Origin: a virus
Length of the DNA: 64,000 bases
Strand: one strand, 5' to 3'
IMG/VR virus record: IMGVR_UViG_3300045004_000088
Coordinates: 1-64,000 of that record
In this document: positions 1-64,000 of the stretch, in pieces
Layout of the letters: the number at the start of each line of letters is the position of its first letter
Position numbering within the stretch: position 1 is the first letter of the stretch
Notes under the pieces: model-generated
Seen by the model: only the letters and a program-made list of their open reading frames with translations
Databases searched by the model: none
What the model was told of the DNA's origin: nothing
Position numbers and translations under genes: made by a program

Positions 1-1
1 G

Positions 2-175
2 GACATTGTGAATTTGATGGGTCAGCACCCGCCGCTTTACGGAATGCCCCATGCGGCCGATTACATTACTTACTTGTACATCAAGTACGGTAAAGACGGC
101 CCGCCGTCAGAGAACGGCATCATCAAAGTGAAACCCGGTCGGAACGTTACCGACCGCTACTTACCACCGGAGTGA
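2..175 (+). CDS. hypothetical protein (3' fragment, start lies outside window)
   Basis: Open frame from window edge to TGA at 173-175; stop overlaps next start (TGACATG). Confidence 0.45.
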   Translation, partial: DIVNLMGQHPPLYGMPHAADYITYLYIKYGKDGPPSENGIIKVKPGRNVTDRYLPPE

Positions 176-176
176 C

Positions 177-509
177 ATGCACGACTTGGTTGCAGAGTGT
201 CTGGCAAAAGGCATCCCCGTCATCAACTCGACCAGAACCGAGGAAGATTACCGTGCCGAGCGGTTCAAGCAAGAAGAAGAAAACCTTGCGAACCACGTCT
301 TCATCAGCGGCGTCAAGGATGAGGGCTGCCGGATCGATCCCGAAACCAATCAGGTGATTCGCCGGATCTCGTTCGACTACAATTTCTTCCAGTCGTGTTT
401 GCACTTAGGGGAGATGCACGATTTCGCTGGTGCGTTCGACGCCGAACACAAGCAGCGGCTGGCGGATCAACTGTTCGCGGCACTGGAAAGGGCAGAGATC
501 AGGCTATGA
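177..509 (+). CDS. hypothetical protein (110 aa)
   Basis: ORF track; ATG overlaps upstream stop; protein-like composition. Confidence 0.5.
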   Translation: MHDLVAECLAKGIPVINSTRTEEDYRAERFKQEEENLANHVFISGVKDEGCRIDPETNQVIRRISFDYNFFQSCLHLGEMHDFAGAFDAEHKQRLADQLFAALERAEIRL

Positions 510-757
510 AAACGATCTATACAGAAGACGAGATCCGGTCGATGATTTCTAAGGTGACGGGTGTGTTCCCGAACATGATCAAGTTCGTGGTTCGCCGGGA
601 CGACGGTGCCAGACTGAACCGTTCGGATTTCGAGATCGAAGCGGAATGTGAGATGCCCGCGCCGCCTCCGAGGACGGGCGACAAGTTGGAAGACGCACTG
701 AACAAGTGTCGGCAGTGGGAAATGTCCGACGCGGAACTCGCAGAACTGGAGAAATGA
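506..757 (+). CDS. hypothetical protein (83 aa)
   Basis: In-frame ATG at 506 forms ATGA overlap with upstream stop; the upstream part of the listed ORF is an Arg-rich out-of-frame artefact. Confidence 0.5.
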   Translation: MKTIYTEDEIRSMISKVTGVFPNMIKFVVRRDDGARLNRSDFEIEAECEMPAPPPRTGDKLEDALNKCRQWEMSDAELAELEK

Positions 758-1023
758 CCATGAACGAGATCAACTGGATCGAGGGGACGCCGGAAAAAGA
801 GGGTCTGTACTGGGTACACGACATGCTCAACGGCGTGCTGTTCGCGATGGTGGTCGCCATTGACGAGGAAGAGAACGGCAACAACCTGTACTACTACATC
901 ATGGGTTGCGACATGGGGTTCCCCGTGAGCCAACTCAGCCACTACTCCCCGGTGACGCCGCCGACGCCACCAGTAGGCACCAGCCACATCGTAGACCTCG
1001 GCGGCTACGAGGAGGAAGAATGA
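754..1023 (+). CDS. hypothetical protein (89 aa)
   Basis: ATG at 754 in ATGA overlap with preceding stop. Confidence 0.5.
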   Translation: MTMNEINWIEGTPEKEGLYWVHDMLNGVLFAMVVAIDEEENGNNLYYYIMGCDMGFPVSQLSHYSPVTPPTPPVGTSHIVDLGGYEEEE

Positions 1024-1259
1024 GACTGTTCGAGTTGAAGGAACTGGTTGACAAGCTATACGAGGACGAGGCCAACCACAACCTGAAGATCATCGCGTCC
1101 TGCGGATTCGATGATCTGAGTTATAGCGGCGTGGCGACGAGTTGTGAGATAGCGTTCCAACAGGACGACGGCTCGTGTTTCACGGAAGACCTCTACGAAG
1201 AGGGCGAAGAGATCGAGGGCGAGAAGGTTATCGTGATCGCCGGCTGGCAGGGCGATTAG
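1020..1259 (+). CDS. hypothetical acidic protein (79 aa)
   Basis: ATG at 1020 in ATGA overlap; acidic C-terminus. Confidence 0.5.
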   Translation: MRLFELKELVDKLYEDEANHNLKIIASCGFDDLSYSGVATSCEIAFQQDDGSCFTEDLYEEGEEIEGEKVIVIAGWQGD

Positions 1260-1744
1260 TCCTTGAACATGTTGTCGTAGGCCGACCGGATCTTCTGCCG
1301 CAGGCCGACCAGTTCTTTGTACATGTCTTGCAGGTGATTGTTCCCGGCTGTTCCGGCCGTGCGGACGGTTTGACTGTAGCCATTTCCGCCGAGCCTTGAG
1401 ACGGCGGAAGTCGCCATGTCGCCGTACCGCTCCGGGTTGTCTTTCATGTCCGACACGATCATGTCGATGTCCTTCATGGCGTAGTAGACGCGGTTCGAGA
1501 GGGCGTCGGTGTGTTGCCCGGTTTCGATTTCGCCGCGTGTCGTGCTGTCCATGTTGATGATGGCGGAATAGAGCTTCTGGGCGGCGTCGGCGATGCCGTA
1601 CACGTCCTGTTGCGGCACTTGCTGTTTGCCCTTGAGGTTGTTCATGAACTTGCGGATGGCGACAGCGGCCTCGAAGACGCTGTTGAAAGCGACCTGTGCG
1701 GGGTGAGAAAGGGACGATTCGATCCACTGACGGAAAGTTTGCAT
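1256..1744 (-). CDS. hypothetical protein (162 aa)
   Basis: Long ORF with ATG; convergent on the preceding plus-strand gene. Confidence 0.55.
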   Translation of the reverse strand: MQTFRQWIESSLSHPAQVAFNSVFEAAVAIRKFMNNLKGKQQVPQQDVYGIADAAQKLYSAIINMDSTTRGEIETGQHTDALSNRVYYAMKDIDMIVSDMKDNPERYGDMATSAVSRLGGNGYSQTVRTAGTAGNNHLQDMYKELVGLRQKIRSAYDNMFKD

Positions 1745-1778
1745 GCCTTAGTTATTGTCGGGAGCGGCTAAATAAGGC

Positions 1779-3056
1779 ATGGAATTCAGTATGTCATTCC
1801 GCTCGTTTATTGAGCTTGGGCCGCTGGACGTTACGGTCGAAGAGATCGGCGGTCTTAGCGAACACGCGATCCTCGGCAACTACGAGGACGGCTACAAAAA
1901 GTTTCGCGTGACGTTCCACGCGCCGAAGAACCAGCGGAAGTGGAAGACCGGCGACTTCGCCGAGGACGTGGTCTACGTCATCGCCGACAGCCCGCACACG
2001 GCCAAGAAGATGGCCCAGGAGTGGTTGGGCAACAAACTCGACCCCAGAGAGAACGACGAGAAGCCCCGCCGCGTCCCCAAAACCAACTACATGCGCAGCA
2101 CGGAACGCCGGCACTTCGACATGCGGAGCCGCATCGTCGGAAGCTGGCGTCAGGTCGTTGAAATGTTGGGATACGCCGCCGAACGCCGCCACAACACCGT
2201 GGACTTCGTAGACGAACCGGAGCTTGAAATTCTGGTTGACGCACTGAAGGGCCGGGTCAAGCAGAAACTGATCGACGGGTTGAGCGAACCGGAGCGGAAG
2301 GGTCTGCGGCAGTTGTTGAAGGCGTCGAAGACGAATCCGGGGCAGTGGGGCGGGAAGCACGGGAAGGGTGCGGCGGATCTGGCCCGTGAACTGACGGTGA
2401 TATTGTGGCCGCGCCGGGACAAGGAAGAGGGGATCGAGTCGGGTCCGGCGGCGAAGCCGGTCGAGGGCGGGTACGGCTACAAGAACAGCGTTTACCGCCG
2501 GAAGCTGACGAAGCGTGACGTGGACGCGATCATGAGCCGGGTGAACACTTACGGGGACGCCGTTCGCGAAGCGAATCGGCTCGGTATCCCGAAGTCCGAA
2601 CTGGACGGCGTCGTTCAGTCGCGCTACGAACACAGCGACAGAGAGTACGCCGAGAAGCGGATGATTTACGCCGACCTGTACAAGCGGCTGCACATCCCTT
2701 CGACCCACGACGCTTTCGGCGACGACCACGTCGCCAAATACTGGAGCAAGCGGAAGTTCGACTGGGAAGCGTATGCGACCGAGGTGTTGCCGACGTTCGG
2801 ACTGGAGACTATTAGGAACAAGCCGGGGATGGAAGCCGGCTACCAAGACGACGACGAGTATTCGACGTGGGCGATAGACTGGTTGTGGAACCTGTACCGT
2901 TCCGGTCCTCCGCGTAGAGAGGGGACTGCGGCGACGAGGTACAAGGAGGCGTTGCACGAGATCCTGTCGGGTACGCTGGAGGACAAGAAGAACAAACGCG
3001 AGCCGGTGAAATACGTTCCCGGCGACATCTTCGGCGACGAGGAGATTCCTTTCTGA
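1779..3056 (+). CDS. hypothetical protein (425 aa)
   Basis: Long ORF; ATG 35 nt from the divergent minus-strand gene. Confidence 0.6.
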   Translation: MEFSMSFRSFIELGPLDVTVEEIGGLSEHAILGNYEDGYKKFRVTFHAPKNQRKWKTGDFAEDVVYVIADSPHTAKKMAQEWLGNKLDPRENDEKPRRVPKTNYMRSTERRHFDMRSRIVGSWRQVVEMLGYAAERRHNTVDFVDEPELEILVDALKGRVKQKLIDGLSEPERKGLRQLLKASKTNPGQWGGKHGKGAADLARELTVILWPRRDKEEGIESGPAAKPVEGGYGYKNSVYRRKLTKRDVDAIMSRVNTYGDAVREANRLGIPKSELDGVVQSRYEHSDREYAEKRMIYADLYKRLHIPSTHDAFGDDHVAKYWSKRKFDWEAYATEVLPTFGLETIRNKPGMEAGYQDDDEYSTWAIDWLWNLYRSGPPRREGTAATRYKEALHEILSGTLEDKKNKREPVKYVPGDIFGDEEIPF

Positions 3057-3835
3057 TGAAACAGTTCACACGCTGGTTGTTGGAGAGCGTCGGCCGATTT
3101 TTGACCGACGACTTGGACGCGAAGCTGCAAGACATGGCGCAGAAGATCGCCGACGCGGTGCCGCAGGTTTACCAGACCAGAGAGCCGGTGTCCCTCGGCC
3201 AGTTGATGTCGAAGCGGATGAACTCCGAGACGGGCAAGACGCAGCGATTTCTCCGCACGTTCGAGGTAGTTTACGACGACCAGAGGATCGGTGCGGCGTG
3301 GGACGACGAGCGTAGCAACAAGGTGGTGGCGAACGCTTTCAAGTTGAAGGGGCGTTCGGCCGACGCGATCTACAGCATTCTGGTTCACGAATTGATCCAC
3401 TCGACCGATCCGAGGGCCGGCGAACTGACGGGCAGTAGTGCGGACATGAAGCTCGACAACGATGCCGACTACAAGAACTATTACAGTCTGCGGCACGAGT
3501 TCGACGCCTTCAGCGGAATGATCACCAACTGGATCGTGCGGAAGATGAAGACGGCCGAGGAAGCGAAGGCGTTCCTTCAGAACGCGGCGCGGGGCAGGAG
3601 CGAGGGTTTGCCCCCGGATCTGGCTCCGAGGTTCGACAGGTTCATGAAGCTCGACCCGAAGTTGAGGAACAAATTCTTGAGAAGGGTGTACGAGGCCGTC
3701 AAATTGAAGATGTCCGGTCAAAAACCCCGGACCAGCGTTCCCCTCAACAGAGGCGTTCACCAGCAACCGGGGTATACGGGCGAAGACGTACCGCAGACAC
3801 AACAGCCGGCATACGTTCCGAAGACGACTCAGTGA
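3056..3835 (+). CDS. putative Zn-metallopeptidase-like protein (HExxH motif: LVHELIHSTDP)
   Basis: ATGA overlap with upstream gene; HELIH motif read directly; family not identified. Confidence 0.55.
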   Translation: MKQFTRWLLESVGRFLTDDLDAKLQDMAQKIADAVPQVYQTREPVSLGQLMSKRMNSETGKTQRFLRTFEVVYDDQRIGAAWDDERSNKVVANAFKLKGRSADAIYSILVHELIHSTDPRAGELTGSSADMKLDNDADYKNYYSLRHEFDAFSGMITNWIVRKMKTAEEAKAFLQNAARGRSEGLPPDLAPRFDRFMKLDPKLRNKFLRRVYEAVKLKMSGQKPRTSVPLNRGVHQQPGYTGEDVPQTQQPAYVPKTTQ

Positions 3836-4137
3836 CCGAGGCACTTGGCGACGATTTCCTCTGCGGTCATGGTCGCACGGATCTGTGACGGGATCTTGTT
3901 CTCTTTCTTGAGCAGGTGATCAAGGTACTTGTCAACTTCGCCGACAATGTACACCTTCAGGTCGGCCACCTTTTTGTCGTACTCGGCGAACAGGTCGGCT
4001 TCGACGTTCGCCAGCTTTAAGTTGAGTTTGTTGTACTCGTCCGTCCTTTGAAGGAACGCCGCCCGGACGTTTTCCAGTGCCAGTTCCAGCGTGGCGATCT
4101 TCTCTTCTAGTTTCTTGTCCAACCACTGATTGCTCAT
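3829..4137 (-). CDS. small coiled-coil protein (102 aa)
   Basis: ATG with GGGAGAAACA RBS; heptad-like composition. Confidence 0.5.
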   Translation of the reverse strand: MSNQWLDKKLEEKIATLELALENVRAAFLQRTDEYNKLNLKLANVEADLFAEYDKKVADLKVYIVGEVDKYLDHLLKKENKIPSQIRATMTAEEIVAKCLGH

Positions 4138-4144
4138 TGTTTCT

Positions 4145-4172
4145 CCCGGTTGTGAGTTGAATTATAACCGGG
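4145..4172. promoter_or_regulatory. inverted repeat CCCGGTT(N14)AACCGGG whose loop carries a minus-strand TATAAT and which overlaps the RBS of the 3829-4137 gene
   Basis: Read directly; reverse complement of the loop contains TATAAT 24 nt upstream of the minus-strand ATG. Confidence 0.35.
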
Positions 4173-4244
4173 CGGGACTCTGTTAAGAAACAAGAATGGC
4201 AATTCTCACAGGCTTCACTCCATACGGGAGAAGAAAGGGTTCAA

Positions 4245-4892
4245 ATGGCAATTCTCAAGGGGTTCCCGCCGAGCAACTGCATCAGTCCGACGATCCACAT
4301 CACGGAGTACGATCTGAGTCAGATGGCGGGGTGTTACAACGTGACGGTTTCGGAGAAGGACTTGGAGCCGTACAAGGCCAAACCGCTGTCGAAAGCGGAT
4401 CAGCAGAAGAAGTACCTTCTGGGCAACGTCTGGCTCCAGAAGAAGGAGTACGGCAAGTGTTTCCGGCTTGAGATCGAAGCGATGTTGGATCGGTTCAAGC
4501 CGCTCGGCATGAGTCTGGGCGTGGGCGAGAACATGATGAAGGATCTGATGCGGGTGGCGTCGGACGCGCAGGAAGTGTTCTGCCGGGACAACATGTCTTT
4601 CCAGAAGGGTCCGACGTGGTTCCTGTGGATGGAGTACCACGTCATTCACGCCCTGAGTGGGTTCCTCCAGACGGATCTGCGGCCGGCGTGGGTGAAGACG
4701 TGGGAGGGGTATGCCGGCGACGGCGTGTCGTGGGTGAAGTGGCGGATGAGCGAGAAGCTGGACTACCCGACGCCGCTGGCGACCAGAATGAAGGAGGTCG
4801 ATCCAGAGAGGTGCAAGGTGCGGGAGACGAAGACGAAGCCCCGCAACGTGATTGCCACCAGAAAGCTGTCAACGTTGCAATACTGGTTCTAA
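4245..4892 (+). CDS. hypothetical protein (215 aa)
   Basis: ORF track; intrinsic terminator immediately downstream. Confidence 0.6.
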   Translation: MAILKGFPPSNCISPTIHITEYDLSQMAGCYNVTVSEKDLEPYKAKPLSKADQQKKYLLGNVWLQKKEYGKCFRLEIEAMLDRFKPLGMSLGVGENMMKDLMRVASDAQEVFCRDNMSFQKGPTWFLWMEYHVIHALSGFLQTDLRPAWVKTWEGYAGDGVSWVKWRMSEKLDYPTPLATRMKEVDPERCKVRETKTKPRNVIATRKLSTLQYWF

Positions 4893-4899
4893 ATCAAAC

Positions 4900-4932
4900 A
4901 AGCCCGGCCAGAAGCCGGGCTTGTTCGTTGTT
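4900..4932. terminator. rho-independent terminator hairpin AAGCCCGGC-cagaa-GCCGGGCTT followed by a T-rich tract, between convergent genes
   Basis: 9-bp GC stem plus GTTCGTTGTT read directly. Confidence 0.6.
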
Positions 4933-5212
4933 AGCGGTTGACGGTCGGACAGCGACCGTTGGGGCAGGTTGACGGCCAGTTGACGGTTTGCCAGACGGTT
5001 GTCGGCTGGAAGTGGACCGTTGTCGGCGCGGCGTAAACGACGGTCGGCGGGTTCGCGTGTACGGTCACGACGGTTTGGCACGAGGTGGGAGCGGGTTGAC
5101 AGGTTGAGACGGTCTGGCAGGTGTTGCACTTCCGTTTGCCGAAGGCTTGTGCGTCCTGTGCGAGCAGGAAGACGGCTGCGGCGACGGCGAGTGCGGTGAT
5201 GCACTTCTTCAT
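4931..5212 (-). CDS. small secreted Cys-rich protein (signal peptide MKKCITALAVAAAVFLLAQDAQA; CQTV/TVV repeats)
   Basis: In-frame ATG at 5212 with GGAG RBS 6 nt upstream; N-terminal hydrophobic signal-like segment; the track's N-terminal extension was rejected. Confidence 0.55.
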   Translation of the reverse strand: MKKCITALAVAAAVFLLAQDAQAFGKRKCNTCQTVSTCQPAPTSCQTVVTVHANPPTVVYAAPTTVHFQPTTVWQTVNWPSTCPNGRCPTVNR

Positions 5213-5327
5213 GGGAAACTCCTGATGATCGACCTTCCGGTCGAGTTCCTTGCTGGTAGTGGGAAGTCCACTCCGCGTCCGGCGGTCCAGCGGGGTTACT
5301 TTAGGCATGATCGTCACCTTTGTCAAC

Positions 5328-5399
5328 TTGATAATTTCCGGGCGTGTGGTTTACAAGGTGTGTGAGGCGGTCGATAATGCCAGTTGCGGGTTGATAATT
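5328..5399 (+). repeat. three copies of the 9-mer (T/C)(T/C)GATAAT(T/G) at 5328, 5371 and 5391 in a divergent intergenic region
   Basis: Read directly; candidate operator or -10-like elements. Confidence 0.4.
5350..5378 (+). promoter_or_regulatory. sigma70-like promoter TTTACA-17 bp-GATAAT driving the 5434 gene
   Basis: Hexamers and 17-bp spacer read directly; about 55 nt upstream of the ATG. Confidence 0.45.
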
Positions 5400-5433
5400 C
5401 GCACCCGTAGTACCCCACAGTTCGGAGAGTCAA

Positions 5434-6735
5434 ATGGGAAGTTTCAACGAAAACTGTGCCTTGAGCAACCTCGCCATCGGCTACGGGGACAAAGTCAAGT
5501 TCCTCTTCCTGACGCAAAACCCTTACGTCCAATCCGATCAACGGATTTTTCAACGGGGCTGCTACCTCTACGACCAATGGTTCGTGCGGACGCCGCCGAT
5601 GTCGGGCAAGTACGACGACTACGGCCGGGCCGAGATCAAGCCGTCGCCGCTGCTCGATCTGGTGGTGAAGAAGTTCCAAGACGACGTGGTCGTCAAGCCC
5701 TACGGGTTCAACCAGTGCCACGCCGTCCCGGTGATGTTGGGGAAGCCCTTCGATCACTACGTCGAGGCGGCGTGGGAGGGTCGCCTAGAGGTACAAGACC
5801 ACTGCACACGGCCGCGTTCTGACGGCCCCGCCCACTGGCCGACGTGGGAGAAAGTGCATCACCTGCTGAAGAAAGCCGGTCTGCTCATTCACATGGAGAT
5901 CGACCGTTCGACGGTGCCGAATGAGGACAGCGAAGACGAAGACAAGATGGAGAAGTTGGACGAACAGCGGGACGGGTTCAACGCACAGCCGGTCAAGCCG
6001 GGCGTGGTGTGCCTGACGTTCGTGAGTTACAACCACACGCTCGAACTGAAGAAACTGCGAGCGGCCGAGAAGGTGCTGTCACAGACCTACGACTGCAAGC
6101 TCGCGTACCACATCCCCGACCGCAAGTACGAGCCGGCACTGATCGTCTCGCCGAAGGGGGCGTTGAAAGACCCGTCCCTGCTTTTCGACGCGGCCGAGGC
6201 GAAGCGAGCGGTGAAAGAGTACCCCGAAAAGCACGGCAACTACAGGAAACTGCCGGTCGCGATGGTGGTGGTGCGTGACGACGTGTGGAAGGCGTACACG
6301 TCGATGAAGATCAAGTCGTGGCGGGACAAGGAGCCGCTGACGGTCGGCGCGTTCTACGAGAAGTTGAAGAAGATCACCACGAAGGAACGCCGGATGCAGG
6401 ACAGTCTGGGCGGGAAGAAGGATCTGCCGGAAGACATTCTGGACGATCTCCCGTACCTTTCCGACCTGTCGTTCCGCGAGGTACTGAACTCGATTCCGTA
6501 CCAGACGATGCCTCATTCGCACATCATGAGTGCGGCGGAAGACAAAGAGTTCCCGCTCGATCAAGTTCTGCAACCGTGTGCGGAACTGGCGATTGTGGAA
6601 CACGTCATGGCTCACCGTCACCAGTCGCGGTCGTTGCCGTCGCTCGGCAGTCAGGACGACAACTGGGACATCCAGAAGAAGATCCTGAAGAAACTGGTGG
6701 CAATCGCCGAGAAAGAAGACAAGAGGGAATACTAA
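5434..6735 (+). CDS. hypothetical protein (433 aa)
   Basis: ATG with GGAGAG RBS; long ORF. Confidence 0.65.
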   Translation: MGSFNENCALSNLAIGYGDKVKFLFLTQNPYVQSDQRIFQRGCYLYDQWFVRTPPMSGKYDDYGRAEIKPSPLLDLVVKKFQDDVVVKPYGFNQCHAVPVMLGKPFDHYVEAAWEGRLEVQDHCTRPRSDGPAHWPTWEKVHHLLKKAGLLIHMEIDRSTVPNEDSEDEDKMEKLDEQRDGFNAQPVKPGVVCLTFVSYNHTLELKKLRAAEKVLSQTYDCKLAYHIPDRKYEPALIVSPKGALKDPSLLFDAAEAKRAVKEYPEKHGNYRKLPVAMVVVRDDVWKAYTSMKIKSWRDKEPLTVGAFYEKLKKITTKERRMQDSLGGKKDLPEDILDDLPYLSDLSFREVLNSIPYQTMPHSHIMSAAEDKEFPLDQVLQPCAELAIVEHVMAHRHQSRSLPSLGSQDDNWDIQKKILKKLVAIAEKEDKREY

Positions 6736-7196
6736 TGGCACGCAACACCGACATCCGGGGTCGTCTCAAGAAGGAACTGAGCGACGACATCGACCGGATC
6801 GATGAGAAGCTGGACCGCGAGACGAAGCCGTCCAGCTACCCGATTTACATCCTCGAACTCGGTGACGCCGAACCGGAAATCGTGTTCCCGGCCGGCAAGA
6901 AAGACCTGATGCACGTCACCTTCTGGCACAATACGGTGGCGCGACGTGTCGCACGGAAGCTCAAAATCCCTCTGGAAGAGATCCTGAACCTGCCGTACTG
7001 CCAGCGTCGGGCGCGGATCTGTGGCAAGAGAATCTACTACGGCGAAATCACACAGCATTCGTGGACCGGGCTGTTGAAGCTCAAGCGGCAGATCCAGAAT
7101 GCGGTAGGCGAGAGGGGCTTGGGATTCGTCTACGAGGAACACGAATCCCGTTCGGAGTTCGACGTGGCCGAGTTCAAAGCCCTAAGTCGATCATGA
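6735..7196 (+). CDS. hypothetical protein (153 aa)
   Basis: ATG in TAATG overlap with the upstream stop; the track's longer N-terminus was rejected. Confidence 0.5.
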   Translation: MARNTDIRGRLKKELSDDIDRIDEKLDRETKPSSYPIYILELGDAEPEIVFPAGKKDLMHVTFWHNTVARRVARKLKIPLEEILNLPYCQRRARICGKRIYYGEITQHSWTGLLKLKRQIQNAVGERGLGFVYEEHESRSEFDVAEFKALSRS

Positions 7197-7869
7197 CGTA
7201 GTGGTCGCCCGCGTCGTGAATGTTGTCGCCAAAGTCGTCAATTTCGATCCCCAGTCCTTCAAGTTTGGCGAGCGTAGCAAAAAGCTCGCTCAACTTGGTC
7301 AGTTCCTGGGGAGTGTTCTTCTTGAAGTGATTGAGAGTTTCCACTCTGGTGCGGTCGGGTTTCAGAATGCCCCTGACGGCTTCTTTCGCATCTTGCCACC
7401 TATCACCGCTGATCAACGACAACAAACCATCACTGCCGTAAACCATCGGCGGGCCTTTGATGAAATCCACGATCAACGCGAAAGCGTGTTCACGGACCTT
7501 AGCAACCTTGTGAACCCTGACGATGCAGCGGCTTTTCAAGCTCTGGGCCTTTTCGAGATTGGCCGCGTCTTTGGCGTCGGCCGTCAGTTTGATGAGCAGG
7601 TTCTTGTCGGTCGGGTGCTTGTAGACGAGGGCGAAAGTGCCTTTGTCGTGGTATTCGAGCTTGTCGCCGGGCAAACCCAGAGCCTTGAGGATCTCACTCG
7701 GCTCGATTTTGGCGTTCTCGTCGCGCCGGCCGAATACGACATCGGGGTTGCCGTCGTCCATGCCCATTTCTTGATCAAAATCGTCATCCTCGAAGTCGTC
7801 GTCATCGACTCCGTGATCGTCGCCGCCGGTTTTCTTGATTTCGGTAAGCCAGTGTTTGAAGCTCAACAT
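7174..7869 (-). CDS. hypothetical protein (231 aa) with acidic N-terminal region
   Basis: ORF track; ATG. Confidence 0.55.
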   Translation of the reverse strand: MLSFKHWLTEIKKTGGDDHGVDDDDFEDDDFDQEMGMDDGNPDVVFGRRDENAKIEPSEILKALGLPGDKLEYHDKGTFALVYKHPTDKNLLIKLTADAKDAANLEKAQSLKSRCIVRVHKVAKVREHAFALIVDFIKGPPMVYGSDGLLSLISGDRWQDAKEAVRGILKPDRTRVETLNHFKKNTPQELTKLSELFATLAKLEGLGIEIDDFGDNIHDAGDHYVMIDLGL

Positions 7870-7872
7870 GCG

Positions 7873-7913
7873 GGTATTTAGCTTCGGAGCATGGCGTTTG
7901 GATGCTAAATACC
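7873..7913. promoter_or_regulatory. 10-bp perfect inverted repeat GGTATTTAGC(N21)GCTAAATACC spanning the divergent starts of the 7869 (minus) and 7902 (plus) genes
   Basis: Read directly. Confidence 0.4.
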
Positions 7914-8360
7914 GACATGAGAGACTTCAAGTTGTGGATCGAAGCGATTGAATACCGCCCCGTCAGGAGCATTGCCGAGGCAAAGGTGTTGTCGCGGTCG
8001 AGCAGTCTAGACACTGCGGGGATGGATTTCGGCACTATTCAGAAGGCTCTCGCAGCACGCCGAGAAGTGACGTATCAGGAAATGTTTCCGTTGGCGAGCT
8101 TGGCGAACGTACCGGCCGGCGACAAGAAGAAGACTCTGGAAATGATGGGAGCTTTCGCCCAGATGTTGGGCCGCGAGGCTCCAGACACGCTGGAACAGTC
8201 TCAAGCTCTGGCGGTGCGTGGTCCCGATTTCAGGAAGATGACGCCGCCAATCATCGTTTACAGCGACGACAGCGGCATTCGGGTTATGGACGGGGTGAGC
8301 CGCGTCAATGCGGCGCGGCTGCTAAAAGTGTCGGAACTGCGTGCGTTCGTGATCAAGTAA
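7902..8360 (+). CDS. possible ParB/Srx-fold protein (C-terminal MDGVSRVNAARLL); start may instead be the ATG at 7917
   Basis: Weak resemblance to the ParB N-terminal domain motif; ORF track. Confidence 0.45.
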   Translation: MLNTDMRDFKLWIEAIEYRPVRSIAEAKVLSRSSSLDTAGMDFGTIQKALAARREVTYQEMFPLASLANVPAGDKKKTLEMMGAFAQMLGREAPDTLEQSQALAVRGPDFRKMTPPIIVYSDDSGIRVMDGVSRVNAARLLKVSELRAFVIK

Positions 8361-8458
8361 ACTCTCGACCGGCGTGGGCAATTACATCTTGTTGGGGGCC
8401 GGCTGGATTCTATCCACGAGTGTCATCTCCCCATCTTGGACTCGACCGTAATGGTCGA

Positions 8459-8986
8459 TTACGCTTTCATCTTCTCGCCGTACTTGTCGCGGAGTTCGTT
8501 GAACAGTTTCGCGACTTTTTCCACGGCCTCTTTATCTTCGGGATCGACCACCTTGAGGATGTCCCTCATCCGCAGCGACTGCTCGAAGAAGTAGTTGCGG
8601 AGCAGCATGGTTCGTTCGGCGTTCTCGGCCTTAGCGATCTCTTCCGGGGTAAGCCCGCGTTCGTAAGCTTCTCGCCAGTTCTGGCTGTCGAACTCCATCA
8701 GATCCGCGCACATGTCGAGCTTGCTGGCGATGTAGTCCGGGGCGGTATAAACCTCTCGCCCCTCGTAGACTTGCCAGCCTTTGCAGGGGAAGCCGGCCCT
8801 CTCGAACAGGCCGAGAGCCTGTTCGAGAGTCAGCGAAGGATTGCGCCAGTTGCGTTCGACGCCGGCCACGGTGATCGGCGGGAAGTCGTGATCGACCGCC
8901 CGGAACGCTTGGTTCAGACGAACGAGTTGATCTTCGTTCGGGATCGGCCCGGTGAAGAAGATCTCGGTGTAGTACCACTGGCCCAT
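8459..8986 (-). CDS. hypothetical protein (175 aa; MGQWYYTEIFF...)
   Basis: Internal ATG chosen; the listed 359-aa N-terminal extension is an Arg-rich out-of-frame artefact. Confidence 0.55.
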   Translation of the reverse strand: MGQWYYTEIFFTGPIPNEDQLVRLNQAFRAVDHDFPPITVAGVERNWRNPSLTLEQALGLFERAGFPCKGWQVYEGREVYTAPDYIASKLDMCADLMEFDSQNWREAYERGLTPEEIAKAENAERTMLLRNYFFEQSLRMRDILKVVDPEDKEAVEKVAKLFNELRDKYGEKMKA

Positions 8987-8991
8987 AACAG

Positions 8992-9372
8992 CTACCTCTT
9001 TTTGGCGACCTTCTTGACTGAGTTGGTCGGCTTCTTCCTCGCCTTCGCGTTCTTGGGCGAGCCGTCCAGTTCGTTGATTGTAGGCCCGACGAGCCGCTTC
9101 TTGATCTCTTCTCGCCACCAATTGGCGATTTGTTCGTCGTGTTCGCTGCCGTCTCCCTCGAACCCGAACCGCACGAGGGAATCGTTGCCGATACCGTACT
9201 CGGCCGCGAGGACGCGACAGGTTTTCTTTTTGGTGCGGGCGAGTTGGCCCATGATGCAGTTCTGGTTCGAGAACATCTTGATCTCGTCCGGCTTGATCTT
9301 CCCGGCCCAACCGGGCCAGTGATCGTCCAACAGGTTCGCGCCGGCTTGAACGTGCTTTTGTGTCGTCTTCAT
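8992..9372 (-). CDS. hypothetical basic protein (126 aa)
   Basis: ATG at 9372 with AAGGTG RBS; the track start is a TTG. Confidence 0.5.
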   Translation of the reverse strand: MKTTQKHVQAGANLLDDHWPGWAGKIKPDEIKMFSNQNCIMGQLARTKKKTCRVLAAEYGIGNDSLVRFGFEGDGSEHDEQIANWWREEIKKRLVGPTINELDGSPKNAKARKKPTNSVKKVAKKR

Positions 9373-9389
9373 GAGGCACCTTTGAGTTA

Positions 9390-9420
9390 GGGACACCGGC
9401 AGTATAGACGCCGGTGTCCC
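9390..9420. promoter_or_regulatory. hairpin GGGACACCGGC-agtatagac-GCCGGTGTCCC whose loop is the minus-strand motif GTCTATACTG, about 28 nt upstream of the 9372 start
   Basis: Read directly; the motif recurs at 20292 and 29912. Confidence 0.45.
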
Positions 9421-9428
9421 TTCGGGAT

Positions 9429-9929
9429 TCAAGAACCACTTTCCGGTTGGGCTTCGGCCGCTTGTTTGGCCTTAAAGATCTCTTCATCGGACTTGTTGAA
9501 CTGACCGAGCCAGTCTTCCAGAACGTGCTTCCAGTCAACGTCCCTGTTGCAGACGACGCGGATACCGAGGAGCAGCTTTTCGAGAATCTCGATGGTGTCT
9601 TTGACTGCCGCCATCTCCGAGTTCTCGTTCATGGCCCCTTCAGCCATTACCCCGGAATTTTCGAGTTTGGCGACGTGGTGCTTGGCGGCGTTGAGTTCGG
9701 TCTGGAGATAGGCTTCGGCCTTGCCGAGCATGAACTCCATACGCATTCCGGCCCATCGGAAGCGGCGCGACTCCCGCTTGGCTTCGGAAAGTGCGAATTC
9801 GAGTTCCCCTTTCTTGTGGCCGAGTTCGGTTTGCCAGCGGCGGAACTCATCGACGTTTGCGAAGCCGAGTCCCTTCGCGACTTCTTCTTCGCTGACGATC
9901 TCGCCGTGCATTTTGCCTGCTTTGGACAT
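9429..9929 (-). CDS. hypothetical protein (166 aa)
   Basis: In-frame ATG at 9929; the track's N-terminal extension was rejected. Confidence 0.55.
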   Translation of the reverse strand: MSKAGKMHGEIVSEEEVAKGLGFANVDEFRRWQTELGHKKGELEFALSEAKRESRRFRWAGMRMEFMLGKAEAYLQTELNAAKHHVAKLENSGVMAEGAMNENSEMAAVKDTIEILEKLLLGIRVVCNRDVDWKHVLEDWLGQFNKSDEEIFKAKQAAEAQPESGS

Positions 9930-9933
9930 GACG

Positions 9934-9977
9934 ATCCCCCGTAAGTTGGCTCCATTGTAAGCCAACTTACGGGGGAT
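9934..9977. terminator. strong hairpin with 17-bp perfect stem ATCCCCCGTAAGTTGGC and 10-nt loop, followed on the plus strand by a T-rich tract; lies between two minus-strand genes
   Basis: Read directly. Confidence 0.45.
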
Positions 9978-9984
9978 GTGAAGA

Positions 9985-10314
9985 TTACTTTTGTGTTGCT
10001 TTGACGTATTCGTTCCAAGATTCGGCGTCGGCCTCGCTCCAATCCGGCTCGTCCAACGTCCATTCCACCGGCTTGAGCAGGAAGACTTGGAAGTCGGACG
10101 GCTGAGTCTTCTCCAAGTCACAGGGGTCGTCGTAGCACGGCCTGAGATAGTAGGCGGGCCAGCCGGTGTCGTTGTACTCCTTGTTTCGCTCGTCCACGTT
10201 GTAGACGCGGCTGCCACGGTACTTGACGACGAAGAACCTGTTGGCCTCGACGTACTTCTTCAGCCGCGCGACCAGTTCATCGGTCCACATGATTCGCCTC
10301 ATTGGGGAAACCAC
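9985..10314 (-). CDS. hypothetical protein (109 aa; GTG at 10314 or ATG at 10302)
   Basis: ORF track; start codon ambiguous. Confidence 0.5.
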   Translation of the reverse strand: MVSPMRRIMWTDELVARLKKYVEANRFFVVKYRGSRVYNVDERNKEYNDTGWPAYYLRPCYDDPCDLEKTQPSDFQVFLLKPVEWTLDEPDWSEADAESWNEYVKATQK

Positions 10315-10331
10315 ATGCCCCCAATATAGAC

Positions 10332-10508
10332 CTATTCCTCGTCCTTCAGCACTTCTTCGGCGAGTTTTTGGAGGCTTTTGTCGATGTCAACCGCGTGCGA
10401 GCTACAGTCGTACTTGCACTCGGAACACTCGCACCAGTGAAAATTGCCGAAGTTGAGGATGCGGTCTTTGAGTTCTTCGATTTGTTCGGGCGTCAGATTG
10501 AGTTTCAT
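10332..10508 (-). CDS. small Cys-rich protein (58 aa; CECSECKYDCSSH)
   Basis: ATG at 10508 overlaps the upstream stop (ATGA); the track's long N-terminal extension was rejected. Confidence 0.45.
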   Translation of the reverse strand: MKLNLTPEQIEELKDRILNFGNFHWCECSECKYDCSSHAVDIDKSLQKLAEEVLKDEE

Positions 10509-10969
10509 TGTTGTTTCCAGAGTGAGAACCAGTCTTTGTCTTCGTCCGTGTTGGTATCGTACAGACACAGTTCGACCACTTGTCCGAGCCACTTCTGGCG
10601 GAAGGGCAGGTAAAGGGCGTGGTCGTAGACCCGTTCGGTTCCCATCAGTTCCGTCTTCTTCTGATTGCGGCTGATGGGGTAAGTGTTGGTCTTCGTCTCG
10701 AAGTGGCTCTCCATGTAGAGGCTTTGCTCGACGTAGTGTTCGTAGGTCGGGCATTCGATTTTTGTGCGAACGACGCCGGGCAGAGTCGCGGCCAGTTCGA
10801 GTGTCTTGGCGAGACACTCTTGGTAGCCGCTACACTTAATGACTTGCGAAGTCATGTGTTCGATGCGGAGCAGCGTGAAGTCCGGCTTGAGCAACTCGAC
10901 GGTAATGGTTTTAAGGCCCAAGTTGTGAATGCGTTCGTCCCCGGCGATGTGGACCTCGAAGATTTCCAT
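10505..10969 (-). CDS. hypothetical protein (154 aa)
   Basis: ATG at 10969 with GAGG RBS. Confidence 0.55.
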   Translation of the reverse strand: MEIFEVHIAGDERIHNLGLKTITVELLKPDFTLLRIEHMTSQVIKCSGYQECLAKTLELAATLPGVVRTKIECPTYEHYVEQSLYMESHFETKTNTYPISRNQKKTELMGTERVYDHALYLPFRQKWLGQVVELCLYDTNTDEDKDWFSLWKQQ

Positions 10970-10970
10970 G

Positions 10971-11177
10971 TTAGCCTCGGCGATACTTGTTCTTGTTGTT
11001 GGGGCTGTTACGGCCGACATGGTAAGTACCGCACCAGCCGCAGAAATAGACGTGGCCCTTGTAAGAAGGATCGAGTCGAAGGAGGCTGCGGAGTTGTGCT
11101 TCCGCAGCCCCTTCCGAGTGACAGTGTTTGCCGGTGTGACGACACCGTTTCACAGCCTCTCTCCCGTTCCGTTGCAT
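10971..11177 (-). CDS. small Cys/His-rich putative zinc-binding protein (68 aa), paralog of the 11610-11984 gene
   Basis: ATG; motif CxxxGKxxH[ST]E...GHV..C..CG..HVGR is shared with the downstream paralog. Confidence 0.5.
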   Translation of the reverse strand: MQRNGREAVKRCRHTGKHCHSEGAAEAQLRSLLRLDPSYKGHVYFCGWCGTYHVGRNSPNNKNKYRRG

Positions 11178-11779
11178 TCACCGCACTTCGGGGAACCCCA
11201 CGGGTGCGCGGGCGAGCCGACGCCGCTGCCGTCGCACGCCGAACACACGGTCAGTTGGAACTTGCCGACGAGGTTGGCGAACACTTGGAGGTGATCGACC
11301 AGTTCGTCTTCTGGCATCTTGTCGAGGTCTTTACCGCCGGTCCTGCGAATGCTCGTGTGCGCCACGTCGGGCGGGAACGGGGCGGCGTTGAGCATGACCG
11401 TGTACGTCGTGGTGAGCGGGACCACCGAGTGCCACGTCAGCGGGTTGACGATCTCGTAGGCCGAGTGTTCCCGCAGAATGAACTCGGCGACCTGTCCGGG
11501 CGATTCGTCGGTGCGATCCTTGCTGAAACCCACCTTCATCCGGTAGGCACCCTGAAGGATGATGAAGGCACCGGGCCACGGGTGCGGGTGTGCGAACGCT
11601 TCGTGCGTGTCACACGGGTTGAACTTGTGGAGACAGATCCGATCCCCATTCTCCAGAGTCGTGAAGACCCGGTAAGTGTGGGGTTTCCGGCGGTTGACAA
11701 TCAAGCTGTCCCACTTGCTCCGGTCCTTCAGTAAGGCCGGTAATGTAGATCGTAATGCGTGATCGAGTGAGTCTAACAC
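11150..11779 (-). CDS. cupin-like protein with C-terminal DnaJ-type zinc finger (CSACDGSGVG / CGECNGTGE); GTG start
   Basis: HPHPW cupin-like segment and two CxxCxGxG repeats read directly. Confidence 0.5.
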   Translation of the reverse strand: MLDSLDHALRSTLPALLKDRSKWDSLIVNRRKPHTYRVFTTLENGDRICLHKFNPCDTHEAFAHPHPWPGAFIILQGAYRMKVGFSKDRTDESPGQVAEFILREHSAYEIVNPLTWHSVVPLTTTYTVMLNAAPFPPDVAHTSIRRTGGKDLDKMPEDELVDHLQVFANLVGKFQLTVCSACDGSGVGSPAHPWGSPKCGECNGTGERL

Positions 11780-11984
11780 GTTTCTTCCTCTCCTTCTTCT
11801 TCATGAGTTTGTTGCGAACGGTACGCCGGCCCAGTCGTCCGACGTGAAAGAATCCGCAGAATGCACAGACGCAAACGTGTCCGTTATACCCCTTAGCGCG
11901 TTTCAGAGAACTCAGTGCTTGCCGTGCTTGGTTTTCAGAGGTATGAGACACTTTCCCGTTTTCGGTACAGTATCTCTCCTGCAT
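11610..11984 (-). CDS. Cys/His-rich small-protein paralog with basic tail; its 3' 170 nt overlaps the cupin gene out of frame
   Basis: ATG at 11984 with GAGGTG RBS; N-terminal 50 aa align to the 10971-11177 protein. Confidence 0.45.
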   Translation of the reverse strand: MQERYCTENGKVSHTSENQARQALSSLKRAKGYNGHVCVCAFCGFFHVGRLGRRTVRNKLMKKKERKKRVRLTRSRITIYITGLTEGPEQVGQLDCQPPETPHLPGLHDSGEWGSDLSPQVQPV

Positions 11985-12013
11985 GTGGCACCTCGGTCAA
12001 ATTGACTCCTCGG

Positions 12014-13201
12014 TTAAGTGACACCCAGTATCCTTTTGGCTTCGTACCAGTCGCCCTCGTTATCCCCGGCCAGACCTTCGCGAACCCGCTTCTCGTAAAG
12101 CTGGTGTGCCATCTTCGCGATTTCTGCGGTCCTGTCGGCTTGGCCAAGATTCGATTTGGCTTCGTCCAGAGACAGTCCTTGTTCGTGGAACTCTTTGAGC
12201 CGGAAGATCTGGTCGAGGTTCAACCCCTCACTGCTCTCGGCCCATTGCTTCGGCAACAATTTCATCCGCGTTTGCAGATCGGGACACTTGAACTCACGGA
12301 CGAACTTGAAGCGGCTCGGACGGTTTTTGAGCGCGTGATCGACTTTCGTTATGTCGTTAACGGTCATCACGAAAAAACAGTTCTCGTAGGTATTGTAGAC
12401 CCCGTCCAGCCCATTGAGAATCTGATCAAACGTGAACTTGATGCTGTGGTTCTCGGTTCCGAGGATGCACCGCCGGCCGTCGAAGTAGTTGTCGAAGTCC
12501 TCGAACAGTACGATGCACCGGCTGCTGATCTGGCTAAAAATCCCCATCACATCGAAGTTACTGAAGTCCGGTGTGAACGTGATAATCTTGATCGGCACCC
12601 GGTACTTGGTCGCCAGATACTTGATGAAGAACGTCTTGTTGTTACCGGGCGGGCCGTAGATCAACGCGCCACTCTTCTGCTTCTTCCCAGAGAACACTTC
12701 GGCCGCATCCTTCTCGATGTCTTCCCACAGTTGCGGGTCCAGAGCGGGCTGCGGGGGCGTCCCTTTGATGAGGCCGATCATGTCCGTGTAGTTGGGCATG
12801 ATGACTTCGGCCGGGACGCCCAGACTGTTCATCTGGATCTCTTTGATCTTGAAGTCGAGGTACTGTTTGACGCGGGCGGCACGCCAACGTAAACAGGTCA
12901 GATGCGTCACGCTGTCCTTGCCGTGCCACCCCGCCGTCAGCAACCGTTCGCCGTGGTTGAGGTAGAACCACGGGCAGCCCTCGAAGAAGCAGAGGGCGCG
13001 GAACTCGACGGGGTACTTAGCTTCGGTGATGAACTCTTCGCTGATGATGAACTTCCGGTGGCCCGGTCGTTTGGAGATCTCGTACAGCGTCTTGAACGTG
13101 CGGGCGTCGAGACGGATCGTTATTGATCCGGCGTAGCGGAACAGCACCCACACGCTCGCGAGGACGCCGAGGATTGCACCGAGCCAGCCGAGCCAGTTCA
13201 T
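12014..13201 (-). CDS. membrane-anchored AAA+ ATPase (N-terminal TM; Walker A GPPGNNKT; Walker B VLFEDFD)
   Basis: Motifs read directly; ATG with GGAGA RBS. Confidence 0.75.
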   Translation of the reverse strand: MNWLGWLGAILGVLASVWVLFRYAGSITIRLDARTFKTLYEISKRPGHRKFIISEEFITEAKYPVEFRALCFFEGCPWFYLNHGERLLTAGWHGKDSVTHLTCLRWRAARVKQYLDFKIKEIQMNSLGVPAEVIMPNYTDMIGLIKGTPPQPALDPQLWEDIEKDAAEVFSGKKQKSGALIYGPPGNNKTFFIKYLATKYRVPIKIITFTPDFSNFDVMGIFSQISSRCIVLFEDFDNYFDGRRCILGTENHSIKFTFDQILNGLDGVYNTYENCFFVMTVNDITKVDHALKNRPSRFKFVREFKCPDLQTRMKLLPKQWAESSEGLNLDQIFRLKEFHEQGLSLDEAKSNLGQADRTAEIAKMAHQLYEKRVREGLAGDNEGDWYEAKRILGVT

Positions 13202-13716
13202 TTCTTGTCTCCGTCAAAGGCTTTGAGGGCGGCTTCGTCCAGACAGTAGACGACGGTCGGATTCGGGTTGATCTCGACCTTCCAATTCGTCAGCTTCGGC
13301 GCACCTTCACAACGGTGGTTGTGGCTGATGATTACCATGCCGCCTTCGTGCCGGGTGTACTTGGTCTTCCCGCACTGAATCTCGCGAGCGATCTGGAGGC
13401 GTTGCGGAGTCGGCAGGAGTTCGACCGGGCAGCAGACCGTACAGAAATCCTTGCGATATTTGCCGTGCGGCAGTCGCGGATCGTTGAAAGCGACGGTCTT
13501 CGGGCCGAGGACCGCGACTTGGATCGGCCAAGTGATTTCCTTCTTTTCGAGAAGGTCTTCGATGTCTTCGTGGTAGAAGTTCACGACATCGGCGTAGCTG
13601 CCGTCCGCGAGCCTGACCGAGAAGCAGTTGTTGAAGCCGAGGAGGGTGCAGCTTTCGATGTTGACGGCTTCGGCCGTTTGGAAGTCGCAGCCTTCGGGGA
13701 CGAACTCTGTTCCCAT
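13198..13716 (-). CDS. hypothetical Cys-rich protein (172 aa)
   Basis: ATGA overlap with the AAA+ gene; GGAGA RBS. Confidence 0.55.
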   Translation of the reverse strand: MGTEFVPEGCDFQTAEAVNIESCTLLGFNNCFSVRLADGSYADVVNFYHEDIEDLLEKKEITWPIQVAVLGPKTVAFNDPRLPHGKYRKDFCTVCCPVELLPTPQRLQIAREIQCGKTKYTRHEGGMVIISHNHRCEGAPKLTNWKVEINPNPTVVYCLDEAALKAFDGDKK

Positions 13717-13736
13717 TTGTGTCTCCGGTTAAAGAA

Positions 13737-13773
13737 AATGCCAGCAGGCCAACCGAAGTCGCCTGCTGGCATT
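13737..13773 (-). terminator. intrinsic terminator: 13-bp stem AATGCCAGCAGGC, loop, GCCTGCTGGCATT, followed on the minus strand by TTCTTTAA
   Basis: Read directly; downstream of the 13908-14282 gene. Confidence 0.55.
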
Positions 13774-13907
13774 ACGGACGGGTGCGCACCCGCTACGGCA
13801 CCGCCTGCCGCCCGCTGACTTCCCCAAAGTGCCAACGATGCCCTACTTCGTCGGTTAAACCGCTTTTCGGGACAACATCCCACGCCAGCGAAATGGGACT
13901 AGGGGCT

Positions 13908-14282
13908 TCACTTGTCTTTCTTGTTCACCTTGATCGTGTCTTCCGGCGGCGAACCCGTCTTCATGTCTTTGGCCTGATCCAACCCACGGTAGTACCCGGC
14001 ATGCCAGAGTTGGTTGCCCTCGTACTCGTTCGGCTTCTGGCCGGTGATCACCGCGAGCATGCCTTCGATCTTGCCGTTCTGCCGCGCGAGTTCGAGAGTG
14101 TTCTCGGTCTGCCGCTGGTACATCGTCATGGTGAAGTCGTTCATCTGCTGCTGTTGCAGCTTGTCCTTCTGGTCGATCAGCAGGACCGCCTGTTGCAGCC
14201 GGTCGTTCTGGTGCCGCTGGTACAGGTTGTAGCCGACCGAACACAGAAGGATCGCGACCACTGCCCACGTCGTCTTGTTCAT
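13908..14282 (-). CDS. membrane-anchored coiled-coil protein with Gln-rich segment (124 aa)
   Basis: ATG at 14282 with AAGGA RBS; N-terminal hydrophobic segment; the track extension was rejected. Confidence 0.55.
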   Translation of the reverse strand: MNKTTWAVVAILLCSVGYNLYQRHQNDRLQQAVLLIDQKDKLQQQQMNDFTMTMYQRQTENTLELARQNGKIEGMLAVITGQKPNEYEGNQLWHAGYYRGLDQAKDMKTGSPPEDTIKVNKKDK

Positions 14283-14316
14283 GGCTTTTCCTTGAAAGGG
14301 GTGTATCGACAGCAAG

Positions 14317-14345
14317 ATACTACCGCTTTTCTTTATCTGCGTCAA
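14317..14345 (-). promoter_or_regulatory. sigma70-like promoter TTGACG-17 bp-TAGTAT (minus strand) upstream of the 14282 gene
   Basis: Hexamers and spacing read directly. Confidence 0.5.
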
Positions 14346-14938
14346 GCCTTCTTGGGCTGGCCGGTCTTCGGGTCGTAAACCGTCATCGCGTCCAGAACTT
14401 CGAGACGGTCTTCGGCCCGGAGCCGTTCGATCCATTCGATGGCGAACTGTGCGGGGGTCATGTCGTTCGCGCCGTGCATGTGGAGCATGTCGCGGTTCTC
14501 GTGCCAGTACCCCGCCATAAGCTGCGACGACGGTTCGGGGACGTACAGGTTGGTCTTCGCGACGTGGACGCCCGCGTGGATGTGTTCGATCCACAGGTTG
14601 AGGTCGCTGGCGTCTTCCGGCGCGATGATCTCGAAGTACAGCACCTTCAGTTTGTCGTAGCATCGTGGAATCTGTTGAATGACTTCAGCGATGGACGGCT
14701 TGAAGAAGCCCTGATAGCCGAAGGTGTGAACCGTCCACAGTCGGTCGAGAACGTAAAGGTCGCCCTTGTACGGTTTCTCTTTGGCGTCCCATGTGTACGA
14801 CTGGTTGAACAGGTCGGCCTTGTGTTCCAACAGGAACGCTTTGTTCCCCTTGAGTCTGATCGGTAGGAACTTCTTGGCTAGTTCCGTTACCTGTTCATCC
14901 GTAGTGGTGTGGGGAACCTTGAAGGGGGGCATTGACAT
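14342..14938 (-). CDS. hypothetical protein (198 aa)
   Basis: ATG at 14938 with GGAG RBS. Confidence 0.55.
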   Translation of the reverse strand: MSMPPFKVPHTTTDEQVTELAKKFLPIRLKGNKAFLLEHKADLFNQSYTWDAKEKPYKGDLYVLDRLWTVHTFGYQGFFKPSIAEVIQQIPRCYDKLKVLYFEIIAPEDASDLNLWIEHIHAGVHVAKTNLYVPEPSSQLMAGYWHENRDMLHMHGANDMTPAQFAIEWIERLRAEDRLEVLDAMTVYDPKTGQPKKA

Positions 14939-15230
14939 TGGAAACTCCGTCTTGGGGTTTGGGTTCTTCGGGCTTCTGACCACGGGGCCGGAACGGGGTC
15001 TTGCCGTCGTTATAGGCGTCGGCTTGGGCGAACGAACTCAATCCGGGCTGGAATTCGCACCGGAAGTTGAACAAGTGCGTTGTGCCTTGTGGAGCTTCTT
15101 TCTTGAGAAGCTCCATCATGTCTTTGACGGCGCGGATGGTAGCCGCCGTTGTCTCGAAGTCGTGCGAGATGACGACCATGCCGAGCGGTTTGAAGTCCGG
15201 GTTAACGCAGTTCTGGGTGACGACGATCAT
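14895..15230 (-). CDS. hypothetical protein (111 aa), overlaps downstream gene by 44 nt
   Basis: ORF track; ATG. Confidence 0.4.
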   Translation of the reverse strand: MIVVTQNCVNPDFKPLGMVVISHDFETTAATIRAVKDMMELLKKEAPQGTTHLFNFRCEFQPGLSSFAQADAYNDGKTPFRPRGQKPEEPKPQDGVSNVNAPLQGSPHHYG

Positions 15231-15757
15231 TTTGACGTTTCCTTTTTGAGTAGCCGCCGAACGCGGCTGATTTCTTTGTCCGAGTGTACCACGCCGCCCG
15301 CGTTGAAGTCAATGTACCACTGGAGAACGTCGGCCCGCGTCCGCAGATCGTTGACGTTGATCTTCATCGTGTTGACGAGGCGGATGCTGTCGGTGTACTC
15401 GCGGTAGTAGGAGCCGAACGCCTTGATCTCATTGTTGATGAACTTGCGGAACGCTTCGACCCGTTGCTTGCCGTCAACGATGACGAAATCGTTGTAGCCC
15501 TTCTCGTTGTTGAAGTGCCAGTTCGGGTTGTTGAGGTAAATGACGCGGCCGGTCTTGCCGCCGCGCAAGAAGAACTCAACGAACGCGACCCGCTGCTTGT
15601 CGGACCAGACGTGTCCCCTCTGGAAGTCGGGGTCCAAATCCAGACCTTGTTCAACGAAGTCGTTGATGGTGCTGATCAGGCTTTCCGGCGAGACATCGAC
15701 CTCGTAAGAGCCGTGCCGCACGAACTGCGGGATGTCGCGGAACTTCGTGATCTTCAT
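15227..15757 (-). CDS. DUF262 / ParB-like nuclease-fold protein (QRGHVW ... IVDGKQRVEA)
   Basis: DGQQR-type motif read directly; ATGA coupling to both neighbouring genes. Confidence 0.6.
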   Translation of the reverse strand: MKITKFRDIPQFVRHGSYEVDVSPESLISTINDFVEQGLDLDPDFQRGHVWSDKQRVAFVEFFLRGGKTGRVIYLNNPNWHFNNEKGYNDFVIVDGKQRVEAFRKFINNEIKAFGSYYREYTDSIRLVNTMKINVNDLRTRADVLQWYIDFNAGGVVHSDKEISRVRRLLKKETSK

Positions 15758-16770
15758 TTCACTTTACCTTCGGTGAACTGAATCGACTTTGCGACACTCC
15801 CGAACAGGACTTGGAGCGTCTTCTCGATTTCGTACTTGGAGTCCGTTTTGTCCAGCACAATACCAACAAACCCGGTTGCGGACAAGATGGGTTTGACCTC
15901 GGACTCTCTCATTGTAGACGCGAACGCCTCGGCCGCGAGGTGACCGTTTTTAGTCATGTGGGCAGCACATGACCAGATCTGATCGACCTCCTGCATGTTG
16001 CCGCTGAGAATGAAGACCGGACACGGACCCTTCCCCAATGTTTTATTCGCGTCACGTTTCACGAGCAAAAACTTGACGTGATTCGTCTGGGACGGCTTTC
16101 TTTCGTGGTCCTTGAGCTTCGGGAGCTTATCGAAGACGGAAACATCGGGAAGCTTCCCCGGCTCGTGGATGAAGTGGGCGAAGTCGCCGTAACTGAGTTC
16201 CCACTGGCCTTGTGTCGCCACCTCCCAGTTTTCGTAGGCGGCGCGAATCAGTTCCCCGACTTCTTGTTTCTTAATGCCGCGAACGGTGCCGATGTGGTGA
16301 ACGACCTCTTGGAAGTAATCGCTCTCTTCGGACTCGGCGATGTTGACGGCGCGGTAGCACCACTTGCAGACGACCACGACCTCTTTCAGCACAACGGTAC
16401 GGGTCGCGTAGTCGAGGTGCCAGATGTCGAGGCCGACTTCGGGGTTGGCGGTGCAGTAGAAGCACTCGTTGCCGTGACGGACGAGTGCTTCGTCCGTCAG
16501 GTTGGGCCAATACTTGCAGCAGCCCCTCTTGTTGAGGTGGTCGAGTCCTTTGCCGGCAGCGACGGAAGGAAGCACCAGAGGCGTCAGTGTGGGCTTGGAC
16601 ATGGCACGCTGGTCTTTCTCGAATTCACAGATCGGACAACCACAGACGTTCTTCTTGGTCGGGTTGAACATCGCGGAGCCGTTCTTCCGGGCGACGAAGA
16701 ACGGTCCTTGCTTCGCTGGTGTGGCGAGCGGCGGCAGAATGAACATCTTGCCGTCCGGCACCTTGAACAT
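15754..16770 (-). CDS. Cys-rich protein with HNH-like segment (CFYC...DIWHLD...CKWC), 338 aa
   Basis: Paired CxxC motifs flanking a His-containing segment; assignment tentative. Confidence 0.45.
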   Translation of the reverse strand: MFKVPDGKMFILPPLATPAKQGPFFVARKNGSAMFNPTKKNVCGCPICEFEKDQRAMSKPTLTPLVLPSVAAGKGLDHLNKRGCCKYWPNLTDEALVRHGNECFYCTANPEVGLDIWHLDYATRTVVLKEVVVVCKWCYRAVNIAESEESDYFQEVVHHIGTVRGIKKQEVGELIRAAYENWEVATQGQWELSYGDFAHFIHEPGKLPDVSVFDKLPKLKDHERKPSQTNHVKFLLVKRDANKTLGKGPCPVFILSGNMQEVDQIWSCAAHMTKNGHLAAEAFASTMRESEVKPILSATGFVGIVLDKTDSKYEIEKTLQVLFGSVAKSIQFTEGKVK

Positions 16771-16772
16771 GC

Positions 16773-17051
16773 TCACTTGTGGATGCCCTGAGTGGCCGAG
16801 ATAACTTCGAGGCCGAGGCCGATGAAGATGGTAAACACCCCGGCGCGTTCGATCACGGTGCCGACCAGATCGTGATGGCCGAGGTGTACGAAGTGTCTGA
16901 GGATCGGTTTCTGAGCTTTGTGGACGCTCTGTAGCTCGTTGCAAACCTTGAGGGCTTCTTCCAGTAGTTGCGGGGGTTCGAGCTTCTGCGCCACTCCGAT
17001 GCCGATCACTTCAACGTTGGGGGCATCTGGCTTGAACGGGAACGCGGTCAT
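16773..17051 (-). CDS. hypothetical protein (92 aa)
   Basis: ATG; downstream of a promoter/terminator pair. Confidence 0.45.
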   Translation of the reverse strand: MTAFPFKPDAPNVEVIGIGVAQKLEPPQLLEEALKVCNELQSVHKAQKPILRHFVHLGHHDLVGTVIERAGVFTIFIGLGLEVISATQGIHK

Positions 17052-17083
17052 TGGTTGTACCTTTGTGTTTGGTGTCAGGGACA

Positions 17084-17112
17084 GTTATAGATCGGCCAGA
17101 GCCACTTGTAAA
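17084..17112 (-). promoter_or_regulatory. sigma70-like promoter TTTACA-17 bp-TATAAC (minus strand)
   Basis: Read directly; 32 nt upstream of the 17051 ATG, immediately after the terminator. Confidence 0.5.
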
Positions 17113-17155
17113 GCAAGGCAAAACAAAAAGGCCCAGGTCGAATTCGACCTGGGCC
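17113..17155 (-). terminator. intrinsic terminator GGCCCAGGTCG-aatt-CGACCTGGGCC followed by TTTTTGTTTTG (minus strand), downstream of the 17175-17960 gene
   Basis: 11-bp stem and U-tract read directly. Confidence 0.7.
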
Positions 17156-17174
17156 TTCCGGCTGAGGAGAGGGA

Positions 17175-17960
17175 TCAGCCTTGTGGGGCGGTGTCGGCCG
17201 GCTTGGTGGTGCCGATGCCGAGGTTCGCGAGGGTGGCCTTCGCCGACTGCTTGGCCTTCCACTCGGCGGTCGCGGCCGACGACGCACTGGTCTGGTTCAG
17301 TTGCTTCGCCACTTCGACCGCACCGTTGTTGGTGTCGATCTGCTTCTGGATCTCTTCCGCGTACCCCGATGCCGCCGCGAGGCTACTGTGAGCCGAGGAC
17401 TTCTGGAAGTTGATGCCGACGCTCGCCAGTTCCGCGCGGGTCGCCGAAAGGTCCAGCTTCACGCCGAGGCGGTCGGCTTCCTTCTCCAGATCGTCCGCAC
17501 GCTTGACCGCTTCCTTGACCTGCGTCAGCACGCTGTTGTGCAGGGTCGTTTGTTCGCCAAGTTCCTTCGTCGCGTCGGCGGCGCGGGCCTGAGCGGTACT
17601 CAACTGCTCGGCGAGATCGAGCAGTACCGGGTCGTCGGTGTTGCCGTTCACCTCACGCGCCCGCTCGTTCACCTGCGCGGTCAGCACGTTCACTTCGCTG
17701 TTCGCCTCGTTGCTCTCGCGGGTCAGGCTGTTGATCTGGCCCTGACTCTCGTTGAGCTTCGAGACGTACCCGGAGATCTCGCCCTTCGCGTCATCGACCG
17801 CTTGCTTCATGTTGTTGACCGCGTTGGCCTTGTCGATGTTCTTGACGCCGGCCGACGCCGACGATCTGGCGTTGAACCAGAGCTTCTTGACGTTCTTCGC
17901 GCCCAAGACGAGCAGAACCGCACCGCCGAGGATCGCGAGGATGATGAGGAACGTGTTCAT
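17175..17960 (-). CDS. membrane-anchored long coiled-coil protein (N-terminal TM; PspA/IM30-like character)
   Basis: N-terminal hydrophobic helix then roughly 230 aa of Ala/Glu/Gln-rich heptads; AAGGA RBS. Confidence 0.5.
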   Translation of the reverse strand: MNTFLIILAILGGAVLLVLGAKNVKKLWFNARSSASAGVKNIDKANAVNNMKQAVDDAKGEISGYVSKLNESQGQINSLTRESNEANSEVNVLTAQVNERAREVNGNTDDPVLLDLAEQLSTAQARAADATKELGEQTTLHNSVLTQVKEAVKRADDLEKEADRLGVKLDLSATRAELASVGINFQKSSAHSSLAAASGYAEEIQKQIDTNNGAVEVAKQLNQTSASSAATAEWKAKQSAKATLANLGIGTTKPADTAPQG

Positions 17961-18019
17961 GGTCAGAATCCTTGTTTGTGTTTTGCGAAACAGTTAGGGG
18001 TTAAGGGACCGCAGCGGAA

Positions 18020-18700
18020 TCAGACGTTGATCCTTTCGGGCGGAATCTCCCGCCCGACGAACACCTCAAGCCAGCCGCTGGCGCTGTCCTTCTGGACGTA
18101 GAGGTATTCGTTGACTTCCTGTTTGGCTTCATCCTGCGTGGTCCGCGAGAAGCCCCAGAGATCGATTCGTTTCAGGCCCACGTCGCTTTCGGAATCCTTG
18201 ACGACGGTCACGTTGACGTGTTCGGCGGTCTTCAAACCCTGAAGACGCCAGTATTTCTTCTCGTCTTCCGTCCCGGCATTGATCGCGAAGATGCCGCCCG
18301 GATCGTTGACGCCTTCCATCAGCCCCGGACGCGATTCGTCGTCCCACGCGCACTCGAAATACTTGGTGAGTGCCACGATGCGGAAGTCGATCTTGTTCTT
18401 GCCGGTGTCGCCGTCACGCGGCACAGCCCGAAGGATCAGCGACTTGTTCTCGTCGGGGATCGCCTTGCCAGCCGTCGAGACGCCCGCCTCGACAACGTAG
18501 TCGGCCATCAGCACGCCGGTCCCGCGATCCAGAACGTGCAGTTCTTTCAGGTTGTAGAACACGCCTCGGAACTTCAGTGTATCCAGATGGAAGTTGGCAC
18601 CGATCTTCACCTTGAACGGGTTGTGGACCTTCTCTTCGTTCGGAACGAACTGGTTCCGACCCAAGATCCGATCCGCCAGTGTTCGCTTCTTATCGGCCAT
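18020..18700 (-). CDS. hypothetical protein (226 aa)
   Basis: ATG with GGAGGG RBS. Confidence 0.6.
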   Translation of the reverse strand: MADKKRTLADRILGRNQFVPNEEKVHNPFKVKIGANFHLDTLKFRGVFYNLKELHVLDRGTGVLMADYVVEAGVSTAGKAIPDENKSLILRAVPRDGDTGKNKIDFRIVALTKYFECAWDDESRPGLMEGVNDPGGIFAINAGTEDEKKYWRLQGLKTAEHVNVTVVKDSESDVGLKRIDLWGFSRTTQDEAKQEVNEYLYVQKDSASGWLEVFVGREIPPERINV

Positions 18701-18753
18701 TGTAGACCCTCCGAAAGTGTTTCGTCTGCACCGTTTGAGAATTTTGGCAATTC

Positions 18754-18782
18754 GTGCCGGGCGGTTAAGTCTCGCCCGGCAC
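18754..18782. terminator. hairpin GTGCCGGGCG-gttaagtct-CGCCCGGCAC between minus-strand operons
   Basis: 10-bp GC-rich stem read directly; U-tract weak. Confidence 0.4.
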
Positions 18783-18793
18783 AGGGGTTGCGT

Positions 18794-19105
18794 TTACCGT
18801 ACCGCCGCCGCGATCACTTGGAAGAAGCCGAGTACGAGGGCGGCGACGACGATGGCGAGCGCGACGTTGGGTTGCTTGCCGTGGGTGACGATGTTGTTGT
18901 TGGCGTCACGCACGTCGGCGGTGCCGAGTAGTTCCTTGTTGAGATCGCCGGGCGTGAGCTTGTCGATCCACCGCCAGAACGGGTAGAACAGGGCGGCGGC
19001 GAAGACGACGGCGATCAGTGCCATCACGACGTGCGGCCAGAAGTCCGGCGGAAAGAAGCTCGCGTTTTCGGCGACGGTTTCGGCGGTAGCGAGAAGCGGG
19101 GTCAT
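18794..19105 (-). CDS. small membrane protein with two predicted TM helices (holin-like topology)
   Basis: Two hydrophobic stretches; GGAG RBS. Confidence 0.5.
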   Translation of the reverse strand: MTPLLATAETVAENASFFPPDFWPHVVMALIAVVFAAALFYPFWRWIDKLTPGDLNKELLGTADVRDANNNIVTHGKQPNVALAIVVAALVLGFFQVIAAAVR

Positions 19106-19151
19106 GGTCAGGCTCCAGTCTTTGGGTTCGACACAGGGTTAGGGGTTTCGG

Positions 19152-20258
19152 TTACCAGCGGTAGTGGAACACGAGCCAGTATAGACCAACCAGCCCGATA
19201 ATGATCAGCGGAATGTAGACGAAAATCCAGAGCAAGGCTTTTCCTACATTTCCGCCGCCCGACGAATGGTGCGTCGGCGGATCGTCGTACTCGTAGTAGT
19301 CAACCTGTTTCGGCCGGGGGTTCCAGCAGGCGTTGACGTACCCGTCATCGTACATCATGTCGGCGTCAACCCCTCGCGGGGTGTACGTCACGTCTCTCGG
19401 AATCCCTTGCCGTTCGAGGGCGGCTACCCTTGCGCGAAGGTCGGCGTTCTGGGCGTACATGGCGTTGAGTCGAGCTTGGTCCATCGACATCTGGTGGTGG
19501 TACACCCAGAGGGACATCACGTCGATGGTTTGACTCGCCAACCAGTAATTCCAGTACGGGTGGTAGGAGTCGTTGTAGTGGACGATCACCGTTGACGGGT
19601 AGCGGCTGTAGTACGACCCGTAGAAGGTATCCGTCCGCTGCGAGCGGTTCTGCCATCGCGACTCGTCCAGCCGGCCGCGCAGATAGTCGGCAGACTTATC
19701 GTTTTTGGCAATCGGCACGTCTTTACCGGCAGGCGTTTTGTACGACGCCGCAGGTGCTTCGGACTTCTCGTAGGACTTTCGGCTCTCGGTCTTTCGGGCT
19801 TCGGTTCCCGACAACTTGTCGAACGTTTCAGCCGCCGGTTTCTTGCTCACGGTGGTCGGCTGACGACCTTGAATCGGTGTCGTCGTCACCGTCTTGTTTG
19901 GAGGTGAGGTAGACCCGCCTCCAAAAACCGGCTTGTCTGTCGCACTGCCCTTTGCGACACCTGTCGGCGGATTCGACCCGCCGCTGAAACTCGGACGACT
20001 CGTTGCCGGCGGTTTCGCCGTACTGGTGGGAGGGTTGCTCCCGCCACTGAACTTCGGGGTGCTGGAGGGAGCGGCACTGCTTCCTCCGCTAAACTTCGGA
20101 GCGCTACTGCTGCCGCCCGAAAACGCGGGCTTACTACTCCCGCCACTGAAACTGGGGCGACTCGAACTGCCACTGCTGGACTTGGGCGGGCCGGCATAAG
20201 CGTTGCTGGCGAACAGCAAAGTAAAGGCCAGCGCCAGCCCGCACATCTTTCTGATCAT
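19152..20258 (-). CDS. secreted or membrane protein with signal peptide, 6x xFSGGS S/G/P-rich repeats and C-terminal TM anchor
   Basis: Signal peptide MIRKMCGLALAFTLLFASNAYA; repeats and C-terminal hydrophobic tail read directly; GGAGG RBS. Confidence 0.6.
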   Translation of the reverse strand: MIRKMCGLALAFTLLFASNAYAGPPKSSSGSSSRPSFSGGSSKPAFSGGSSSAPKFSGGSSAAPSSTPKFSGGSNPPTSTAKPPATSRPSFSGGSNPPTGVAKGSATDKPVFGGGSTSPPNKTVTTTPIQGRQPTTVSKKPAAETFDKLSGTEARKTESRKSYEKSEAPAASYKTPAGKDVPIAKNDKSADYLRGRLDESRWQNRSQRTDTFYGSYYSRYPSTVIVHYNDSYHPYWNYWLASQTIDVMSLWVYHHQMSMDQARLNAMYAQNADLRARVAALERQGIPRDVTYTPRGVDADMMYDDGYVNACWNPRPKQVDYYEYDDPPTHHSSGGGNVGKALLWIFVYIPLIIIGLVGLYWLVFHYRW

Positions 20259-20291
20259 TGAATCCTCCGTTACGGGCCGTTCATTGCCGGG

Positions 20292-20301
20292 TCAGTATAG
20301 A
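20292..20301 (-). promoter_or_regulatory. GTCTATACTG motif (minus strand) 34 nt upstream of the operon start at 20258; adjacent 9-bp inverted repeat 20303-20335
   Basis: Read directly. Confidence 0.4.
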
Positions 20302-20339
20302 CAAACTTCCCAGGATTGTCGGCATTCGGGAAGTTTTTG

Positions 20340-20885
20340 TCAAGCGATCTCTTCCGCAGCGTTCGCCAACAGGCGGATCACGGCCATGTTGGGAACCGAG
20401 GACGGGAACTTCCCGGTCGCTTTGCCAACGGCGAGGCAAAGGAAATCGGCGGGAACAATCAACATAGCATAATCAGGCAACTCGTCCAGAGCCGCCGACA
20501 CGTTCTCGTCAGTAGCTGGTTCGCGGATCGAGTCGTTCGCTTTAGCCGAAAGCGAAAAATGAGTCGCGAGCGCCCACGCCGTGTGTTCGCATCTCTCGAA
20601 CGGGGCAGAGATTATCTCCAAATTACTGCGGTACAAAGAATTCAGTCGGGGCAGGCTACTTTGGATCTGGGCGATGCCTTTGCCGGTGAGTTTGTCGCCC
20701 TCGGCGTCGGCGTGACGGATCAGGACGATGTCCTTCATGTAGAACTGGCGGTCTTCCGATACGAACCGTTTGTGATCGTGGTGGTAGAAACCGCTCACGG
20801 CGTCGGCATCCGTCATACAGGCGGCGAGGCTTTCGCGAGTGGGTCCACAGAGAACTTGACCGTGAATGAAAATGGCTGCTTGCAT
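20340..20885 (-). CDS. hypothetical protein (181 aa)
   Basis: ATG with AAGGGG RBS. Confidence 0.55.
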   Translation of the reverse strand: MQAAIFIHGQVLCGPTRESLAACMTDADAVSGFYHHDHKRFVSEDRQFYMKDIVLIRHADAEGDKLTGKGIAQIQSSLPRLNSLYRSNLEIISAPFERCEHTAWALATHFSLSAKANDSIREPATDENVSAALDELPDYAMLIVPADFLCLAVGKATGKFPSSVPNMAVIRLLANAAEEIA

Positions 20886-20930
20886 GTGATCCCCTTTTTT
20901 GAAGTATAGCCGGTCTGGGGACTAGATAGG

Positions 20931-21515
20931 ATGAACCGATTTGCAAAGGAAACAATGTCGTTCGCAAACTACGTCAGACTTCGTAATCCACAACTCTTCG
21001 AGGCCATCGTCGGTGATCTGGGCATTGACCTGAGCGATCCAGGGACGAGAGACGCCTTCGTTGCACAACTCCAACAGTCCGGCGCGGACCTCGAAAAAGT
21101 CGTCGCCAACGTACAGGCCAACCCGAACGCCAAACCCGACAAAGCGAAAATGGTCGCAGACCAAGAGTTCCAGAAGCAACAGAACATGCTCAACGGCAAA
21201 ACCGTTCCGAAGGGCATCAACAAGAAAGACTGGGAGAGGGTTGTCGGCCTCATGACACCGACCGGCAAGCCAATTCCCAACCAGATCGGTAAGGGCAAAG
21301 GAGTCGATGTCGCCGGTGTATTGGAAAAGGGCGCGAAACAGGGCGCGGTGCCGGCGAACATCGACAAGCTGACCCCGCCGTGGTTGAAGATGAACAAGGT
21401 GACGCCGCCGGTCGCGTCTAAGACGCCGACAGTAGACCCGAAGCACCCGATGACACCGAGCGAAGTAGCTGCGAGTAAAGCCAAGCCGAATCAGGTTATG
21501 GGCGGGGGAGCATAG
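20931..21515 (+). CDS. hypothetical Lys-rich protein (194 aa)
   Basis: Only protein-like frame in this stretch; lone plus-strand gene. Confidence 0.45.
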   Translation: MNRFAKETMSFANYVRLRNPQLFEAIVGDLGIDLSDPGTRDAFVAQLQQSGADLEKVVANVQANPNAKPDKAKMVADQEFQKQQNMLNGKTVPKGINKKDWERVVGLMTPTGKPIPNQIGKGKGVDVAGVLEKGAKQGAVPANIDKLTPPWLKMNKVTPPVASKTPTVDPKHPMTPSEVAASKAKPNQVMGGGA

Positions 21516-22350
21516 TCGAAACGACCTTCTTCATGAAGTCGGTCGCGGGCGAAGTGTCGGCCCGCATGATCGCCGCGAACGGCGAATCCGAAAACCCGAA
21601 CTTGTTGCCGTCGAGTTGATAGTAGATCTTGTTGAAATCCGGCGGCGAACCGTAGCAGTAGTTGATGAAGTTCGCGGTGAAGTTGGTATCCGTCATCTGA
21701 CACTCCAGATTCATCGAAGTGTCGATGCTGTAGCGGTCGAAGTGTTCAAGCAACGACAAAGACATGCCCGCCCTAAAAAGACCCTTCACCTTCTTGTCTG
21801 ACCCCGCCCTCAACAGTTGCCGGTAAGAATCGAATCCAATCAGTCTGGCACGCTCCACAACCCTGTAGAAGAACTCGGTGTGGACGTTTTTGAACCCGAA
21901 GATCTCACCGACCGGGAACCATTGCTTCCTCCCGCCCGACCTACGAGCAATCTCGTCTCCCGAAATCCCATAACTGGTAAGGTGGGAGAAAGTGAAATCA
22001 GATCGGCAGGCGAACGAAATGTTGGCGTCGAGTTTCTTCGGCGGGTGCCACAAAACGCAGTGCGGCGGCAAACTGATAAACGTCTGGGAAATCAAACTGC
22101 GGGCAGACGCCAACGCCAACGCATCGAGTCTCGCAACATCCGGGTCGGGATCGGTCGCCAATTTGATGGCGTGCAGACGAGGGAGATCGGCGAAGTGCTT
22201 GTGATACAAGTTGATCGTCGGCGTATCTTCGTTTACGACGAGAATGACGCACAGATTCTCTTGCAGACCGTGGAGTTTGAAGCTCTGCGCGAGAATGGCG
22301 ATCTGCCACTGGTAGTGAGGCGTGTTGGGTGCAACGACTAGGTAGTCCAT
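21496..22350 (-). CDS. hypothetical protein (284 aa)
   Basis: ORF track; ATG. Confidence 0.55.
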   Translation of the reverse strand: MDYLVVAPNTPHYQWQIAILAQSFKLHGLQENLCVILVVNEDTPTINLYHKHFADLPRLHAIKLATDPDPDVARLDALALASARSLISQTFISLPPHCVLWHPPKKLDANISFACRSDFTFSHLTSYGISGDEIARRSGGRKQWFPVGEIFGFKNVHTEFFYRVVERARLIGFDSYRQLLRAGSDKKVKGLFRAGMSLSLLEHFDRYSIDTSMNLECQMTDTNFTANFINYCYGSPPDFNKIYYQLDGNKFGFSDSPFAAIMRADTSPATDFMKKVVSTMLPRP

Positions 22351-22363
22351 GCACTAAAGAGAG

Positions 22364-22669
22364 TCAGTTGGCGAGGAAGCCGTCGTAATACTCGCGAAAA
22401 AGTCGGCTGTAACACTTCCCCCACACCGAACCGTGTGCGTCCCGCTGTTTACCCCATGCTTCGACGTGAGCAAATTCGTGGATCATCACGTCGATGGCGT
22501 GGCTCATGGTCAATTCATTGGAAACCTTGATCAAGAAGTGATCGGACTTCTCGATACAAAGACCCTCAACGTCGTCCGTCAGCTTCATCCGTCGAACTTT
22601 GACCGGCTTGTTGCTGCGGACGACCTTCTTCAAGAAACGCATCGAGTCGTAGAAGAGGGTGTAGGCCAT
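22364..22669 (-). CDS. small HExxH metallopeptidase-like protein (MIHEFAHV; SprT/WLM-like size)
   Basis: HEFAH motif read directly; ATG at 22669, the track start is TTG. Confidence 0.5.
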   Translation of the reverse strand: MAYTLFYDSMRFLKKVVRSNKPVKVRRMKLTDDVEGLCIEKSDHFLIKVSNELTMSHAIDVMIHEFAHVEAWGKQRDAHGSVWGKCYSRLFREYYDGFLAN

Positions 22670-22678
22670 CAAGCCTAT

Positions 22679-23230
22679 TTACGACACCACCCGGTTCAGA
22701 ACGAACTCCACCTCTGGACGCTCTGCGCGAAACGTCCTGAACAACTCCTCGAACAGAACGAAGTGATCTTCCCGGTCCTCCCACAACCTAAGTCGTTGTG
22801 GATTAAGGGTTAAGAGTTGTCGCAGCCCCGAAGTTTTGCACTCGAAAGTGTTGATTCCGGGGCAGTCCTTCTGGCCCTGAAAATAGGTCAGGCCGAAGGC
22901 GAGGCCGTAGTGGGTGCAGATTTCGAGGACGCGATTGCGTAGTTTGTACGGTCGCCCCGTCATCAGCACGCGGAGATCGCATTCTTTGGCGCGGCAGATC
23001 TCGGCGACTTCTTGAATCAAGAACTCGTCACCCGGCTTCTCTGGGAAGACAGGAGGGATCAGAGATTCCAGTCGGCCGTAGAAACCGATGTGCGGCCACG
23101 GGTTCCCGGTCGCCGCGAGGAAGTCTTTCTCGGCTTGCTCGCGTCCGGGCGTCTTGACGAGTGTCCCGTCAAAATCGAAAACGTCGATATTCACTTGTAC
23201 TTCTCCTGAAACTTGCCGGTTTTGAGCCAT
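22679..23230 (-). CDS. HAD-superfamily phosphatase-like protein (motif I DVFDFDGTLV)
   Basis: DxDGT motif read directly; start uncertain, no clear RBS. Confidence 0.5.
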   Translation of the reverse strand: MAQNRQVSGEVQVNIDVFDFDGTLVKTPGREQAEKDFLAATGNPWPHIGFYGRLESLIPPVFPEKPGDEFLIQEVAEICRAKECDLRVLMTGRPYKLRNRVLEICTHYGLAFGLTYFQGQKDCPGINTFECKTSGLRQLLTLNPQRLRLWEDREDHFVLFEELFRTFRAERPEVEFVLNRVVS

Positions 23231-23472
23231 CTGAGCCGCCAGCCCCCGCGAGCGGCAGCTTCTCTGCGTGTAGAACACTGATTGGGCATGCCCGCGAACT
23301 GATGGCAAACGCCGTTGTGCCAGACGCGGAACATCCACGGGTAGGGGTGGTTCCACCCGTGTTCAACTTTGTAGGTTTCGACGCGGTCTGTCACGGCTTC
23401 TCTCGGTTGTCCCAGACTCGGTTCTGCCCATCGGGTACGCAGAATGAATCGTAGAGAGTTTCTTCGACCCAT
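23191..23472 (-). CDS. possible small protein overlapping the HAD gene start
   Basis: ATG; N-terminal half protein-like, C-terminal half Arg-rich. Confidence 0.25.
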   Translation of the reverse strand: MGRRNSLRFILRTRWAEPSLGQPREAVTDRVETYKVEHGWNHPYPWMFRVWHNGVCHQFAGMPNQCSTRREAAARGGWRLRWLKTGKFQEKYK

Positions 23473-23732
23473 TTGAAGTAAAGCACCTTGATGCCTTCTT
23501 CGTCGCGGTACGGCGCGATCATGACCGCCCGATCTTCGATCTGTGCAAAGATCACTTTGATTTTATCGGGGTCCACGGTGTCGAGAACCTGTGTGCCTTG
23601 CGACCCGAAGACCAAACGGCGGAACTGCCCGTCCTCGAAAAGAGGGTACGCCTGAGCCGCAAGTTCCTTGATGAACTTCCACCCCAGATCGCGGATGATG
23701 AACGGCGTGGCTTGGACGCTGTATTCCAGCAC
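23391..23732 (-). CDS. hypothetical protein (113 aa; GTG start with GAGGG RBS)
   Basis: ORF track; RBS read directly. Confidence 0.5.
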   Translation of the reverse strand: MLEYSVQATPFIIRDLGWKFIKELAAQAYPLFEDGQFRRLVFGSQGTQVLDTVDPDKIKVIFAQIEDRAVMIAPYRDEEGIKVLYFKWVEETLYDSFCVPDGQNRVWDNREKP

Positions 23733-23755
23733 GACATTACCCTCGGCGCAAAAAG

Positions 23756-23783
23756 AAGCCCTCCCTTGTTATAGGGAGGGCTT
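23756..23783 (-). terminator. intrinsic terminator AAGCCCTCCC-ttgttata-GGGAGGGCTT followed by CTTTTTG on the minus strand, downstream of the nucleotidyltransferase gene
   Basis: 10-bp stem and U-tract read directly. Confidence 0.65.
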
Positions 23784-23800
23784 CGCTGTTTGTAAACCGA

Positions 23801-25351
23801 TCAGCGGATGAGTGGAACCCAACCAGCCGACTCGGTCGGACGCTCCTGTTGGGCCGGGCGGTTCTTGATGCGTTCCATCATACGGCCCCAAGACATCGAC
23901 TCCTTTTTCTCGCCGCCGTCATCCTTCTTTTCCGGTTTCTCCTCTGCATCCCCTTCGTCAGAAGACGGTCTGGTGAGCGACTTGGCCGCTCCCATTCTTT
24001 TCTCCTGCGGACCTTCCTCGCCGCCCATATCGTTTTCGTCCTCGCCGTCCTTGAACAGACCTTCCGCTTCGCCGCCCTGACCCTTGTTGATCATTTGGAG
24101 CCATTCGCGGATCTTGCTCTTGGTCAGCCCGGTGTGGCCCTTAACGTCCTTGAGCTTGTCGGGACTGAACCCATCCTTTTCAGCCCAAGATGCGATCTTG
24201 ACCAGATAGGCGATGTCCGATGCTTCTTGTTTGCTCCAGCCGCCGCCGCCCAGTACCTTCTTGACCTTTTCGGGGTCGTTGTCCCTGAGAACCCAAGCCG
24301 GTGCCAACCAGCGGTCGCCACGGAAGTCCGGCGGCATGTCGTCTTCGCGGAATTCGAGATCAGGGAACACGACGTTCAGAAGGCCCAGACCCTTAGCCGC
24401 GCCCATGTACCCTCTGGCGTCCATGTCGGGATCTTCGAGGCCGCTGAGGAACGATTTGCGGATCTCGGACGGGTCAACGTCGGCCATGTCTTTGAACTGC
24501 CCAATCGCCGCTTTTTCCTTGTCGCCGATTCCCGAAAACTTTCCGAACTTGCCAGTTTGATTGAGGTAACGGAATGCCGTCATCGGGTCGTCACGCATCT
24601 TGTCCATAGGACTGTTGATAAACTTGACCTCGCCCGCCTTCAGGTGGTGTGCGCCACCATGCGGATCAATCAATTCGCTGTTCTCGCCGTCACTTTGACT
24701 CAATGGGATATACATGGCGTTCATCGTGAAGTCGCGACCCATGCTGTCTTCTTCGACGCTGGTCGCAACGTCGGCTTTGTCCGGGTTCACCCGGCGACTT
24801 TTGCCGTGCTTGCCGAGGGACGCAAGCTCGAACTTCTCGCCGTTTATCTCGACGGTGATCTCGATCTCTTTGCCCTGTCCGTCCCAACGGCTGGCGTAGA
24901 AGCACCGACGCTTGTTGCCGCTCGGCAGATCGGCGTACCGCTCGTCCTGACCCATCTCGCCGTCTTTCGGCTTGACCTCAGTAAACGGTTGTTCCGAGTT
25001 GGAGAGAATCATGCGGACTTCGGAAGGAGTGGCGTCCGTAACGAGGTCGTAGCCCTTCGGGGTTTTGCCCTTGAGGTGGTCGCGAACCGCGCCGCCGGTG
25101 AGCCACAAGTTCTTGGCCTTCATCAGCGGTTCGTGTTCGCCCTTCGACTTGTCGATGGTGGTGTAGCCGAGGCCGACCTGACCGCTGCCCTTGAAGGCTT
25201 GGATCAGTGTGCGGAGGTTCGGGCGGGTAGCCTTATCGACGCGGAAAGGAGAAAACTCCGCAGAGCCTTCTTGCTTTTGCAGTTTGATTTTGGACGAGAT
25301 GGGGGTCTTGGCGTCTCGTTCTTCGCGGAACAAAGTGAACTTTTTCATCAT
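23801..25351 (-). CDS. tRNA nucleotidyltransferase (CCA-adding) / poly(A) polymerase head-domain protein with long acidic C-terminal extension
   Basis: LTGGAVRD and RDFTMNAMY motifs match the GGxVRD and RDFTINA signatures of the class II CCA enzyme head domain; AGGAG RBS. Confidence 0.65.
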   Translation of the reverse strand: MMKKFTLFREERDAKTPISSKIKLQKQEGSAEFSPFRVDKATRPNLRTLIQAFKGSGQVGLGYTTIDKSKGEHEPLMKAKNLWLTGGAVRDHLKGKTPKGYDLVTDATPSEVRMILSNSEQPFTEVKPKDGEMGQDERYADLPSGNKRRCFYASRWDGQGKEIEITVEINGEKFELASLGKHGKSRRVNPDKADVATSVEEDSMGRDFTMNAMYIPLSQSDGENSELIDPHGGAHHLKAGEVKFINSPMDKMRDDPMTAFRYLNQTGKFGKFSGIGDKEKAAIGQFKDMADVDPSEIRKSFLSGLEDPDMDARGYMGAAKGLGLLNVVFPDLEFREDDMPPDFRGDRWLAPAWVLRDNDPEKVKKVLGGGGWSKQEASDIAYLVKIASWAEKDGFSPDKLKDVKGHTGLTKSKIREWLQMINKGQGGEAEGLFKDGEDENDMGGEEGPQEKRMGAAKSLTRPSSDEGDAEEKPEKKDDGGEKKESMSWGRMMERIKNRPAQQERPTESAGWVPLIR

Positions 25352-25372
25352 TCTATTTAGCTCCTGGGGGCA

Positions 25373-25819
25373 TTACTTTTTGCTCAAGTAATAAGCAAGT
25401 GCGGCGGCTCCGACAATTTGCATCACCTTCCACGCCGCATCGAGCCACCACTGAAGGCGGATCTCGCCCTTGTTGCGGTAGCTGGTGTTGTGTTCGTTGC
25501 TGAACTCAAGGACGCGGACCTTTTCTTTCAGTTCTTGTACGTCTGCTTTCAGGCCGTTGTTGAACTGCTTGTCCAGAACGGCCACTTTTTTGTCGATCTC
25601 GTCAAGGTTGTCCTTCGATTTATCCCAACCAGACTTTTCTAGGACGGCGACACGCACCGCCGTCTCGGTCATGTTGATCGCGAGTTTCTCGATCTTGTCG
25701 GACATCTCGTTCTGCTTTTCGACTAGATACTTGATCCTTTCGTCTATACGGCTGGAGATCTCAAACAATTGACGTACCGTTTCTTGTGTGGCGTCGGATT
25801 TTTGATTCGGCGGTGGCAT
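25373..25819 (-). CDS. coiled-coil protein with C-terminal TM anchor (148 aa)
   Basis: Heptad-rich sequence followed by a hydrophobic tail; GAGGG RBS. Confidence 0.5.
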   Translation of the reverse strand: MPPPNQKSDATQETVRQLFEISSRIDERIKYLVEKQNEMSDKIEKLAINMTETAVRVAVLEKSGWDKSKDNLDEIDKKVAVLDKQFNNGLKADVQELKEKVRVLEFSNEHNTSYRNKGEIRLQWWLDAAWKVMQIVGAAALAYYLSKK

Positions 25820-25859
25820 AATGTGGTTCCCTCACAACGGCGTTTCACTTTCCTGTGAC

Positions 25860-25868
25860 CTATATACC
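25860..25868 (+). promoter_or_regulatory. CTATATACC motif 5 nt upstream of the ATG of the SD-less gene 25874
   Basis: Read directly; same motif at 33062 and, as CTATAATACC, at 51461. Confidence 0.4.
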
Positions 25869-25873
25869 TACTC

Positions 25874-33577: not shown

Positions 33578-36500
33578 ATGGCTGATCCGCAACTTCACGT
33601 CGTAGTCGATGCAATCGGCCGCAACGTAAACATGAACATCGACCCAAACCAGTGGGACGAACTGAAAAGTTCGATCACCGCCGGTATGAAGTCAGTTGTC
33701 GGGGAAGTCGCGTCGGTCATCAGCCAGAAAACGTCGTCCCAGTGCAAGTCAATCGAAGCAGCTTTGAACGAAATGAGTTCGAGTTTCGCTGAAGAAATAT
33801 CGGGCCTGAAGCGGGTGATGAACGAACTCGGCCAGAAGATCGACAACATCGGCAAGGGAACGGGAACCCCAACTCTCGGCGGCGACGTAAGCGGTTCCTT
33901 GGGCGTGATTCAAACGAACACTCAGGCCGTTTTAGACTACGTCAAGGGCGAATTCAAAACCGCGTTTGCTGGTCAGGCGTCCGACATTCGTGCAATGAAA
34001 GATATGGCGTCAACGCCGGGCAAGTTCTTCACACACGACCAAGAAACACACAGACTGCTAGGCGGCTTGAAAGCCGCCATCGAAGCATGCTGTCCGGGTT
34101 CTTCGGTCGTTGACAAGACCCCATCCGTAGCTCCTTCGCCGACAGAAAGGGCGGCTCCGAGTGCGGCACCATCGGGTGGCGGTGGTGGCGGGGGTGGTGG
34201 CGGGGGCGGTGGCGGGCCGAGTCCGATGGACCGTGCCAGAGCATTTGAAGCGGCCATGAATGCCGCGACCACGTCAAACGAGGGCATGAACGACTCGCTC
34301 ACGCGGGGTCGAAGGGCTTATCGTCAGCACCGCGAAGACATGATGGCGACGGATGACGCACTTGAAGGTTTCATCGGCCACGTCGCCGATCTTCAAGAGG
34401 CGTTTTTCGTCTTCTCGAAGGACATGAGTTTCTTGAAGGATACGTTCCTCGGCACCTTCAAGTCCATGTTCAAGGAAGCCGTACACGAAGAAGTCAAGTT
34501 CATCAAAGAGACGCGGGCCGCGATCAACGAGACGCAAGGTCTGACAGCCGAGACACGAGGTCTTCAAGACGCGATGACGGACATCGGCAAGACCGCCAAG
34601 ACAACCGGCGTCGGCCGCTCCGAGTTCCAGGCGTCTTACCTGAAGGCTCTGAAGTCGGGCATCAAGGACCAGAAGATCGCGATGGCGGTTACGACGGCCC
34701 AGTTGAACACCGAGAAGCAGTTGGGTCTTGAGGCCGGCGAACTGACCGAAGAGTTCATCAAGTGGAACAACCAGTACAACATGTCCACCATGCAGATCGC
34801 CGAAATGGGGCGGGGCATGCGGGACATCGCACGCTACACAGGCTTGACGGGCAAGGAACTCGCCAACGCCGTCAAACAGGGTGACAACTTCGTTGAGGTT
34901 CTCCGCAACGCCGCCATGTTGAGTGCGAGCGCAGCCAAGAACGTCATGGAGATCGCCGCCAACGCCCAAAAGATGGGTGTGACTAAGCAGATCGAACCGC
35001 TGATCAAGGCGATGGCATCGACCAACAACTTGTTCCGCGAAGCGTCGAGCGAGACTCGCGCCTTCCTGTTCCAAGCCGCCGCCCAGGTCGGTCGCACGGG
35101 CGACTTGATGAAGGGTACGATCCTCAAGACGAAGGGCGGCATCAAGGACATGGAGAAGGGCATGGAGATGATGCTGAAGAAATTCGGCGTCCAATCCGTT
35201 GAGGCCATCGACAACCTGTCCGACGAAGCCAAGATGAAGCTCAACCTCCAGTTGAAGGCCGCATACGGTCTTGAACTCGGCGAGTTGCAGCAGTCGCTGA
35301 AGGCGTTGAAAGAGTCCAGCAAAACCCTGGCCGACCGCCTCGATGACATCCGCAAGAAACAACAAGGCAACCTCACGCTGGAAGAAAAACTGGCGTTGAA
35401 GGAAGAGGAGCGTCGTCTCAAAACGAGCAAGAGCTTCGAGATGTTGACGAGTTTGGACGAGGCGGCTAAGGGCGCTAAGGACATGAACGCCGCGTTGTCC
35501 AAGTTCGGAGAAAGAAGGAAGGACTTCGAGGGCGACCTGAAGGCGATGGGTAAGTCGTGGGGCAGCAACGCCGGTGCAGCCCGTGACGCCATCAACGAAG
35601 CTTTGAAGGGTGTCAACGAGTCGCTGAAGGCGTCCGGCAAGTCGGAACTGAGTATCGACTCTTCTGAGATCGAGAAGGCGTTGAAAGACCCTGCGGCGTT
35701 CCGCGAACTGTCGGCCAAGTTGACTAAGGCCGAACAAGAAGCCGCGACCGCACAGAAGGCCGCTCTGGACCCGATGAGCAAGATCGAGCAGGGCGTCCGC
35801 GAACTGAACGACACGATGAGGAACTTCACCAGCAGTTTCCTTTCAAGTTACATGAACTTGACGGGAGTGTTGGGCGTATTGGCTCCGCTCTTGGGCATGA
35901 TGGCGGCACAACAGGCGTTGTCCATCGCACGGTGGCGGGCCGACAAGGACTTCGGTGTGATGGGTGTGCTTAAAAAAGGCTTGGGCAAGATCTTCGGTTA
36001 CGGCGGCAAGAAGAAGGGCGGGGCGGGGGACGTTGCACCCGGTGCGGCGGCTGGTTCAGGAGTTGATGCGGGCAAGGGCGTCGAGGCTTTGGCAAAAGAC
36101 GGTTTGGGCGGCGTGTCTCACGTCGAAGACGACACGGTAGCAGGGTTGCTGCGTCAGTTGCTTCACTGCCTGTGCAGTCCGAAGGCCAACGGGATCGAGA
36201 ACGACGAGTTCAAAAACATCGGCAAGAAGAATAAGGCCAATGCCGCCCAGATCGAACAAGGAGCGGTCGCCAAAGCGGAGAAGAAGGCGGGCGGGGCAGC
36301 GGCCAAAGAAAAAAGCAAGGCGTCGGCTGGTGGCGACGACACCAAATCGATCCTAGACAAGATCGAGAAACTGAAGGGGGACGGACCAAGAATCGCTAAA
36401 GCGGCCGGCATCATCGCGGCACTGACAATCGGAATCGTGCTGTTGGGCGCGGTGTTGATCAAGTTGGCTAACATGTTGTTCAGCAAATTGAAGCTGGACA

Positions 36501-39500
36501 TCAAGACGGTCATCGAGACGGCCGCGATCATCGGCGTGATCATGGGAGCGGCTGGACTGATCGGCACCGCCTTGTACTACGCCAAGCCACACCTCGACAA
36601 ACTCGCGGATGCCGAAAAGGACATCAACGCGATGGTCAAGAACATGTGGAAGGGCGCTAAGGCGTTGGCGAAGTTGTCGGGTCCGCTGCTCGTGTTTGCG
36701 GCGGAACTCGCGATCTTCGGCAAGATCGTTCTGGGTGCGTTGGGGCTGAGTCCGGGCAGGTTGCTCCTGATCGCCGGAACGTGGATCGCGTTGGCTCTCG
36801 GTATCGCCGGAATCGCGGAAGCGATTGTCCGGTCTGGGCCGATGTACGCACAACTCCCGGTCGCCACGAAGATGATGCACACGCTCCACAAAGAACTGTG
36901 GGCCGCTGTAGGTGCGTTCGGACTCGTGACTCTGCCGCTGATCGCGTTCGCCGCAATCATGGCGTTGTTCGGTTACGTCGTGATCGACAAGTTCGGGTTG
37001 ACTCCGGGCCGCATGTTCGCCATTGCAGCGACGTGGTTGATCCTCGCCGTCGCGGTCGGAGCCATCGGGTACGCTCTCACGGCTTCGTTGCCGGGATGGG
37101 CGACAATGGGTGCCGGTCTGAGTGCCGTGTGGTCGATCTATCCGATGCTGTGGAGTGCGGTGGCGGCGTTCGCGCTAGTCAGCTTGCCGCTCATCGCGTT
37201 CGCGGGCCTTCTCGCACTGTTCGGATACGTTGTCATCGACAAGTTCGGCCTGAGTCCGGGCCGCATGTTCGCCATTGCAGCGACGTGGTTGATCCTCGCC
37301 GTCGCGGTCGGAGCCATCGGGTACGCTCTTGCCGCCTCGTTGCCCGGATGGGTAACGATGGGTGCCGGTCTGTCGGTGATCTGGGCGTTGATGCCGGTGT
37401 TGCTAAACGCAGTGGCCGCATTCGCCTTAGTGAGTCTGCCGATCATCGCGTTCGCGGCACTTCTTGCAGGGTTCGGGTACATCGTAATTGATCAACTCGG
37501 ATTGACTCCGGGCCGTATGTTCCAGATTGCAGCGACATGGTTGATCCTCGCCGTCGCGGTCGGGGCCATCGGTTACGCTCTAACGGCATCGTTGCCCGGA
37601 TGGGTAACGATGGGTGTCGGTCTGGGTGTGATCTGGTCGCTGCTCCCCCTGTTGTTCATGGCGGTTGCGGCCTTCGCGCTAGTGAGTTTGCCAATCGTGG
37701 CGTTCGCTGCGATTCTGGCCGCGTTCGGGACAATCGTAATTGACGAGCTTGGGTTGACGCCGAGTCGGATGTTCGACATCGCGGCGACGTGGCTGGTACT
37801 GGCAATCGGTATTGGGGCAATCTCCTACGCACTGATTGAGGCGACTCCGGGCTGGAGCATGTTGGGTATCGCCTACCCGTTCCTGCTTTACGCATACGGC
37901 TTGATGTGGTTGGGCGTGGGAGCATTCGCACTGGTAAGCTTGCCGATTCTCGCTCTGGCCGAGATCATCGCCGAGTTCGGCGACACGCTTGACGAACTGG
38001 GTCTGACCCCGGAACGGATGAAGCAGATCGGCGAGACGTTCGTGACGCTGTCTGAGACGATTGGCGAATTGTGCATGTCGATGTTGGGAGCCACCGCGAA
38101 ATTGGCGGTCCTCGGCGTTCTGAGCATCTTCTCCGTTCTGATGATGAGCCTCGCGATGTTGGGCGTCGGTGCCTTCGCGGTGCTGGCGATCCCGATTTTG
38201 GCTCTTGGCAGTGCGATCTCCAACTTCGGCCGGACGATCATTGACGACATGGGCCTGACCCCAGAACGAATGCAAGCCATTCAAGATTCGTTCACCTCGT
38301 TGACCGACACGATTAGGAGCCTGTCTTGGAAAATGATTTCGGCAACGGCGTCACTATCGTTATTGGGCGTGCTTTTGATATTCTCAACTTTGGCTTCCAC
38401 GTTTATATGGATGGGCGCGTTGGCATTCCTCGTGATGATGGGGCCGTTCCAGTTCTTGGCATACATGCTTTCCAAGTTCGCCGAATCAGTTGACATTGAA
38501 GGGGTGAAAAAAGCTGGTGAAATTTGCGAGGCGATTGCCAAGACGATTAGTACGATTCCGCCAGTCATCAAGTCACTAACCGACGAATTATTACCGTTGA
38601 TGGAACCGCGTTGGTGGGGTCTTGTTGGGCCAAGCAAGATGGAAAAAGCTCTTAAGGTAACAACAGGTTTCTTCAGTAAGAACTTTGCAGCAATCTTGAG
38701 TTTTATTTCTTACGGCATTATTGATCCAATCTTTGGCATTGGTCCCGGTGCCGCAGGTGTTAAACTCAATCCTCGCGACATTCAGACGGCCGCGAACGTG
38801 ATGAAGGGGCTGGCTGATATGCTACCTGCTATTCCACCTGTGATTGACGCACTGAATGGCCCAATTGCCGATCTGTCTAAAAAAAGTTGGTTTGGATACG
38901 GCAGTAACAAATTAGAAAAAACTCTGAATAAACTAAAAGACGGTTTCCATTCAAGTTTTGCGGCAATTTTGAATTTCATTTCTTACGGTATTATTGATCC
39001 GATATTTGGTATCGGTGCCGGTGCTTTTGGCACTAAACTAAATCCACGAGATGTTCAAACCGCCGGTAAGATTATGAAGGGGCTGGCAGAAATGCTACCT
39101 GCTATTCCACCTGTGATTGACGCACTGAATGGCCCAATTGCCGATCTGAGCAGCAAAGGCTGGTTCAGCGGCAAGAATAAGTTGCAGAAAACGTTAGCCA
39201 AGTTGCAACAAGGTTTCCAGCAGAACTTCACGGCGATTTTAAGTTTCATATCACATGGTATTATTGGCCCTATATTCGGTGCCGGCCAAGCCGAGGGCGA
39301 GGGCATTATGTTAAACCCACGCTACATTCAAATGGCTGCAAATGTGATGAAAGGTCTGGCCGATATGCTTCCGGCCATCGGAACCATGATTGACACTCTC
39401 GGCAGTGGAATTCAGAAAATCCTGAAAAGCAGCAAAATGCGGATGAAGATGGACGCAATCGAAACGTTCGCGACATGGTTCGCGAACGTAGCCCGCTTGC

Positions 39501-41377
39501 TGACCGAAGGTATGGTGATTCCGATCAAGACGCAGTTCCCGACCGTGGACGAAGTTCAGGACATGGGCGGAAGACTTGAAGGAATGACGCAGATCGTTGC
39601 CAAATTGCCGAAGTTCATGGAGGATCTGTACTCCAAGATTAAAGAAGGTTTGGCACTGTTAGATCAAAACAAGATCGAGGGCAACGAGGTAACACGATTT
39701 ACGATATGGTTCTATAACGTTGCCTCGATGTTGAACTTCGGTATTGTGATGCCGATCACGACCGGATTCCCGCCACAGAAAGAAGCGGACGACGCTATCG
39801 CCAAGCTCGACAAGATGACAGAGATCGTATCAAAGTTGCCGTCAATCGTTCAGAGCTTGAGCGAGGCGACGGCCGGCGCTCGCGAGATGATGAAGAGTTC
39901 GGGCATTTGGGGCGCGTACCGCGACATGGACATGTTCATGTGGGAAGCGGGCTTCATCATCCGTCGCGGCGTGATGGAGCCGATGCAGACATGGCCGAAA
40001 GACAGCGAGATGACCGACGCCGTTGCCCGCATCACCAAGATGGACGAAATGTTCAAGACGATGGCTCAGGCTATGGAAAGCATGGCCGCGTCAGCTAAAG
40101 CTATGGCTTCTGTTGATCTAAGTCAGTCTATGAACATGGGGAGTTTGGGCAACCCTGAAAATGGCAACTTAGCCGAGTTCGTGAGTGCGTTCGCGGAACA
40201 GAACGCCGAGTCGATGGGCATGAACGATACTAATTCTTTGGTTGATGTGATGGGTCAACAATCTCCACAAATCACATCGATGCAAAGTGCTTTGCGAATT
40301 GTCGAGAACTACACCCACGACATCAAGGATCTGTTCGAGCGGTCGTCCAGTGTCATCGGTGACATCCAGAAGACCAGCGAGTACATGTCGATGTTCGGTG
40401 ATTTGGACTTCTACGAGAACCAGATCTCCGAGAAGATCGCGCAGAGCAAGCAGTTCGTGCCGACCGTCCAGAGGATTGCAGAGAACATCGGTAAAGGCTT
40501 CGACTTTGCCGGCGGCAAGGCGTTGCTCGAAACCATCGCCGGACAGAAAGTCCGCATGGATGAAATGGCGGCGGGTCTGAAGGAAACAGAAGACTACACC
40601 AAGAAATTGGCGGAAATCTTCACGATGGCGAACAACGCCGTCAACATGATCAAGCAGACCACCAACAACCTGACGCAACTCAATGCCATCAAAGACGTTG
40701 AGAAAGAAATTACGGCCAAGATCGCGTCGGGCAACAGCTTCATGGTGTCGGTGTTGAAGACGGTCGAGGCGGTCGCCACCAACTTCGGAACCAACGAAGA
40801 GGTCAAGACGACTCTGATGGGTGTGCAGGCCAAGATCAAGGCGGCGGGCGACACGAATCAGGCGTTGACCGACTCTTTAAAGTTCATCGAGACGGTTAAA
40901 CAGTTGCAGAGCAACGTGTTGTCAATCGGCCAAATGGCCAAAGACAAGCCGCTTGGCGGTGGCGTGCCGGGTGCCGGCGCTCCTGTCAGCATCCCGGCCG
41001 CTAAGACCGGATTGAGTACGCCTGAGCCGGTACAGACCGCTTCGACAACGGGCGCGGCCAACTTGGACGTTGAGAAGACGATCATGAGAGATCAGGCGAC
41101 TTCTCAGCCGCCGGCCGGTGGCAACAAGAACGCGGTCGATTTCAGCAACTTGCAGAAGGCGATTGAAGAGAACAAGATGACCAACGACGAGATCCTCAGC
41201 GTGCTTCAGGCCATGTTGCGGCTGATGACGCCGCGTTCTGGAAGCAACACGGCACCGGGCGGGGACACGAATACATATTCGCGTCCCGACAAGCCGGCTG
41301 CTTACTACCGCGCACCCGTTGGCGACTTCAACAGTTCCGCAGGTAAGGGTGCCACCAACATGGTAAGGACCAGATAA
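33578..41377 (+). CDS. tail tape measure protein (2599 aa) with poly-Gly tract, helical N-terminal third, 7 tandem 84-aa tri-TM repeats and 3 tandem 90-aa repeats
   Basis: Size, position before the baseplate genes, GAGGA RBS; repeats read directly. Confidence 0.8.
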   Translation: MADPQLHVVVDAIGRNVNMNIDPNQWDELKSSITAGMKSVVGEVASVISQKTSSQCKSIEAALNEMSSSFAEEISGLKRVMNELGQKIDNIGKGTGTPTLGGDVSGSLGVIQTNTQAVLDYVKGEFKTAFAGQASDIRAMKDMASTPGKFFTHDQETHRLLGGLKAAIEACCPGSSVVDKTPSVAPSPTERAAPSAAPSGGGGGGGGGGGGGGPSPMDRARAFEAAMNAATTSNEGMNDSLTRGRRAYRQHREDMMATDDALEGFIGHVADLQEAFFVFSKDMSFLKDTFLGTFKSMFKEAVHEEVKFIKETRAAINETQGLTAETRGLQDAMTDIGKTAKTTGVGRSEFQASYLKALKSGIKDQKIAMAVTTAQLNTEKQLGLEAGELTEEFIKWNNQYNMSTMQIAEMGRGMRDIARYTGLTGKELANAVKQGDNFVEVLRNAAMLSASAAKNVMEIAANAQKMGVTKQIEPLIKAMASTNNLFREASSETRAFLFQAAAQVGRTGDLMKGTILKTKGGIKDMEKGMEMMLKKFGVQSVEAIDNLSDEAKMKLNLQLKAAYGLELGELQQSLKALKESSKTLADRLDDIRKKQQGNLTLEEKLALKEEERRLKTSKSFEMLTSLDEAAKGAKDMNAALSKFGERRKDFEGDLKAMGKSWGSNAGAARDAINEALKGVNESLKASGKSELSIDSSEIEKALKDPAAFRELSAKLTKAEQEAATAQKAALDPMSKIEQGVRELNDTMRNFTSSFLSSYMNLTGVLGVLAPLLGMMAAQQALSIARWRADKDFGVMGVLKKGLGKIFGYGGKKKGGAGDVAPGAAAGSGVDAGKGVEALAKDGLGGVSHVEDDTVAGLLRQLLHCLCSPKANGIENDEFKNIGKKNKANAAQIEQGAVAKAEKKAGGAAAKEKSKASAGGDDTKSILDKIEKLKGDGPRIAKAAGIIAALTIGIVLLGAVLIKLANMLFSKLKLDIKTVIETAAIIGVIMGAAGLIGTALYYAKPHLDKLADAEKDINAMVKNMWKGAKALAKLSGPLLVFAAELAIFGKIVLGALGLSPGRLLLIAGTWIALALGIAGIAEAIVRSGPMYAQLPVATKMMHTLHKELWAAVGAFGLVTLPLIAFAAIMALFGYVVIDKFGLTPGRMFAIAATWLILAVAVGAIGYALTASLPGWATMGAGLSAVWSIYPMLWSAVAAFALVSLPLIAFAGLLALFGYVVIDKFGLSPGRMFAIAATWLILAVAVGAIGYALAASLPGWVTMGAGLSVIWALMPVLLNAVAAFALVSLPIIAFAALLAGFGYIVIDQLGLTPGRMFQIAATWLILAVAVGAIGYALTASLPGWVTMGVGLGVIWSLLPLLFMAVAAFALVSLPIVAFAAILAAFGTIVIDELGLTPSRMFDIAATWLVLAIGIGAISYALIEATPGWSMLGIAYPFLLYAYGLMWLGVGAFALVSLPILALAEIIAEFGDTLDELGLTPERMKQIGETFVTLSETIGELCMSMLGATAKLAVLGVLSIFSVLMMSLAMLGVGAFAVLAIPILALGSAISNFGRTIIDDMGLTPERMQAIQDSFTSLTDTIRSLSWKMISATASLSLLGVLLIFSTLASTFIWMGALAFLVMMGPFQFLAYMLSKFAESVDIEGVKKAGEICEAIAKTISTIPPVIKSLTDELLPLMEPRWWGLVGPSKMEKALKVTTGFFSKNFAAILSFISYGIIDPIFGIGPGAAGVKLNPRDIQTAANVMKGLADMLPAIPPVIDALNGPIADLSKKSWFGYGSNKLEKTLNKLKDGFHSSFAAILNFISYGIIDPIFGIGAGAFGTKLNPRDVQTAGKIMKGLAEMLPAIPPVIDALNGPIADLSSKGWFSGKNKLQKTLAKLQQGFQQNFTAILSFISHGIIGPIFGAGQAEGEGIMLNPRYIQMAANVMKGLADMLPAIGTMIDTLGSGIQKILKSSKMRMKMDAIETFATWFANVARLLTEGMVIPIKTQFPTVDEVQDMGGRLEGMTQIVAKLPKFMEDLYSKIKEGLALLDQNKIEGNEVTRFTIWFYNVASMLNFGIVMPITTGFPPQKEADDAIAKLDKMTEIVSKLPSIVQSLSEATAGAREMMKSSGIWGAYRDMDMFMWEAGFIIRRGVMEPMQTWPKDSEMTDAVARITKMDEMFKTMAQAMESMAASAKAMASVDLSQSMNMGSLGNPENGNLAEFVSAFAEQNAESMGMNDTNSLVDVMGQQSPQITSMQSALRIVENYTHDIKDLFERSSSVIGDIQKTSEYMSMFGDLDFYENQISEKIAQSKQFVPTVQRIAENIGKGFDFAGGKALLETIAGQKVRMDEMAAGLKETEDYTKKLAEIFTMANNAVNMIKQTTNNLTQLNAIKDVEKEITAKIASGNSFMVSVLKTVEAVATNFGTNEEVKTTLMGVQAKIKAAGDTNQALTDSLKFIETVKQLQSNVLSIGQMAKDKPLGGGVPGAGAPVSIPAAKTGLSTPEPVQTASTTGAANLDVEKTIMRDQATSQPPAGGNKNAVDFSNLQKAIEENKMTNDEILSVLQAMLRLMTPRSGSNTAPGGDTNTYSRPDKPAAYYRAPVGDFNSSAGKGATNMVRTR
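34177..34220 (+). repeat. (GGN)13 simple-sequence tract encoding Gly13 within the tape measure gene
   Basis: Read directly. Confidence 0.8.
36757..38520 (+). repeat. 7 tandem copies of a 252-bp unit (84 aa, about 3 TM helices each) inside the tape measure gene; copies 2-4 nearly identical at DNA level
   Basis: Unit anchors at 36757, 37009, 37261, 37513, 37765, 38017 and 38269, all 252 bp apart. Confidence 0.8.
38708..39520 (+). repeat. 3 tandem roughly 270-bp units (SYGIIDPIFGIG...NPRDIQTA...MLPAIPPVIDALNGPIADL) in an AT-rich part of the tape measure gene
   Basis: Read directly at 38708, 38981 and 39251. Confidence 0.7.
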
Positions 41378-41916
41378 TGGCTAGAGCTACGGAAAAAGGC
41401 TCGTGCAGACTGAAACCTATCAGGAATTGTTACATCACAATTCCCGGCTACGGCCCGATCTTCATGAACAACTTGCCCGAACTGAGCGACGGCAAGAGCG
41501 CCAGTTATCCTGACACGACGATCATTGGTCGTTCGTTCCCGATCAAGGCGTTCAGCCACTCGGAAAACAGGTCGATCAGTTGGGCGATGCACTTGTTCGT
41601 CGTGTCGAAGCAGGACATCAACGACAACTTGATCTTGATGAGGAAGCTGGAGTCCTGTGTCTATCCGAGGAACACGGGACCGGGTCCGTATGCGCCGCCG
41701 CTGATCTGTCAGTTGAAGTGCGGGGAGCTTCTGAGTGTGGGGAACCAGCCTTTGAACGCGGTTCTGAAAAGTTACAGTGTGAAATTCCCGACCGACGTGG
41801 CGTGGGATGAAGACAAGCTTACTCCATTTAAGATGGACATCGATCTCAGCTTCGAGGTCGTTTATAGCAGCAACAATTTGCCTGGGGCCGAAAGAATTGT
41901 CAACCTGGGCATGTAA
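41377..41916 (+). CDS. tail protein of unknown function (179 aa)
   Basis: TAATG coupling to the tape measure gene. Confidence 0.5.
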   Translation: MARATEKGSCRLKPIRNCYITIPGYGPIFMNNLPELSDGKSASYPDTTIIGRSFPIKAFSHSENRSISWAMHLFVVSKQDINDNLILMRKLESCVYPRNTGPGPYAPPLICQLKCGELLSVGNQPLNAVLKSYSVKFPTDVAWDEDKLTPFKMDIDLSFEVVYSSNNLPGAERIVNLGM

Positions 41917-41928
41917 ACCGAGGTGACA

Positions 41929-42249
41929 GTGGCCAACTTCTTTGAAGAAACGAACATAAACCCCAGAACTTACTTCACTGCCGCGAGTCGGTATTCCGAC
42001 TCGACCATCTGCTATTACACGGACATGAAACGCCTGTCACTTACGACGTACAAGCGTGGCGTTTCTGCCGTGACCCCCAACGACAAATTCATGGTAATCG
42101 GGAAGGGCCAAGAGTACCGTCCCGATCTGGTCAGTAGTCGCGTCTACGGTCTGCCCGATTTCTGGTGGCGGATCATGGAGGCTAACGGGATCTACGACAT
42201 TTACGACTTCAAGGCCGGCGTCAACATCCGAATCCCCTCAATGATCTAA
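41929..42249 (+). CDS. LysM-like tail protein (gpX-like; ...GLPDFWWRIMEANGIYD...IKAGVNIRIPS)
   Basis: C-terminal LysM-like pattern; GTG with GAGGTGA RBS (the track start is a GTG at 41923). Confidence 0.45.
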   Translation: MANFFEETNINPRTYFTAASRYSDSTICYYTDMKRLSLTTYKRGVSAVTPNDKFMVIGKGQEYRPDLVSSRVYGLPDFWWRIMEANGIYDIYDFKAGVNIRIPSMI

Positions 42250-42258
42250 GGAAAACGT

Positions 42259-43692
42259 ATGTCTTGTAACGCAATTTGTTTGCCAGAATATCAATGTGGT
42301 GATCTACAAAAAATAAAGCCCAACACTGGCGCGGTTTACGCACCATTTGTGACAATGACATTGGGTGGAACTATCACCGTTGGTAACAAATCATTCCCAG
42401 GAGAACCCAACACAGCCTGCATCAAATCTTTTGAATTTGGCGGCTCGACTGGTGCTGGCTGTACTGTAGAAATAATTGATGAATCTGGTGGTAGTTTTGT
42501 GAGATATTTCAATGCAGTTAACAAAAATTTATGTCAAGCCGCCGATGATCACAATATGGAAATTAACTTTGGATGGATCTCCAGATCGACAGATGGAAAT
42601 TTAACCAAAATCGGAATTCCTGAAGGGCCGATATTTTTCATACCCGGAAAAATAGAAAGCGTGTACGAAGGAGGTGTTATAAAATACACGTTGAATGGAA
42701 CCGATATGTTAACCCACATGGCAGAAAGTCGCGTGCAAGTACCTGTTGGAACAGAATCAAATAAAGTTAGATTGATGCCGGCGGTAAGAAAAATGGCGTC
42801 AAGAAATTGTCCACCACTCAATAACATCAGATATTTAAGACGAAATGGACCAAATCTAACTGAATGGAGATTCAAAAATAGTGATGGCGGGCCAGAGGGT
42901 CCAATGGGAGTTTGGCAGGGAGATCAACAAAATCCTATTTCGGCCATGAGAAAATTTTTCAATTCCTTGACGACAGACCGTAATAAAGGATTTTATGCTA
43001 TTTGGAACTCTGGGTCATCAGTTCCAGAACTTTGGTTCATGGAAGATTCGCGACCATATTGTGACGAAACGTCTAATGGATTTTTTTGTGCTGGAACTTA
43101 CATTGTAAACGGAGGAGATTGCAGCCCTGTAATTAGCTTTAACCCAAAAGCAGAATGGCAATATACTGCTGATCTTAATTCGGGTGGTAACTTGGGAGGT
43201 GCCACATCTGCTAAGAATATAGAACAACGACCGCCAATAGAACAAAGACGAAGCGGGAATTGTAAGGACATAACCACTACTCAACGTGGTGCTGGTACTA
43301 CAACACAATTCGCCGCACCACAAAACGACATCAATTGGCGGTCGCCAGATCAAATTACTCCAAAAATGCAAAAAGCTATGGCGGAACACGAAACGGCGGC
43401 ACACTACAAAGAGCTGCAAGCGCCTATGGAAGCCGAGTTAAAAATACATGGCGACACAAGCTTTGTCCATCAATCGCGATGGGCCGATGCTGTTGTTTCG
43501 ATAATCGTAATAAATCCATTTCAAATTTTTTCAGGTGGTTCATACCACGAATGGCTCGCCGGGCCAATGTGTAACCCAATTTTTTCAGACAAAGAATGGA
43601 TGATAAAAGGTGTTAACCATCAAATTTCTGATGGAGCTTATACTACGACCTTAAAAGTACAATGTATGAATGTAAACAAGACTGAACAATAA
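42259..43692 (+). CDS. tail/baseplate protein (477 aa, AT-rich gene; positional analog of Mu gp43 or P2 gpD)
   Basis: Position and size; sharply lower GC than neighbouring genes. Confidence 0.5.
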   Translation: MSCNAICLPEYQCGDLQKIKPNTGAVYAPFVTMTLGGTITVGNKSFPGEPNTACIKSFEFGGSTGAGCTVEIIDESGGSFVRYFNAVNKNLCQAADDHNMEINFGWISRSTDGNLTKIGIPEGPIFFIPGKIESVYEGGVIKYTLNGTDMLTHMAESRVQVPVGTESNKVRLMPAVRKMASRNCPPLNNIRYLRRNGPNLTEWRFKNSDGGPEGPMGVWQGDQQNPISAMRKFFNSLTTDRNKGFYAIWNSGSSVPELWFMEDSRPYCDETSNGFFCAGTYIVNGGDCSPVISFNPKAEWQYTADLNSGGNLGGATSAKNIEQRPPIEQRRSGNCKDITTTQRGAGTTTQFAAPQNDINWRSPDQITPKMQKAMAEHETAAHYKELQAPMEAELKIHGDTSFVHQSRWADAVVSIIVINPFQIFSGGSYHEWLAGPMCNPIFSDKEWMIKGVNHQISDGAYTTTLKVQCMNVNKTEQ

Positions 43693-45806
43693 TGACAAAT
43701 TTATCAGACCAAATACGACAACTAGAAACAGAACTAAAAAAAGTTAAAGCTGTTCTTTCTTCAAGTCAATACGAAATGGCTAAAGTCGCAACTACGACTT
43801 TGAACGACCGTACCCACATTGTTTCTCAATCAGAACAAATGTTTGGCATGTACACTGCCCTGTGTGTTGAAACCAAAGATGTTTGGAAACAGAACCGCAT
43901 CCGTTTTTATTGCCCCTTGTTCCAGTCTCCCGACAGCCCGATGAAAAGTCTGCCGTGGGCGTGGCCGATCTCGCCTATGGGCGGGTTTGATGATTCCGGC
44001 TGTTCGTGGGTGCCACCAGCCGGCTCGACCGTCTGTTTGATTTTCGAGGGCGGCGCGAGAAACGCACCTTTCTACATTGGCACAACGTGGCATCGTAACC
44101 GAGGACCAGAAGGGGCCAATGTATGGACCATTGACATCGCGGAGTACCAGAAGGTGTGGTCGGGTCACCGCAAGGGCTACCTGTGTGGACCCAACGACGA
44201 GAGCCAGTGTTTGCCGCCGTGGAACACCGAATCTTCAAACGGGTTCGACCTTAATAGCATCGTTGACTTCGATGCGAACCCGGAAGCCCAAAAGATGTTG
44301 ACCTACCCGCACATTTACGGGTTCAAGACGCCAGAAAAACACATGCTCAAAATGGTTGACGGCGATGCGTCGTGTGACCGCCGGTGGAAAAGACTTGAGA
44401 TACTCTCGTCTTGCGGCAACTGGCTGATCTTCAAAGACGATCACCTGCACTACGCCGGCCAATACGCACACCCGACCACGGGCGGCGTTGTCAAAACGGG
44501 TGACGTGACGTGCATCGAAGGTGCCGCACCCGGCATCGACATTACCAGGGCAATCGGCCTCGGCGATTTCTTGCCGGACTTAAACCCCGTTGACTCCGGG
44601 GCCGATTTCGGCAGTGCGGACGAAGGGTCAGTGGAAGACGACACGCCGAAAGAGGGAGCTAAAATTTCAAACCCCGCTTGCAGTGCAAAAATTGTTGGCG
44701 GTCATCCCGACACACCTTACTTCCCGTCGTGGAAACCGACCAAATATCAAAAACAACAGATAGGCGCGAACCCTTTTTTCAAACACGAAAACGAGTGCCG
44801 ACCGTATCGCGGGCCGGGCAACAACCGTAACAACACCGCCATGTTGCCCCAGAGCGGCATCCAGATGATGTCTATCAGCGGCCACACATGGGTCATGGAC
44901 GACTCGGTCGAAGAACCGACTGGCGATTGCGTGTGGGAACGATCACTACGACCGTTCGACTATGGGTGCAACAACATTTTCAACGGTTACATGGGACTGT
45001 TCAGCAGTTCGGGTCACAAATTCATCATGAGTGACATCGAGCAAGACGAGCCGAACAAAAGGGGCGAAGACAATTACATCCGTCTAGAGTCGCAGGCAGG
45101 CAACATCATCGAACTCAACGATATGGAGAAGGAGATCGGGATCGCCGGTTTCCGTCGCGGCATCAGCATGCGTTCGACCAGCAAACACTTGTTCATGATG
45201 ATCGATGAGGACAACGAGCAAGACTTGATCCCGCGAAGCGATGGTAACCAACCGGTCAACAAGGCGAAGAAAGCGTTCATCAAGATCCGGTCGGGTTACG
45301 GTATCGAGTTCAAGATCGAGGACACCAACTCGCAGGAGAATACGGTTGCCCAGTCCCTGCAAATGTTCTGTCCGCAGAAGGACAATACCGAGCGTGGCCC
45401 GCACATCATGAGGTTCCAAGAGGCTCCGAGTGGTCCGGGTCAAATCATGCTTCGTGCCGGCGGCGACTACATTACAATAAGTTACGACGATCACGTCGAG
45501 ATGGTGGGCGACAAGGAAAAGAATCCAAGTAACAAGATCGGCATCATTTCCAAGAACAAGGTCGTGTCAACGGAACAGGTTTACATCAACCTCGCCCGCA
45601 TGCACGTCTTCTTGGCTAAGGAACAGATCCTGTTGTTGGCCGGTCAGGATTGTCCGTCCGAGAACGGCGAGATGGCTCCGTGTCCGGCACAGATCCTCGT
45701 GTACCACGAGGGCAAGATCAAGATCAGTGACCGCGTCATCGGAAGCTGTTCCCCGAAGGCTCCGTGTGCGTCGATCTTCATGATGTCGCCGTTCGTTTCG
45801 TGCTAA
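43692..45806 (+). CDS. baseplate hub / central spike-like protein (704 aa)
   Basis: Position between the gpD-like and gp25-like genes; TAATG coupling. Confidence 0.45.
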   Translation: MTNLSDQIRQLETELKKVKAVLSSSQYEMAKVATTTLNDRTHIVSQSEQMFGMYTALCVETKDVWKQNRIRFYCPLFQSPDSPMKSLPWAWPISPMGGFDDSGCSWVPPAGSTVCLIFEGGARNAPFYIGTTWHRNRGPEGANVWTIDIAEYQKVWSGHRKGYLCGPNDESQCLPPWNTESSNGFDLNSIVDFDANPEAQKMLTYPHIYGFKTPEKHMLKMVDGDASCDRRWKRLEILSSCGNWLIFKDDHLHYAGQYAHPTTGGVVKTGDVTCIEGAAPGIDITRAIGLGDFLPDLNPVDSGADFGSADEGSVEDDTPKEGAKISNPACSAKIVGGHPDTPYFPSWKPTKYQKQQIGANPFFKHENECRPYRGPGNNRNNTAMLPQSGIQMMSISGHTWVMDDSVEEPTGDCVWERSLRPFDYGCNNIFNGYMGLFSSSGHKFIMSDIEQDEPNKRGEDNYIRLESQAGNIIELNDMEKEIGIAGFRRGISMRSTSKHLFMMIDEDNEQDLIPRSDGNQPVNKAKKAFIKIRSGYGIEFKIEDTNSQENTVAQSLQMFCPQKDNTERGPHIMRFQEAPSGPGQIMLRAGGDYITISYDDHVEMVGDKEKNPSNKIGIISKNKVVSTEQVYINLARMHVFLAKEQILLLAGQDCPSENGEMAPCPAQILVYHEGKIKISDRVIGSCSPKAPCASIFMMSPFVSC

Positions 45807-45820
45807 TTCAAAGAGGATAA

Positions 45821-46252
45821 ATGCCGGCAATGAAGTTTTTGGGTGTTCCTTATCCCATTACACCGCACCCGCGAGGATACTTGAGATCGAGCGGGGGCAT
45901 CAGTCAGATCAAGTCCGATCTTTTGCAGTTGCTGCTCACCAACCCCGGCGAGAGGGTGATGCTGCCGACTTACGGCACGCCCCTCAAGAAGTTCATCTTC
46001 GAGCAGAACGACGCGATCTCGGCCGAGAGCGTGCGACAGGCGATCATCAATTCGATCAACCTGTGGGAGCCGAGAATAACGGTTCAAGAAATCACCGTTA
46101 AAAACAGTGCGGACGAAAGTCAATTAAACCCTCAAGATCCCAAAGAAGACTTGGAGAACGTGATGTCTATTACGATCAGGTTCTTCGATCCTGAGAACAT
46201 TCAAGAGGTCGATGCCGTGGTAATCGAACTACCAGTAGGTGGAGTACAATGA
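45821..46252 (+). CDS. baseplate wedge protein, gp25/GPW family
   Basis: Protein MPAMKFLGVPYPITPHP...SDLLQLLLTNPGERVMLPTYGTPLKKFIFEQND matches the conserved GPW/gp25 N-terminal pattern. Confidence 0.75.
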   Translation: MPAMKFLGVPYPITPHPRGYLRSSGGISQIKSDLLQLLLTNPGERVMLPTYGTPLKKFIFEQNDAISAESVRQAIINSINLWEPRITVQEITVKNSADESQLNPQDPKEDLENVMSITIRFFDPENIQEVDAVVIELPVGGVQ

Positions 46253-47811
46253 GTGAATGCCCTTTCAACGTAGAACCGTTCTCACAGTCCGGCCCGCTGG
46301 CGGCTCCGAACGTCGTCAACCTGAACTACACGAACCAAGACTTTTGGTCGATGAAGTCGCGGCTGATCGACTTCATCAAATCGAATTTCCCCAACGACTT
46401 CAACGACTTTGTCGAGTCGTCGCTGGCGATCATGTTGATCGAGAACTGGGCGTTCATTGCCGACACCTTGTCCTTCAAGATCGACCAAATCGCCAACGAA
46501 GTTTTCATCGACACCGTCACCGAGGTCGAAAACGCATTCAGACTTGCCAAATTGGTCGGCTTCAATCCGCAACCGCCGATTGCGGCGCGGTCGATGTGGT
46601 CGGCAACACTGAACAACCCGGTGCTGGCAGACGTTACCATCCCGGCCCCGTTCGACGTGACGGTGACGGCCGGAAACGAGTCCATCAGCATCGAGCTTTT
46701 CCCCGCCGACGCTGACGGGAACCCGATCTACGACCAAGACATTCTGATCCCCGCCGGTACGGTCGTGAACAACAGCGTGGTGGGTCTTGAGGGGTTCACT
46801 TACACCGACACGTTCCCCGGAACCGGCTTGGTCGGGCAGACCTATACCCTCAGCTACTTCCCGGTGATTTTCGACAGCATTCGCGTGGACGTGGACGGCG
46901 TCAGGTGGACCCAGGTGGAACAGTTCACCGACTCTCAACCCCGGCGCGAGTACAGGGTCGAGTTCAACAGCCTCTGGCACGCTTTCATCATCTTCGGCAA
47001 CAACCGGGCGGGCCTGATTCCGTCGCAGGGATCACAGATTGTTGTCACATACCGGAAGGGCGGCGGGACGGTAGGTAACATCGTCACACAGTCGATCACG
47101 TCGGAAACCGTCGTGCCGCTACCCGGTTTTGAATACTCCGTCCCGGTCGGCCTCAGCAACTACACGCAGGGCCAGTTCGGGTACGACGGCGACACGGTTG
47201 ATGACGTTCGCAGCAAGCTGCCGGCTTGGTTGGCGCTTCAGAACAGGTGCGTGACGGGTTCGGACTACAAGACGTTCGCGGACCAATTCGCCTCCCCGTA
47301 CCAGGGGCAGACGGGCAAATCGACGGCGGTTCTGAGGAACCAGGGGTGCGCGGCCAACGTCATCGACCTTTATGTTCTGGTTCGGGGGACCACGCCGTCG
47401 TCCGCGAACGATCTGCAACTCGCTTCGAGTCAGTTCAAAGCCGAACTCGGTGACGCGATCTCACAGGTCCAGATGTTCACGGACTTCGTCTGCATCAAAG
47501 ACGGGTCGATATTGCTGGTCGATGTGTCAATCGACGTGGTCATGAACAAGTTCTACAAGAAGTTCGAGGACCAGTACCGGACGATGGTGACGCAGAAAGT
47601 CGCGTCCTTCTTCTCGCTGCCGAACTGGGAATACGGCAAGTCGCTCAGGCAAGAAGACCTCGGCAAACAGTTGTCAACGATCCGCGAGGTCAACAGGTTT
47701 GAAATGAACTTCATGACCAACGACCCCGAAAACAGCGGCGTTCTGGTGACCGCCAACTACAAGCAGATCATCCGCCCGGACACGATCACAGTAACATTTG
47801 TATACGAGTGA
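46249..47811 (+). CDS. baseplate J-like protein (520 aa)
   Basis: ATGA coupling to the gp25-like gene; size and position. Confidence 0.5.
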   Translation: MSECPFNVEPFSQSGPLAAPNVVNLNYTNQDFWSMKSRLIDFIKSNFPNDFNDFVESSLAIMLIENWAFIADTLSFKIDQIANEVFIDTVTEVENAFRLAKLVGFNPQPPIAARSMWSATLNNPVLADVTIPAPFDVTVTAGNESISIELFPADADGNPIYDQDILIPAGTVVNNSVVGLEGFTYTDTFPGTGLVGQTYTLSYFPVIFDSIRVDVDGVRWTQVEQFTDSQPRREYRVEFNSLWHAFIIFGNNRAGLIPSQGSQIVVTYRKGGGTVGNIVTQSITSETVVPLPGFEYSVPVGLSNYTQGQFGYDGDTVDDVRSKLPAWLALQNRCVTGSDYKTFADQFASPYQGQTGKSTAVLRNQGCAANVIDLYVLVRGTTPSSANDLQLASSQFKAELGDAISQVQMFTDFVCIKDGSILLVDVSIDVVMNKFYKKFEDQYRTMVTQKVASFFSLPNWEYGKSLRQEDLGKQLSTIREVNRFEMNFMTNDPENSGVLVTANYKQIIRPDTITVTFVYE

Positions 47812-47814
47812 GGC

Positions 47815-50800
47815 ATGGCAGAGAAAACAATCTATGAGGTGCCGAGTGTTACGGATACGGTGGTCATTCCTTTCTTGACCCCCGACGCCGACCAATGCTT
47901 GCTCCAGAACCCCTACATGGTCAACAACCTGACCATTTACTACATCGAACGCGACTTCTCAGGCGGCAACGTCACGCAATTTGACGTTGAAACCCGGAAC
48001 CAAGACGCGGAGCGGGCGGCGACCGAAGCACAGAACGCGGCGTGCCTTGACCCGACTCAGGAGAACATTCTTGAGGCGCGAAAACTACGCGCCCAGGCCG
48101 ACTCCATGAGGGTTTCGCGACCCGTGTATTACAACGACGCCGTCCCCGTTGCGGTGATCGGCAACTCGTCTTATCCCGCTTGGCTCTCGACCGACACACC
48201 CAACGCTCTCATCGAAAACGTACCGCTTGACGAGGAAGGTAACACCGTATACGGCCACTTCCAATACGTTTGGAACCCGGTGGGTATGCGAGAGGGCAAC
48301 TACATCGCGTGCTGGACGTGGACGCCCCTCGCGGCCGGGGAAACGCTTTCGCAAAACCTTTCCTTCTCGTTGATGGGCAACAACGCCATCACCACGAGCA
48401 TCCCGACCCACGCCACGCCGCCGGAAAAGTACCAAACTCTGCTGGACACATACCTCCCAGAGATGTACAAATCCACGCTCTCCGAAGACGACGTGACCCC
48501 GTCCGTTCTGACCAGATTCAACAAATCGGTCGGCCAGGGGTTCACGGTGTTGGAGAATCTCGCCAACCAGATCTTGGACATCATGGACGCCAACTCGACT
48601 GACGAGGCGTTCTTGGGCCTTCTGGGGCGGATGTTCGGGCTGAAGCTGAGGAGCGAAGACCCGACCCGTTGGCGGAAGCAGATCAAGTTGGCGGTGCCGC
48701 TTTACAAGATGAAGGGAACTCGCGCCGGGCTGGAGATGGCGTTCGATTTGGCCGGCATGAGGATGACGAGCTTGGTTCGCGGCTGGCAGATCATTTCGCC
48801 GTACACATGGGTGGAAACCTTCAAAGCGGCCGGCGGCGAAATGGAGTTCGTGCTGTCCCGTGTCGCACAACCAATTGATTCAGACAACTTTGAAGTGTCC
48901 GTCAGAAAGGCGGGCAACTCGTACTACACGGACTACCTGCCATCAGACGTGTCGATCAACACATCGGACGGCGTCAGCACACTAACGATTGAGAACAACA
49001 TCTCGCTCGAAAACGGCGACATCCTTCGAGTGCTGTACCAGTACGCGGCGATCCCGAACCCGACGCAACAGGACATCGAGGACTACATTCGTTTGTTGCC
49101 GTTGACCGATCAGCGGGACGAAACGGTTCAGGACTACCCGCCGAAAAACTGGAACGTTCGACTGCTCGAAGAGAACGACCCGTTGTTTTCGATCTTGATT
49201 CCCAACAAGCACCCGTACCACGACTTCTTGGTGTTCGGTAAGATCAGGACCGAGTTCCCGTACAGCGAAAACGTCTATAACATGGACGAATACAACGGCT
49301 CGATTAGGGACAGTCTCGAACCGTGCGACATGGACAAGGACTTCGTTGACCCGTGCAGCCAGTGCTTGGGCAGCAAGTACATCATCGACATTGAAGTTGA
49401 CCGCCTTTGCGACGACCGGGTGAACGAGGCCAAAGACATCCTGAAGGAGTTCGTCCCGTTTCACGCCCTGCCCCAGACCATCAACTTCAGCGGCTCGATG
49501 GAGGACTTCGTTCAGCCGCCCGTCGAGACGATTGAGTGCCTGATTTACTATCGCGGGAGCGAGACAGTAATCGCCGGCAGCGATCAAATGGTCTTCAACC
49601 GCGCGATGATTCCGAGCGGCATGCCGCTCGACCAAATTCTGAGAAACACCCTCGCTACGAGTACGCTCGTAGCGAGCGGAACCGCCACAGCCTACAACAG
49701 ACAGATCATGTTGTTCTCGCCGGACGTTCCGATCAGCAACACCGGCCTGAGTACCGACCCGACCGAAACGGTGCTAGAAATCTACGGCCCGCACCCGCAC
49801 GCCGGTAACTACCAAGTCACCAACGCGGTCGGACACGCGGTCGAAGTTTACGGCCCAATCTCGCCGACATCGCCATTGACGGAGCCGATCAATCAGTCGG
49901 CCTTCTCGTTCAGCCTGTCGAACATCATTTACGAAAACTCCGACACCTCCATTGTGACCGACAATTTCTACAAGTTGAAGGACGCGACTTGGGACTTGGC
50001 AGAACTGGGCGTCAAGAGCCAGTGGGACGTTGACAACGGGTACGCTACGACGGCCTGGACGATCAAGATGACGGCGTACAGTGCCACGCCGTACACGATC
50101 CAAGACATAAAGCCCGAAGGCGAGATCGTGATCGCTCAAGACCCTTCCCTGCCAAACGTGAACGCGACGGGTGTGGCCTATTCGATCATCCGCCCGGACG
50201 CGAGCGTGGCACACACAGGCACCTTGAATTTGTCGGTTGAGCTTCGCGGACTGGTAACTGTCACGGACGGGGTGCTGACCGACGTTCGCGGGGTAATGAT
50301 CCAGCCGCTCGCGGGGCAATACTTTTTGTACTACAACGATACCGGCGACCAGTACGTCGTCAGTGAATTGGTGGACGGCGAGACACACCAGTTTTACATC
50401 AACGGCTGGTCGGGCGGTTCGGTGGGCGGAAAGAGTATCGCTTTGTATGATCGGCTGATCGATACGCGGTACGGCTTACTTACTTATCAGGGTATCGGCC
50501 TGAACACGGTGATCAACTACGAATCGTCGTTGGGCATCTCGAACGGCCAAAACCCGGTACTGGTTCCGCTGGAAGACAGCAAGTTCAAAGAGAACTTCAT
50601 CGTCGTGATCAATGACCCAGTCAACGGGGCGGATGAAGAGACTTTTGCGATTGCCGACATCGACGGGACTACGATCACCCTGGACGGTGACATTCACTAC
50701 TGGACGACTTTGGGTAACGGGGGGACGAGCGTGCCGTTCGAGATTTACAACTACGAAACTCTTCCGGTGACTGTGGCGGGCGTGCCGTTCCAGCGGCTCG

Positions 50801-50970
50801 ACCGGCGGAACTCGGAAGTGATCACCTCCGTCACGGAGACGATGTCGCCGATGGCGATGAGCATGGCAGCCGCCCCAGAGCCGGGGTTCTCTGACTTTGT
50901 GAAACAAGAAGAGAAAATCAACTTCCGCATTGATTACGCGGACGGAACAGTCGAAGAGGGGAGCCTATGA
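47815..50970 (+). CDS. large baseplate wedge / tail fiber protein (1051 aa)
   Basis: Position in the baseplate operon; size. Confidence 0.5.
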   Translation: MAEKTIYEVPSVTDTVVIPFLTPDADQCLLQNPYMVNNLTIYYIERDFSGGNVTQFDVETRNQDAERAATEAQNAACLDPTQENILEARKLRAQADSMRVSRPVYYNDAVPVAVIGNSSYPAWLSTDTPNALIENVPLDEEGNTVYGHFQYVWNPVGMREGNYIACWTWTPLAAGETLSQNLSFSLMGNNAITTSIPTHATPPEKYQTLLDTYLPEMYKSTLSEDDVTPSVLTRFNKSVGQGFTVLENLANQILDIMDANSTDEAFLGLLGRMFGLKLRSEDPTRWRKQIKLAVPLYKMKGTRAGLEMAFDLAGMRMTSLVRGWQIISPYTWVETFKAAGGEMEFVLSRVAQPIDSDNFEVSVRKAGNSYYTDYLPSDVSINTSDGVSTLTIENNISLENGDILRVLYQYAAIPNPTQQDIEDYIRLLPLTDQRDETVQDYPPKNWNVRLLEENDPLFSILIPNKHPYHDFLVFGKIRTEFPYSENVYNMDEYNGSIRDSLEPCDMDKDFVDPCSQCLGSKYIIDIEVDRLCDDRVNEAKDILKEFVPFHALPQTINFSGSMEDFVQPPVETIECLIYYRGSETVIAGSDQMVFNRAMIPSGMPLDQILRNTLATSTLVASGTATAYNRQIMLFSPDVPISNTGLSTDPTETVLEIYGPHPHAGNYQVTNAVGHAVEVYGPISPTSPLTEPINQSAFSFSLSNIIYENSDTSIVTDNFYKLKDATWDLAELGVKSQWDVDNGYATTAWTIKMTAYSATPYTIQDIKPEGEIVIAQDPSLPNVNATGVAYSIIRPDASVAHTGTLNLSVELRGLVTVTDGVLTDVRGVMIQPLAGQYFLYYNDTGDQYVVSELVDGETHQFYINGWSGGSVGGKSIALYDRLIDTRYGLLTYQGIGLNTVINYESSLGISNGQNPVLVPLEDSKFKENFIVVINDPVNGADEETFAIADIDGTTITLDGDIHYWTTLGNGGTSVPFEIYNYETLPVTVAGVPFQRLDRRNSEVITSVTETMSPMAMSMAAAPEPGFSDFVKQEEKINFRIDYADGTVEEGSL

Positions 50971-51443
50971 AAACCGAAGACCAAGTGCAATGTATCGGTT
51001 GGGTCGAAGCCGTCATCGAATACAAAGACGGCCGCAAAGACACTTTGCGGTTCAACAACAGCGTCATGAGGCGGGGACGGGCGGCTCTGGCCGCAGCCCT
51101 GAGCAACTCCCTTAGTGACGGGTTCAATTTCTACGTCAGCCGAATGATTTTCGGCGACGGCGGCACGTCCGGGGGCGTTCCGAAGTTCGTTGACACGAAC
51201 AGGAACGGCCTTTACGGTTTGACGCGGGCGAGTAAGCCCGTCGTGGCGAGCGTGGACCCGACGACCCCTAGCAAAGCCGTGTTTACCAGCGTGTTGACGT
51301 TTAACGACGCCAACGGGTACGCCCTGAACGAAATGGCGTTGGTAATGAACAGCGGCGACTTGTACAGTCTGGCGACGTTCCCAGACCTCAACAAGACTGA
51401 CGCCATGCAGATCACATGGTCTTGGTCGGTTAATTTTGTCTAA
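50967..51443 (+). CDS. small tail-associated protein (158 aa)
   Basis: ATGA coupling. Confidence 0.45.
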   Translation: MKTEDQVQCIGWVEAVIEYKDGRKDTLRFNNSVMRRGRAALAAALSNSLSDGFNFYVSRMIFGDGGTSGGVPKFVDTNRNGLYGLTRASKPVVASVDPTTPSKAVFTSVLTFNDANGYALNEMALVMNSGDLYSLATFPDLNKTDAMQITWSWSVNFV

Positions 51444-51460
51444 AATAGCTTTTGAAAATA

Positions 51461-51470
51461 CTATAATACC
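51461..51470 (+). promoter_or_regulatory. CTATAATACC (TATAAT -10) 3 nt upstream of the ATG of the homing endonuclease gene, no SD
   Basis: Read directly. Confidence 0.45.
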
Positions 51471-51473
51471 TGC

Positions 51474-52493
51474 ATGAAGAATTTATACCCGCAATTGACT
51501 ACCCGTCAGCATGAGATATTCATAGGAAGTATGCTTGGCGATGGCTGTCTTAGCCGTCAACCTGTTAACTGGAATTGGCTGATTCAGCAGAGCTTTGCCG
51601 ATCATAAAAACTTTCCAAAAGAAAGCTACATGCAGTTTTTTTTAGATGAGCTAGGAGGCTGGTCCAGATGTGCAAAAATTGTTATGAAGTCTCATCGAGC
51701 CAAAATTATCGACGGCAAGATCGGTCGAGTGCAGTGTGAACCATATCCGACTTGGAGATATGAGTCTTGCAATCATCTGATTTGGACGGAAATGGGCAAG
51801 AAGTGGTATGCCCCTCAGTTGGTGAACGGCAGAATCAGGAAGGTCATTCCTAACGATCTCAAACTGACTCCGCTATCGATGGCGATATGGTACATGGATG
51901 ACGGGGTCAATCAAGCTAGAGACGCCCAAGCCAAACTATGCACCAATGGTTTTACCGAAGAAGAGGTTGTTTTCCTGGCGGAAGTAATGAAACGTGACTT
52001 GTCGATCAAGGCTGTCAAGTCGAGAGTCAAAAAAGACCGCAGTCAGTTTTTACTTCGTGTCAACCGTGAAGCGTATTTTGAATTCATTGACATTATAAGG
52101 CCAGAGATCAAGTGGGACTGCTTCGGTTACAAAACGGACACCTCCGGGTACGTCAAGAAAGACAACAAGGGAGCCAACCACGGAAAGTCTAAATTAAACG
52201 ACGAGAAATCGCAGGAGATTTTTCGGTTGAGGCAGATAGGTCGTTCTCGTAAAGAAGTCGCGGCCATATTTGGTGTGACCGAAGCGTGTGTGACACGCAT
52301 CGCTTCTGGGCAAGGATGGAAACATCTGGGAAACCCGATGGTGCGACAACACAAAAAAATGACCGCAGAAGACAGAACGCAAGCATTAAGGCTTCTGGCA
52401 GAAGGTAAGGATCAAGAAGAGGTCGCAAGCATTATCGGCACATCACAGTCGAGCATCAGTAGATTGTTAAACAAAAAAACGTTCGCAAAATAG
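51474..52493 (+). mobile_element. LAGLIDADG homing endonuclease with C-terminal HTH domain, AT-rich, inserted in the tail module
   Basis: Motifs IGSMLGDGCL and MAIWYMDDG read directly; C-terminal sigma-70 region-4-like HTH; GC drop. Confidence 0.65.
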
Positions 52494-52504
52494 GTGAACT
52501 TCGT

Positions 52505-52702
52505 ATGACATGCAAGAAAGAGAATGAAAATAATTTGCCGGTCAACGCGGATGTCATATACATCCCCAGTGTGATCGGGCAAATAAACAAAATTACATTC
52601 CCCAGTATCATTGTCTGTGAAGTAAACGTGCCTAGTGTGATCGTAATGGACGAGCTTGACATCCCAAGTATCATTACGGTCGATTGGGCTACAGGAGCAT
52701 AA
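52505..52702 (+). pseudogene. 65-aa AT-rich ORF made of (I/V)PS(V/I)I repeats resembling the repeat region of the 61184-63376 fiber-like protein; possible gene fragment
   Basis: Read directly; adjacent to the homing endonuclease gene. Confidence 0.3.
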
Positions 52703-53103
52703 TGAACGATTGGTTGAAGCGCAGCTATGCAAAGCAGAAAAGGCAAGCCGACAGACGTACTCTCGAAGGTATCGATGAGATCGTCAACAAATGGAAAAAA
52801 GCCGAAGACAAAAAAGAGTGGGGCGACAAGCTCGCGGTGATTTTGACGATCATGGCTCGCAACGTTATTGAGTTTGCGAAGCCGGACCTTCCTCTGGAAG
52901 AAAAGATCGCAAATCATCGCGAAATAATGAAAAGAGCGGCTAGTTCGCTCCCCTGCATAGACACGACCAGACACCGGGCTTTCACTTACCTGATGACCAA
53001 AATGTTGTGCGTGTTGCGTCAGAACACGATGACGAGAGAAGAACTACTGGAAGCACACAAGGAGTATCGTGAGTACCTTGCAAGTAAGCACCCTAGAGCT
53101 TGA
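52702..53103 (+). CDS. hypothetical protein (133 aa)
   Basis: ATG in TAATG overlap. Confidence 0.5.
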   Translation: MNDWLKRSYAKQKRQADRRTLEGIDEIVNKWKKAEDKKEWGDKLAVILTIMARNVIEFAKPDLPLEEKIANHREIMKRAASSLPCIDTTRHRAFTYLMTKMLCVLRQNTMTREELLEAHKEYREYLASKHPRA

Positions 53104-53347
53104 AGAAAACGGCAAACCGAAGCGGTATCTGGTCTTCGACAACGAAGCCTTCGACTACGAACTGAGTGAATCGGACCTCTCCCGCGCGATCATGTACTGT
53201 GGCGACGACCCACAGGCCAAGAAGACGCTGCACGGCGAGATCCAAAAGCACTTCCTCGACTGTCTCGAAGAGTTCCTCGGTTTCCCCGTGACACTGAGTG
53301 AGCTTGTGGCTGCGATCCGCGAAGGCAAACTGGAGAAGAAGCAATGA
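53069..53347 (+). CDS. hypothetical protein (92 aa; GTG or TTG start inside the upstream gene)
   Basis: ORF track; start uncertain. Confidence 0.4.
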   Translation: MSTLQVSTLELEENGKPKRYLVFDNEAFDYELSESDLSRAIMYCGDDPQAKKTLHGEIQKHFLDCLEEFLGFPVTLSELVAAIREGKLEKKQ

Positions 53348-53856
53348 ATTTCGTAGAAGAAACCGATCTGCGGTTCGCGTTGATGCCATCGACAATTGAG
53401 AACGCCGGCATGGGGTGTTTCGCCGCCGTGGATCTGAAGAAGGGCGACTACATCGAGGTGATCGGCGTCTACGTCAAGAAAGGCGGCATCGCCGACAAGT
53501 GTACCGCCTACGCGACCAGATACAAGTTCAACGGTCACGACAACCAAGAGGCCAACATCGTGCCGATGGGCTACGGCGGGATGATAAATCACACCCCGGA
53601 CACCGCGAAACAGAATGTCAAACTCGAATTCGCTCGCGGGCTGGCACGGAGAAGCAACGACGCGGGACAAGTGATTTACAGGTTCACGAGGGACATCCCG
53701 GCCGGCGAAGAACTTCTTGGGTACTACGGGGATCACAAGGAGGCAGAGCTTCAGTGGATGAACAAAGGGGCGAGCTACCACGACCGCGAGGGCGGGGCGT
53801 GGAAAGAGTTCATCGAACTCGATTATTACAACCTCGGTCTGCTCGCCAAAATCTGA
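53344..53856 (+). CDS. SET-domain protein (putative protein lysine methyltransferase)
   Basis: GMGCFAAVDLKKGDYI, MINHTPDTAKQNV (NHxxxPN-like) and GEELLGYYGD (ELxxxYG) match SET signatures. Confidence 0.6.
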   Translation: MNFVEETDLRFALMPSTIENAGMGCFAAVDLKKGDYIEVIGVYVKKGGIADKCTAYATRYKFNGHDNQEANIVPMGYGGMINHTPDTAKQNVKLEFARGLARRSNDAGQVIYRFTRDIPAGEELLGYYGDHKEAELQWMNKGASYHDREGGAWKEFIELDYYNLGLLAKI

Positions 53857-53893
53857 TCTGAACCGTAGATAAAGTAACCCGCCGAGGAGGACC

Positions 53894-54670
53894 GTGCCAC
53901 AGATTGACCTGATTCCAGTACCGCAGTATCAAGCTCTCCAGCCGTACCACGTCGATTTCGACAACCTGCCGCTGAAGGCGTTGATCACGCGGATGCAGTT
54001 GATCAACAGTGCCGTTGACATCAACTCCGACATTCTCCGACAAGCGGTCGGAAGTCAGGGTACGGTCAGCGCACGCCTCGGCCAGAGCTTGAACGACGAC
54101 GGCAGCTTGAGGGTTTCGGCGGTTGACGGCACGCTCCACAACATCGGCGCTCACGCCGATGGGACTTACGAATCCGTGGCATACGTCCGCATGAAGCTGG
54201 ATGAGCGTGAGAAATTGGCGTTGATCGCTGACGGGGCGACCAACATGACGCTAGAATTCAACACGCCGTCCGTCATTACCAGTTTTGACACCGGGCCGGT
54301 GGAATTCATCCCGTCTGACGGGGTGACGTGGAACACGGTCGCGCCGAACAAGGTTCAGGCCAACCTGACGTTCCCGATCTCTTCGGCACACAAACATTAC
54401 TACGGGATCACCCCGCAGTACGACGGAACGCCCGACTTCCAGCACTATAAGATCGGCTACCCGAACTACATCGCAGGCAGTCTGCGTGTGGCGATCAACG
54501 GTGTCAGGATTTTTGACGACGGCGATGTGTACGTCCCAGGCTCTACGGTGTCCGAAGCGTGGACACTTCAGGGGTTCACCGGGGACGAAACGACCGGCAA
54601 GTTTGTACTCATGACGCCGCTGACTCTGGACGATGTGATCCGGGTCGATTTCGACGTTGCCCTCACCTGA
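53894..54670 (+). CDS. hypothetical protein (258 aa)
   Basis: ORF track. Confidence 0.5.
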   Translation: MPQIDLIPVPQYQALQPYHVDFDNLPLKALITRMQLINSAVDINSDILRQAVGSQGTVSARLGQSLNDDGSLRVSAVDGTLHNIGAHADGTYESVAYVRMKLDEREKLALIADGATNMTLEFNTPSVITSFDTGPVEFIPSDGVTWNTVAPNKVQANLTFPISSAHKHYYGITPQYDGTPDFQHYKIGYPNYIAGSLRVAINGVRIFDDGDVYVPGSTVSEAWTLQGFTGDETTGKFVLMTPLTLDDVIRVDFDVALT

Positions 54671-54683
54671 TGCGAGCTAGTGG

Positions 54684-55232
54684 ATGAAAAAAGACACGTC
54701 ACCTGTAGTCGTCAACAAAATGGCTTACAGGCCGGTGCCTATGGACCTCGGATTCATTGTCCTGTGTTTTGACGCCGACCCGTACAAGCCCCTCACTACC
54801 CTGAGCAGCATAGATCGCGCGTACCCTGGAGCCAAAACCGAAATGGTTTCCCCTCCAGATTTCAAGCACATTCACAAGTCAGCAATTACGGGGAAGGGTT
54901 CACTGACCTCGCTGATCAACGCCGGTATGTCGAAGCCGCCGGCCGAATGGAACGTAATAGTGATGGCAGGGGTTCGAGTTAAAGAACAACTCGACAAAAA
55001 GTATTCGCCCTTCATGGAAAGCCGTCTGGACATCTTCTTCCCGCTCATCTTTGGTTTCCACAACTTCCTCGACGCTCCGATGAACGGCCTGACCATTCAC
55101 CGGGACACCTTCAAAGAGGTCGGCAAATTCGCCGACGACAACCCGCTCGAAATCTGCAAGATGATGTGGTTCTTGGAAGCCCACGGCAAGAACTGCAAGT
55201 TCAAAGCCGTCGCCGGTTGTCGGATGTGTTGA
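54684..55232 (+). CDS. hypothetical protein (182 aa)
   Basis: ORF track. Confidence 0.5.
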   Translation: MKKDTSPVVVNKMAYRPVPMDLGFIVLCFDADPYKPLTTLSSIDRAYPGAKTEMVSPPDFKHIHKSAITGKGSLTSLINAGMSKPPAEWNVIVMAGVRVKEQLDKKYSPFMESRLDIFFPLIFGFHNFLDAPMNGLTIHRDTFKEVGKFADDNPLEICKMMWFLEAHGKNCKFKAVAGCRMC

Positions 55233-55245
55233 GCATAAATAGCTC

Positions 55246-55704
55246 ATGCTCACGTTCACCCAGTGGGTCGAAACGACCCGTGTCACGATCTATACCAGCC
55301 CCCAGTCGAAAGGCGCTATGGTGGACGACACGTTCGCCGACGAGCCTGTTCAAATGCTGGACATCGACAGCATCATAAACTACGAGCGGGCCTCCAAAAT
55401 GGACCTCCCGGCCAGCCGGGAAAACATGCAGAAGATCCTTGCTGGCATCAAGGCCGGCGAGAAGATGCCGCCGGTTTACGTCCGCGAAGTGAAACTGAAG
55501 GGGAAGTCAAATCCGAGGTGGGACGGGAACAAAATGCTGTCGGTCGGAGGGGTTCCGAACTCGCGTTTCAAATATCAGATCATTGACGGGCATCACAGGT
55601 ACTGGGCGTACAAAAAGGCGGGCGTCAAAACAATACCCGCCATCGTCGTCTCGCCAGAAGACATCCAGAAGAAGAGGCTCTGGACGCCCGAAGACGAATA
55701 CTAG
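55246..55704 (+). CDS. ParB-like nuclease domain protein (YQIIDGHHRYWAYKKAGVKTIPAIVV)
   Basis: DGHHR motif read directly. Confidence 0.7.
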   Translation: MLTFTQWVETTRVTIYTSPQSKGAMVDDTFADEPVQMLDIDSIINYERASKMDLPASRENMQKILAGIKAGEKMPPVYVREVKLKGKSNPRWDGNKMLSVGGVPNSRFKYQIIDGHHRYWAYKKAGVKTIPAIVVSPEDIQKKRLWTPEDEY

Positions 55705-56321
55705 GACGCCATCCACGGCGTGTAGGCGATTTGCGCCCCGTCCCGCGTAATGCAGGGGCCGGAAGAGAACGCCAGGAAACCGCCATTCCAAGTGTACCAT
55801 TCGAGCTTGTCGCCCGGCTGCACCACCGACATGAACTTGACCATTCTCTCTTCTTGCTTGAGTTGATCGACCGTCAGCGGGTTCTCACGGGGGCGTCCGC
55901 AAGTGCGTTGGCCGCTGTTGAGGTTGTCGGCCAAGATCTTCCAGAAGTCCTCGACTTTGTCACTGAGGAACTCGATGATGTTCTCGGCCTTGCCGCCGTT
56001 GTACTCGGTGTAGAAGTATTGGAACCGCCCCGTGGCGATGTTGTCTTCTTTCTTCTTCCGAGCAGCCGCCTCGATCTTTTCCATTGCTTGTTGTTGTTCT
56101 TCGAGCAAGACCGGAATTTGATCTTCGGTGATCTGGACCGCTTTCCAGTGTTTCGTTTCGTGCGTGTAGTAGGAGCCGACCGCCATATTGTCGAACTGGC
56201 GGTGGTTGACGGTACACGTTTTCTTGTTGGAAACGTTCATCACCTCGGCCGCAACCTTCGGCGTCCCTTCGTTGACGATGCCGAGATACTGCCACACGCC
56301 GAAGTAGGGTTTGTCTGACAC
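55701..56321 (-). CDS. hypothetical protein (206 aa)
   Basis: ORF track; ATG. Confidence 0.5.
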   Translation of the reverse strand: MSDKPYFGVWQYLGIVNEGTPKVAAEVMNVSNKKTCTVNHRQFDNMAVGSYYTHETKHWKAVQITEDQIPVLLEEQQQAMEKIEAAARKKKEDNIATGRFQYFYTEYNGGKAENIIEFLSDKVEDFWKILADNLNSGQRTCGRPRENPLTVDQLKQEERMVKFMSVVQPGDKLEWYTWNGGFLAFSSGPCITRDGAQIAYTPWMAS

Positions 56322-56328
56322 TGCTGCC

Positions 56329-56847
56329 TCAGAGTAAGTTGCAGATGAAGTCCCAACGGTAGTTGTACTTCATCTCGCCGTTATGAACTTTGTCGAGGTA
56401 CTGGTAGAGTTCGTCCCAACTCCCGAACATCTGATCGTCGGGGATGAACCCAAAGTACCACAGAGGATTATACTCTTTGCCTTGCGGACAGACGAGCAGC
56501 ACGGGGTTTTTGAGTAGATTGGCGAGGAAGATCTCGTGGTGGCTGCCCGTGGTCGGAACCCCGAACGGCAGGTAGGCGATGACGAGGTCAGACCGCTGGA
56601 CCACTTGAAGGTCTTTGCGAACGAACTTACGCGCGATCTTCGCCATCGTCGCGTAGTCTTTTTCGGTACGGGCCTTCTTCAAGTCGTCGGCCCACTGTTG
56701 TTTGGGGTCGGCGTGAGGGTCGAAGACGTTCATCCCGTAGCGTTCGGTGAGCGTTTTGATGACTTCGGGACGCCAGTTTGCTTTGGCGGAACACTGTTCG
56801 ATTGGACCACTCAAATATGCCAGTTGACCGTTAAGGAAATTAGACAT
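56329..56847 (-). CDS. nucleoside 2-deoxyribosyltransferase / DNPH1-like protein
   Basis: AYLSGPI ... DLVIAYLPFGVPTTGSHHEIFLA ... VLLVCP parallels NDT motifs (YFGAGWF ... GLGMELGYA ... VLLVIP); AAGGTGA RBS. Confidence 0.5.
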   Translation of the reverse strand: MSNFLNGQLAYLSGPIEQCSAKANWRPEVIKTLTERYGMNVFDPHADPKQQWADDLKKARTEKDYATMAKIARKFVRKDLQVVQRSDLVIAYLPFGVPTTGSHHEIFLANLLKNPVLLVCPQGKEYNPLWYFGFIPDDQMFGSWDELYQYLDKVHNGEMKYNYRWDFICNLL

Positions 56848-57040
56848 TTCTCACCTTGTAGTTGAAGGAGTCAAGCATCCACGGCTCGTCAAATCCAGAG
56901 AGGTAGCAAGAGGGGGCCGCTGAGGTAGCACTCTTGGCCTTTGAGAAAGTCCATGATCGTGACCCTTCTGGGAGAAGGTAACTCTACTATGTTGTAGCCG
57001 GTTTTTCGGCGCAAAGTCAAATTATCCGAACGGAGCGAGC

Positions 57041-57772
57041 ATGTCAACAGAGAACAGCATTGCGGTGGAATCAAAATCAACCTTAGAAAACCTGCAAGCC
57101 GTGGTGGAAAAACACCCTTTGACGGGCAGGCATTCGTACTTTCAGCTTAAATACTTCATCGTCGGGAAGGAGCCGACGCCGCAGGCCAAGATCTGGCAGT
57201 GCCTCCGTGAGATGAAGGCCCGCCGAGACGCACTCGAAGCCATCCAGTTGGAACGTGACGAAACCAACGACCGCATCGAACTGGCCGAGATCGACATCGA
57301 ACGGCTGAAAAACCCCCGGAAGGGAGCGTTCGGCATCGACGTGCCGGAAGAAGACGAACTGACTTTGAAGCGGCGTGAAATCAAGATCCGGCAGTCCGAG
57401 CGAAAGCTCAAGTCGATGAAGAAGGCGCTGAAAGACTTGGACGCCCGCCAAAAAGACACAGAGGAAGAAGCGGCGTTCTTCTTGCAGGCGTTCGCGGACC
57501 TGACCAAGAACCAAAAAGTCATCGAGTACGACGACTTCAACGCCCAGAAGGAATACTGGACGACGCGGTTCTCCAACGAGATGAACATGAAGTTTATGCT
57601 CGACGGCCGGGTGGACGGGGAACTGGCGAAAGCGATCCTGTCGCTGCCAGACGAAACCGTCGTGAAACAAGAAATGTTCGGCATCCTGAATCGGCAGCAA
57701 GAGATTTTGGAAGCGAAACGACTGATGGAAAAGAAACAGCTTGCTCAAATGAAGGTGGCCCTGAATGGCTGA
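57041..57772 (+). CDS. coiled-coil protein (243 aa)
   Basis: ORF track. Confidence 0.5.
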   Translation: MSTENSIAVESKSTLENLQAVVEKHPLTGRHSYFQLKYFIVGKEPTPQAKIWQCLREMKARRDALEAIQLERDETNDRIELAEIDIERLKNPRKGAFGIDVPEEDELTLKRREIKIRQSERKLKSMKKALKDLDARQKDTEEEAAFFLQAFADLTKNQKVIEYDDFNAQKEYWTTRFSNEMNMKFMLDGRVDGELAKAILSLPDETVVKQEMFGILNRQQEILEAKRLMEKKQLAQMKVALNG

Positions 57773-58775
57773 TCAGATTTCGACCCTCGACTCGAACTAC
57801 TCGACAGGCGACCTTTCGACGTTCCCGACCACCCTCGACTCGTGGATCTCGCTTTACGAAGCCCGGAACGCGGCGATCACATCACTTCGGCAGAGCGTTA
57901 CGTTCAACTCGAAGTTCATGATCGTGCAGGACACGTCCCTGTTCCCCGACACCGGCATCTTGCACATCGGCAAGAACCCCGGCGATCCGGGGCTTGGCGA
58001 GTTGGTCTGGTACGGGGCGAAAACTGCCACCTCGTTCAGCAAACTCATTCGCGGGTTCGCCAAAACGAAACAGACCTACTGGCCGCAGGGTTCGCCGATC
58101 ACCAGTGGCGTGGCGGCGGAACACCACAACGCGATCAAGGACGCGATCATGCAGATTGAACGCGACCTGGGTCTGTCTCAGTTCCCGAACGAATTCAGCT
58201 TGAACGGTATCCTCCAAGCACAAGAAAACCGATTCTTGGCCCCGAAGCCGTTGTTCCGTGGTTTTCCGATCCGTGGTGCGCCGCCGCTGAAGGTGCGGTT
58301 CCAAAACTTCACGGTCGGGAACCCGGTTCGGTTCCTGTGGGACTTCGGTGACGGCACGACATCGGTCGAACGCTCGCCGATCCACACCTATTTGGCCGAG
58401 GGCGTGTACACCGTCAAGTTGAACATCATTACCGGCACCGGCGCACAGGGGGTCGTCACCAAGAAGAACTACGTCACTGTCAACAAGGACCAGAAGACAC
58501 CGTTCTTCTATGTCCTGCCGTTGCAGGGCGACAGTATAGAAACCAACCCCGGATCGCCGACGACGTTCAGCTTCGTGGACCAGACCGATGGCGAGGTGTC
58601 CGAACGGTACTGGATCTTCGGCGACGGCAACAACCTCAACGTGACCGACCCCAACGTACACACGGCGGATTACTCATACGCCAAACCCGGAACCTATTCT
58701 CCTTCCCTGATGGTCATCTTCGCCGACCAGACTTTGAAGCGGGTGTTCCTGTCACAGAAAATCACGGTGTTTTGA
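57765..58775 (+). CDS. PKD-domain tail fiber-like protein (336 aa; WDFGDGTT, WIFGDGNN)
   Basis: PKD signature read directly; N-terminus paralogous to the next two genes. Confidence 0.6.
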   Translation: MADQISTLDSNYSTGDLSTFPTTLDSWISLYEARNAAITSLRQSVTFNSKFMIVQDTSLFPDTGILHIGKNPGDPGLGELVWYGAKTATSFSKLIRGFAKTKQTYWPQGSPITSGVAAEHHNAIKDAIMQIERDLGLSQFPNEFSLNGILQAQENRFLAPKPLFRGFPIRGAPPLKVRFQNFTVGNPVRFLWDFGDGTTSVERSPIHTYLAEGVYTVKLNIITGTGAQGVVTKKNYVTVNKDQKTPFFYVLPLQGDSIETNPGSPTTFSFVDQTDGEVSERYWIFGDGNNLNVTDPNVHTADYSYAKPGTYSPSLMVIFADQTLKRVFLSQKITVF

Positions 58776-61036
58776 TGGCTATCCCAACCGCAAGTTTGTT
58801 CCCCACTTCGTTCGACGGAAACAGAAACCTGTTTCTCGTTCACGACGGGTTGCGCCTCGTTTTGGCCGCTGATTACAACCCCGGAGACACCAGCATCACC
58901 GTTCACAAGAACGACCTGATGATGAACAACTTCCCTCCGAGCGGTTTGATCACGCTTACGGAACAGTGCAGCGAGGCGGAAGAACGAGCGATCTCGTTCT
59001 TCTACAGCAGCCACACCGACACCACGTTCGACGGCATCGAAATCCTGCCAGAGTTCACTGACGGCGTGAAGCCCGCGAACATCACGAACGTCACAATGAA
59101 CGTGATGGACAAGCACCACAACCATCTCAAAGATGCGTTAATCGCCATCGAAGAGTTCATCGGAGTCAAAGGGACGGAAGACGACGAACCGTTCGGGCCA
59201 ACGATGGAAGGCCGAATCAACTTCTTGAGAAGGATCGTACTCTGTCCGAAGGCGTGGTTCTCGGTCAACAAAACTATCGGGTTGGTCCCGTTCGAGGTCG
59301 AGTTCACGAACCTGTGTTTCCGCCTGGGTACGGACGGGAACGCGGGCAACGTGGTTTTCGAGTGGAACTTCGGCGACAACACGGCGTCACAAATCTCGAT
59401 CATCGAGGTTGTCAGCGAGGTGCCTGTCAACGTGGTGAACGTCTTGGTTGACAACGAGACGGGCGGTGTCATATCGAAGACCTACACGACGCCGGGCGTG
59501 TACGACGTGTCCTTGAAAGCCACCAACGACTTCTGCTCCGACACGGTGGTGTTCCCCGGCTTGATCACGGCACGGATCGCGGCCCCAGATCCCGCTATTG
59601 TCGAATACATCCCGGCGACGGGCCAGATTCTGACGCCGGGATACCCGGTGGGCGGGCCGTTCGTAACCACGCCGGTGATCCGCGCCGTCACGAACTCAAT
59701 CATCAACATTGAAATTCAGTCGGGCGTTAACCCGTCAACCGGCCGCACCTATTCGGGCGAAGCCGTGAACGGGTCGGGGTTCCCGATTGACCCGATTGTG
59801 GAATACACATGGGACATCCCCGACGACCAGTTGCACAGCAACAGCCGGAACACGAAGGCGATCTTCGGTATCGGCGGGATGTACGACATGGTGCTGCGTG
59901 TGGACACGTCCTTCGGCGCGTACCGCATTACCAGCTACAAGAACAGCTTCGACATCATCGAGAAGACGAACCTGTGGCTGTGGACGTTCGGCACCGGCAC
60001 GACGATCAAGTCATACGAGTTCGGCCTGTTGAGCGAAACGTTCAAAACCAAGAGCGGCATTTCGGTCCCCATCGGGTTGAACAACAACTTTTTGAACGGG
60101 GTGGCGAACGAAGACAAACAGAAGTTCGAGTTCCGACGCAACAACGGGTTCGCCCCGATAGGCACACAGCAGTCCGGCAGCCAGGGGCAGGGACTGCTGT
60201 ACTGGGCGAGTGGCAGAAACGCATCCGACCCGGTGGGTTCGGAACAAATCAACCTGATGCAATACACGGGGTTCACCGATACATACATCGTTCAAGATTC
60301 GATTGCGAGACAGTGGAACTGGGTCGCATTCAACTCGCTGAACAACTTGTACTTCATCCTCGGCACTATGCCGTCTTACCCGCCGTTCACCTCGCCGACC
60401 AATCAATCGCGGATCTCCATGTCGTTGGCGACACTGGACTACGCGGTGGATTACCTGACGACGAGCAACTACGACAACGGCTCGGACGAGTTGATGAACA
60501 ACAAGGCCAACTACGACGGCGGCGGTGTCGCGGTGGACGGCGATTTCAGCGTTTACCGCTCAGCTTGGCACGAGGACAACGGGTTCTTTTTGAGGAACGA
60601 CGGCGTCGGGGCGTTCTTCAGAATCAGGGACTTCTACAAGACCGAAGAGGTCGGCGGTATCGAGTTCAAGAACATCACCAAACTGCCGCCGATGGCGGGG
60701 CCGGCGAAGTTGGAAGGGCAGTTGGTGTCGTTGACGCCCGGCCTGTTCTTCTTCAACAACACCGGGCAGTTGAGCGTGTTCAACGCCGCGACGAGCGTGT
60801 GGCAAACGAACACCGGCACCAACATCTCGCAGTTCCGCGCGTTGCAAGACTCGACTGTGATCAACTTCGATTCCGACGAGAACACGCTTCTGGCGACTTC
60901 GGACGGCGACAACGTAGCTTATTTGAGTTACGACTACAGCACGAAAGCGTTCATGACGTTCAACGCAGTAACTACCACGTTCACCTCGCTGAATCCGAGG
61001 CCGAGCGGCGAGCAATGGCAAATGAGTGTTTACTGA
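58772..61036 (+). CDS. PKD-domain tail fiber-like protein (754 aa; FEWNFGDNTAS)
   Basis: ATGA coupling; shared N-terminal domain (HHN.L.DA...IE.F.G). Confidence 0.6.
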   Translation: MMAIPTASLFPTSFDGNRNLFLVHDGLRLVLAADYNPGDTSITVHKNDLMMNNFPPSGLITLTEQCSEAEERAISFFYSSHTDTTFDGIEILPEFTDGVKPANITNVTMNVMDKHHNHLKDALIAIEEFIGVKGTEDDEPFGPTMEGRINFLRRIVLCPKAWFSVNKTIGLVPFEVEFTNLCFRLGTDGNAGNVVFEWNFGDNTASQISIIEVVSEVPVNVVNVLVDNETGGVISKTYTTPGVYDVSLKATNDFCSDTVVFPGLITARIAAPDPAIVEYIPATGQILTPGYPVGGPFVTTPVIRAVTNSIINIEIQSGVNPSTGRTYSGEAVNGSGFPIDPIVEYTWDIPDDQLHSNSRNTKAIFGIGGMYDMVLRVDTSFGAYRITSYKNSFDIIEKTNLWLWTFGTGTTIKSYEFGLLSETFKTKSGISVPIGLNNNFLNGVANEDKQKFEFRRNNGFAPIGTQQSGSQGQGLLYWASGRNASDPVGSEQINLMQYTGFTDTYIVQDSIARQWNWVAFNSLNNLYFILGTMPSYPPFTSPTNQSRISMSLATLDYAVDYLTTSNYDNGSDELMNNKANYDGGGVAVDGDFSVYRSAWHEDNGFFLRNDGVGAFFRIRDFYKTEEVGGIEFKNITKLPPMAGPAKLEGQLVSLTPGLFFFNNTGQLSVFNAATSVWQTNTGTNISQFRALQDSTVINFDSDENTLLATSDGDNVAYLSYDYSTKAFMTFNAVTTTFTSLNPRPSGEQWQMSVY

Positions 61037-61164
61037 TTAAATAAGAAAATCAGGTTACAAGTTCATCACGAAGATGGTGACTGGTTCAACAATGAGCCTT
61101 ACAACTTGAAATTCATTTGCCCCAACTGCCACAGTCAAACCCCAAACTACTGTGCTGGTAATCG
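61037..61164 (+). pseudogene. HNH endonuclease relic: ...VHHEDGDWFNNEPYNLKFICPNCHSQT..., no start codon or N-terminal domain
   Basis: HH..G..N...NL...CxxCH signature read in frame in an AT-rich intergenic stretch. Confidence 0.45.
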
Positions 61165-61183
61165 AAAAAAGTAAAGAGGTTCT

Positions 61184-63376
61184 GTGCCACAAGGATTTCC
61201 ACCACAGCCCGTTTTCCCCTTCGCGATTGACAGCAACGGGACGCTATTCCTCGTGAACAACACGACGGAGAGCCGGCTCACCGCCGACAACCAAGCGTGG
61301 TCGGACACGGTTCCCATTGCGCCCGTCGCTGCCGACGCCGACGAGATCTGGCCGGACAACGGGTTCGCCACCATTTCGGGGGAGATTCTTTACTACGATT
61401 CCGTCGAACTTGACGACAACGACAAAGTCAAGACGTTGAAGAATTGCGTCAGGAACTTGGGCGGCGTACACACCCAGTTCAACTTGGCCGGGACCGACGT
61501 GCGTGGCTTCGTGATGGCCGAACACCACAACCAGTTGGTGGAAGCGACCCTTCGCATCGAACAGTTCGTCGGGACCAACTTTACGGAAGACCAATCGACA
61601 CTCGACTGGCGCATCCGAAACCTCCAGGCACAGAACGTCCTGTTTGACGACTTCTCGTGCGTTGACGTGGTGTTCACCTTTGTAACAATTTCTACCGACC
61701 CCGCGAGCGGTACGGTAGTGAACTTCACCGTCCAACTGACCGGAGACTACAACAGCTACCGACTCGACTTCGGTGACGGGAGTTTTACCGAAAGCTTGCT
61801 GTCAGGCACGCACACCTACGCTCCGAACACCATCATCGACCCTGTTGTCACAGTGAGCAACAACAGGTGTACCGTCGCACAGACGCCGCCGGTGCGTTTG
61901 ACTCCGACCGAACCGGCCGAAATCAACACGATCACGGAGTTCTTCGTGCCGGTGTGCGAAGTGCCGGACATCCCGCCGTTGATCTTGCCCGAAATCAATC
62001 CGCCCACGGTACAGATCGGATTCCCGCCTCTGGTGATCCCGTGCGTCAACGTCAGTCCCATCGGGCCGATTGACATTCCGTCAATTGTGACGTTCGAGCC
62101 GGCAATCAACATTCCGAGTCTGATCGAATTCGGGCCGATCAGCATTCCGAGCGAGATCGTAATCATCGGGGGCGTAGACCTACCCAGTGAGATCACAATC
62201 ACCGGGCCGGAAATCCCCACGGCCATTGTGATCGAAGGCGGCGTAATCCCAACGGTCATCACGGTCGAAGCGGGCGTGATCCCCACGGTGATTACCATAG
62301 AAGGCGTTGAGATCCCCACGTCAATTGACGTGTACGACGACATCCCATCGGTGATCGAGGTGACCGATGACGTTCCGTCAGTGATCGAGGTTATTTCAAA
62401 CATCCCGACTACGATCACCGTGTACCATAACATCCCGACCACAATCGATGTTTACGCGAACATCCCGACAACGATTAACGTCTACGGATCTTTCCCGACC
62501 TCGATCAACGTCTACGGGTCTTTCCCGACCTCGATCTTGGCGTACAACGTTGACATCCCGACTTCGATCTTGGCGTACAACGTCAATATCCCGACTTCGA
62601 TCTTGGCATACAACGTCAATATCCCGACTTCGATCTTGGGGTACAACATCAACATCCCGACTTCAATCTTCGCATACAACGCGAACGTCCCCACGGTAAT
62701 CGACGTGAACTGGAACCCGGTGCCGGTTCTGAGTTGCGTGGTCACGGTCAGTTGCGGAAGTACGTCGGTGACGCCGATGGCGATGATGTCGGGCGGGTTC
62801 GAGGAGAGCTTCGTTGACAGCTTCCAGTCGGACCCTCCGCTGGTAACCGCGCAAGACATCGGCATCCCGTCCGAGATCAAGGTCGTGGTGCCGGAAATAC
62901 CGGACATGAGACTGGTACACGATCTGCCAATGTTCATCGAGGTTCGCGGAACCACGTTGCCGACCTACATCGAAATCAAGGCCGAGACGCCGATTCCGAA
63001 CGAGATCTCTTTGAAACACAACCTGCCTGAGTTCTTTGAACTGAGGGCGACTAACGTACCGGAATTCATTTTCTTGAAGAACAAGGACGTACCTGAGTTC
63101 ATCGAATTGCGAATGGCCGAGGACGTGCCGAGGAAGCTGATGATGGAGTTGGTGGGCGTACCTGAATCGATCCAACTGGTGGGTGCGCCGACCGCGATCC
63201 ACTTGGTCAGCAACGTCCCGACCGCGATCCACTTGGTCCTGCCAGAGAAGCCGGAAGTGGAAATGGTGTACCGTGGCGACCCGATCACGCACAAGGTCGA
63301 ACTCGACATGAGCAAACTACTCAGCGACGACGAGGGCGAGGGCCAGTGCGTCAGATTCGTACCGTGTAGGAGGTAA
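61184..63376 (+). CDS. PKD-domain repeat-rich tail fiber-like protein (730 aa) with long array of 10-11-aa (I/V)PTxIxVY repeats; GTG start
   Basis: RLDFGDGSFTE PKD motif; AAGAGG RBS; repeats read directly. Confidence 0.6.
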   Translation: MPQGFPPQPVFPFAIDSNGTLFLVNNTTESRLTADNQAWSDTVPIAPVAADADEIWPDNGFATISGEILYYDSVELDDNDKVKTLKNCVRNLGGVHTQFNLAGTDVRGFVMAEHHNQLVEATLRIEQFVGTNFTEDQSTLDWRIRNLQAQNVLFDDFSCVDVVFTFVTISTDPASGTVVNFTVQLTGDYNSYRLDFGDGSFTESLLSGTHTYAPNTIIDPVVTVSNNRCTVAQTPPVRLTPTEPAEINTITEFFVPVCEVPDIPPLILPEINPPTVQIGFPPLVIPCVNVSPIGPIDIPSIVTFEPAINIPSLIEFGPISIPSEIVIIGGVDLPSEITITGPEIPTAIVIEGGVIPTVITVEAGVIPTVITIEGVEIPTSIDVYDDIPSVIEVTDDVPSVIEVISNIPTTITVYHNIPTTIDVYANIPTTINVYGSFPTSINVYGSFPTSILAYNVDIPTSILAYNVNIPTSILAYNVNIPTSILGYNINIPTSIFAYNANVPTVIDVNWNPVPVLSCVVTVSCGSTSVTPMAMMSGGFEESFVDSFQSDPPLVTAQDIGIPSEIKVVVPEIPDMRLVHDLPMFIEVRGTTLPTYIEIKAETPIPNEISLKHNLPEFFELRATNVPEFIFLKNKDVPEFIELRMAEDVPRKLMMELVGVPESIQLVGAPTAIHLVSNVPTAIHLVLPEKPEVEMVYRGDPITHKVELDMSKLLSDDEGEGQCVRFVPCRR
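62340..62700 (+). repeat. array of 30- and 33-bp tandem repeats (unit such as ATCCCGACTTCGATCTTGGCGTACAACGTCAAT), at least 10 copies
   Basis: Read directly. Confidence 0.75.
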
Positions 63377-63377
63377 G

Positions 63378-64000: not shown

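What the first reader, a model, noticed from the sequence alone, without database searches (positions are those of the whole stretch)
15227..16770. Adjacent ATGA-coupled DUF262/ParB-like and Cys-rich HNH-like genes: possible split GmrSD-type (type IV restriction-like) nuclease
The 15227-15757 protein carries the DUF262 signatures QRGHVW and IVDGKQRVEA (DGQQR motif). The overlapping upstream gene encodes a 338-aa protein with paired CxxC motifs around a His-containing segment (CFYC...DIWHLD...CKWC) reminiscent of HNH/DUF1524 nucleases. In GmrSD/BrxU-type enzymes these two modules are fused in one polypeptide. Here they appear as separate coupled genes inside a phage-like accessory operon that also contains a membrane AAA+ ATPase (12014-13201). 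This could be an inter-phage competition or anti-host nuclease module. Two further ParB/Srx-fold proteins (7902-8360, weak; 55246-55704, clear DGHHR) are in the same window.
Basis: partly seen in the sequence, partly recalled or inferred. Interest (0 to 1): 0.55.

Follow-up and report, generated by a model that had tools for sequence, protein, structure and literature searches.

The report
Mini-DUF262 gene beside decayed HNH fusion
Two tightly packed genes of an uncultivated large phage encode a small stand-alone DUF262 (ParB-like) protein and a rare fusion of a nuclease-derived zinc finger that has lost its catalytic residues to an eIF4E/Bles03-like domain; they are probably not a split GmrSD restriction enzyme.

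Summary
On the minus strand, a 176-aa gene (15227-15757) and a 338-aa gene (15754-16770) overlap by ATGA. The quoted motifs are present.

- **The 176-aa protein is a real DUF262.** It matches PF03235 at E 3e-12. It belongs to a large family (at least 833 clusters, 259 phage records) of about 175-aa stand-alone "mini-DUF262" proteins.
- **The 338-aa protein is not DUF1524.** A confident model and profile searches show a phage HNH-family zinc-finger domain (phrog_5200) fused to an eIF4E/Bles03-like domain.
- **The nuclease centre has decayed here.** In this phage and its two closest relatives the family's conserved His114, His139 and His143 are replaced, while all four zinc cysteines remain. This phage's copy has also changed Glu115 to Asp and Arg185 to Ala. 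More distant relatives keep these residues.
- **The pairing is confined to one syntenic phage lineage.** Within that lineage each gene also occurs without the other.
- **ATGA coupling is not special to the pair.** The next junction downstream overlaps the same way.

Best reading: two independent accessory genes, a nucleotide-binding switch and a nuclease-derived binding protein. A GmrSD-like two-part module remains possible but unlikely. Interest is modest.

The parts
15227..15757 (-). Mini-DUF262 gene (176 aa). Stand-alone ParB/Srx-fold protein with the motifs FQRGHVW, VDGKQR and FNAGG.
   Evidence: PF03235 at E 3.4e-12, residues 33-109 against profile positions 3-77 of 199. phrog_1583 at E 1.6e-26. 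PADLOC NsnA at E 2e-11. It keeps every invariant residue of a 49-member family alignment. The second motif aligns weakly to BrxU residues 226-247.
15754..16770 (-). Gene for a 338-aa fusion protein. It has a disordered N-terminus (residues 1-59), an HNH-family zinc-finger plus helical domain (about 60-205) and an eIF4E/Bles03-like domain (about 225-338).
   Evidence: AlphaFold2 model with a 141-sequence alignment, mean pLDDT 83.6. The profile search finds 491 relatives, mostly 150-200-aa proteins matching residues about 60-205. All 40 sampled relatives match phrog_5200 'HNH endonuclease'.
16330..16464 (-). HNH-type zinc-finger core (residues 103-147). It runs from C103xxC106 through a beta-hairpin to C135xxC138 and a helix. 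The catalytic positions are substituted.
15757..16098 (-). eIF4E/Bles03 (DUF1917)-like alpha/beta domain (residues about 225-338).
15754..15757 (-). ATGA stop/start overlap between the fusion gene and the DUF262 gene.
   Evidence: Read directly from the sequence.
15227..15230 (-). Second ATGA overlap, between the DUF262 gene and the downstream 111-aa gene.
   Evidence: Read directly from the sequence. It shows that the coupling is generic to the operon.
16773..17051 (-). 92-aa gene immediately upstream. It is present in every locus that carries both the HNH-Bles03 gene and DUF262, and in L016.
   Evidence: BLASTP finds homologues in L004, L005, L006, L008, L014, L015 and L016. None is found in L007 or L011.
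14895..15230 (-). 111-aa gene downstream of DUF262, with no family assignment.
   Evidence: Homologues in L004, L014 and L015 only. No significant Pfam or PHROG hit.
17126..17159 (-). Terminator-like hairpin that probably marks the upstream end of the transcription unit.
   Evidence: 15-bp stem with 9 GC pairs, followed by a T-run. This is a pattern match only.
12014..13201 (-). AAA+ ATPase with a hydrophobic N-terminus, further down the same gene string. It is syntenic in relatives.
   Evidence: PF00004 at E 8e-12. It is conserved downstream in L004, L007, L008 and L014.

Best explanation
These are two separate accessory genes in a tightly packed operon of an uncultivated large myophage. They are not a split GmrSD enzyme.

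**Gene 1 (15227-15757).** It is a full member of a widespread family of about 175-aa stand-alone "mini-DUF262" proteins. It keeps the residues that line the nucleotide pocket in GmrSD, BrxU and SspE (QR, DGxQR, NxGG). It most likely binds, and perhaps hydrolyses, an NTP and acts as a small nucleotide-dependent switch on nucleic acid. It would do so on its own or with partners that are not its neighbours. This step is inferred, not shown.

**Gene 2 (15754-16770).** It is a rare fusion of a phage HNH-family zinc finger (phrog_5200) with an eIF4E/Bles03-like domain. In this phage and its two closest relatives the three conserved His of the nuclease centre are replaced, while the four zinc cysteines and the fold are kept. 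This phage's copy has also changed the conserved Glu (to Asp) and Arg (to Ala). It is therefore most likely a non-cutting binding protein descended from a nuclease, much as DotN/IcmJ is a non-catalytic HNH-like zinc protein. That is also an inference.

**Origin.** The patchy presence of gene 2, together with the 92-aa gene upstream, fits a lineage-specific and possibly once-mobile HNH insertion next to a more stable DUF262 gene.
For: **Domain identities**
- DUF262 assignment.
- The mini-DUF262 family is large and has no nuclease domain. It has 833 clusters at E<=1e-5, nearly all 170-190 aa with PF03235 only, and 259 phage records. The longer variants carry N- or C-terminal extensions with no HNH match.
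- Gene 2 domains.
- Loss of H114, E115, H139, H143 and R185 with the Cys4 site retained.
- The HNH core is the most diverged part of the window protein, at 29% identity to the L008 homologue against 36-53% for the other domains.
- No PF07510 (DUF1524) hit.

**Independence of the two genes**
- L007 carries DUF262 at 69% identity in a syntenic block. It has a phosphoribosyltransferase upstream and a 4HBT thioesterase downstream, and no HNH fusion.
- L011 carries the HNH-Bles03 gene followed directly by the homologue of the window's 213-aa gene, with no DUF262.
- L012/L013 carry the fusion without DUF262.
- RP13, MT835469, LR745208, L009 and L010 carry DUF262 without the fusion.
- The DUF262 motifs are the same whether the neighbouring HNH is decayed, intact or absent.
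- ATGA coupling also joins DUF262 to the next gene.
Against: - **Adjacency is conserved within the lineage.** The pair stays adjacent and near-overlapping in five distinct lineage members (window, L004, L006, L008, L014). Over that range DUF262 falls to 61% identity and the fusion protein to about 39%.
- **Some relatives have an intact HNH next to DUF262.** In L008 and L014 the HNH centre is intact, so a working NTPase-plus-nuclease pair in those phages is not excluded.
- **Some residues in the core are still conserved.** W117, H118, D120 and N143 are invariant in the three-member window clade, so a non-canonical active site cannot be ruled out.
- **Several comparison contigs are short.** L011 is 4.2 kb and L012/L013 are 2.4-2.8 kb, so "absent" there means "not adjacent".
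- **No biochemical function is known** for any mini-DUF262 protein.
Confidence: 0.6

Rival explanations
1. The two genes form a GmrSD-like two-part module. The mini-DUF262 acts as an NTP-driven sensor or regulator. The neighbouring protein acts as the effector, with the HNH domain cutting DNA and the eIF4E/Bles03-like domain reading a modified base or nucleotide. In the window's clade the effector would have become non-catalytic, or would use a non-canonical site (H118/D120/N143).
For: - Adjacency and near-overlap are conserved in five distinct members of the lineage.
- The HNH centre is intact in L008 and L014/P0004.
- DUF262 regulates an attached or neighbouring nuclease in GmrSD, BrxU and SspE, and possibly in Menshen (PMC10952713).
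- A separate GmrS-like gene is needed by a GmrSD enzyme in an E. coli isolate (PMC12373910).
- Nuclease-plus-reader-domain architecture is typical of modification-dependent enzymes (general knowledge).
Against: - There is no DUF1524 domain.
- The catalytic residues are lost in the window copy.
- Each gene occurs without the other inside the same syntenic lineage (L007, L011).
- Hundreds of mini-DUF262 genes have no such neighbour.
- No fusion of the two domains was seen among the 120 best DUF262 hits.
- Synteny among related phages is expected without any functional link.
Confidence: 0.15
2. The 92-aa gene and the HNH-Bles03 gene are the remains of a selfish homing-endonuclease-type insertion beside the DUF262 gene. 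The nuclease decayed after fixation, and the open reading frame persists because it was domesticated or has not yet been lost. It has no functional relation to DUF262.
For: - phrog_5200 and related PHROGs are free-standing phage HNH endonucleases.
- The gene is patchy within the syntenic block. It is replaced by a phosphoribosyltransferase in L007.
- The family also occurs in tandem copies and in other fusions (P0008, P0017, P0014).
- The active site has decayed specifically in one clade, together with a 5-residue deletion.
- The HNH core is the fastest-evolving domain.
Against: - The full-length frame is kept across proteins only 55-57% identical, and the Cys4 site and Bles03-like domain are well conserved. 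That indicates purifying selection rather than decay.
- No target site or homing evidence is available.
- The fusion family is very rare, which is not what an actively spreading element would show.
Confidence: 0.15
3. The mini-DUF262 is a phage counter-defence protein. As a nuclease-less mimic of the DUF262 domain, it would mix with or compete against host GmrSD/BrxU-type enzymes and block them.
For: - It is widespread in virulent and large phages.
- It contains only the DUF262 core.
- BrxU function depends on DUF262-mediated dimer-to-monomer cycling (PMC10952713).
Against: - It is purely speculative, with no experimental report found.
- The family also sits among nucleotide-metabolism genes, in L010 on a 2.8-Mb contig and in RP13. 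That fits an enzymatic or housekeeping role better.
- The strict conservation of the NTP-pocket residues is not needed by a simple decoy.
Confidence: 0.1

Closest known systems
GmrSD / BrxU / SspE (DUF262 + DUF1524 type IV restriction and related enzymes)
   Same: The 176-aa protein has the N-terminal ParB/Srx core of DUF262, with the QR and DGxQR motifs and an NxGG motif. A His-Me-finger-superfamily domain is encoded next door.
   Different: - There is no DUF1524 domain.
- The neighbouring HNH belongs to a different family (phrog_5200) and has lost its catalytic residues.
- The DUF262 is about 175 aa, against about 250-300 aa for a GmrS domain.
- The two genes are independently dispensable in relatives.
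- The genes are encoded by a phage rather than a defence island.
Stand-alone GmrS-type genes (GmrS/GmrD of E. coli CT596; GmrS1 + GmrSD2 of an ECOR strain)
   Same: A DUF262-only polypeptide is encoded beside a nuclease-type gene. Split forms are already described (PMC4437046, PMC4619093, PMC12373910).
   Different: In those systems the partner carries DUF1524 and restriction activity has been demonstrated. Here the partner is an HNH-Bles03 fusion with a decayed centre.
phrog_1583 / short phage DUF262 proteins (for example Ralstonia phage RP13 ORF165, Salmonella phage ST64B Sb33)
   Same: Same length, same motifs, and full-length alignment at 30-55% identity. phrog_1583 matches at E 1.6e-26.
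   Different: Nothing essential differs. The window protein is an ordinary member. The function of the family is unknown.
phrog_5200 phage HNH endonucleases (about 150-200-aa CxxC...HE.W.YDD...CxxCH..H proteins)
   Same: Same zinc-finger and helical domain, with homology shown by a profile search. All four Cys, W88, W117, H159 and W190 are kept.
   Different: The window protein replaces H114, E115, H139, H143 and R185. It also carries an extra N-terminal segment and a C-terminal eIF4E/Bles03-like domain.
DotN/IcmJ of the Legionella Dot/Icm type IV coupling complex
   Different: The similarity is distant, at 8% identity. The biological context is different. DotN has no eIF4E-like domain.
Bles03/DUF1917 (PF08939), eIF4E and phosphothreonine-lyase fold
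   Different: The window sequence itself does not reach any Pfam threshold. Cap-binding or lyase residues were not assessed. Fusion of this fold to an HNH domain has not been described, as far as I know.

Membership tests
GmrSD-type (type IV restriction) enzyme, split form | DUF262/GmrS ParB/Srx domain with a QR motif and a DGQQR-type nucleotide-pocket motif | tested here: met
   PF03235 at 47.3 bits against a cut-off of 33.2. FQRGHVW and VDGKQR are present. D, G, Q and R are invariant in the mini-DUF262 family.
GmrSD-type (type IV restriction) enzyme, split form | Complete GmrS domain, including the second conserved region (residues about 181-278 of GmrS) | tested here: inconclusive
   The Pfam match covers only profile positions 3-77 of 199. 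A short NxGG segment aligns weakly to BrxU 226-247, with a whole-sequence E of 0.029. The protein is only 176 aa.
GmrSD-type (type IV restriction) enzyme, split form | DUF1524/GmrD His-Me-finger nuclease domain (PF07510; D/E-H-N-N motif) | tested here: not met
   The 338-aa protein gives no PF07510 hit at E<=1 or E<=10. PADLOC and NCBIfam give no hits. Its HNH-like domain belongs to phrog_5200.
GmrSD-type (type IV restriction) enzyme, split form | Intact nuclease catalytic residues in the partner | tested here: not met
   H114 is L, E115 is D, H139 is Y and H143 is N. These positions are conserved in 111-138 of 141 family members.
GmrSD-type (type IV restriction) enzyme, split form | The two modules co-occur consistently, either fused or as linked genes | tested here: not met
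   They are adjacent only in one phage lineage. DUF262 occurs alone in L007, L009, L010, RP13, MT835469 and LR745208. The fusion occurs alone in L011 and L012/13. No fused forms were found.
GmrSD-type (type IV restriction) enzyme, split form | NTP-stimulated cleavage of modified DNA | not testable with these tools
   This needs purified proteins and modified or unmodified DNA substrates.
Stand-alone mini-DUF262 phage proteins (phrog_1583) | About 170-190 aa, full-length similarity, and the invariant residues P43 F45 Q46 R47 H49 W51 D95 G96 Q98 R99 N152 H158 | tested here: met
   phrog_1583 at E 1.6e-26. There are 833 homologues, with the 120 listed at 54-84% identity (apart from an identical copy) and the same length. 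All invariant columns are shared by the window protein.
phrog_5200 HNH endonucleases | Cys4 zinc site and a beta-beta-alpha core followed by a helical bundle | tested here: met
   C106, C135 and C138 are invariant and C103 is present in 140 of 141. Model strands 112-120 and 125-134, helix 136-142, pLDDT above 90. The profile search retrieves the family.
phrog_5200 HNH endonucleases | Conserved catalytic-type residues (H-E in strand 1; C-x-x-C-H-x-x-x-H on the helix) | tested here: not met
   All are replaced in the window protein, and the three His are also replaced in P0002 and P0003. They are kept in L008, P0004 and P0007 and partly in P0005 (C at position 114). That these residues are catalytic is inferred from the general HNH motif. 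It was not tested.
Bles03/DUF1917 (PF08939), eIF4E-like fold | Sequence match to PF08939 above the curated threshold | tested here: not met
   The window protein gives no hit. Relative P0004 scores 20.6 bits against a cut-off of 23.1. Three of 40 relatives hit at E<=0.01.
Bles03/DUF1917 (PF08939), eIF4E-like fold | The eIF4E/Bles03 alpha/beta fold | tested here: met

The most novel reading that the evidence does not exclude
In this jumbo-phage lineage, the mini-DUF262 and the HNH/eIF4E-like protein would form a phage-encoded nucleic-acid surveillance module driven by nucleotide binding. The eIF4E/Bles03-like fold would act as a previously unrecognised reader of a modified base or cap-like nucleotide. 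The window's clade would have turned the nuclease into a non-cutting binder, for example a protective or regulatory protein.
Probability: 0.1. Interest if true: 0.6.

Novelty: new variant of a known kind. Interest (0 to 1): 0.3.

Why it matters
This mainly corrects an annotation. A motif-level resemblance to GmrSD does not make a restriction enzyme here.

Two things may be of some use to specialists.
- **A large, uncharacterised phage family.** Short, nuclease-less DUF262 proteins are very common in phages and strongly conserved, and their function is unknown. DUF262 is a recurrent sensor or NTPase module of anti-phage defence, so a function for the phage-borne minimal form would be informative, whatever it turns out to be.
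- **An unreported domain architecture.** The HNH-family zinc finger fused to an eIF4E/Bles03-like domain has not been described, as far as I know. It offers a natural series from intact to decayed nuclease centre within one lineage.

Neither point is a major surprise.

Tried and rejected
- **Direct searches with the 338-aa protein.** Pfam, NCBIfam and PADLOC scans and a PDB sequence search found nothing significant.
- **Phage DNA and protein searches.** tblastn of the 338-aa protein and megablast of 14000-18000 against the phage collection found no match.
- **First structure prediction.** A 3-sequence alignment gave a useless model (pLDDT 36.7). It was replaced by a 141-sequence alignment.
- **Scans for more HNH-Bles03 loci.** Two scans of IMG/VR and one of JGI metagenomes found no confirmed relatives. 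One alignment was too diverse to search with.
- **AFDB fold library.** It was unavailable.
- **Pfam HNH (PF01844).** It is only a non-significant hit in a canonical family member (E 5.8). The HNH assignment therefore rests on PHROGs, weak PDB profile hits and fold matches.
- **Fusions as evidence for a link.** I looked for proteins that fuse mini-DUF262 to an HNH domain and found none.
- **K versus L in DGxQR.** I checked whether this tracks the presence of the HNH neighbour. It does not.
- **Literature.** I found no paper on a function for short phage DUF262 proteins.
- **7902-8360 as a third ParB/Srx protein.** Rejected, as there is no support in any library.
Full report
**1. What is in the sequence**

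The genes of this stretch are on the minus strand. 15227-15757 encodes a 176-aa protein that contains DFQRGHVW and IVDGKQRVEA. 15754-16770 encodes a 338-aa protein that contains C103-F-Y-C106, W117-H118-L-D120 and C135-K-W-C138.

The two frames overlap by ATGA at 15754-15757. The same kind of overlap joins the 176-aa gene to the next gene (111 aa) at 15227-15230. The 92-aa gene upstream ends 2 nt before the 338-aa start. A terminator-like hairpin at 17126-17159 precedes this gene string.

Tight coupling is therefore a feature of the whole operon, not a mark of this pair. Base composition is unremarkable here.

The window belongs to a phage with a contractile-tail type baseplate:
- a baseplate hub OB domain;
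- a wedge subunit;
- a P2 I-like tail protein;
- PKD-domain proteins.

An identical copy of the 176-aa protein lies on a 254-kb metagenomic contig, which suggests a jumbo phage.

**2. The 176-aa protein**

It matches Pfam PF03235 (GmrSD_N, formerly DUF262) at E 3.4e-12, above the curated threshold. The match covers only profile positions 3-77 of 199. It matches phrog_1583 (function unknown) at E 1.6e-26. It also matches the DUF262 components NsnA and PD-T4-2_A in PADLOC.

It is one of a very large family:
- There are 833 clusters at E<=1e-5.
- Nearly all are 170-190 aa, with PF03235 as the only domain.
- Apart from an identical copy, the 120 listed hits are 54-84% identical to the window protein.
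- 259 phage records have a tblastn match. They include T4-like phages of enterobacteria, Salmonella phage ST64B, Ralstonia phage RP13 and uncultured megaphages.

A 49-member alignment has these invariant residues: P43, F45, Q46, R47, H49, W51, D95, G96, Q98, R99, N152 and H158. The window protein has all of them.

A profile of this family aligns weakly to two stretches of BrxU (7p9k): the QR...VW stretch, and a stretch reading VL..FI..NSGG. So the mini-protein appears to combine the ParB/Srx core with a second DUF262 motif in a compact form.

The middle residue of DGxQR is K or L in roughly equal numbers (22 against 26 of 49).

According to the literature, the DGQQR pocket binds and hydrolyses NTPs in GmrSD, BrxU and SspE (PMC4619093, PMC10952713). 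I infer the same nucleotide binding for the mini-protein. Its biological role is unknown, and I found no paper on it.

**3. The 338-aa protein**

Direct searches were empty apart from a weak phrog_5200 "HNH endonuclease" hit at E 3e-5, residues 119-201. Only three close homologues exist among 5.8 billion proteins.

A profile of the three full-length sequences (the window protein plus two of these) was searched against 1.84 billion representatives. It found 491 relatives. Nearly all are 150-200-aa proteins that align to residues about 60-205. All 40 sampled relatives match phrog_5200 (best E 2e-62), and many also match other PHROGs labelled HNH endonuclease.

The family consensus is CxxCG...L.CHE.W.YDD...L.....CxxCH.V.H.G.A, followed by helices with H159, R185, S186 and W190.

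With 141 sequences AlphaFold2 gives a confident model, mean pLDDT 83.6:
- a disordered N-terminus;
- a beta-hairpin plus helix between the two CxxC pairs, followed by a helical bundle;
- a separate alpha/beta domain from about residue 225.

For the C-terminal domain:
- Foldseek agrees. The best viral hit is a DUF1917 protein, which is the Bles03 family.
- Some relatives give sub-threshold PF08939 hits.

For the middle domain:
- Weaker matches are HNH domains of a group II intron maturase, a phage HNH endonuclease, Cascade-HNH and IscB.
- Pfam's own HNH model does not reach significance.

DUF1524 is excluded. The eIF4E/Bles03-like half was not noticed.

**4. The nuclease centre has decayed in this copy**

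Column counts in the 141-sequence alignment:

| Position | Family majority | Window | P0002 / P0003 |
|---|---|---|---|
| 114 | H in 120 (D in 13) | L | Q |
| 115 | E in 138 | D | E |
| 139 | H in 111 | Y | Q |
| 143 | H in 131 | N | N |
| 185 | R in 134 | A | R |

All four Cys are kept. The window clade also has a 5-residue deletion just after the helix.

More distant full-length relatives keep these residues. The L008 332-aa protein, P0004 and P0007 keep all of them, and P0005 keeps all except position 114, which is C.

The HNH core is the most diverged part of the window protein. It is 29% identical to the L008 homologue, against 36-53% for the other domains.

By analogy with the general HNH motif, this predicts loss of nuclease activity. 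In that motif a His acts as the base on strand 1, and a His or Asn on the helix after the second CxxC binds the metal. The analogy is established knowledge but was not tested here.

One caveat remains. W117, H118, D120 and N143 are invariant in the three-member clade, so an unusual active site cannot be excluded.

**5. Are the two genes a unit?**

In one syntenic phage lineage the order 92/99 aa, HNH-Bles03, DUF262 recurs. It is seen in the window (and in identical contigs L017 and L018), in L004/L005, L006, L008 and L014/L015. Across these, DUF262 is 61-84% identical and the fusion protein 39-57%.

Within the same lineage, however:
- L007 has DUF262 at 69% identity. It is flanked by a phosphoribosyltransferase and a 4HBT thioesterase, and there is no fusion gene.
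- L011 has the fusion gene followed directly by the homologue of the window's 213-aa gene, with no DUF262.

Outside the lineage:
- DUF262 is found without the fusion in RP13, MT835469, LR745208 (two tandem copies), L009 and L010.
- The fusion is found without DUF262 in L012/L013.

None of the longer forms among the 120 best mini-DUF262 hits contains an HNH domain. The DUF262 motifs do not change with the state of the neighbour.

Taken together, adjacency looks like inherited synteny. The two genes are independently dispensable.

**6. Comparison with known systems**

GmrSD is defined by DUF262 plus DUF1524. It exists both fused and as separate GmrS and GmrD genes (PMC4437046, PMC4619093). A solo GmrS-like gene that assists a GmrSD enzyme has also been reported (PMC12373910).

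The window meets the DUF262 criterion. It fails the DUF1524 criterion, the intact-active-site criterion and the co-occurrence criterion. It should not be filed as a split GmrSD.

A mode of action like GmrSD, with an NTPase controlling a neighbouring nuclease, remains conceivable for the relatives with intact His residues. I give it about 0.15.

The patchy distribution and active-site decay also fit a former selfish HNH insertion (about 0.15). A counter-defence decoy role for the mini-DUF262 is speculative (about 0.1).

**7. Verdict**

The most likely picture (about 0.6) is two independent accessory genes:
- an ordinary member of the uncharacterised mini-DUF262 phage family, probably a nucleotide-binding switch;
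- a rare HNH-derived zinc-finger protein fused to an eIF4E/Bles03-like domain, which in this phage has lost its nuclease centre.

Novelty is limited to an unreported domain combination and a clear case of active-site decay. Interest is about 0.3.

Noticed in passing
window 17126-17159 (-): Strong terminator-like hairpin (15-bp stem with 9 GC pairs, then a T-run). It lies between the 261-aa gene and the 92-aa gene and probably marks the start of the transcription unit that holds the two genes.
   Followed up: no
window 23801-25351 (-): 516-aa protein with a PolyA_pol/tRNA nucleotidyltransferase head domain (PF01743 at E 4e-20; phrog_2244). ARAGORN finds no tRNA gene anywhere in the 64-kb window.
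   Followed up: partly
window 33578-41377 (+): 2599-aa open reading frame with no PHROG match and no significant Pfam match. It lies just upstream of the baseplate genes: hub OB domain 43692-45806, wedge 46249-47811, and P2 I-like 47815-50970.
   Followed up: partly
window 42001-44000: GC content drops to 0.434 against about 0.56 elsewhere. The dip covers the 477-aa ORF 42259-43692, which has no family match.
   Followed up: no
window 55246-55704 (+) and 7902-8360 (+): 55246-55704 is a ParB_N-domain protein just above the Pfam threshold (28.0 bits against 26.3), with sub-threshold NCBIfam hits to parB, SerK and Noc.
   Followed up: partly
L003 (LR745208.1, 485-kb uncultured phage) 3935-4519 and 4523-5329: Two mini-DUF262 genes lie in tandem.
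   Followed up: no
L010 5001-5540; L001 4004-4549; L007 5001-5537: Mini-DUF262 genes recur next to nucleotide-metabolism genes. In L010, on a 2.8-Mb contig, the neighbours are NrdD, NrdG, an HD protein and dCMP deaminase upstream, with RecJ and guanylate kinase downstream. In phage RP13 the gene lies about 1.4 kb downstream of ribonucleotide reductase alpha and beta, after four small ORFs. In L007 the neighbours are a phosphoribosyltransferase and a thioesterase. This may hint at a nucleotide-related role.
   Followed up: no
P0008, P0017, P0014 (relatives of the HNH-like domain): The phrog_5200-type domain also occurs as tandem duplications within one protein. In P0014 it is followed by a segment that, by eye, resembles a DEDD-type exonuclease (not tested).
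   Followed up: no
window 19152-20258 (-): 368-aa protein with repeated Ser/Gly/Pro-rich 'FSGGS' units between hydrophobic N- and C-terminal segments. A DUF350-like small membrane protein follows at 18794-19105. Both positions are conserved in the syntenic relatives.
   Followed up: no
P0192, P0194, P0199 and other long mini-DUF262 forms: Nine of the 120 best mini-DUF262 hits carry an N-terminal extension of about 95-135 aa. It has no match to the HNH or fusion-protein profiles. These could be real fusions or mis-called starts.
   Followed up: partly

What the first reader, a model, noticed from the sequence alone, without database searches (positions are those of the whole stretch)
36757..39520. 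Tape measure protein with 7 tandem 252-bp repeats encoding about 20 transmembrane helices, plus a second 3x roughly 270-bp repeat family
Inside the 2599-aa tape measure protein, a 252-bp unit is repeated 7 times in tandem, with exact 252-bp spacing of anchors from 36757 to 38269. Copies 2-4 are over 90% identical at DNA level and the outer copies are progressively diverged. Each unit encodes about three hydrophobic helices (...FALVSLPLIAFA...FGYVVIDKFGLTPGRMFAIAATWLILAVAVGAIGYAL...). A second, AT-rich family of three roughly 90-aa repeats follows. Near-identical long tandem repeats are recombinationally unstable, so tape-measure and hence tail length could vary in 84-aa steps. Such a large membrane-spanning block suggests a role in forming the inner-membrane DNA conduit. 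The (GGN)13 tract at 34177-34220 is another slippage-prone site.
Basis: seen in the sequence. Interest (0 to 1): 0.7.

Follow-up and report, generated by a model that had tools for sequence, protein, structure and literature searches.

The report
Giant tape-measure protein, hydrophobic repeat array
The 2,599-residue tail tape measure protein of an uncultured huge phage contains eight tandem 84-residue hydrophobic three-helix units followed by six amphipathic units of similar length, an extreme expansion of the membrane-inserting segment that ordinary tape measure proteins carry once or twice.

Summary
ORF 33578-41377 (2,599 aa) holds eight 84-aa units (aa 976-1646), not seven. One 3-bp deletion breaks the exact 252-bp spacing. 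The three central copies are 75-80% identical in DNA, not over 90%; only the first ~70-84 nt of each unit exceeds 90%, including a 71-bp exact run. Each unit is all-helical, with two strongly and one marginally membrane-competent helix. That gives about 14 strong and 19-21 total hydrophobic segments.

Three 91-aa low-GC3 units follow, then three 77-aa units homologous to them.

The tape-measure call is supported by conserved synteny with contractile-tail baseplate genes, by PHROG tape-measure hits in distant family members, and by a confident model of the conserved N-domain that matches annotated tape measure proteins.

The family has at least 446 representative clusters, all uncultured. Hydrophobic-segment number rises with protein length (rho 0.85). 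The closest relatives carry 7 to 9 units. Edge units are orthologous between proteins, and central units were duplicated within each lineage. Copy number therefore changes over evolutionary time. Present-day instability and membrane insertion remain untested.

Verdict: a new variant of a known kind, of moderate interest.

The parts
33578..41377 (+). ORF of 2,599 aa: putative tail tape measure protein of a contractile-tailed huge phage
   Evidence: ORF list and translation. 66 giant homologs. Synteny in L001-L004.
34172..34213 (+). 14 consecutive Gly codons (aa 199-212), a linker ahead of the conserved N-domain
   Evidence: Codon read-out; TRF rows at 34175-34216. Gly runs of 5-11 occur in 63 of 195 family members, mostly at aa 80-220.
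34445..35857 (+). Conserved all-alpha N-domain (aa 290-760), the family signature
   Evidence: Present in all 66 homologs and in 446 representative clusters. AlphaFold2 pLDDT 84.6, pTM 0.83. Best BFVD matches are annotated tape measure proteins. PDB gives nothing significant.
35852..35908 (+). Isolated hydrophobic segment (aa 759-777) at the end of the N-domain
   Evidence: Kyte-Doolittle 19-residue mean of 1.66.
36404..36502 (+). Partial hydrophobic unit (aa 943-975) that opens the array
   Evidence: Kyte-Doolittle 2.71 at aa 943-961. The sequence resembles the last helix plus loop of the 84-aa unit (translation).
36503..38515 (+). Family A: eight tandem 84-aa hydrophobic units. Unit starts: 36503, 36755, 37007, 37259, 37511, 37763, 38012, 38264. 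Unit 6 is 83 aa.
   Evidence: Alignment of the 8 units. Unit HMM scores of 96-113 bits each. DNA and protein identity matrices. dN/dS. Helices of 25 + 9 + 43 residues per unit in a low-confidence model. Hydropathy.
37007..37077 (+). 71-bp stretch identical to 37259-37329 (start of units 3 and 4); a likely gene-conversion patch
   Evidence: Longest exact run and identity profile along the unit.
38504..39325 (+). Family B: three 91-aa amphipathic units (aa 1643-1916) with deviant composition (GC3 0.40-0.44)
   Evidence: Fragment self-BLAST at offsets 91 and 182, 44-72% identity, E down to 1e-36. The repeat finder spacing 273 bp, 82%. GC3 profile.
39347..40042 (+). Family C: three 77-aa units (aa 1924-2155), homologous to family B
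   Evidence: Self-BLAST at offset 76-77. hhalign B against C: probability 88%, E 3e-6. B/C-type units occur up to 14 times in tandem in relatives.
40928..41374 (+). C-terminal ~149 aa, conserved in 33 relatives; the presumed end that docks on the baseplate hub (inferred)
   Evidence: Region-wise BLAST gives 33 hits at 43-52% to the closest relatives. The docking role is inferred from T4.
33073..33567 (+). 164-aa gene immediately upstream, conserved in position in all relatives examined; function unknown (chaperone or tube candidate)
   Evidence: ORF list. Genes of 161-164 aa at the same place in L001-L004. No family hit.
41377..51443 (+). Downstream baseplate module: 179 aa; 108 aa (wedge-like); 477 aa; 704 aa (Phage_base_V spike); 143 aa gp25 (45821-46252); 520 aa gp6/J-like; 1,051 aa P2-I-like; 158 aa tail-collar-like
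   Evidence: PHROG and Pfam hits. The same gene order is seen in L001-L004.

Best explanation
The ORF is the tail tape measure protein of an uncultured huge phage with a contractile tail. Its central 45% (aa 943-2155) is a modular ruler built by tandem duplication of all-helical modules of about 80-90 aa. There are eight and a half hydrophobic modules (family A), then six amphipathic ones (families B and C).

The hydrophobic module has two strongly membrane-competent helices, one marginal helix and one short charged loop (D-K/E...P-G-R). It is the counterpart of the hydrophobic, membrane-inserting region that ordinary tape measure proteins carry in one or two copies.

Inferred mechanism:
- During assembly the whole chain lies as helices in the tail-tube lumen. 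Each module then adds to tail length, about 12.6 nm per 84 aa if fully extended at 1.5 A per residue.
- After sheath contraction the C-terminal part leaves first.
- The hydrophobic array then partitions into the host cytoplasmic membrane, where it builds or stabilises the conduit for the very long genome.

Over evolutionary time, modules are gained, lost and homogenised by unequal recombination and gene conversion between neighbouring units. Array length, and presumably tail length, therefore differs between lineages.

Shown: the repeat anatomy, its hydrophobicity, its conservation and copy-number variation among relatives, purifying selection, and the tape-measure context.
Inferred: location in the tube lumen, membrane insertion, and the effect on tail length.
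For: Anatomy and hydrophobicity:
- Eight units, each scoring 96-113 bits.
- 19 Kyte-Doolittle segments at or above 1.6 between aa 943 and 1631, and 0-8% charged residues over aa 1151-1450.
- 56 of 685 19-residue windows inside the array have a summed insertion free energy below 0, against 1 of 1,878 outside it.
- The model is all-helical.

Selection:
- dN/dS of 0.18-0.25 between central copies, at dS 0.65-0.75.

Turnover:
- Relatives carry 7 units (P0003), 9 (P0001, P0118) and 5-7 (P0002).
- Edge units match their positional counterparts in other proteins. Central units are most similar to neighbours in the same protein.
- A 71-bp identical patch lies within copies that are otherwise 65-75% identical.
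- Different regions of the protein have different nearest relatives.

Tape-measure identity:
- The gene sits directly upstream of the V-spike, gp25, gp6-like and P2-I-like genes, here and in four related loci.
- Distant family members hit phrog_167, 28, 5493, 23574 and 794, all tape measure families.
- The N-domain model (pLDDT 84.6) has annotated tape measure proteins as its best BFVD matches.

Precedent:
- TP901-1 tape measure protein has two hydrophobic regions of 71-89 aa, each with three putative membrane spans, and the first is essential (PMC5099701).
- T4 gp29 has a transmembrane segment and forms the channel (bioRxiv 10.64898/2026.03.06.709160).
Against: - No tape-measure model hits this protein directly. 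Only 1 of 28 N-domains reaches phrog_28, at E 5.5e-4.
- No sheath or tube gene was recognised next to it.
- The repeat model has pLDDT 49, so only its secondary structure is usable.
- No dedicated topology predictor could be run, and the insertion scale was used from memory without positional terms.
- Hydrophobic-segment number scales with protein length (rho 0.85). A channel should need a fixed number of helices, so the array may be mainly ruler material.
- A relative from a 595-kb phage manages with two hydrophobic segments.
- The unit shows no detectable homology to the TP901-1 hydrophobic regions.
Confidence: 0.55

Rival explanations
1. Ruler filler only. The hydrophobic units matter for length and for packing inside the tube lumen. 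They are hydrophobic only because the module that happened to be duplicated was the ancestral membrane hairpin. At most the one or two ancestral helices insert into the membrane.
For: - Hydrophobic-segment number scales with protein length over 195 family members (rho 0.85).
- Amphipathic B/C units of almost the same length vary in the same way, up to 14 copies.
- A 595-kb phage relative has only two hydrophobic segments.
- In units 7 and 8 the first helix has already turned polar.
Against: - Purifying selection keeps the units almost free of charge (dN/dS about 0.2; 0-8% charged residues).
- A pure spacer should tolerate polar substitutions, as shown for a TP901-1 repeat replaced by alanines.
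Confidence: 0.22
2. Present-day contingency locus. The array is recombinationally unstable now, so phage populations carry variants that differ by 84-aa steps and have different tail lengths.
For: - A 71-bp identical stretch shared by units 3 and 4, and 26-28-bp runs between other central pairs, could support homologous exchange.
- Central units have been duplicated or homogenised independently in each lineage.
Against: - Central copies are only 75-80% identical, with dS 0.65-0.75, so the duplications are old.
- No near-identical relatives could be found to test for polymorphism.
Confidence: 0.12
3. Not a tape measure. The protein is another giant virion or ejected membrane-remodelling protein that merely lies next to the baseplate genes.
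For: - No direct family hit.
- The N-domain is a compact globular fold rather than an extended coil.
- No sheath, tube or frameshifted chaperone was recognised upstream.
Against: - Position is conserved immediately before the hub, spike and gp25 genes.
- Distant members hit PHROG tape measure families.
- Nearly all named top BFVD matches are tape measure or minor tail proteins.
- No other tape-measure candidate exists in the module.
Confidence: 0.08
4. Assembly artefact. The repeat number was inflated or collapsed during metagenome assembly.
For: Tandem repeats are a known source of assembly error (general knowledge). Reads were not available.
Against: - Copies differ by 20-50%, and the longest identical run is 71 bp, shorter than ordinary reads.
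- The reading frame is intact over 7.8 kb.
- Independent assemblies of relatives show the same architecture.
Confidence: 0.03

Closest known systems
Tape measure protein of lactococcal phage TP901-1 (hydrophobic regions I390-Y460 and F591-V679; PMC5099701)
   Same: It has hydrophobic regions of 71-89 aa, each with three putative membrane spans, inside a helical ruler protein. The first region is essential. Repeats in the ruler are proposed to ease gain and loss of length.
   Different: - TP901-1 has two such regions and this protein has eight and a half in strict tandem.
- The same Kyte-Doolittle criterion finds 3 segments there and 21 here.
- There is no detectable sequence homology (hmmsearch E 0.22; hhalign probability 0.15%).
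- TP901-1 has a non-contractile tail and a 937-aa protein.
T4 gp29 tape measure protein (bioRxiv 10.64898/2026.03.06.709160)
   Same: It belongs to a contractile tail. A predicted transmembrane segment is held in the tube until lipid is available, the tape measure protein forms a channel, and the C-terminal end docks at the distal tube.
   Different: gp29 is 590 aa with one transmembrane segment (aa 207-246) and no long tandem repeats. No sequence similarity was found.
Tandem repeats and homorepeats in tape measure proteins in general (PMC13585406; 11/18-aa aromatic repeats, PMC5099701)
   Same: About half of 45,500 tape measure proteins contain tandem repeats, and polyG is the second commonest homorepeat. 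Repeats contribute to length variation.
   Different: The repeats described there are short (1, 11, 18 or 40 aa) and not hydrophobic. Here the units are 77-91 aa, make up 45% of the protein, and half of them are membrane-like.
Giant tape measure protein of Thermus phage P23-45 (5,002 aa, 800-nm tail; bioRxiv 10.1101/2022.12.01.518664)
   Same: It is a very long tape measure protein matched to a very long tail, with an extra functional part built into the ruler (abstract).
   Different: Its extra part is an N-terminal RNA polymerase, not a hydrophobic array, and its tail is non-contractile. It was not compared by sequence here.
1,640-aa homolog in the uncultured 595-kb phage LR756511.1
   Same: It shares the N-domain (30% identity over about 290 aa) and sits upstream of a homologous spike gene (36% identity over 94% of the spike).
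   Different: It has only two hydrophobic segments and no 84-aa units.

Membership tests
Phage tail tape measure protein | Gene lies in the tail module, immediately before the baseplate hub/spike genes | tested here: met
   It is followed by genes of 179, 108 and 477 aa, the V-spike, gp25, and gp6-like and P2-I-like genes. The same order is seen in L001-L004.
Phage tail tape measure protein | Sequence homology to a recognised tape measure family | tested here: inconclusive
   No direct hit in PHROGs, Pfam or PDB. Distant members that share the N-domain (profile E about 1e-87 to 1e-103) hit phrog_167, 28, 5493, 23574 and 794 at E 1e-5 to 1e-11.
Phage tail tape measure protein | Structural resemblance to tape measure proteins | tested here: met
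   The N-domain model (pLDDT 84.6) has best BFVD matches annotated almost exclusively as tape measure or minor tail proteins, with Foldseek probability about 1.0, E 5e-4 to 2e-2 and query-normalised TM-score 0.3-0.44. These scores are modest.
Phage tail tape measure protein | Predominantly alpha-helical chain | tested here: met
   DSSP on both models is almost entirely helix. Only aa 290-770 and 1144-1395 were modelled.
Phage tail tape measure protein | Tail assembly chaperone pair with a programmed frameshift, plus tube and sheath genes upstream | tested here: not met
   Only a conserved 164-aa gene of unknown function lies upstream. Beyond it are minus-strand genes, including a vault-shoulder protein. 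No sheath or tube was recognised.
Phage tail tape measure protein | Protein length sets tail length; protein resides in the tube lumen | not testable with these tools
   No cultured member was found: tblastn against 50,697 phage records gives only the unannotated LR756511.1.
Membrane-spanning helices | Segments of about 19 or more residues hydrophobic enough to span a bilayer | tested here: met
   19 segments with Kyte-Doolittle mean at or above 1.6 (14 above 2.0) in aa 943-1631. The summed insertion scale is at or below 0 for helices 1 and 3 of units 2-5 (scale from memory).
Membrane-spanning helices | Consistent topology from a dedicated predictor, or experimental insertion | not tested
   TMHMM and DeepTMHMM were not available. 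The single charged loop per unit gives a uniform topology only if two helices per unit span the membrane.
TP901-1-type hydrophobic region | Sequence homology of the 84-aa unit to the TP901-1 hydrophobic regions | tested here: not met
   hmmsearch E 0.22 and hhalign probability 0.15%. The likeness is in size and three-helix layout only.
Contractile-tail (myovirus-type) baseplate module | gp25-like wedge protein, OB-fold spike, gp6/J-like and P2-I-like proteins | tested here: met
   PF04965 at E 8e-19. PF04717 at E 6e-9. phrog_219 at E 5e-28. PF09684 at E 1.5e-4, above its cut-off.
Recombinationally unstable near-identical tandem repeats | Copies over 90% identical along their length | tested here: not met
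   Central copies are 75-80% identical and outer copies 44-57%. Only the first ~70-84 nt of units 3-5 exceed 90%.

The most novel reading that the evidence does not exclude
The near-constant module length (mode 84 aa for hydrophobic units, 81-84 aa for amphipathic units) across hundreds of giant tape measure proteins could reflect a physical register with the tail tube. That would be roughly three tube rings per extended module, or one ring per folded three-helix module. Tail length in this huge-phage lineage would then be quantised in module steps.

On ejection, the 50-150 hydrophobic helices of a trimer or hexamer would assemble into an unusually large membrane structure. This would be a dedicated translocon, or membrane-remodelling device, for delivering a genome of more than 500 kb rather than a simple pore.
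Probability: 0.15. Interest if true: 0.75.

Novelty: new variant of a known kind. Interest (0 to 1): 0.45.

Why it matters
Tape measure proteins are known to set tail length. Recent T4 work shows they also form the channel through the cytoplasmic membrane, using one or a few hydrophobic segments.

This protein, and the unannotated family around it, suggests how huge phages reach ruler proteins of 2,000-5,000 residues. The family has at least 446 representative clusters, all from metagenomes and named only 'hypothetical protein'. These proteins are built by multiplying two kinds of ~80-aa helical module, one of which is membrane-like.

The finding gives three things:
1. A recognisable signature for annotating tape measure proteins in huge-phage genomes, where they are often reported as missing (PMC12619734).
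2. A natural series of unit numbers with which to test how ruler length, tail length and membrane insertion are coupled.
3. A clear case of concerted evolution inside a structural gene.

It does not overturn current ideas. It is an extreme form of known features.

Tried and rejected
- Nucleotide similarity to 50,697 phage records gave no match for the gene or for 41377-64000.
- tblastn with the whole protein, and with two distant members, found only the unannotated LR756511.1.
- Exact-protein look-up of the window's ORF found nothing on record.
- Pfam and PHROGs gave no direct hit on the protein, even at E up to 10 on its halves. One NCBIfam call failed on a frame error and was not repeated.
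- PDB searches by sequence and by profile returned only Gly-linker noise. The PDB fold search of the N-domain gave nothing below E 0.25.
- Pfam on distant members gave nothing useful.
- The homolog search with the hydrophobic array alone scored none of its 8,000 candidates, probably because of compositional bias, so it is uninformative.
- A search for close relatives, to test copy-number polymorphism, failed. IMG/VR relatives are at most 61% identical in the N-domain. A back-translated pattern for the peptide ATWLILAVAVGAI is absent from the metagenome, viral and genome collections.
- The AlphaFold2 model of units 3-5 has pLDDT 49, so no fold search was run on it.
- Homology between the hydrophobic units and the B/C units rests on only a 14-column in-register match, which is not significant, so it is not claimed.
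- The idea that unit lengths are multiples of seven (77, 84, 91) was rejected, because 81 aa is the commonest B/C spacing in relatives.
- The + strand ORFs 29645-32041, 32363-32740 and 32721-33563, first taken as sheath or chaperone candidates, are probably spurious. The minus strand carries a vault-shoulder protein that is conserved in relatives.
Full report
OBSERVATION

The window contains one uninterrupted ORF, 33578-41377 on the + strand, of 2,599 aa. Tandem Repeats Finder reports a 252-bp period at 36926-37792 with 3.4 copies, 78% matches and score 965. The repeat finder reports four copies at exact 252-bp spacing and a second pair at 273-bp spacing with 82% identity.

Alignment at protein level shows eight 84-aa units, not seven. 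They span aa 976-1646, which is nt 36503-38515. One codon is missing near the end of unit 6, so units 7 and 8 begin at 38012 and 38264. An HMM built from the units scores each at 96-113 bits. A partial unit at aa 943-975 opens the array.

The three central units (37007, 37259, 37511) are 79, 75 and 80% identical in DNA and 75-83% in protein. The outer units fall to 44-57%, so 'over 90%' is wrong for whole units. It does hold for the first ~70-84 nt: units 3 and 4 share an exact 71-bp run, while the rest of the unit is 65-75% identical.

Downstream lie three 91-aa units (aa 1643-1916) and three 77-aa units (aa 1924-2155). The two families are homologous to each other (hhalign probability 88%, E 3e-6). 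Neither is demonstrably related to the hydrophobic unit. Tandem units therefore occupy aa 943-2155, which is 45% of the protein.

The Gly tract is 14 codons at 34172-34213.

HYDROPHOBICITY AND STRUCTURE

A 19-residue Kyte-Doolittle scan finds 21 segments at or above 1.6. Nineteen lie between aa 943 and 1631, and 14 exceed 2.0. Charged residues make up 0-8% of aa 1151-1450.

A summed biological insertion scale was also applied. Its values were recalled from memory and used without positional terms. It gives values at or below 0 for the first and third helices of units 2-5 and +0.9 to +5.3 for the middle helix. In units 7 and 8 the first helix has become polar and the middle one hydrophobic. Windows below 0 number 56 of 685 inside the array against 1 of 1,878 outside it.

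Central units carry only one charged loop (D78-K/E79 ... R2 of the next unit). A uniform topology therefore needs two true spans per unit. Three spans would make successive units alternate in orientation.

AlphaFold2 on units 3-5, with 25 aligned unit triplets, gives low confidence (pLDDT 49.3). The secondary structure is all-helical and the same in each unit: 25 + 9 + 43 residues. I use the secondary structure only.

The same Kyte-Doolittle criterion gives 3 segments for the TP901-1 tape measure protein and 2 for the homolog in LR756511.1.

IS IT A TAPE MEASURE PROTEIN?

No Pfam, PHROG or PDB model hits the protein directly. Three indirect lines agree.

First, context. The genes that follow, in order, are:
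- a 179-aa gene
- a 108-aa wedge-like protein (phrog_7145)
- a 477-aa gene
- a 704-aa protein with the Phage_base_V OB domain
- gp25 (45821-46252, PF04965, E 8e-19)
- a gp6/J-like protein (phrog_219, E 5e-28)
- a P2-I-like protein
- a tail-collar-like protein

The order, including a 161-164-aa gene just upstream, is the same at three relatives (four fetched loci). One of those loci lies on a 586-kb contig. The same arrangement is implied in the 595-kb uncultured phage LR756511.1.

Second, transitive homology. All 66 homologs found are 1.6-4.4 kaa and share aa ~290-760. A profile of that domain retrieves 446 representative clusters at E 1e-3 or better, 388 of them at 1e-30 or better. Short, distant members of this set hit PHROG tape measure families. 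phrog_167 matches across the domain itself in P0181 and P0161. phrog_5493, 23574, 794 and 28 match in others.

Third, structure. The domain is modelled confidently (pLDDT 84.6, pTM 0.83) as a compact all-alpha fold. It has no significant PDB match. Its best matches among predicted viral structures are almost all annotated as tape measure or minor tail proteins, with probability about 1.0 and E 5e-4 to 2e-2.

Against this, no sheath, tube or frameshifted chaperone was recognised nearby. I put the tape-measure assignment at about 0.85.

COMPARATIVE EVIDENCE ON THE REPEATS

The closest relatives are 72-77% identical in the N-domain and 41-52% in the array. They carry 7 units (P0003), 9 (P0001 and P0118) and 5-7 (P0002).

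In an all-against-all comparison of 29 units, the first and last units of each array are most similar to the units at the same position in other proteins. Central units are most similar to their neighbours in the same protein: 75-83% in the window, 71-74% in P0001 and 77-88% in P0003. This is the signature of lineage-specific internal duplication or homogenisation with conserved array edges.

The window's central copies differ at dS 0.65-0.75 with dN/dS 0.18-0.25. The duplications are therefore not recent, and the units are under purifying selection. The 71-bp identical patch points to a more recent gene-conversion event.

P0003 shows the same picture: 73-83% DNA identity between central units, with exact runs of 20-36 bp.

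Different parts of the protein have different nearest relatives. The N-domain is closest to P0002, the hydrophobic array to P0001 and the 91-aa units to P0003. The 91-aa units also have GC3 of 0.40-0.44, against 0.70-0.84 elsewhere in the gene. The gene is therefore mosaic.

THE WIDER FAMILY

Over 195 members, the number of hydrophobic segments rises with protein length (Spearman rho 0.85). The median is about 3 segments at 1,000-1,500 aa and about 20 at 3,500 aa.

A-type units are detectable in 64 members, with up to 9 copies. B/C-type units are detectable in 62-77 members, with up to 14 tandem copies. Start-to-start spacing peaks at 84 aa for A-type units (47 of 94 intervals) and at 81-84 aa for B/C-type units.

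The giant size of these proteins is therefore built largely from two kinds of module of nearly equal length.

MECHANISM

Shown here:
- a modular array of hydrophobic helices under purifying selection
- copy number and sequence that turn over between lineages
- a location inside a gene that is, on present evidence, the tape measure of a contractile tail

Inferred from established tape-measure biology:
- length proportionality, from my own knowledge of Katsura and Hendrix 1984
- channel formation by T4 gp29 and retention of its transmembrane segment in the tube until lipid is present
- two essential or important three-span hydrophobic regions in TP901-1

On these grounds, the chain lies as helices in the tube lumen, and each 84-aa module adds up to about 12.6 nm. 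After contraction the C-terminal part leaves first, and the hydrophobic array enters the cytoplasmic membrane.

The main rival is that the array is chiefly ruler material. The scaling of segment number with length favours this rival. The near absence of charge, maintained by selection, argues against it. The two readings are not exclusive.

Present-day instability is possible only through the short identical patches. It could not be tested, because no close relatives exist in any collection searched.

COMPARISON WITH WHAT IS KNOWN

Several of the features are already described in tape measure proteins:
- Tandem repeats occur in about half of 45,500 tape measure proteins, and polyG is among the commonest homorepeats (PMC13585406).
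- Predicted membrane helices are called a common feature of tape measure proteins.
- Three-span hydrophobic regions of 71-89 aa are described in TP901-1.

What I did not find described in five literature searches is the following:
- an array of eight or nine such regions in strict tandem
- a second amphipathic array of matching period
- a large, unannotated huge-phage family built this way

No sequence homology links the unit to TP901-1. The resemblance is therefore functional and architectural, not membership of that family.

VERDICT

This is a new variant of a known kind. It is a real and well-supported feature. It is moderately interesting to specialists, mainly as an annotation handle for huge-phage tape measure proteins and as a natural experiment on ruler length and membrane insertion.

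Noticed in passing
window 29972-32011 (-): A 679-aa ORF carries a major-vault-protein shoulder domain (PF11978, E 7e-21) and a vault repeat. Homologs of 881-887 aa sit at the same place upstream of the tape measure gene in L001 and L002. The overlapping + strand ORF 29645-32041 (798 aa) is probably spurious.
   Followed up: partly
window 38500-39300 (tape measure aa ~1650-1900) and 42259-43692: There are two sharp GC3 troughs. GC3 is 0.40-0.44 in the 91-aa repeat units and 0.33 in the 477-aa baseplate-position gene, against 0.67-0.84 in neighbouring coding sequence. This suggests segments imported from a lower-GC relative. Different regions of the tape measure also have different nearest relatives.
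   Followed up: partly
window 51474-52493 (+): A LAGLIDADG homing endonuclease with two helix-turn-helix domains is inserted between tail-collar-like and downstream structural genes, in a stretch of lower GC.
   Followed up: no
window 57765-63376 (+): Three consecutive large proteins (336, 754 and 730 aa) carry PKD domains. They are likely fibre or adhesin components downstream of the baseplate module.
   Followed up: no
window 23801-25351 (-): A 516-aa protein has a poly(A) polymerase / CCA-adding head domain (PF01743, E 4e-20). Homologs lie near the tape measure gene in L001 and L003.
   Followed up: no
window 34172-34213 and family members: The Gly run of 14 is the longest among 195 family members. 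Runs of 5-11 Gly occur in 63 of them, mostly at aa 80-220, so this is a variable flexible linker before the conserved N-domain.
   Followed up: yes
family-wide (P0004, P0009, P0077 and others): Amphipathic B/C-type units of 81-84 aa occur up to 14 times in tandem in relatives. Their module length nearly equals that of the hydrophobic unit, although no sequence relationship could be shown.
   Followed up: partly
window 33073-33567 (+): A 164-aa gene of unknown function lies immediately upstream of the tape measure gene and is conserved in position (161-164 aa) in every related locus examined. It is a candidate chaperone or tube-related protein, with no family hit.
   Followed up: partly
window 12014-13201 (-): A 395-aa AAA-type ATPase (phrog_2376 and phrog_7485) lies among genes that are otherwise without matches. 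Most ORFs in 1-29000 have no PHROG or Pfam hit.
   Followed up: no

Follow-up and report, generated by a model that had tools for sequence, protein, structure and literature searches.

A predicted free-standing LAGLIDADG homing endonuclease gene within the terminal codons of a baseplate or tail-collar-like gene of an uncultured jumbo phage

With a probability of roughly 80%, judged from the sequence and its relatives, positions 51426-52493 of the phage DNA analysed here are a free-standing LAGLIDADG homing endonuclease element, which lies inside the coding sequence of a 158-aa baseplate or tail-collar-like gene (g158), between its residues Trp156 and Ser157. The window, i.e., the whole stretch that was analysed, is 64,000 nt long and represents positions 1-64,000 of IMG/VR record IMGVR_UViG_3300045004_000088; its features are collected in Table 1. 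Since GenBank phages gave no DNA match (zero megablast matches to positions 47800-56400), the comparators were drawn from IMG/VR, JGI, ENA and Logan contigs, and they include a 21.7-kb contig (L034), a short contig (L033) and two contigs of only 1.2-1.4 kb (L027 and L028), of which L028 is partial and shows no more than the nuclease 3' end with its downstream junction. The nuclease protein was also found in identical form on a 476 kb contig.

Table 1. Features of the putative homing element, its flanks and related sequences (window coordinates unless stated otherwise).
Feature	Position	Strand	Basis or remark
Body of the 158-aa baseplate or tail-collar-like gene (g158), to Trp156	50967..51425	+	ORF; weak Pfam match
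Recoded replacement tail of g158, TCG GTT AAT TTT GTC TAA (SVNFV-stop)	51426..51443	+	Left end of the insert
30-nt spacer with -10-like box ACTATAATA (51460-51468; TATAAT 51462-51467), no Shine-Dalgarno sequence	51444..51473	+
Predicted LAGLIDADG homing endonuclease gene, 339 aa	51474..52493	+	Pfam, PHROG, PADLOC, PDB and fold matches
Motif 1, IFIGSMLGDGCL, Asp23	51516-51551	+	Inside the 339-aa nuclease ORF
Motif 2, MAIWYMDDG, Asp143	51879-51905	+	Inside the 339-aa nuclease ORF
HTH 1 (HTH_7), aa 238-273	52185-52292	+	Pfam
HTH 2 (HTH_23), aa 297-333	52362-52472	+	Pfam
Displaced original g158 tail, GTG AAC TTC GTA TGA (VNFV-stop)	52494..52508	+	In frame after the TAG stop of the nuclease gene
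65-aa ORF (orf65), four (I/V/F)PS(V/I)I units, spacing 10-12 aa	52505..52702	+
133-aa ORF (orf133), resident low-GC cassette gene	52702..53103	+
92-aa ORF, resident cassette gene	53069-53347	+
170-aa SET-domain protein, resident cassette gene	53344-53856	+	Pfam SET, E = 3.6e-7
Candidate empty second homing site: RBS and first 14 nt of the 258-aa gene (g258)	53857..53907	+	Comparison with L024
22 consecutive IP(S/T)xI units, aa 263-512 of the 730-aa PKD-containing fibre-like protein	61970..62719	+	ORF 61184-63376
Empty-site junction of L034, ...ATGCAGATTACATGGTCTTGGAGCGTGAACTTCGTATGAGCAAC...	L034, about 9950-10060

The first-pass annotation, made from the window sequence alone, had suggested a comparison with relatives lacking the insertion, and it was this comparison (with L034 and L033) that defined the insertion point. 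The insert is ~1.07 kb long, and only 48 nt of it are outside the nuclease ORF. On its left, the whole g158 shows 90% amino acid identity to L034, while its last 76 codons are 99% identical to L034 and L027, and the 37 nt left of position 51426 hold just 2 differences from L033. The body of g158, which matches Pfam Phage_tail_fib weakly and under the curated cut-off (E = 3.4e-4), would serve as the homology arm on the left and is presumed to hold the corresponding half of the target. The recoded tail that follows it differs from the empty-site tail of L033 and L034 (AGC GTG AAC TTC GTA TGA) at 8 of 18 nt, with every difference synonymous and none of the six codons identical, and a similar recoded tail (TCA GTC AAT TTC GTC TAA) is present in L027, which also carries the nuclease. 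Because the insert brings synonymously recoded last five codons and a stop, g158 stays intact. The original tail stands at the other end of the insert, where it agrees at 15 of 15 nt with the g158 tail that is functional in L033 and L034. A displaced tail is likewise found 3' of the nuclease gene in L027 (AGC GTG AAC TTT GTC TAA), and in L024, which retains only a nuclease remnant, it (AGC GTG AAT TTT GTC TAA) forms the C-terminus of that remnant, with which it is in frame. This bracketed layout with two copies of the g158 tail is common to the window, L027 and L024, and the sequence truly displaced by the insertion is the last five codons and stop of g158.

Within the displaced tail, the 65-aa ORF takes its start codon from GT-ATG-A. 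The first-pass annotation had described this ORF as AT-rich and composed of (I/V)PS(V/I)I repeats like those of the 730-aa protein, and on both points it was right: the ORF is real, and when the whole window is translated in six frames, [IV]PS[VI]I is confined to orf65 (three times) and the 730-aa ORF (twice). The two proteins have in common the same IP(S/T)xI repeat type of ~10-11 aa, and the units of the 730-aa protein are spaced 10-12 aa apart (the first two 17-18 aa). The likeness is one of repeat motifs, as the 730-aa protein was the best non-self ORF in the window for a profile of small repeat ORFs with E = 0.04 only, BLASTP of orf65 against it gave E ~1e-3 with 32-39% identity, and DNA similarity between orf65 and the 730-aa gene was not significant. 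A recent copying of orf65 from the 730-aa gene was rejected on the grounds of that profile value and the lack of significant DNA similarity.

It was also proposed earlier that orf65 came from the donor by co-conversion alongside the nuclease gene, or else that it is a fibre-gene fragment displaced by the insertion, and we regard this as unlikely. The repeat type that orf65 and the 730-aa protein have in common would agree with either version. The fragment version did not hold, since the nuclease-free phages L033 and L034 carry an intact 75-aa orthologue at the same position, which adjoins g158 with an ATGA stop/start overlap, and since the similarity to the 730-aa gene is limited to the motifs of the protein. 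Co-conversion could account for the identity to the empty allele, which drops to 35-62% at the nucleotide level right of the insertion and is ~80% again within ~250-300 nt, and for the codons of the conserved residues of orf65, only 7/34 of which are identical, compared with ~55% in every flanking gene (binomial p = 4e-5). In addition, the N- and C-terminal stretches of orf65 look, by eye, nearer to the L024 and L028 versions. However, the intact orthologue of the nuclease-free phages counts against co-conversion as well, the 15-nt stretch that separates the nuclease gene from orf65 matches the empty allele exactly, and repeat-rich sequence misaligns easily, so that the apparent divergence is inflated. 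Low GC as a sign of co-transfer of orf65 and orf133 was rejected, because in the nuclease-free L033 phage the orf65 orthologue and the orf133 homologue (GC3 0.63) are equally low; the low GC of orf65 is thus resident. In our reading, orf65 lies outside the nuclease element and is a resident small gene, orthologous to the 75-aa ORF of L034 but shortened, with 55% amino acid identity to the empty-allele orthologue and, relative to L033, one deletion of 15 nt and another of 18 nt. Other relatives of it are found in L024 and L028 (both with disrupted frames), in L006 (116 aa) and in P0026-P0028. The insertion changed its upstream context from g158 to the nuclease gene. The strong divergence of orf65 directly beside a perfectly conserved 15-nt displaced tail does not fit a single simple conversion tract, which counts against the main reading.

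The remaining genes of the accessory cassette are close to those of the empty-site phage. The product of orf133 has 83% amino acid identity to L034, with synonymous divergence at background level, and 35-38% identity to a 135-aa ORF of L024; it gave no family match in Pfam, PHROG or PADLOC. For the 92-aa ORF and the SET-domain protein the amino acid identities are 88-91% to L034 and 69-73% to L024, and both genes have a host-like GC3 of 0.71-0.75. In a search for defence and anti-defence genes of the cassette, PADLOC matched nothing but the nuclease. A low-GC patch at 42-44 kb (477-aa ORF, GC3 0.33) was considered as a second mobile gene and rejected, because the ORF is conserved in relatives, where it also lies in synteny.

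Presence and absence of the nuclease gene at one precise site were found among collinear relatives. The gene is absent from L033 and L034, which have the gene order of the window from ~41.4 to 61 kb, with 75-93% amino acid and about 80% nucleotide identity. The site is occupied in the window, L016 and L027 (the L027 allele being 68% identical), and in L024, L025 and L026 it holds a remnant that is reduced to the promoter-like box and the final 56 nuclease codons. Homologues with 33-39% identity are located between the 158-aa and 258-aa genes of more distant phages, those of L017, L018, L019/L020 and L021-L023 being 34-39% identical.

Additionally, the nuclease and its flanks differ in history. 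In the final 76 codons of g158, identity among the window, L027 and L034 is 97-99%, with L024 at 79-80%; in the final 56 nuclease codons, it is L027, L028 and L024 that are 82-86% identical, and the window that stands at 59-61%. These segments of 76 and 56 codons are short because of the small size of the L027 and L028 contigs, and this limits the incongruence test. Since most dS comparisons were saturated, fractions of identical codons were used in place of dS, and between the window and L027 the codons at conserved residues are identical in 43/70 cases for g158 and in 95/215 for the nuclease (Fisher p = 0.013). Since the nuclease tree conflicts with the flank tree, the gene has probably moved between phages, although no very recent homing event is documented, as the closest comparators are ~80% identical in DNA. 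The empty, occupied and remnant states in close relatives, together with the incongruent trees, bear out the earlier proposal of a free-standing selfish homing endonuclease gene.

It seems improbable that the nuclease gene is instead an intact-looking but immobile resident, which was inherited vertically and lost in some lineages, so that all the states arose by deletion only. Vertical residence would be in line with the same-slot homologues in phages whose flank proteins are 40-55% identical and whose nucleases diverge about equally (34-39%), with the decay of L024 by internal deletion, and with the fact that no comparator exceeds about 80% nucleotide identity. Nevertheless, the nuclease and flank trees conflict among the window, L027, L024 and L034, the nuclease shows an excess of synonymous divergence when compared with the adjacent g158, and its catalytic residues are invariant. 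Its dN is far below dS (dN between the L027 and L028 nucleases is 0.12, with synonymous sites saturated), which suggests that the protein is under purifying selection. With deletion only, moreover, the empty allele needs an exact removal of the recoded tail and the nuclease, followed by in-frame rejoining to the displaced tail.

A mirror-image arrangement is seen at the neighbouring g258 of L024, where a LAGLIDADG gene of a different clade (P0010) is inserted exactly after the first 14 nt of the gene, which in the window read GTG CCA CAG ATT GA (53894-53907). The original g258 head is displaced upstream of P0010, and a recoded head, TTG CCG GCC ATA GA, is joined to the gene body; this insertion mirrors the architecture of the one in g158. 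To speculate, two sister LAGLIDADG lineages, clade A (at the last five codons of g158) and clade B (at the first five codons of g258), each with a recoded terminus, might bracket the cassette of orf65, orf133, the 92-aa ORF and the SET gene and form a paired vehicle that moves it between jumbo phages by co-conversion, with the repeat ORF as functional cargo which modulates the fibre by mimicking the 730-aa repeat; we consider this a long shot.

Results for the 339-aa protein show that the ORF is present as first described, with both LAGLIDADG motifs and with both Asp residues invariant. The match to Pfam LAGLIDADG_2 (PF03161) has E = 4.7e-21 over aa 14-200 and a score of 75.9 bits (cut-off 25), covering profile positions 2-164 of 168, and further matches are to PHROG 11023 ("homing endonuclease with LAGLIDADG motif"), with E = 2e-17, and to PADLOC's HEase model, with E = 9e-20. 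Residues G18, L21, G22, D23, G24, W139, D143 and G144 are invariant in the alignment of 13 homologues. The best PDB sequence match is I-SceI (E = 2e-6), and a Foldseek search with the AlphaFold2 model (mean pLDDT 82) gave I-SceI/I-WcaI at the top (E ~1e-11, target-normalised TM 0.69-0.72, ~225 columns), the C-terminal part of the model resembling a tandem HTH of the paired-domain/Tc3 type (Foldseek, E ~7e-3). In the model, the nuclease is predicted to consist of two pseudo-symmetric alpha-beta-beta-alpha-beta-beta-alpha domains that form a DNA saddle. The C-terminal HTH noted in the first-pass annotation is present, but it is not single, as both an HTH_7 and an HTH_23 were found. The protein is therefore best described as a predicted monomeric, double-motif LAGLIDADG endonuclease of the I-SceI type with a tandem HTH DNA-binding module, for which DNA cleavage is predicted. 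Its gene has a GC of 0.456 and, as stated earlier, is far below its neighbours in composition, with a GC3 of 0.515 versus 0.75-0.78 (158-aa gene 0.755, 1051-aa gene 0.773, 258-aa gene 0.757); every nuclease gene of this LAGLIDADG family is lower in GC than its host locus.

The two C-terminal HTH domains could also point to a domesticated, WhiA-like LAGLIDADG-plus-HTH regulator of nearby tail and accessory genes, which would not be a nuclease. The JGI annotation of the protein is "predicted transcriptional regulator", and Foldseek finds WhiA (3hyi, E = 3.5e-6) as an architectural analogue, in which two LAGLIDADG domains are likewise followed by an HTH. We hold such a role to be very improbable. 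WhiA is without catalytic acidic residues, while in the nuclease family the metal-binding Asp pair and the GDG/DDG motifs are invariant in 13/13 aligned homologues, and the best folds are those of the active enzymes I-SceI and I-WcaI, well ahead of WhiA in E value. Furthermore, WhiA is a conserved chromosomal gene, unlike the sporadic low-GC insertion described here, whose distribution, decayed copy, foreign composition and recoded target are hallmarks of a selfish nuclease.

A location of the nuclease in a group I intron or an intein of g158, with 52494-52508 as second exon or C-extein, would suit the usual home of LAGLIDADG genes and the perfectly conserved downstream tail in frame with the nuclease ORF, but it is hardly credible, since g158 is already complete, stop codon included, in the upstream copy, an intein is excluded by the separate ATG with which the nuclease begins 3' of that stop, TGG-to-GTG splicing would lose Ser157, the insert has so little sequence outside the ORF, and an Rfam scan of 51000-53200 (E<=10, including RF00028-type) found no group I or group II intron, with two chance matches only.

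The free-standing nuclease gene plausibly has its own putative promoter, giving a leaderless transcript. The TATAAT of the spacer had been placed 3 nt from the ATG in the first-pass annotation, and this needs correction: the real gap between TATAAT and the ATG at 51474 is 6 nt (ACCTGC). The pattern ACTATAWWA has a single occurrence in the 64-kb window; the geometry of the box and 6-nt spacer is kept in L027 (ACTATAATATCTGC-ATG), the L024 remnant has retained the box, and a variant box, GCTATAATACA, precedes the second nuclease gene of L024. In the distant nuclease homologues, a normal Shine-Dalgarno sequence intervenes between box and ATG. TATAAT as such shows no enrichment in the window, with 4 copies against an expectation of 3.4, the 51462 box has no -35 partner and a sigma-70 scan called no full promoter there, and the T4 late type, TATAAATA, is absent from the window. 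As these consensus scans were negative, the argument for a promoter comes only from the conservation of the box beside nuclease genes of this family. A hairpin that would hide the nuclease start codon in read-through transcripts was also predicted in both the window and L027, and it is significant only in L027 (z = -2.95, versus -0.2 in the window).

In the mechanism that we propose, during co-infection the enzyme would cut element-free phages at or near ...ACATGGTCTTGG|AGCGTGAACTTCGTATGA, a target deduced from the insertion junction only, and repair of the break from the donor would copy the element into the recipient. Transcription of the nuclease gene may begin at or beside the ATG and yield a leaderless mRNA. 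In the window, the insertion divides the empty-site sequence in two; because of this split, and since the rejoined right half differs at 6/14 nt, the carrier genome would be immune. Many free-standing phage homing endonucleases (e.g., T4 Seg and Mob) cut away from their own insertion point. Here, because the insertion lies within the terminal codons and is bracketed by two copies, the element probably splits its own target, and the enzyme would not cut a neighbour gene.

Among known enzymes, I-SceI and I-WcaI of yeast mitochondrial group I introns have in common with the nuclease the PF03161 family, the double-motif monomer and the position as best PDB and fold matches. The I-SceI motif is WFMDDG, to which WYMDDG of the nuclease is similar, and both catalytic Asp residues are present in the nuclease. 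Unlike these intron-encoded organellar enzymes, it is free-standing and phage-borne, with ~120 extra C-terminal residues that make up the two HTH and an identity of only ~20-22%. The sole matches in GenBank phage records are LAGLIDADG genes of Acinetobacter phages (vB_AbaM_IME285, XC1 and others; PHROG 11023), which match the nuclease core at aa 9-209 and are annotated as homing endonucleases; however, they show 24-25% identity, are without the C-terminal HTH pair and come from unrelated phages and contexts.

The general pattern of free-standing phage homing endonucleases is known as "intronless homing" and "HEG islands" (PMC10448857). Like the free-standing endonucleases of T4-like phages and ICP1 (Seg, Mob, T5orf172 and others), the gene described here is sporadic, lies between conserved structural genes at a boundary of genetic exchange, and encodes a protein with the nuclease domain and the DNA-binding domains at opposite ends; in L024, several nuclease genes are clustered in one module. 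The studied phage enzymes are mostly GIY-YIG, HNH or T5orf172, whereas this one is LAGLIDADG, and it is also set apart from the T4-like and ICP1 type by the position of the insertion, which lies in the last codons of its host gene and has a copy of the gene terminus on either side.

The closest layout is found in fungal mitochondria. In the Allomyces atp6 element, an endonuclease is inserted at the 3' end of the gene and the C-terminal segment is duplicated. Insertions of endonucleases at the 3' end with duplication of the C-terminal segment are also described for cob and atp6 of Endoconidiophora resinifera (PMC6279837). In all of these cases the order is host gene, nuclease gene(s) and partial duplicate of the C-terminal segment of the host, but in the phages the duplicate is only 15-18 nt long, the recoding of the contiguous copy is purely synonymous, and L024 shows the mirror-image insertion at the 5' end of the neighbouring gene.

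Because free-standing homing endonucleases in structural modules of phages are well known, the finding adds no new principle. Its value is in an unusually complete natural series at one site (empty, occupied, allele-swapped and decayed), at nucleotide resolution and in uncultured jumbo phages, with a second, mirror-image site adjoining that of g158. It gives a concrete candidate target for a new I-SceI-like enzyme with a tandem HTH, which may be of interest to meganuclease engineers. As for the biology of these phages, the layout known from fungal mitochondria, in which the terminus of a gene is replaced and the old one displaced, is also found in phages, and the g158-g258 junction is marked as a recombination boundary in the baseplate/fibre module.

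The 339-aa protein encoded at the 3' end of g158 (the 158-aa baseplate/tail-collar-like gene) matches Pfam LAGLIDADG_2 over aa 14-200 (E = 4.7e-21), and PHROG 11023 and the PADLOC homing-endonuclease model concur on its assignment. Among solved structures, I-SceI and its relative 6x1j are nearest in sequence (E 2e-6 to 2.5e-5), and the AlphaFold2 model (mean pLDDT 82) matches I-SceI and I-WcaI with E ~1e-11 and a target-normalised TM of 0.69-0.72. Since G18, L21, G22, D23, G24, W139, D143 and G144 are invariant in an alignment of 13 homologues, both metal-binding aspartates (D23 and D143) are retained. By motif, profile and predicted fold, the protein is assigned to the I-SceI-type LAGLIDADG family, with cleavage as its predicted activity. 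The first-pass annotation had described this ORF correctly, apart from the spacing of its TATAAT box and the number of helix-turn-helix domains: a C-terminal HTH is indeed present, but there are two (HTH_7, aa 238-273; HTH_23, aa 297-333), and this part of the model resembles paired-domain/Tc3-type tandem HTH modules (E ~7e-3). The LAGLIDADG-plus-HTH order is shared with WhiA, a protein without the catalytic residues. The markedly lower GC claimed for the gene holds (GC 0.456; GC3 0.515 versus 0.75-0.78 in surrounding genes), and the gene is foreign by composition. Between two related alleles on the small contigs L027 and L028, dN is 0.12 while dS is saturated, which indicates purifying selection on the protein.

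The genes around it form a baseplate and fibre module. The upstream part encodes a Phage_base_V protein, a gp25-like protein (a label taken from the annotation of the identical contig L016), proteins of 520 aa and 1051 aa, the latter matching P2 gpI weakly, and the g158 protein, which matches tail-collar proteins weakly; downstream, beyond a cassette of small ORFs, come the 258-aa gene g258 and genes for three proteins with PKD domains (336, 754 and 730 aa). Because the identical nuclease protein is found on several metagenomic contigs, the longest of 475,914 bp, and no DNA-level match to GenBank phages was found, the carrier is an uncultured jumbo phage.

The IMG/VR relatives L001-L009 share the order 520-aa, 1051-aa, g158, gap, g258, and the nuclease gene is absent from all of them; the gap is short in L005, L007 and L008 (18-24 bp), measures 393-513 bp in five more of them and reaches 1132 bp in L006. 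Exactly this gap is occupied by nuclease homologues of 34-39% identity (P0004, P0005, P0007, P0008) in other, diverged phages (L017, L018, L019/L020, L021-L023). The decisive comparators are two close relatives with one and the same allele, the 21.7-kb contig L034 and the 1-kb contig L033. L034 is collinear with the window over ~41.4-61 kb (75-93% aa and ~80% nt identity) and yet has no nuclease gene: its g158 ends in ...TGG AGC GTG AAC TTC GTA TGA, and the stop overlaps the ATG of a 75-aa ORF, behind which the 133-aa, 92-aa and SET-domain genes have their homologues. Comparison with relatives lacking the insertion, proposed earlier as the way to define the homing site, thus gives the insertion site at nucleotide level. 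The window's g158 tail differs from the empty-allele tail at 8 of 18 nt, every change being synonymous, while the 15 nt directly after the nuclease stop equal the empty-allele tail at 15/15 positions. The inserted unit is therefore 51426-52493, in which a 30-nt spacer links the recoded gene tail to the nuclease ORF, and Trp156 and Ser157 of g158 flank its insertion point. L027 and the relative L024 show this bracketed arrangement too; in L024 the nuclease reading frame continues into the displaced SVNFV-stop.

Coordinates of the features and states of the two sites (M(K)N(x)W(L)x(R/K)K is a motif of small ORFs)
Feature	Position	Strand	Basis or remark
Recoded g158 tail TGG TCG GTT AAT TTT GTC TAA (from TCG)	51426-51443	+	comparison with empty allele
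LAGLIDADG nuclease ORF, 339 aa	51474..52493	+	ORF call
Displaced g158 tail GTG AAC TTC GTA TGA	52494-52508	+	directly after nuclease TAG
M(K)N(x)W(L)x(R/K)K loci	window 52702-52730; L006 10445-11576; L024 6503-6770; L028 ~880-1162; L034 10001-10260		
Second homing site, start of g258	window 53857-53907; L024 7888-8813		empty in window and L034; P0010 insertion in L024
Site states, window			site A (end of g158) occupied; site B (start of g258) empty
Site states, L024			site A (g158 end) decayed; site B (g258 start) occupied
Site states, L034			site A (g158 end) empty; site B (g258 start) empty
L024 endonuclease VII gene	106-474		before gp25-like gene
L024 extra LAGLIDADG gene	10674-11444	-	between homologues of 172-aa and 243-aa genes
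L024 GIY-YIG gene	13327-13965		between homologues of 336-aa and 754-aa genes

The next-closest relatives, L024, L025 and L026 (flank proteins 59-78% identical), keep the candidate promoter box and only the last 56 nuclease codons, at 59% identity to the window, which means that the entire nuclease domain was deleted. In L027 the g158 protein is 99% identical to that of the window, while the two nucleases share only 68% identity and their synonymous sites are saturated; identity at third positions is 0.42 for the nuclease gene versus 0.70 for g158, and conserved residues use identical codons in 95/215 versus 43/70 cases (Fisher p=0.013). In the final 76 g158 codons, the window, L027 and L034 cluster at 97-99% with L024 outside (79-80%), whereas in the final 56 nuclease codons L027, L028 and L024 cluster at 82-86% with the window outside (59-61%); these opposite groupings, in segments kept short by the small L027 and L028 contigs, show that nuclease and flank have different histories. 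The empty, decayed and swapped states and the incongruent groupings lend good support to the proposal that this is a free-standing selfish endonuclease gene.

By pairwise identities the nucleases fall into two clades. Clade A comprises the window and L027 in the identity matrix, with L028 and the L024 remnant placed there by C-terminal comparison; clade B comprises P0004-P0008, and P0010 is nearer to it than to clade A. In L024 this clade-B gene, P0010, interrupts g258 behind its first 14 nt: upstream are the original ribosome-binding site and the g258 head GTG CCA CAG ATT GA (the same as window 53894-53907), and GCTATAATACA and a Shine-Dalgarno sequence then lead to the ATG of P0010, whose 3' end overlaps a recoded g258 head, TTG CCG GCC ATA GA... 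The L024 module holds further nuclease genes (LAGLIDADG, GIY-YIG and endonuclease VII), the window having no inserts at these three junctions, and it is reminiscent of the 'HEG islands' reported from other phages (PMC10448857).

As claimed earlier, the 65-aa ORF after the nuclease carries repeats like those of the 730-aa fibre-like protein (ORF 61184-63376), with four IPSxI units of the same type as the latter's 22-unit array. Its orthologue in the empty allele is the intact 75-aa ORF directly after g158, and it has relatives in L024 and L028 (both frame-disrupted), L006 and P0026-P0028. Relative to L033 the window's copy has a 15-nt deletion just past the start, removing a conserved xWxxRK motif, and an 18-nt deletion with loss of one repeat. 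This ORF may have been co-converted together with the nuclease gene, as it uses the same codon in only 7 of 34 conserved residues versus ~55% in every flanking gene, although repeats confound these alignments and the 15 nt between the nuclease gene and the ORF are identical to the empty allele. The suggestion that it is a fibre-gene fragment displaced by the insertion is rejected, given the resident orthologue; BLASTP (E ~1e-3, 32-39% identity) and a profile search (E=0.04) link it to the 730-aa protein, DNA similarity to that gene is not significant, and the two are related only at repeat-motif level. Moreover, low GC of the 65-aa and 133-aa (52702-53103) ORFs also occurs in a phage without the nuclease gene, and is thus not tied to the nuclease. 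An intron or intein setting for the nuclease gene is excluded.

The repeat-ORF orthologues of the nuclease-carrying lineages L024 (6503-6739) and L028 (~880-1120) need a frameshift for read-through, at different positions (in L028 at a GGGGG run), which points to separate decay events or to errors of assembly; in L034 and the window the frame is open. Otherwise unrelated small ORFs of the g158-g258 slot share the N-terminal motif M(K)N(x)W(L)x(R/K)K, found four times in L006 and twice each in L024, L028 and L034. The window's 133-aa ORF carries it as MNDWLKRSY, and the 15-nt deletion removed it from the 65-aa ORF; the motif might promote cassette shuffling as a recombination hotspot, or be a functional tag.

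Between a 182-aa gene and a nucleoside deoxyribosyltransferase-like gene, the stretch 55246-56321 encodes a ParB_N-like protein of 152 aa (E=2.3e-6) and, on the minus strand, a 206-aa ORF. Both are absent in L001-L009 and L024 and present in L034, and this patchy presence marks another variable accessory insertion. In L030 (contig OFRO01028060, 213-771), ~560 nt separate the 1051-aa and 158-aa genes, versus a 4-nt overlap in the window, and may represent a further insertion slot. The 477-aa ORF at 42259-43692, between tail genes and the Phage_base_V protein, has a GC3 of 0.33 versus ~0.75 elsewhere and no family match was found for it; its conservation at a syntenic position in relatives (27-43% aa identity in IMG/VR loci, 75% in L034) marks it as a fast-evolving resident gene and not a mobile insert. 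A 170-aa SET-domain protein (53344-53856; Pfam E=3.6e-7), encoded within the baseplate and fibre module and conserved in L024 (69%) and L034 (88%), is a putative lysine methyltransferase.

Regarding expression, the TATAAT box reported 3 nt before the ATG does exist, at 51462-51467, with a gap of 6 nt, and this arrangement is kept in the 68%-identical L027 allele. ACTATAATA occurs once in the 64-kb window, where TATAAT is not enriched. No -35 element was seen for the box and no Shine-Dalgarno sequence was found ahead of the nuclease ATG in the window; distant homologues have a Shine-Dalgarno sequence. With its end 7 nt ahead of the A of ATG, a -10 element suits a leaderless transcript, and a predicted promoter of the gene's own is a reasonable inference. 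A predicted RNA helix pairs g158 codons (CCAUGCAGAU) with the nuclease start region CUGCAUG (window 51402-51476; L027 ~190-275); it is 10-bp and significant in L027 (z=-2.95), and 7-bp and not significant in the window (z=-0.2). Such a helix would mask the nuclease start codon in read-through transcripts, not in those starting at the -10 box.

Building on the observed anatomy, recoding, three site states and incongruent histories, a homing cycle can be proposed. The nuclease would cleave the conserved g158 end of phages without the element, at or near the junction of ACATGGTCTTGG and AGCGTGAACTTCGT, and a co-infecting carrier would serve as repair template, with 51426-52493 copied into the cut genome. 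The carrier would be immune through the splitting of its site and through the 6/14 nt by which the right half, once rejoined, differs, and the displaced tail would mark the right-hand side of the original break, or act as the right homology arm.

In lifestyle the nuclease is similar to the free-standing endonucleases of T4-like and ICP1 phages (PMC10448857), but here with a LAGLIDADG core and with the insertion placed within the terminal codons of a gene. The g158-nuclease-displaced tail layout parallels cob and atp6 of a fungal mitochondrial genome, in which the gene is followed by a nuclease gene and a duplicated C-terminal gene segment (PMC6279837). What stands out here is the full series of empty, occupied, swapped and decayed states, together with a paired, terminus-replacing architecture.

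Follow-up and report, generated by a model that had tools for sequence, protein, structure and literature searches.

A candidate two-component SET-domain lysine methyltransferase encoded by a huge contractile-tailed phage

In eukaryotes, the methylation of protein lysines by SET enzymes has a central place in chromatin biology. The SET family described here comes from phages, whose hosts have no histones. A SET-domain gene in a 64,000-nucleotide stretch of viral DNA (the window, by which we mean the whole of the stretch analysed) raises the question of whether its product is an active methyltransferase and, if so, with what partner and on what target it would act. The gene, its motifs and the gene that directly precedes it are the following.

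53069-53347, + strand: partner gene for an acidic protein of 92 aa; it begins with GTG, preceded by an AAGGAG ribosome-binding site, and its stop codon overlaps the SET start
53344-53347, + strand: ATGA stop/start overlap from the partner gene to the SET gene, read from the sequence and indicating translational coupling
53344-53856, + strand: SET-domain protein gene, putative SAM-dependent protein lysine methyltransferase; ATG-to-TGA open reading frame, 170 aa
53407-53415, + strand: GxG motif (G22-M-G24) of the SAM-binding loop, aligned with GYG of PBCV-1 vSET
53587-53592, + strand: NH motif (N82-H83, followed by T84), SAM binding and pseudoknot, aligned with NH(S) of vSET and PFL0690c
53707-53733, + strand: E122-E-L-L-G-Y-Y128-G-D130, the ELxxxYG motif with the catalytic tyrosine, aligned with GEEITISYGD of vSET and EELLYDYGD of SET8
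53734-53853, + strand: family-specific C-terminal extension, residues 131-170, predicted to be helical, cysteine-free

The SET gene has a GGAG ribosome-binding site 9 nt 5' of its start, and its product matches the Pfam profile PF00856 (E=3.6e-7) over profile positions 1-105 of 105. With 31.0 bits (gathering score 22.4) and the profile covered in full, the match is well beyond chance. The original prediction had read from the letters a SET domain with three signatures in order, had proposed a PF00856 search as a check and had named missing SAM-binding residues as grounds for rejecting it. The three strings are present in the translation (GMGCFAAVDLKKGDYI at residues 22-37, MINHTPDTAKQNV at 80-92 and GEELLGYYGD at 121-130), the profile search gave a SET match above its cut-off, and both the SAM-binding and the catalytic motifs are intact; this part of the prediction is thus confirmed. 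A longer open reading frame on the opposite strand (53155-53781, 208 aa) overlaps the SET gene and was rejected as a shadow ORF, because it is the + strand product for which 19 of the 20 same-length homologues listed carry PF00856 and whose 170-aa family is encoded by 63 viral loci. The GC3 of the SET gene (0.754) equals that of the genome backbone (about 0.77), and the gene is consequently a long-term resident. No PHROGs family was found for either the SET protein or the partner protein. A single-sequence search of the PDB with the SET protein returned only a weak match, to the C-terminal motif of SET8; it took a profile of the family to find solved SET structures by sequence.

Conservation was counted in 51 distinct relatives from phage loci, with 34-100% identity. 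In the SAM-binding loop, G22 is kept in 48 of these and G24 in all 51; N82 is kept in 50 and H83 in 49; in the catalytic motif, E123 is kept in all 51, G126 and Y128 in 50 each and G129 in 49. As judged from this alignment, G22, G24, N82, H83, E123 and Y128 are shown to be under purifying selection. Since the key residues are near-invariant across 51 sequences down to 34% identity, the pattern is that of an active enzyme and not of a pseudoenzyme. The invariant glycine of the family, G126, aligns with the first tyrosine of the SET8 motif EELLYDYGD, which we take to be the Phe/Tyr switch residue Y334. A glycine in place of this tyrosine makes it plausible, as a soft suggestion from the alignment, that the active site is roomy and could support multiple methylation.

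The fold prediction also places the protein among the SET enzymes. The AlphaFold2 model, for which 21 family members were used, has a mean pLDDT of 70.6; most of the core lies at 77-94, residues 131-150 fall below 50 and the extension has values of 43-55. Foldseek found 340 matches to the model in the PDB at E<=1e-3, and all 50 of those listed are SET lysine methyltransferases, including NSD3, MLL1/3/4, SETD8, SET7/9 and EZH2 (probability 1.00, query-normalised TM 0.46-0.57). The SET domains of MLL1, MLL3 and MLL4 are among the top fold matches. The Cys-rich Zn-binding post-SET region of SUV39/SET2/EZ/TRX-type SETs is absent, there being no cysteine in residues 131-170; vSET, SET7/9 and SET8 likewise lack a Zn post-SET region. 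One family member from the representative-protein search, the 193-aa P0031, carries a CxxC...CxxC insertion (CLKCQGSSCSLCGG) between the NH and catalytic motifs, which may be a Zn-ribbon insert.

Among solved structures, the best sequence relative is PFL0690c of Plasmodium falciparum (PDB 4rz0), a putative minimal SET protein that the family profile matches at 4.8e-5 over residues 12-131 and that Foldseek aligns with TM 0.52 (query-normalised) and 0.75 (target-normalised); it differs in being eukaryotic and in having neither partner nor extension. The 119-aa vSET of PBCV-1 (A612L; PDB 1n3j), matched by the profile at E=4.4e-4, is like the phage SET a minimal viral core without pre-SET or Zn post-SET, and in both relatives the GxG, NH and EExxxxYGD motifs are in register with the phage family. 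However, vSET belongs to a eukaryote-infecting virus, has histone H3K27 as its target and lacks the 40-residue C-terminal extension; we know of no partner gene coupled to it. It acts as a homodimer, according to the title of Manzur et al. 2003 as cited in PMC10117894.

The closest cellular relatives are the minimal SET proteins of GTDB loci L072-L090 (32-46% identity over residues ~4-133, E 1e-24 to 2e-16), most of them 121-139 aa long and with the same core motifs as the phage protein. The genomes that encode them belong to the Planctomycetota (Gemmataceae, Limnoglobus, Kuenenia), the Chloroflexota and other groups, and neither the partner gene (0/18) nor the C-terminal extension (0/18) was found at these bacterial loci. 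Chlamydial cpnSET/NUE, Burkholderia BtSET, Bacillus anthracis BaSET and Methanosarcina Go1-SET are, as here, prokaryote-encoded SET lysine methyltransferases. Those prokaryotic enzymes for which targets are known are mostly secreted effectors acting on eukaryotic histones, or act on archaeal MC1-alpha (PMC10117894; for NUE, PMC2904774); they differ from the phage SET in being stand-alone, and none was recovered as its close sequence relative. SET proteins of phages have also been annotated, in uncultured Caudovirales (UniProt A0A6J5L8Y2, A0A6J5P3I3 and others) and as ORF62 of Stenotrophomonas phage vB_SmaM_Ps15; these are automatic annotations, and the proteins share ~18-22% identity with the present one in structural alignment. 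With these, the SET proteins annotated in many giant viruses and the minimal SETs of Planctomycetota and Chloroflexota, the earlier statement that such enzymes are rare in bacteria and viruses is overstated. Within the literature library searched, we found no characterised SET enzyme of a bacteria-infecting virus, no functional work on any phage SET and no account of a conserved partner.

It is this invariant coupled partner gene, absent from the original prediction, that is the most informative feature of the locus. Pairing was assessed in 72 sequences, namely the window and 71 loci that include 63 IMG/VR contigs. A partner HMM matches 71 of the 72, and in 66 the gene (~90 aa) lies directly upstream of the SET gene on the same strand, the 4-nt ATGA overlap being the commonest spacing (34 loci). 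In 4 further loci a single gene is wedged between the two, with the packing still tight; at L059 the partner is present and the SET gene runs off the contig end, and L070 encodes a shorter SET without a partner. Partner homologues adjoin the SET gene on its 5' side even in relatives whose wider neighbourhoods differ, and the partner is the sole invariant neighbour of the SET gene. Contigs of 623 kb and 590 kb also carry partner homologues.

The median pI of the partner protein, 4.8, is acidic. Its residues F28 and D29, part of an FD[W/Y] motif, are invariant, and G71 and G86 are nearly so. Its best lysine columns hold K in ~45% of sequences and no column exceeds ~50%; 35 of 50 sequences have a K at one or the other of a pair of neighbouring columns. 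No match to the protein was found in Pfam, NCBIfam, PADLOC or PDB sequences, and the partner module appears to be undescribed so far. The two proteins also occur as fusions in both orders, partner-SET in P0038 (partner HMM 4e-17) and SET-partner in P0045 (1.7e-10), each seen on a single metagenomic contig (of 842 nt and 12.7 kb), so that either could be an assembly or sequencing error.

Some loci carry additional genes at or beside the pair. An extra gene of 167-207 aa lies exactly between partner and SET at L009 (3377-4000), L014 (3474-4004) and L017 (3501-4004); searches with these inserted genes gave nothing above threshold, the L009 protein having a sub-threshold match to glycosyltransferase family 25 (GT25) at E=0.051 and the others none. 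On the contig of the P0038 fusion (L092), a dual-specificity protein phosphatase (DSPc, 4552-5004) is encoded immediately 5' of the fusion with a 4-nt overlap, and is a second eukaryote-like protein-modifying enzyme beside SET.

The genes around the pair indicate in what kind of genome it resides.

43692-45806, upstream context: baseplate hub or spike protein (Phage_base_V)
45821-46252, upstream context: gp25/W baseplate protein, followed by a 520-aa protein
47815-50970, + strand: P2 gpI-like baseplate protein, 1051 aa (Tail_P2_I, 22.1 bits, cut-off 20.6)
47815-51443, + strand: upstream context formed by the gpI-like protein and a 158-aa tail-collar-like protein
52702-53103, + strand: 133-aa protein, possible small gp55-like late sigma factor, overlapping the start of the partner gene
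53894-55232, + strand: conserved 258-aa and 182-aa proteins, downstream context

Matches to Phage_tail_fib (21.1 bits, below the cut-off of 23) and to phrog_48 ('tail protein') were also obtained for the upstream genes, and PKD-domain proteins are encoded further downstream. An identical SET protein is found on a contig of 475,914 bp, and relatives occur on contigs of 586,525, 281,290, 435,946 and 343,421 bp and in GenBank entry LR756511 ('uncultured phage', 595,163 bp); overall, the ~170-aa SET proteins form a compact family on phage contigs of up to ~620 kb. The baseplate and tail genes around the SET gene, together with the large contigs that carry its relatives, point to a huge phage with a contractile tail. 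The term 'phage-like element' used previously was right as to the phage context and understated the nature of the genome. No tRNA genes were found within the 64,000-nt window, nor any signal that would point to the host.

For the analysis of synteny, the genes of all loci were clustered and counted in ~50 dereplicated lineages. The gpI-like and 158-aa tail-collar-like families precede the pair in 37-38 of these, and the 258-aa and 182-aa families follow it in 33 and 30. The common order (37-38 of ~50 lineages) is gpI-like, 158-aa tail-collar-like, partner, SET, 258/277-aa protein and 182-aa protein, continued by a nucleoside-deoxyribosyltransferase-like gene on the opposite strand, a 243-aa protein and the PKD proteins. 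The pair is thus embedded in a baseplate/tail-fibre module in about three quarters of the lineages, and not in an accessory cluster as had been proposed. In ~10 lineages it lies among genes of replication and nucleotide metabolism (PolA, OTCase-like, DEAD helicase), which weakens the inference of a tail-protein target.

Both neighbours named for the supposed accessory cluster are real: a ParB_N domain is encoded at 55246-55704 (28.0 bits, cut-off 26.3), and the deoxyribosyltransferase-like gene at 56329-56847 on the - strand is borderline, at 30.0 bits against a cut-off of 30.0. The ParB_N gene is missing from L003, the closest large relative (586 kb). The ParB_N-domain protein (152 aa, + strand) and a 206-aa protein (- strand) together occupy 55246-56321, and as both are absent at the equivalent site of L003 they constitute a two-gene indel in an otherwise syntenic tail region. 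The nucleoside 2-deoxyribosyltransferase-like gene is conserved within the tail module in ~30 of 50 lineages, an odd site for an enzyme of nucleotide metabolism.

In the clade of the window, two genes are inserted between the tail-collar gene and the pair. The first, between the tail-collar-like gene and the SET cassette, encodes a LAGLIDADG homing endonuclease with C-terminal HTH domains (51474-52493, + strand; Pfam 4.7e-21); its low GC3 (0.515, backbone 0.77) and its absence at the same place in L003 point to a recent mobile insertion in the tail operon. The second is the 133-aa sigma-like gene, with a GC3 of 0.58 that is also below the backbone. Its homologues are found directly 5' of the pair only in the window, L003 (9347-9745), L006/L007 (L006 9425-9820), L008 (9428-9802) and L011/L012 (L011 3422-3817). 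Proteins of this family are 125-139 aa long and share an ...AFNYFTT.....LRQ... motif; one of four members matches phrog_234 ('late sigma transcription factor') at 1.7e-4 and one matches Sigma70_r2 at 0.15, while the window's own copy gave no significant match to the late sigma or sigma-70 region 2 profiles. The family may represent a very small gp55-like sigma factor. A three-gene cassette of sigma-like, partner and SET genes was considered as a general feature and rejected, since iterated HMM searches still found the sigma-like gene linked to the pair in no more than 6 distinct sequences.

Several other genes of the window deserve mention. The 258-aa protein that follows the SET gene (53894-54670, + strand) has a weak match to a 1,3-1,4-beta-glucanase (3i4i, E=1.8e-4, residues 123-244) and a sub-threshold match to CBM65. 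Fibre tips often resemble the beta-glucanase jelly-roll, and the protein may contain a lectin- or glucanase-like receptor-binding or fibre domain. Just 5' of the baseplate genes, a single 2599-aa open reading frame (33578-41377, + strand) without significant Pfam domain may, from its position, encode a giant tape-measure or internal protein. A low-GC patch at 42001-44000 (0.434, window 0.558) covers a 477-aa open reading frame (42259-43692) just before the baseplate hub gene, for which no Pfam or PHROG match was found. A 516-aa protein (23801-25351, - strand) matches the PHROG for tRNA nucleotidyltransferase at 5.5e-20.

Apart from the partner gene, the feature that sets the phage family apart from other minimal SETs is the C-terminal extension. 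Each of its residues F156, L157, L161, Y162 and L164 is conserved in 44-48 of the 51 relatives. Extension and partner occur together in 70 phage loci and are jointly missing from the 18 bacterial loci and L070, with no discordant case, a 70/19/0 distribution that possibly reflects one ancestral event and hence does not amount to 89 independent observations. In a mirror-tree test the extension was not singled out, the partial correlation with the partner being 0.17 for the extension and 0.22 for the core. A segment that is conserved and yet modelled with low pLDDT in the monomer is consistent with an element for docking or closing that gains its order when the partner binds.

The SET fold, the intact catalytic residues, the invariant coupled pairing, the fusions in two orders and the co-occurrence of partner and extension are all observed. 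A SET protein that is always encoded with a small acidic protein, usually among tail genes, is probably one half of a two-part protein-modifying unit. On balance we consider it somewhat probable that this huge contractile-tailed phage makes an active lysine methyltransferase, SAM-dependent and minimal like vSET, and that it works as a two-component enzyme with the ~90-aa acidic partner. The partner would bind the SET enzyme, with the conserved and amphipathic C-terminal extension as the likeliest docking site and as a replacement for the post-SET region, and would serve as an activating or target-selecting subunit and not as a substrate. The SET domains of the MLL/SET1 family and of EZH2 need non-catalytic partner subunits to adopt an active conformation. 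The dependence suggested here would be analogous in principle, the likeness to MLL/SET1-family enzymes (WDR5-RbBP5-Ash2L) and EZH2 (EED, SUZ12) being one of function only: their partners are unrelated to the phage partner in sequence and size, and for the phage enzyme we infer the dependence. Judging from position only, the pair would be expressed late, together with the baseplate and tail-fibre genes, and the methylated lysines would be those of a tail or virion protein, or of a host protein late in infection.

The same data can be read in other ways. The original prediction named a host nucleoid-associated protein or a virion protein as candidate targets. In line with the first of these, the SET protein could act as a stand-alone enzyme whose target for takeover of the cell would be a nucleoid-associated protein, or some other abundant protein, of the host, the upstream gene being unrelated. 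Such targets have precedents, a chlamydial SET methylating histone-like proteins and a Methanosarcina SET methylating MC1-alpha (PMC10117894), and the ~10 lineages in which the gene lies among replication genes would be in keeping with them. However, a partner that is invariant, translationally coupled and occasionally fused argues against an unrelated gene, and in most lineages the pair belongs to the tail module; we therefore regard this reading as unlikely. Only its claim that the enzyme acts alone is at odds with the data, and the two-component explanation itself leaves room for a host target. Tight coupling and fusion would equally be expected of an enzyme with a dedicated substrate, and the lysine present at one or the other of two adjacent partner columns allows speculation that the cassette yields a small acidic protein in methylated form, which might be part of the virion or have a regulatory role. 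Against this, none of the lysine columns approaches the conservation of the invariant F28 and D29, known SET substrates are usually basic whereas the partner has a pI of ~4.8, and the co-occurrence of the partner with the extension of the enzyme is left unexplained. A partner that is the substrate thus seems quite improbable.

Two further readings are weaker still. A small acidic protein encoded upstream with a 4-nt overlap is the classic layout of a type II toxin-antitoxin system, and the partner might neutralise SET until a trigger arrives, either by mimicking a substrate or DNA or by inhibiting the enzyme stoichiometrically. Unlike mobile loci, the pair shows fixed synteny in structural operons across deep divergence; among the hallmarks of type II systems it has the overlap and neither a mobile, patchy distribution nor a match to a known toxin-antitoxin or defence model, the PADLOC search having given none. 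The partner is found in none of the 18 bacterial loci with a related SET, and a toxin fused to its own antitoxin would be unusual, all of which makes an inhibitor pair very unlikely. A catalytically dead SET serving as scaffold or chaperone for tail-fibre assembly would suit the position of the pair directly 3' of the gpI-like and tail-collar-like genes. In P2, H and G are encoded after I, so that P2-like fibre assembly proteins occupy this place. Yet SAM-binding and catalytic residues that are almost invariant over such a range of divergence are not expected of a pseudoenzyme, and we give a scaffold hardly any credence. As to what the two-component methyltransferase would modify, one specific proposal is that the pair is a virion-modifying system in which methylated surface lysines of the baseplate and tail fibre are masked from Bil conjugation or from proteases. 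Bil (bacterial ubiquitin-like) conjugation is reported to target the central tail fibre of a phage and to block assembly (PMC10557695). The proposal is drawn from gene position only, and we look upon it as quite improbable.

The catalytic domain itself is known; what is new here is its two-gene architecture and its biological setting. A 170-aa enzyme and a 90-aa partner, kept as a unit across many lineages of huge phages, make a clean system that is open to experiment. The identity of the substrate would reveal the role of lysine methylation in infection, be it virion protection, tail assembly or host takeover. Masking of virion lysines, if true, would provide the first case of a phage virion whose lysines are methylated by an enzyme, and would add a new class of counter-defence. 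The partner may exemplify a novel mode in which a very small protein activates or targets a SET domain, and such a mode would bear on the evolution of SET enzymes before their recruitment to chromatin.
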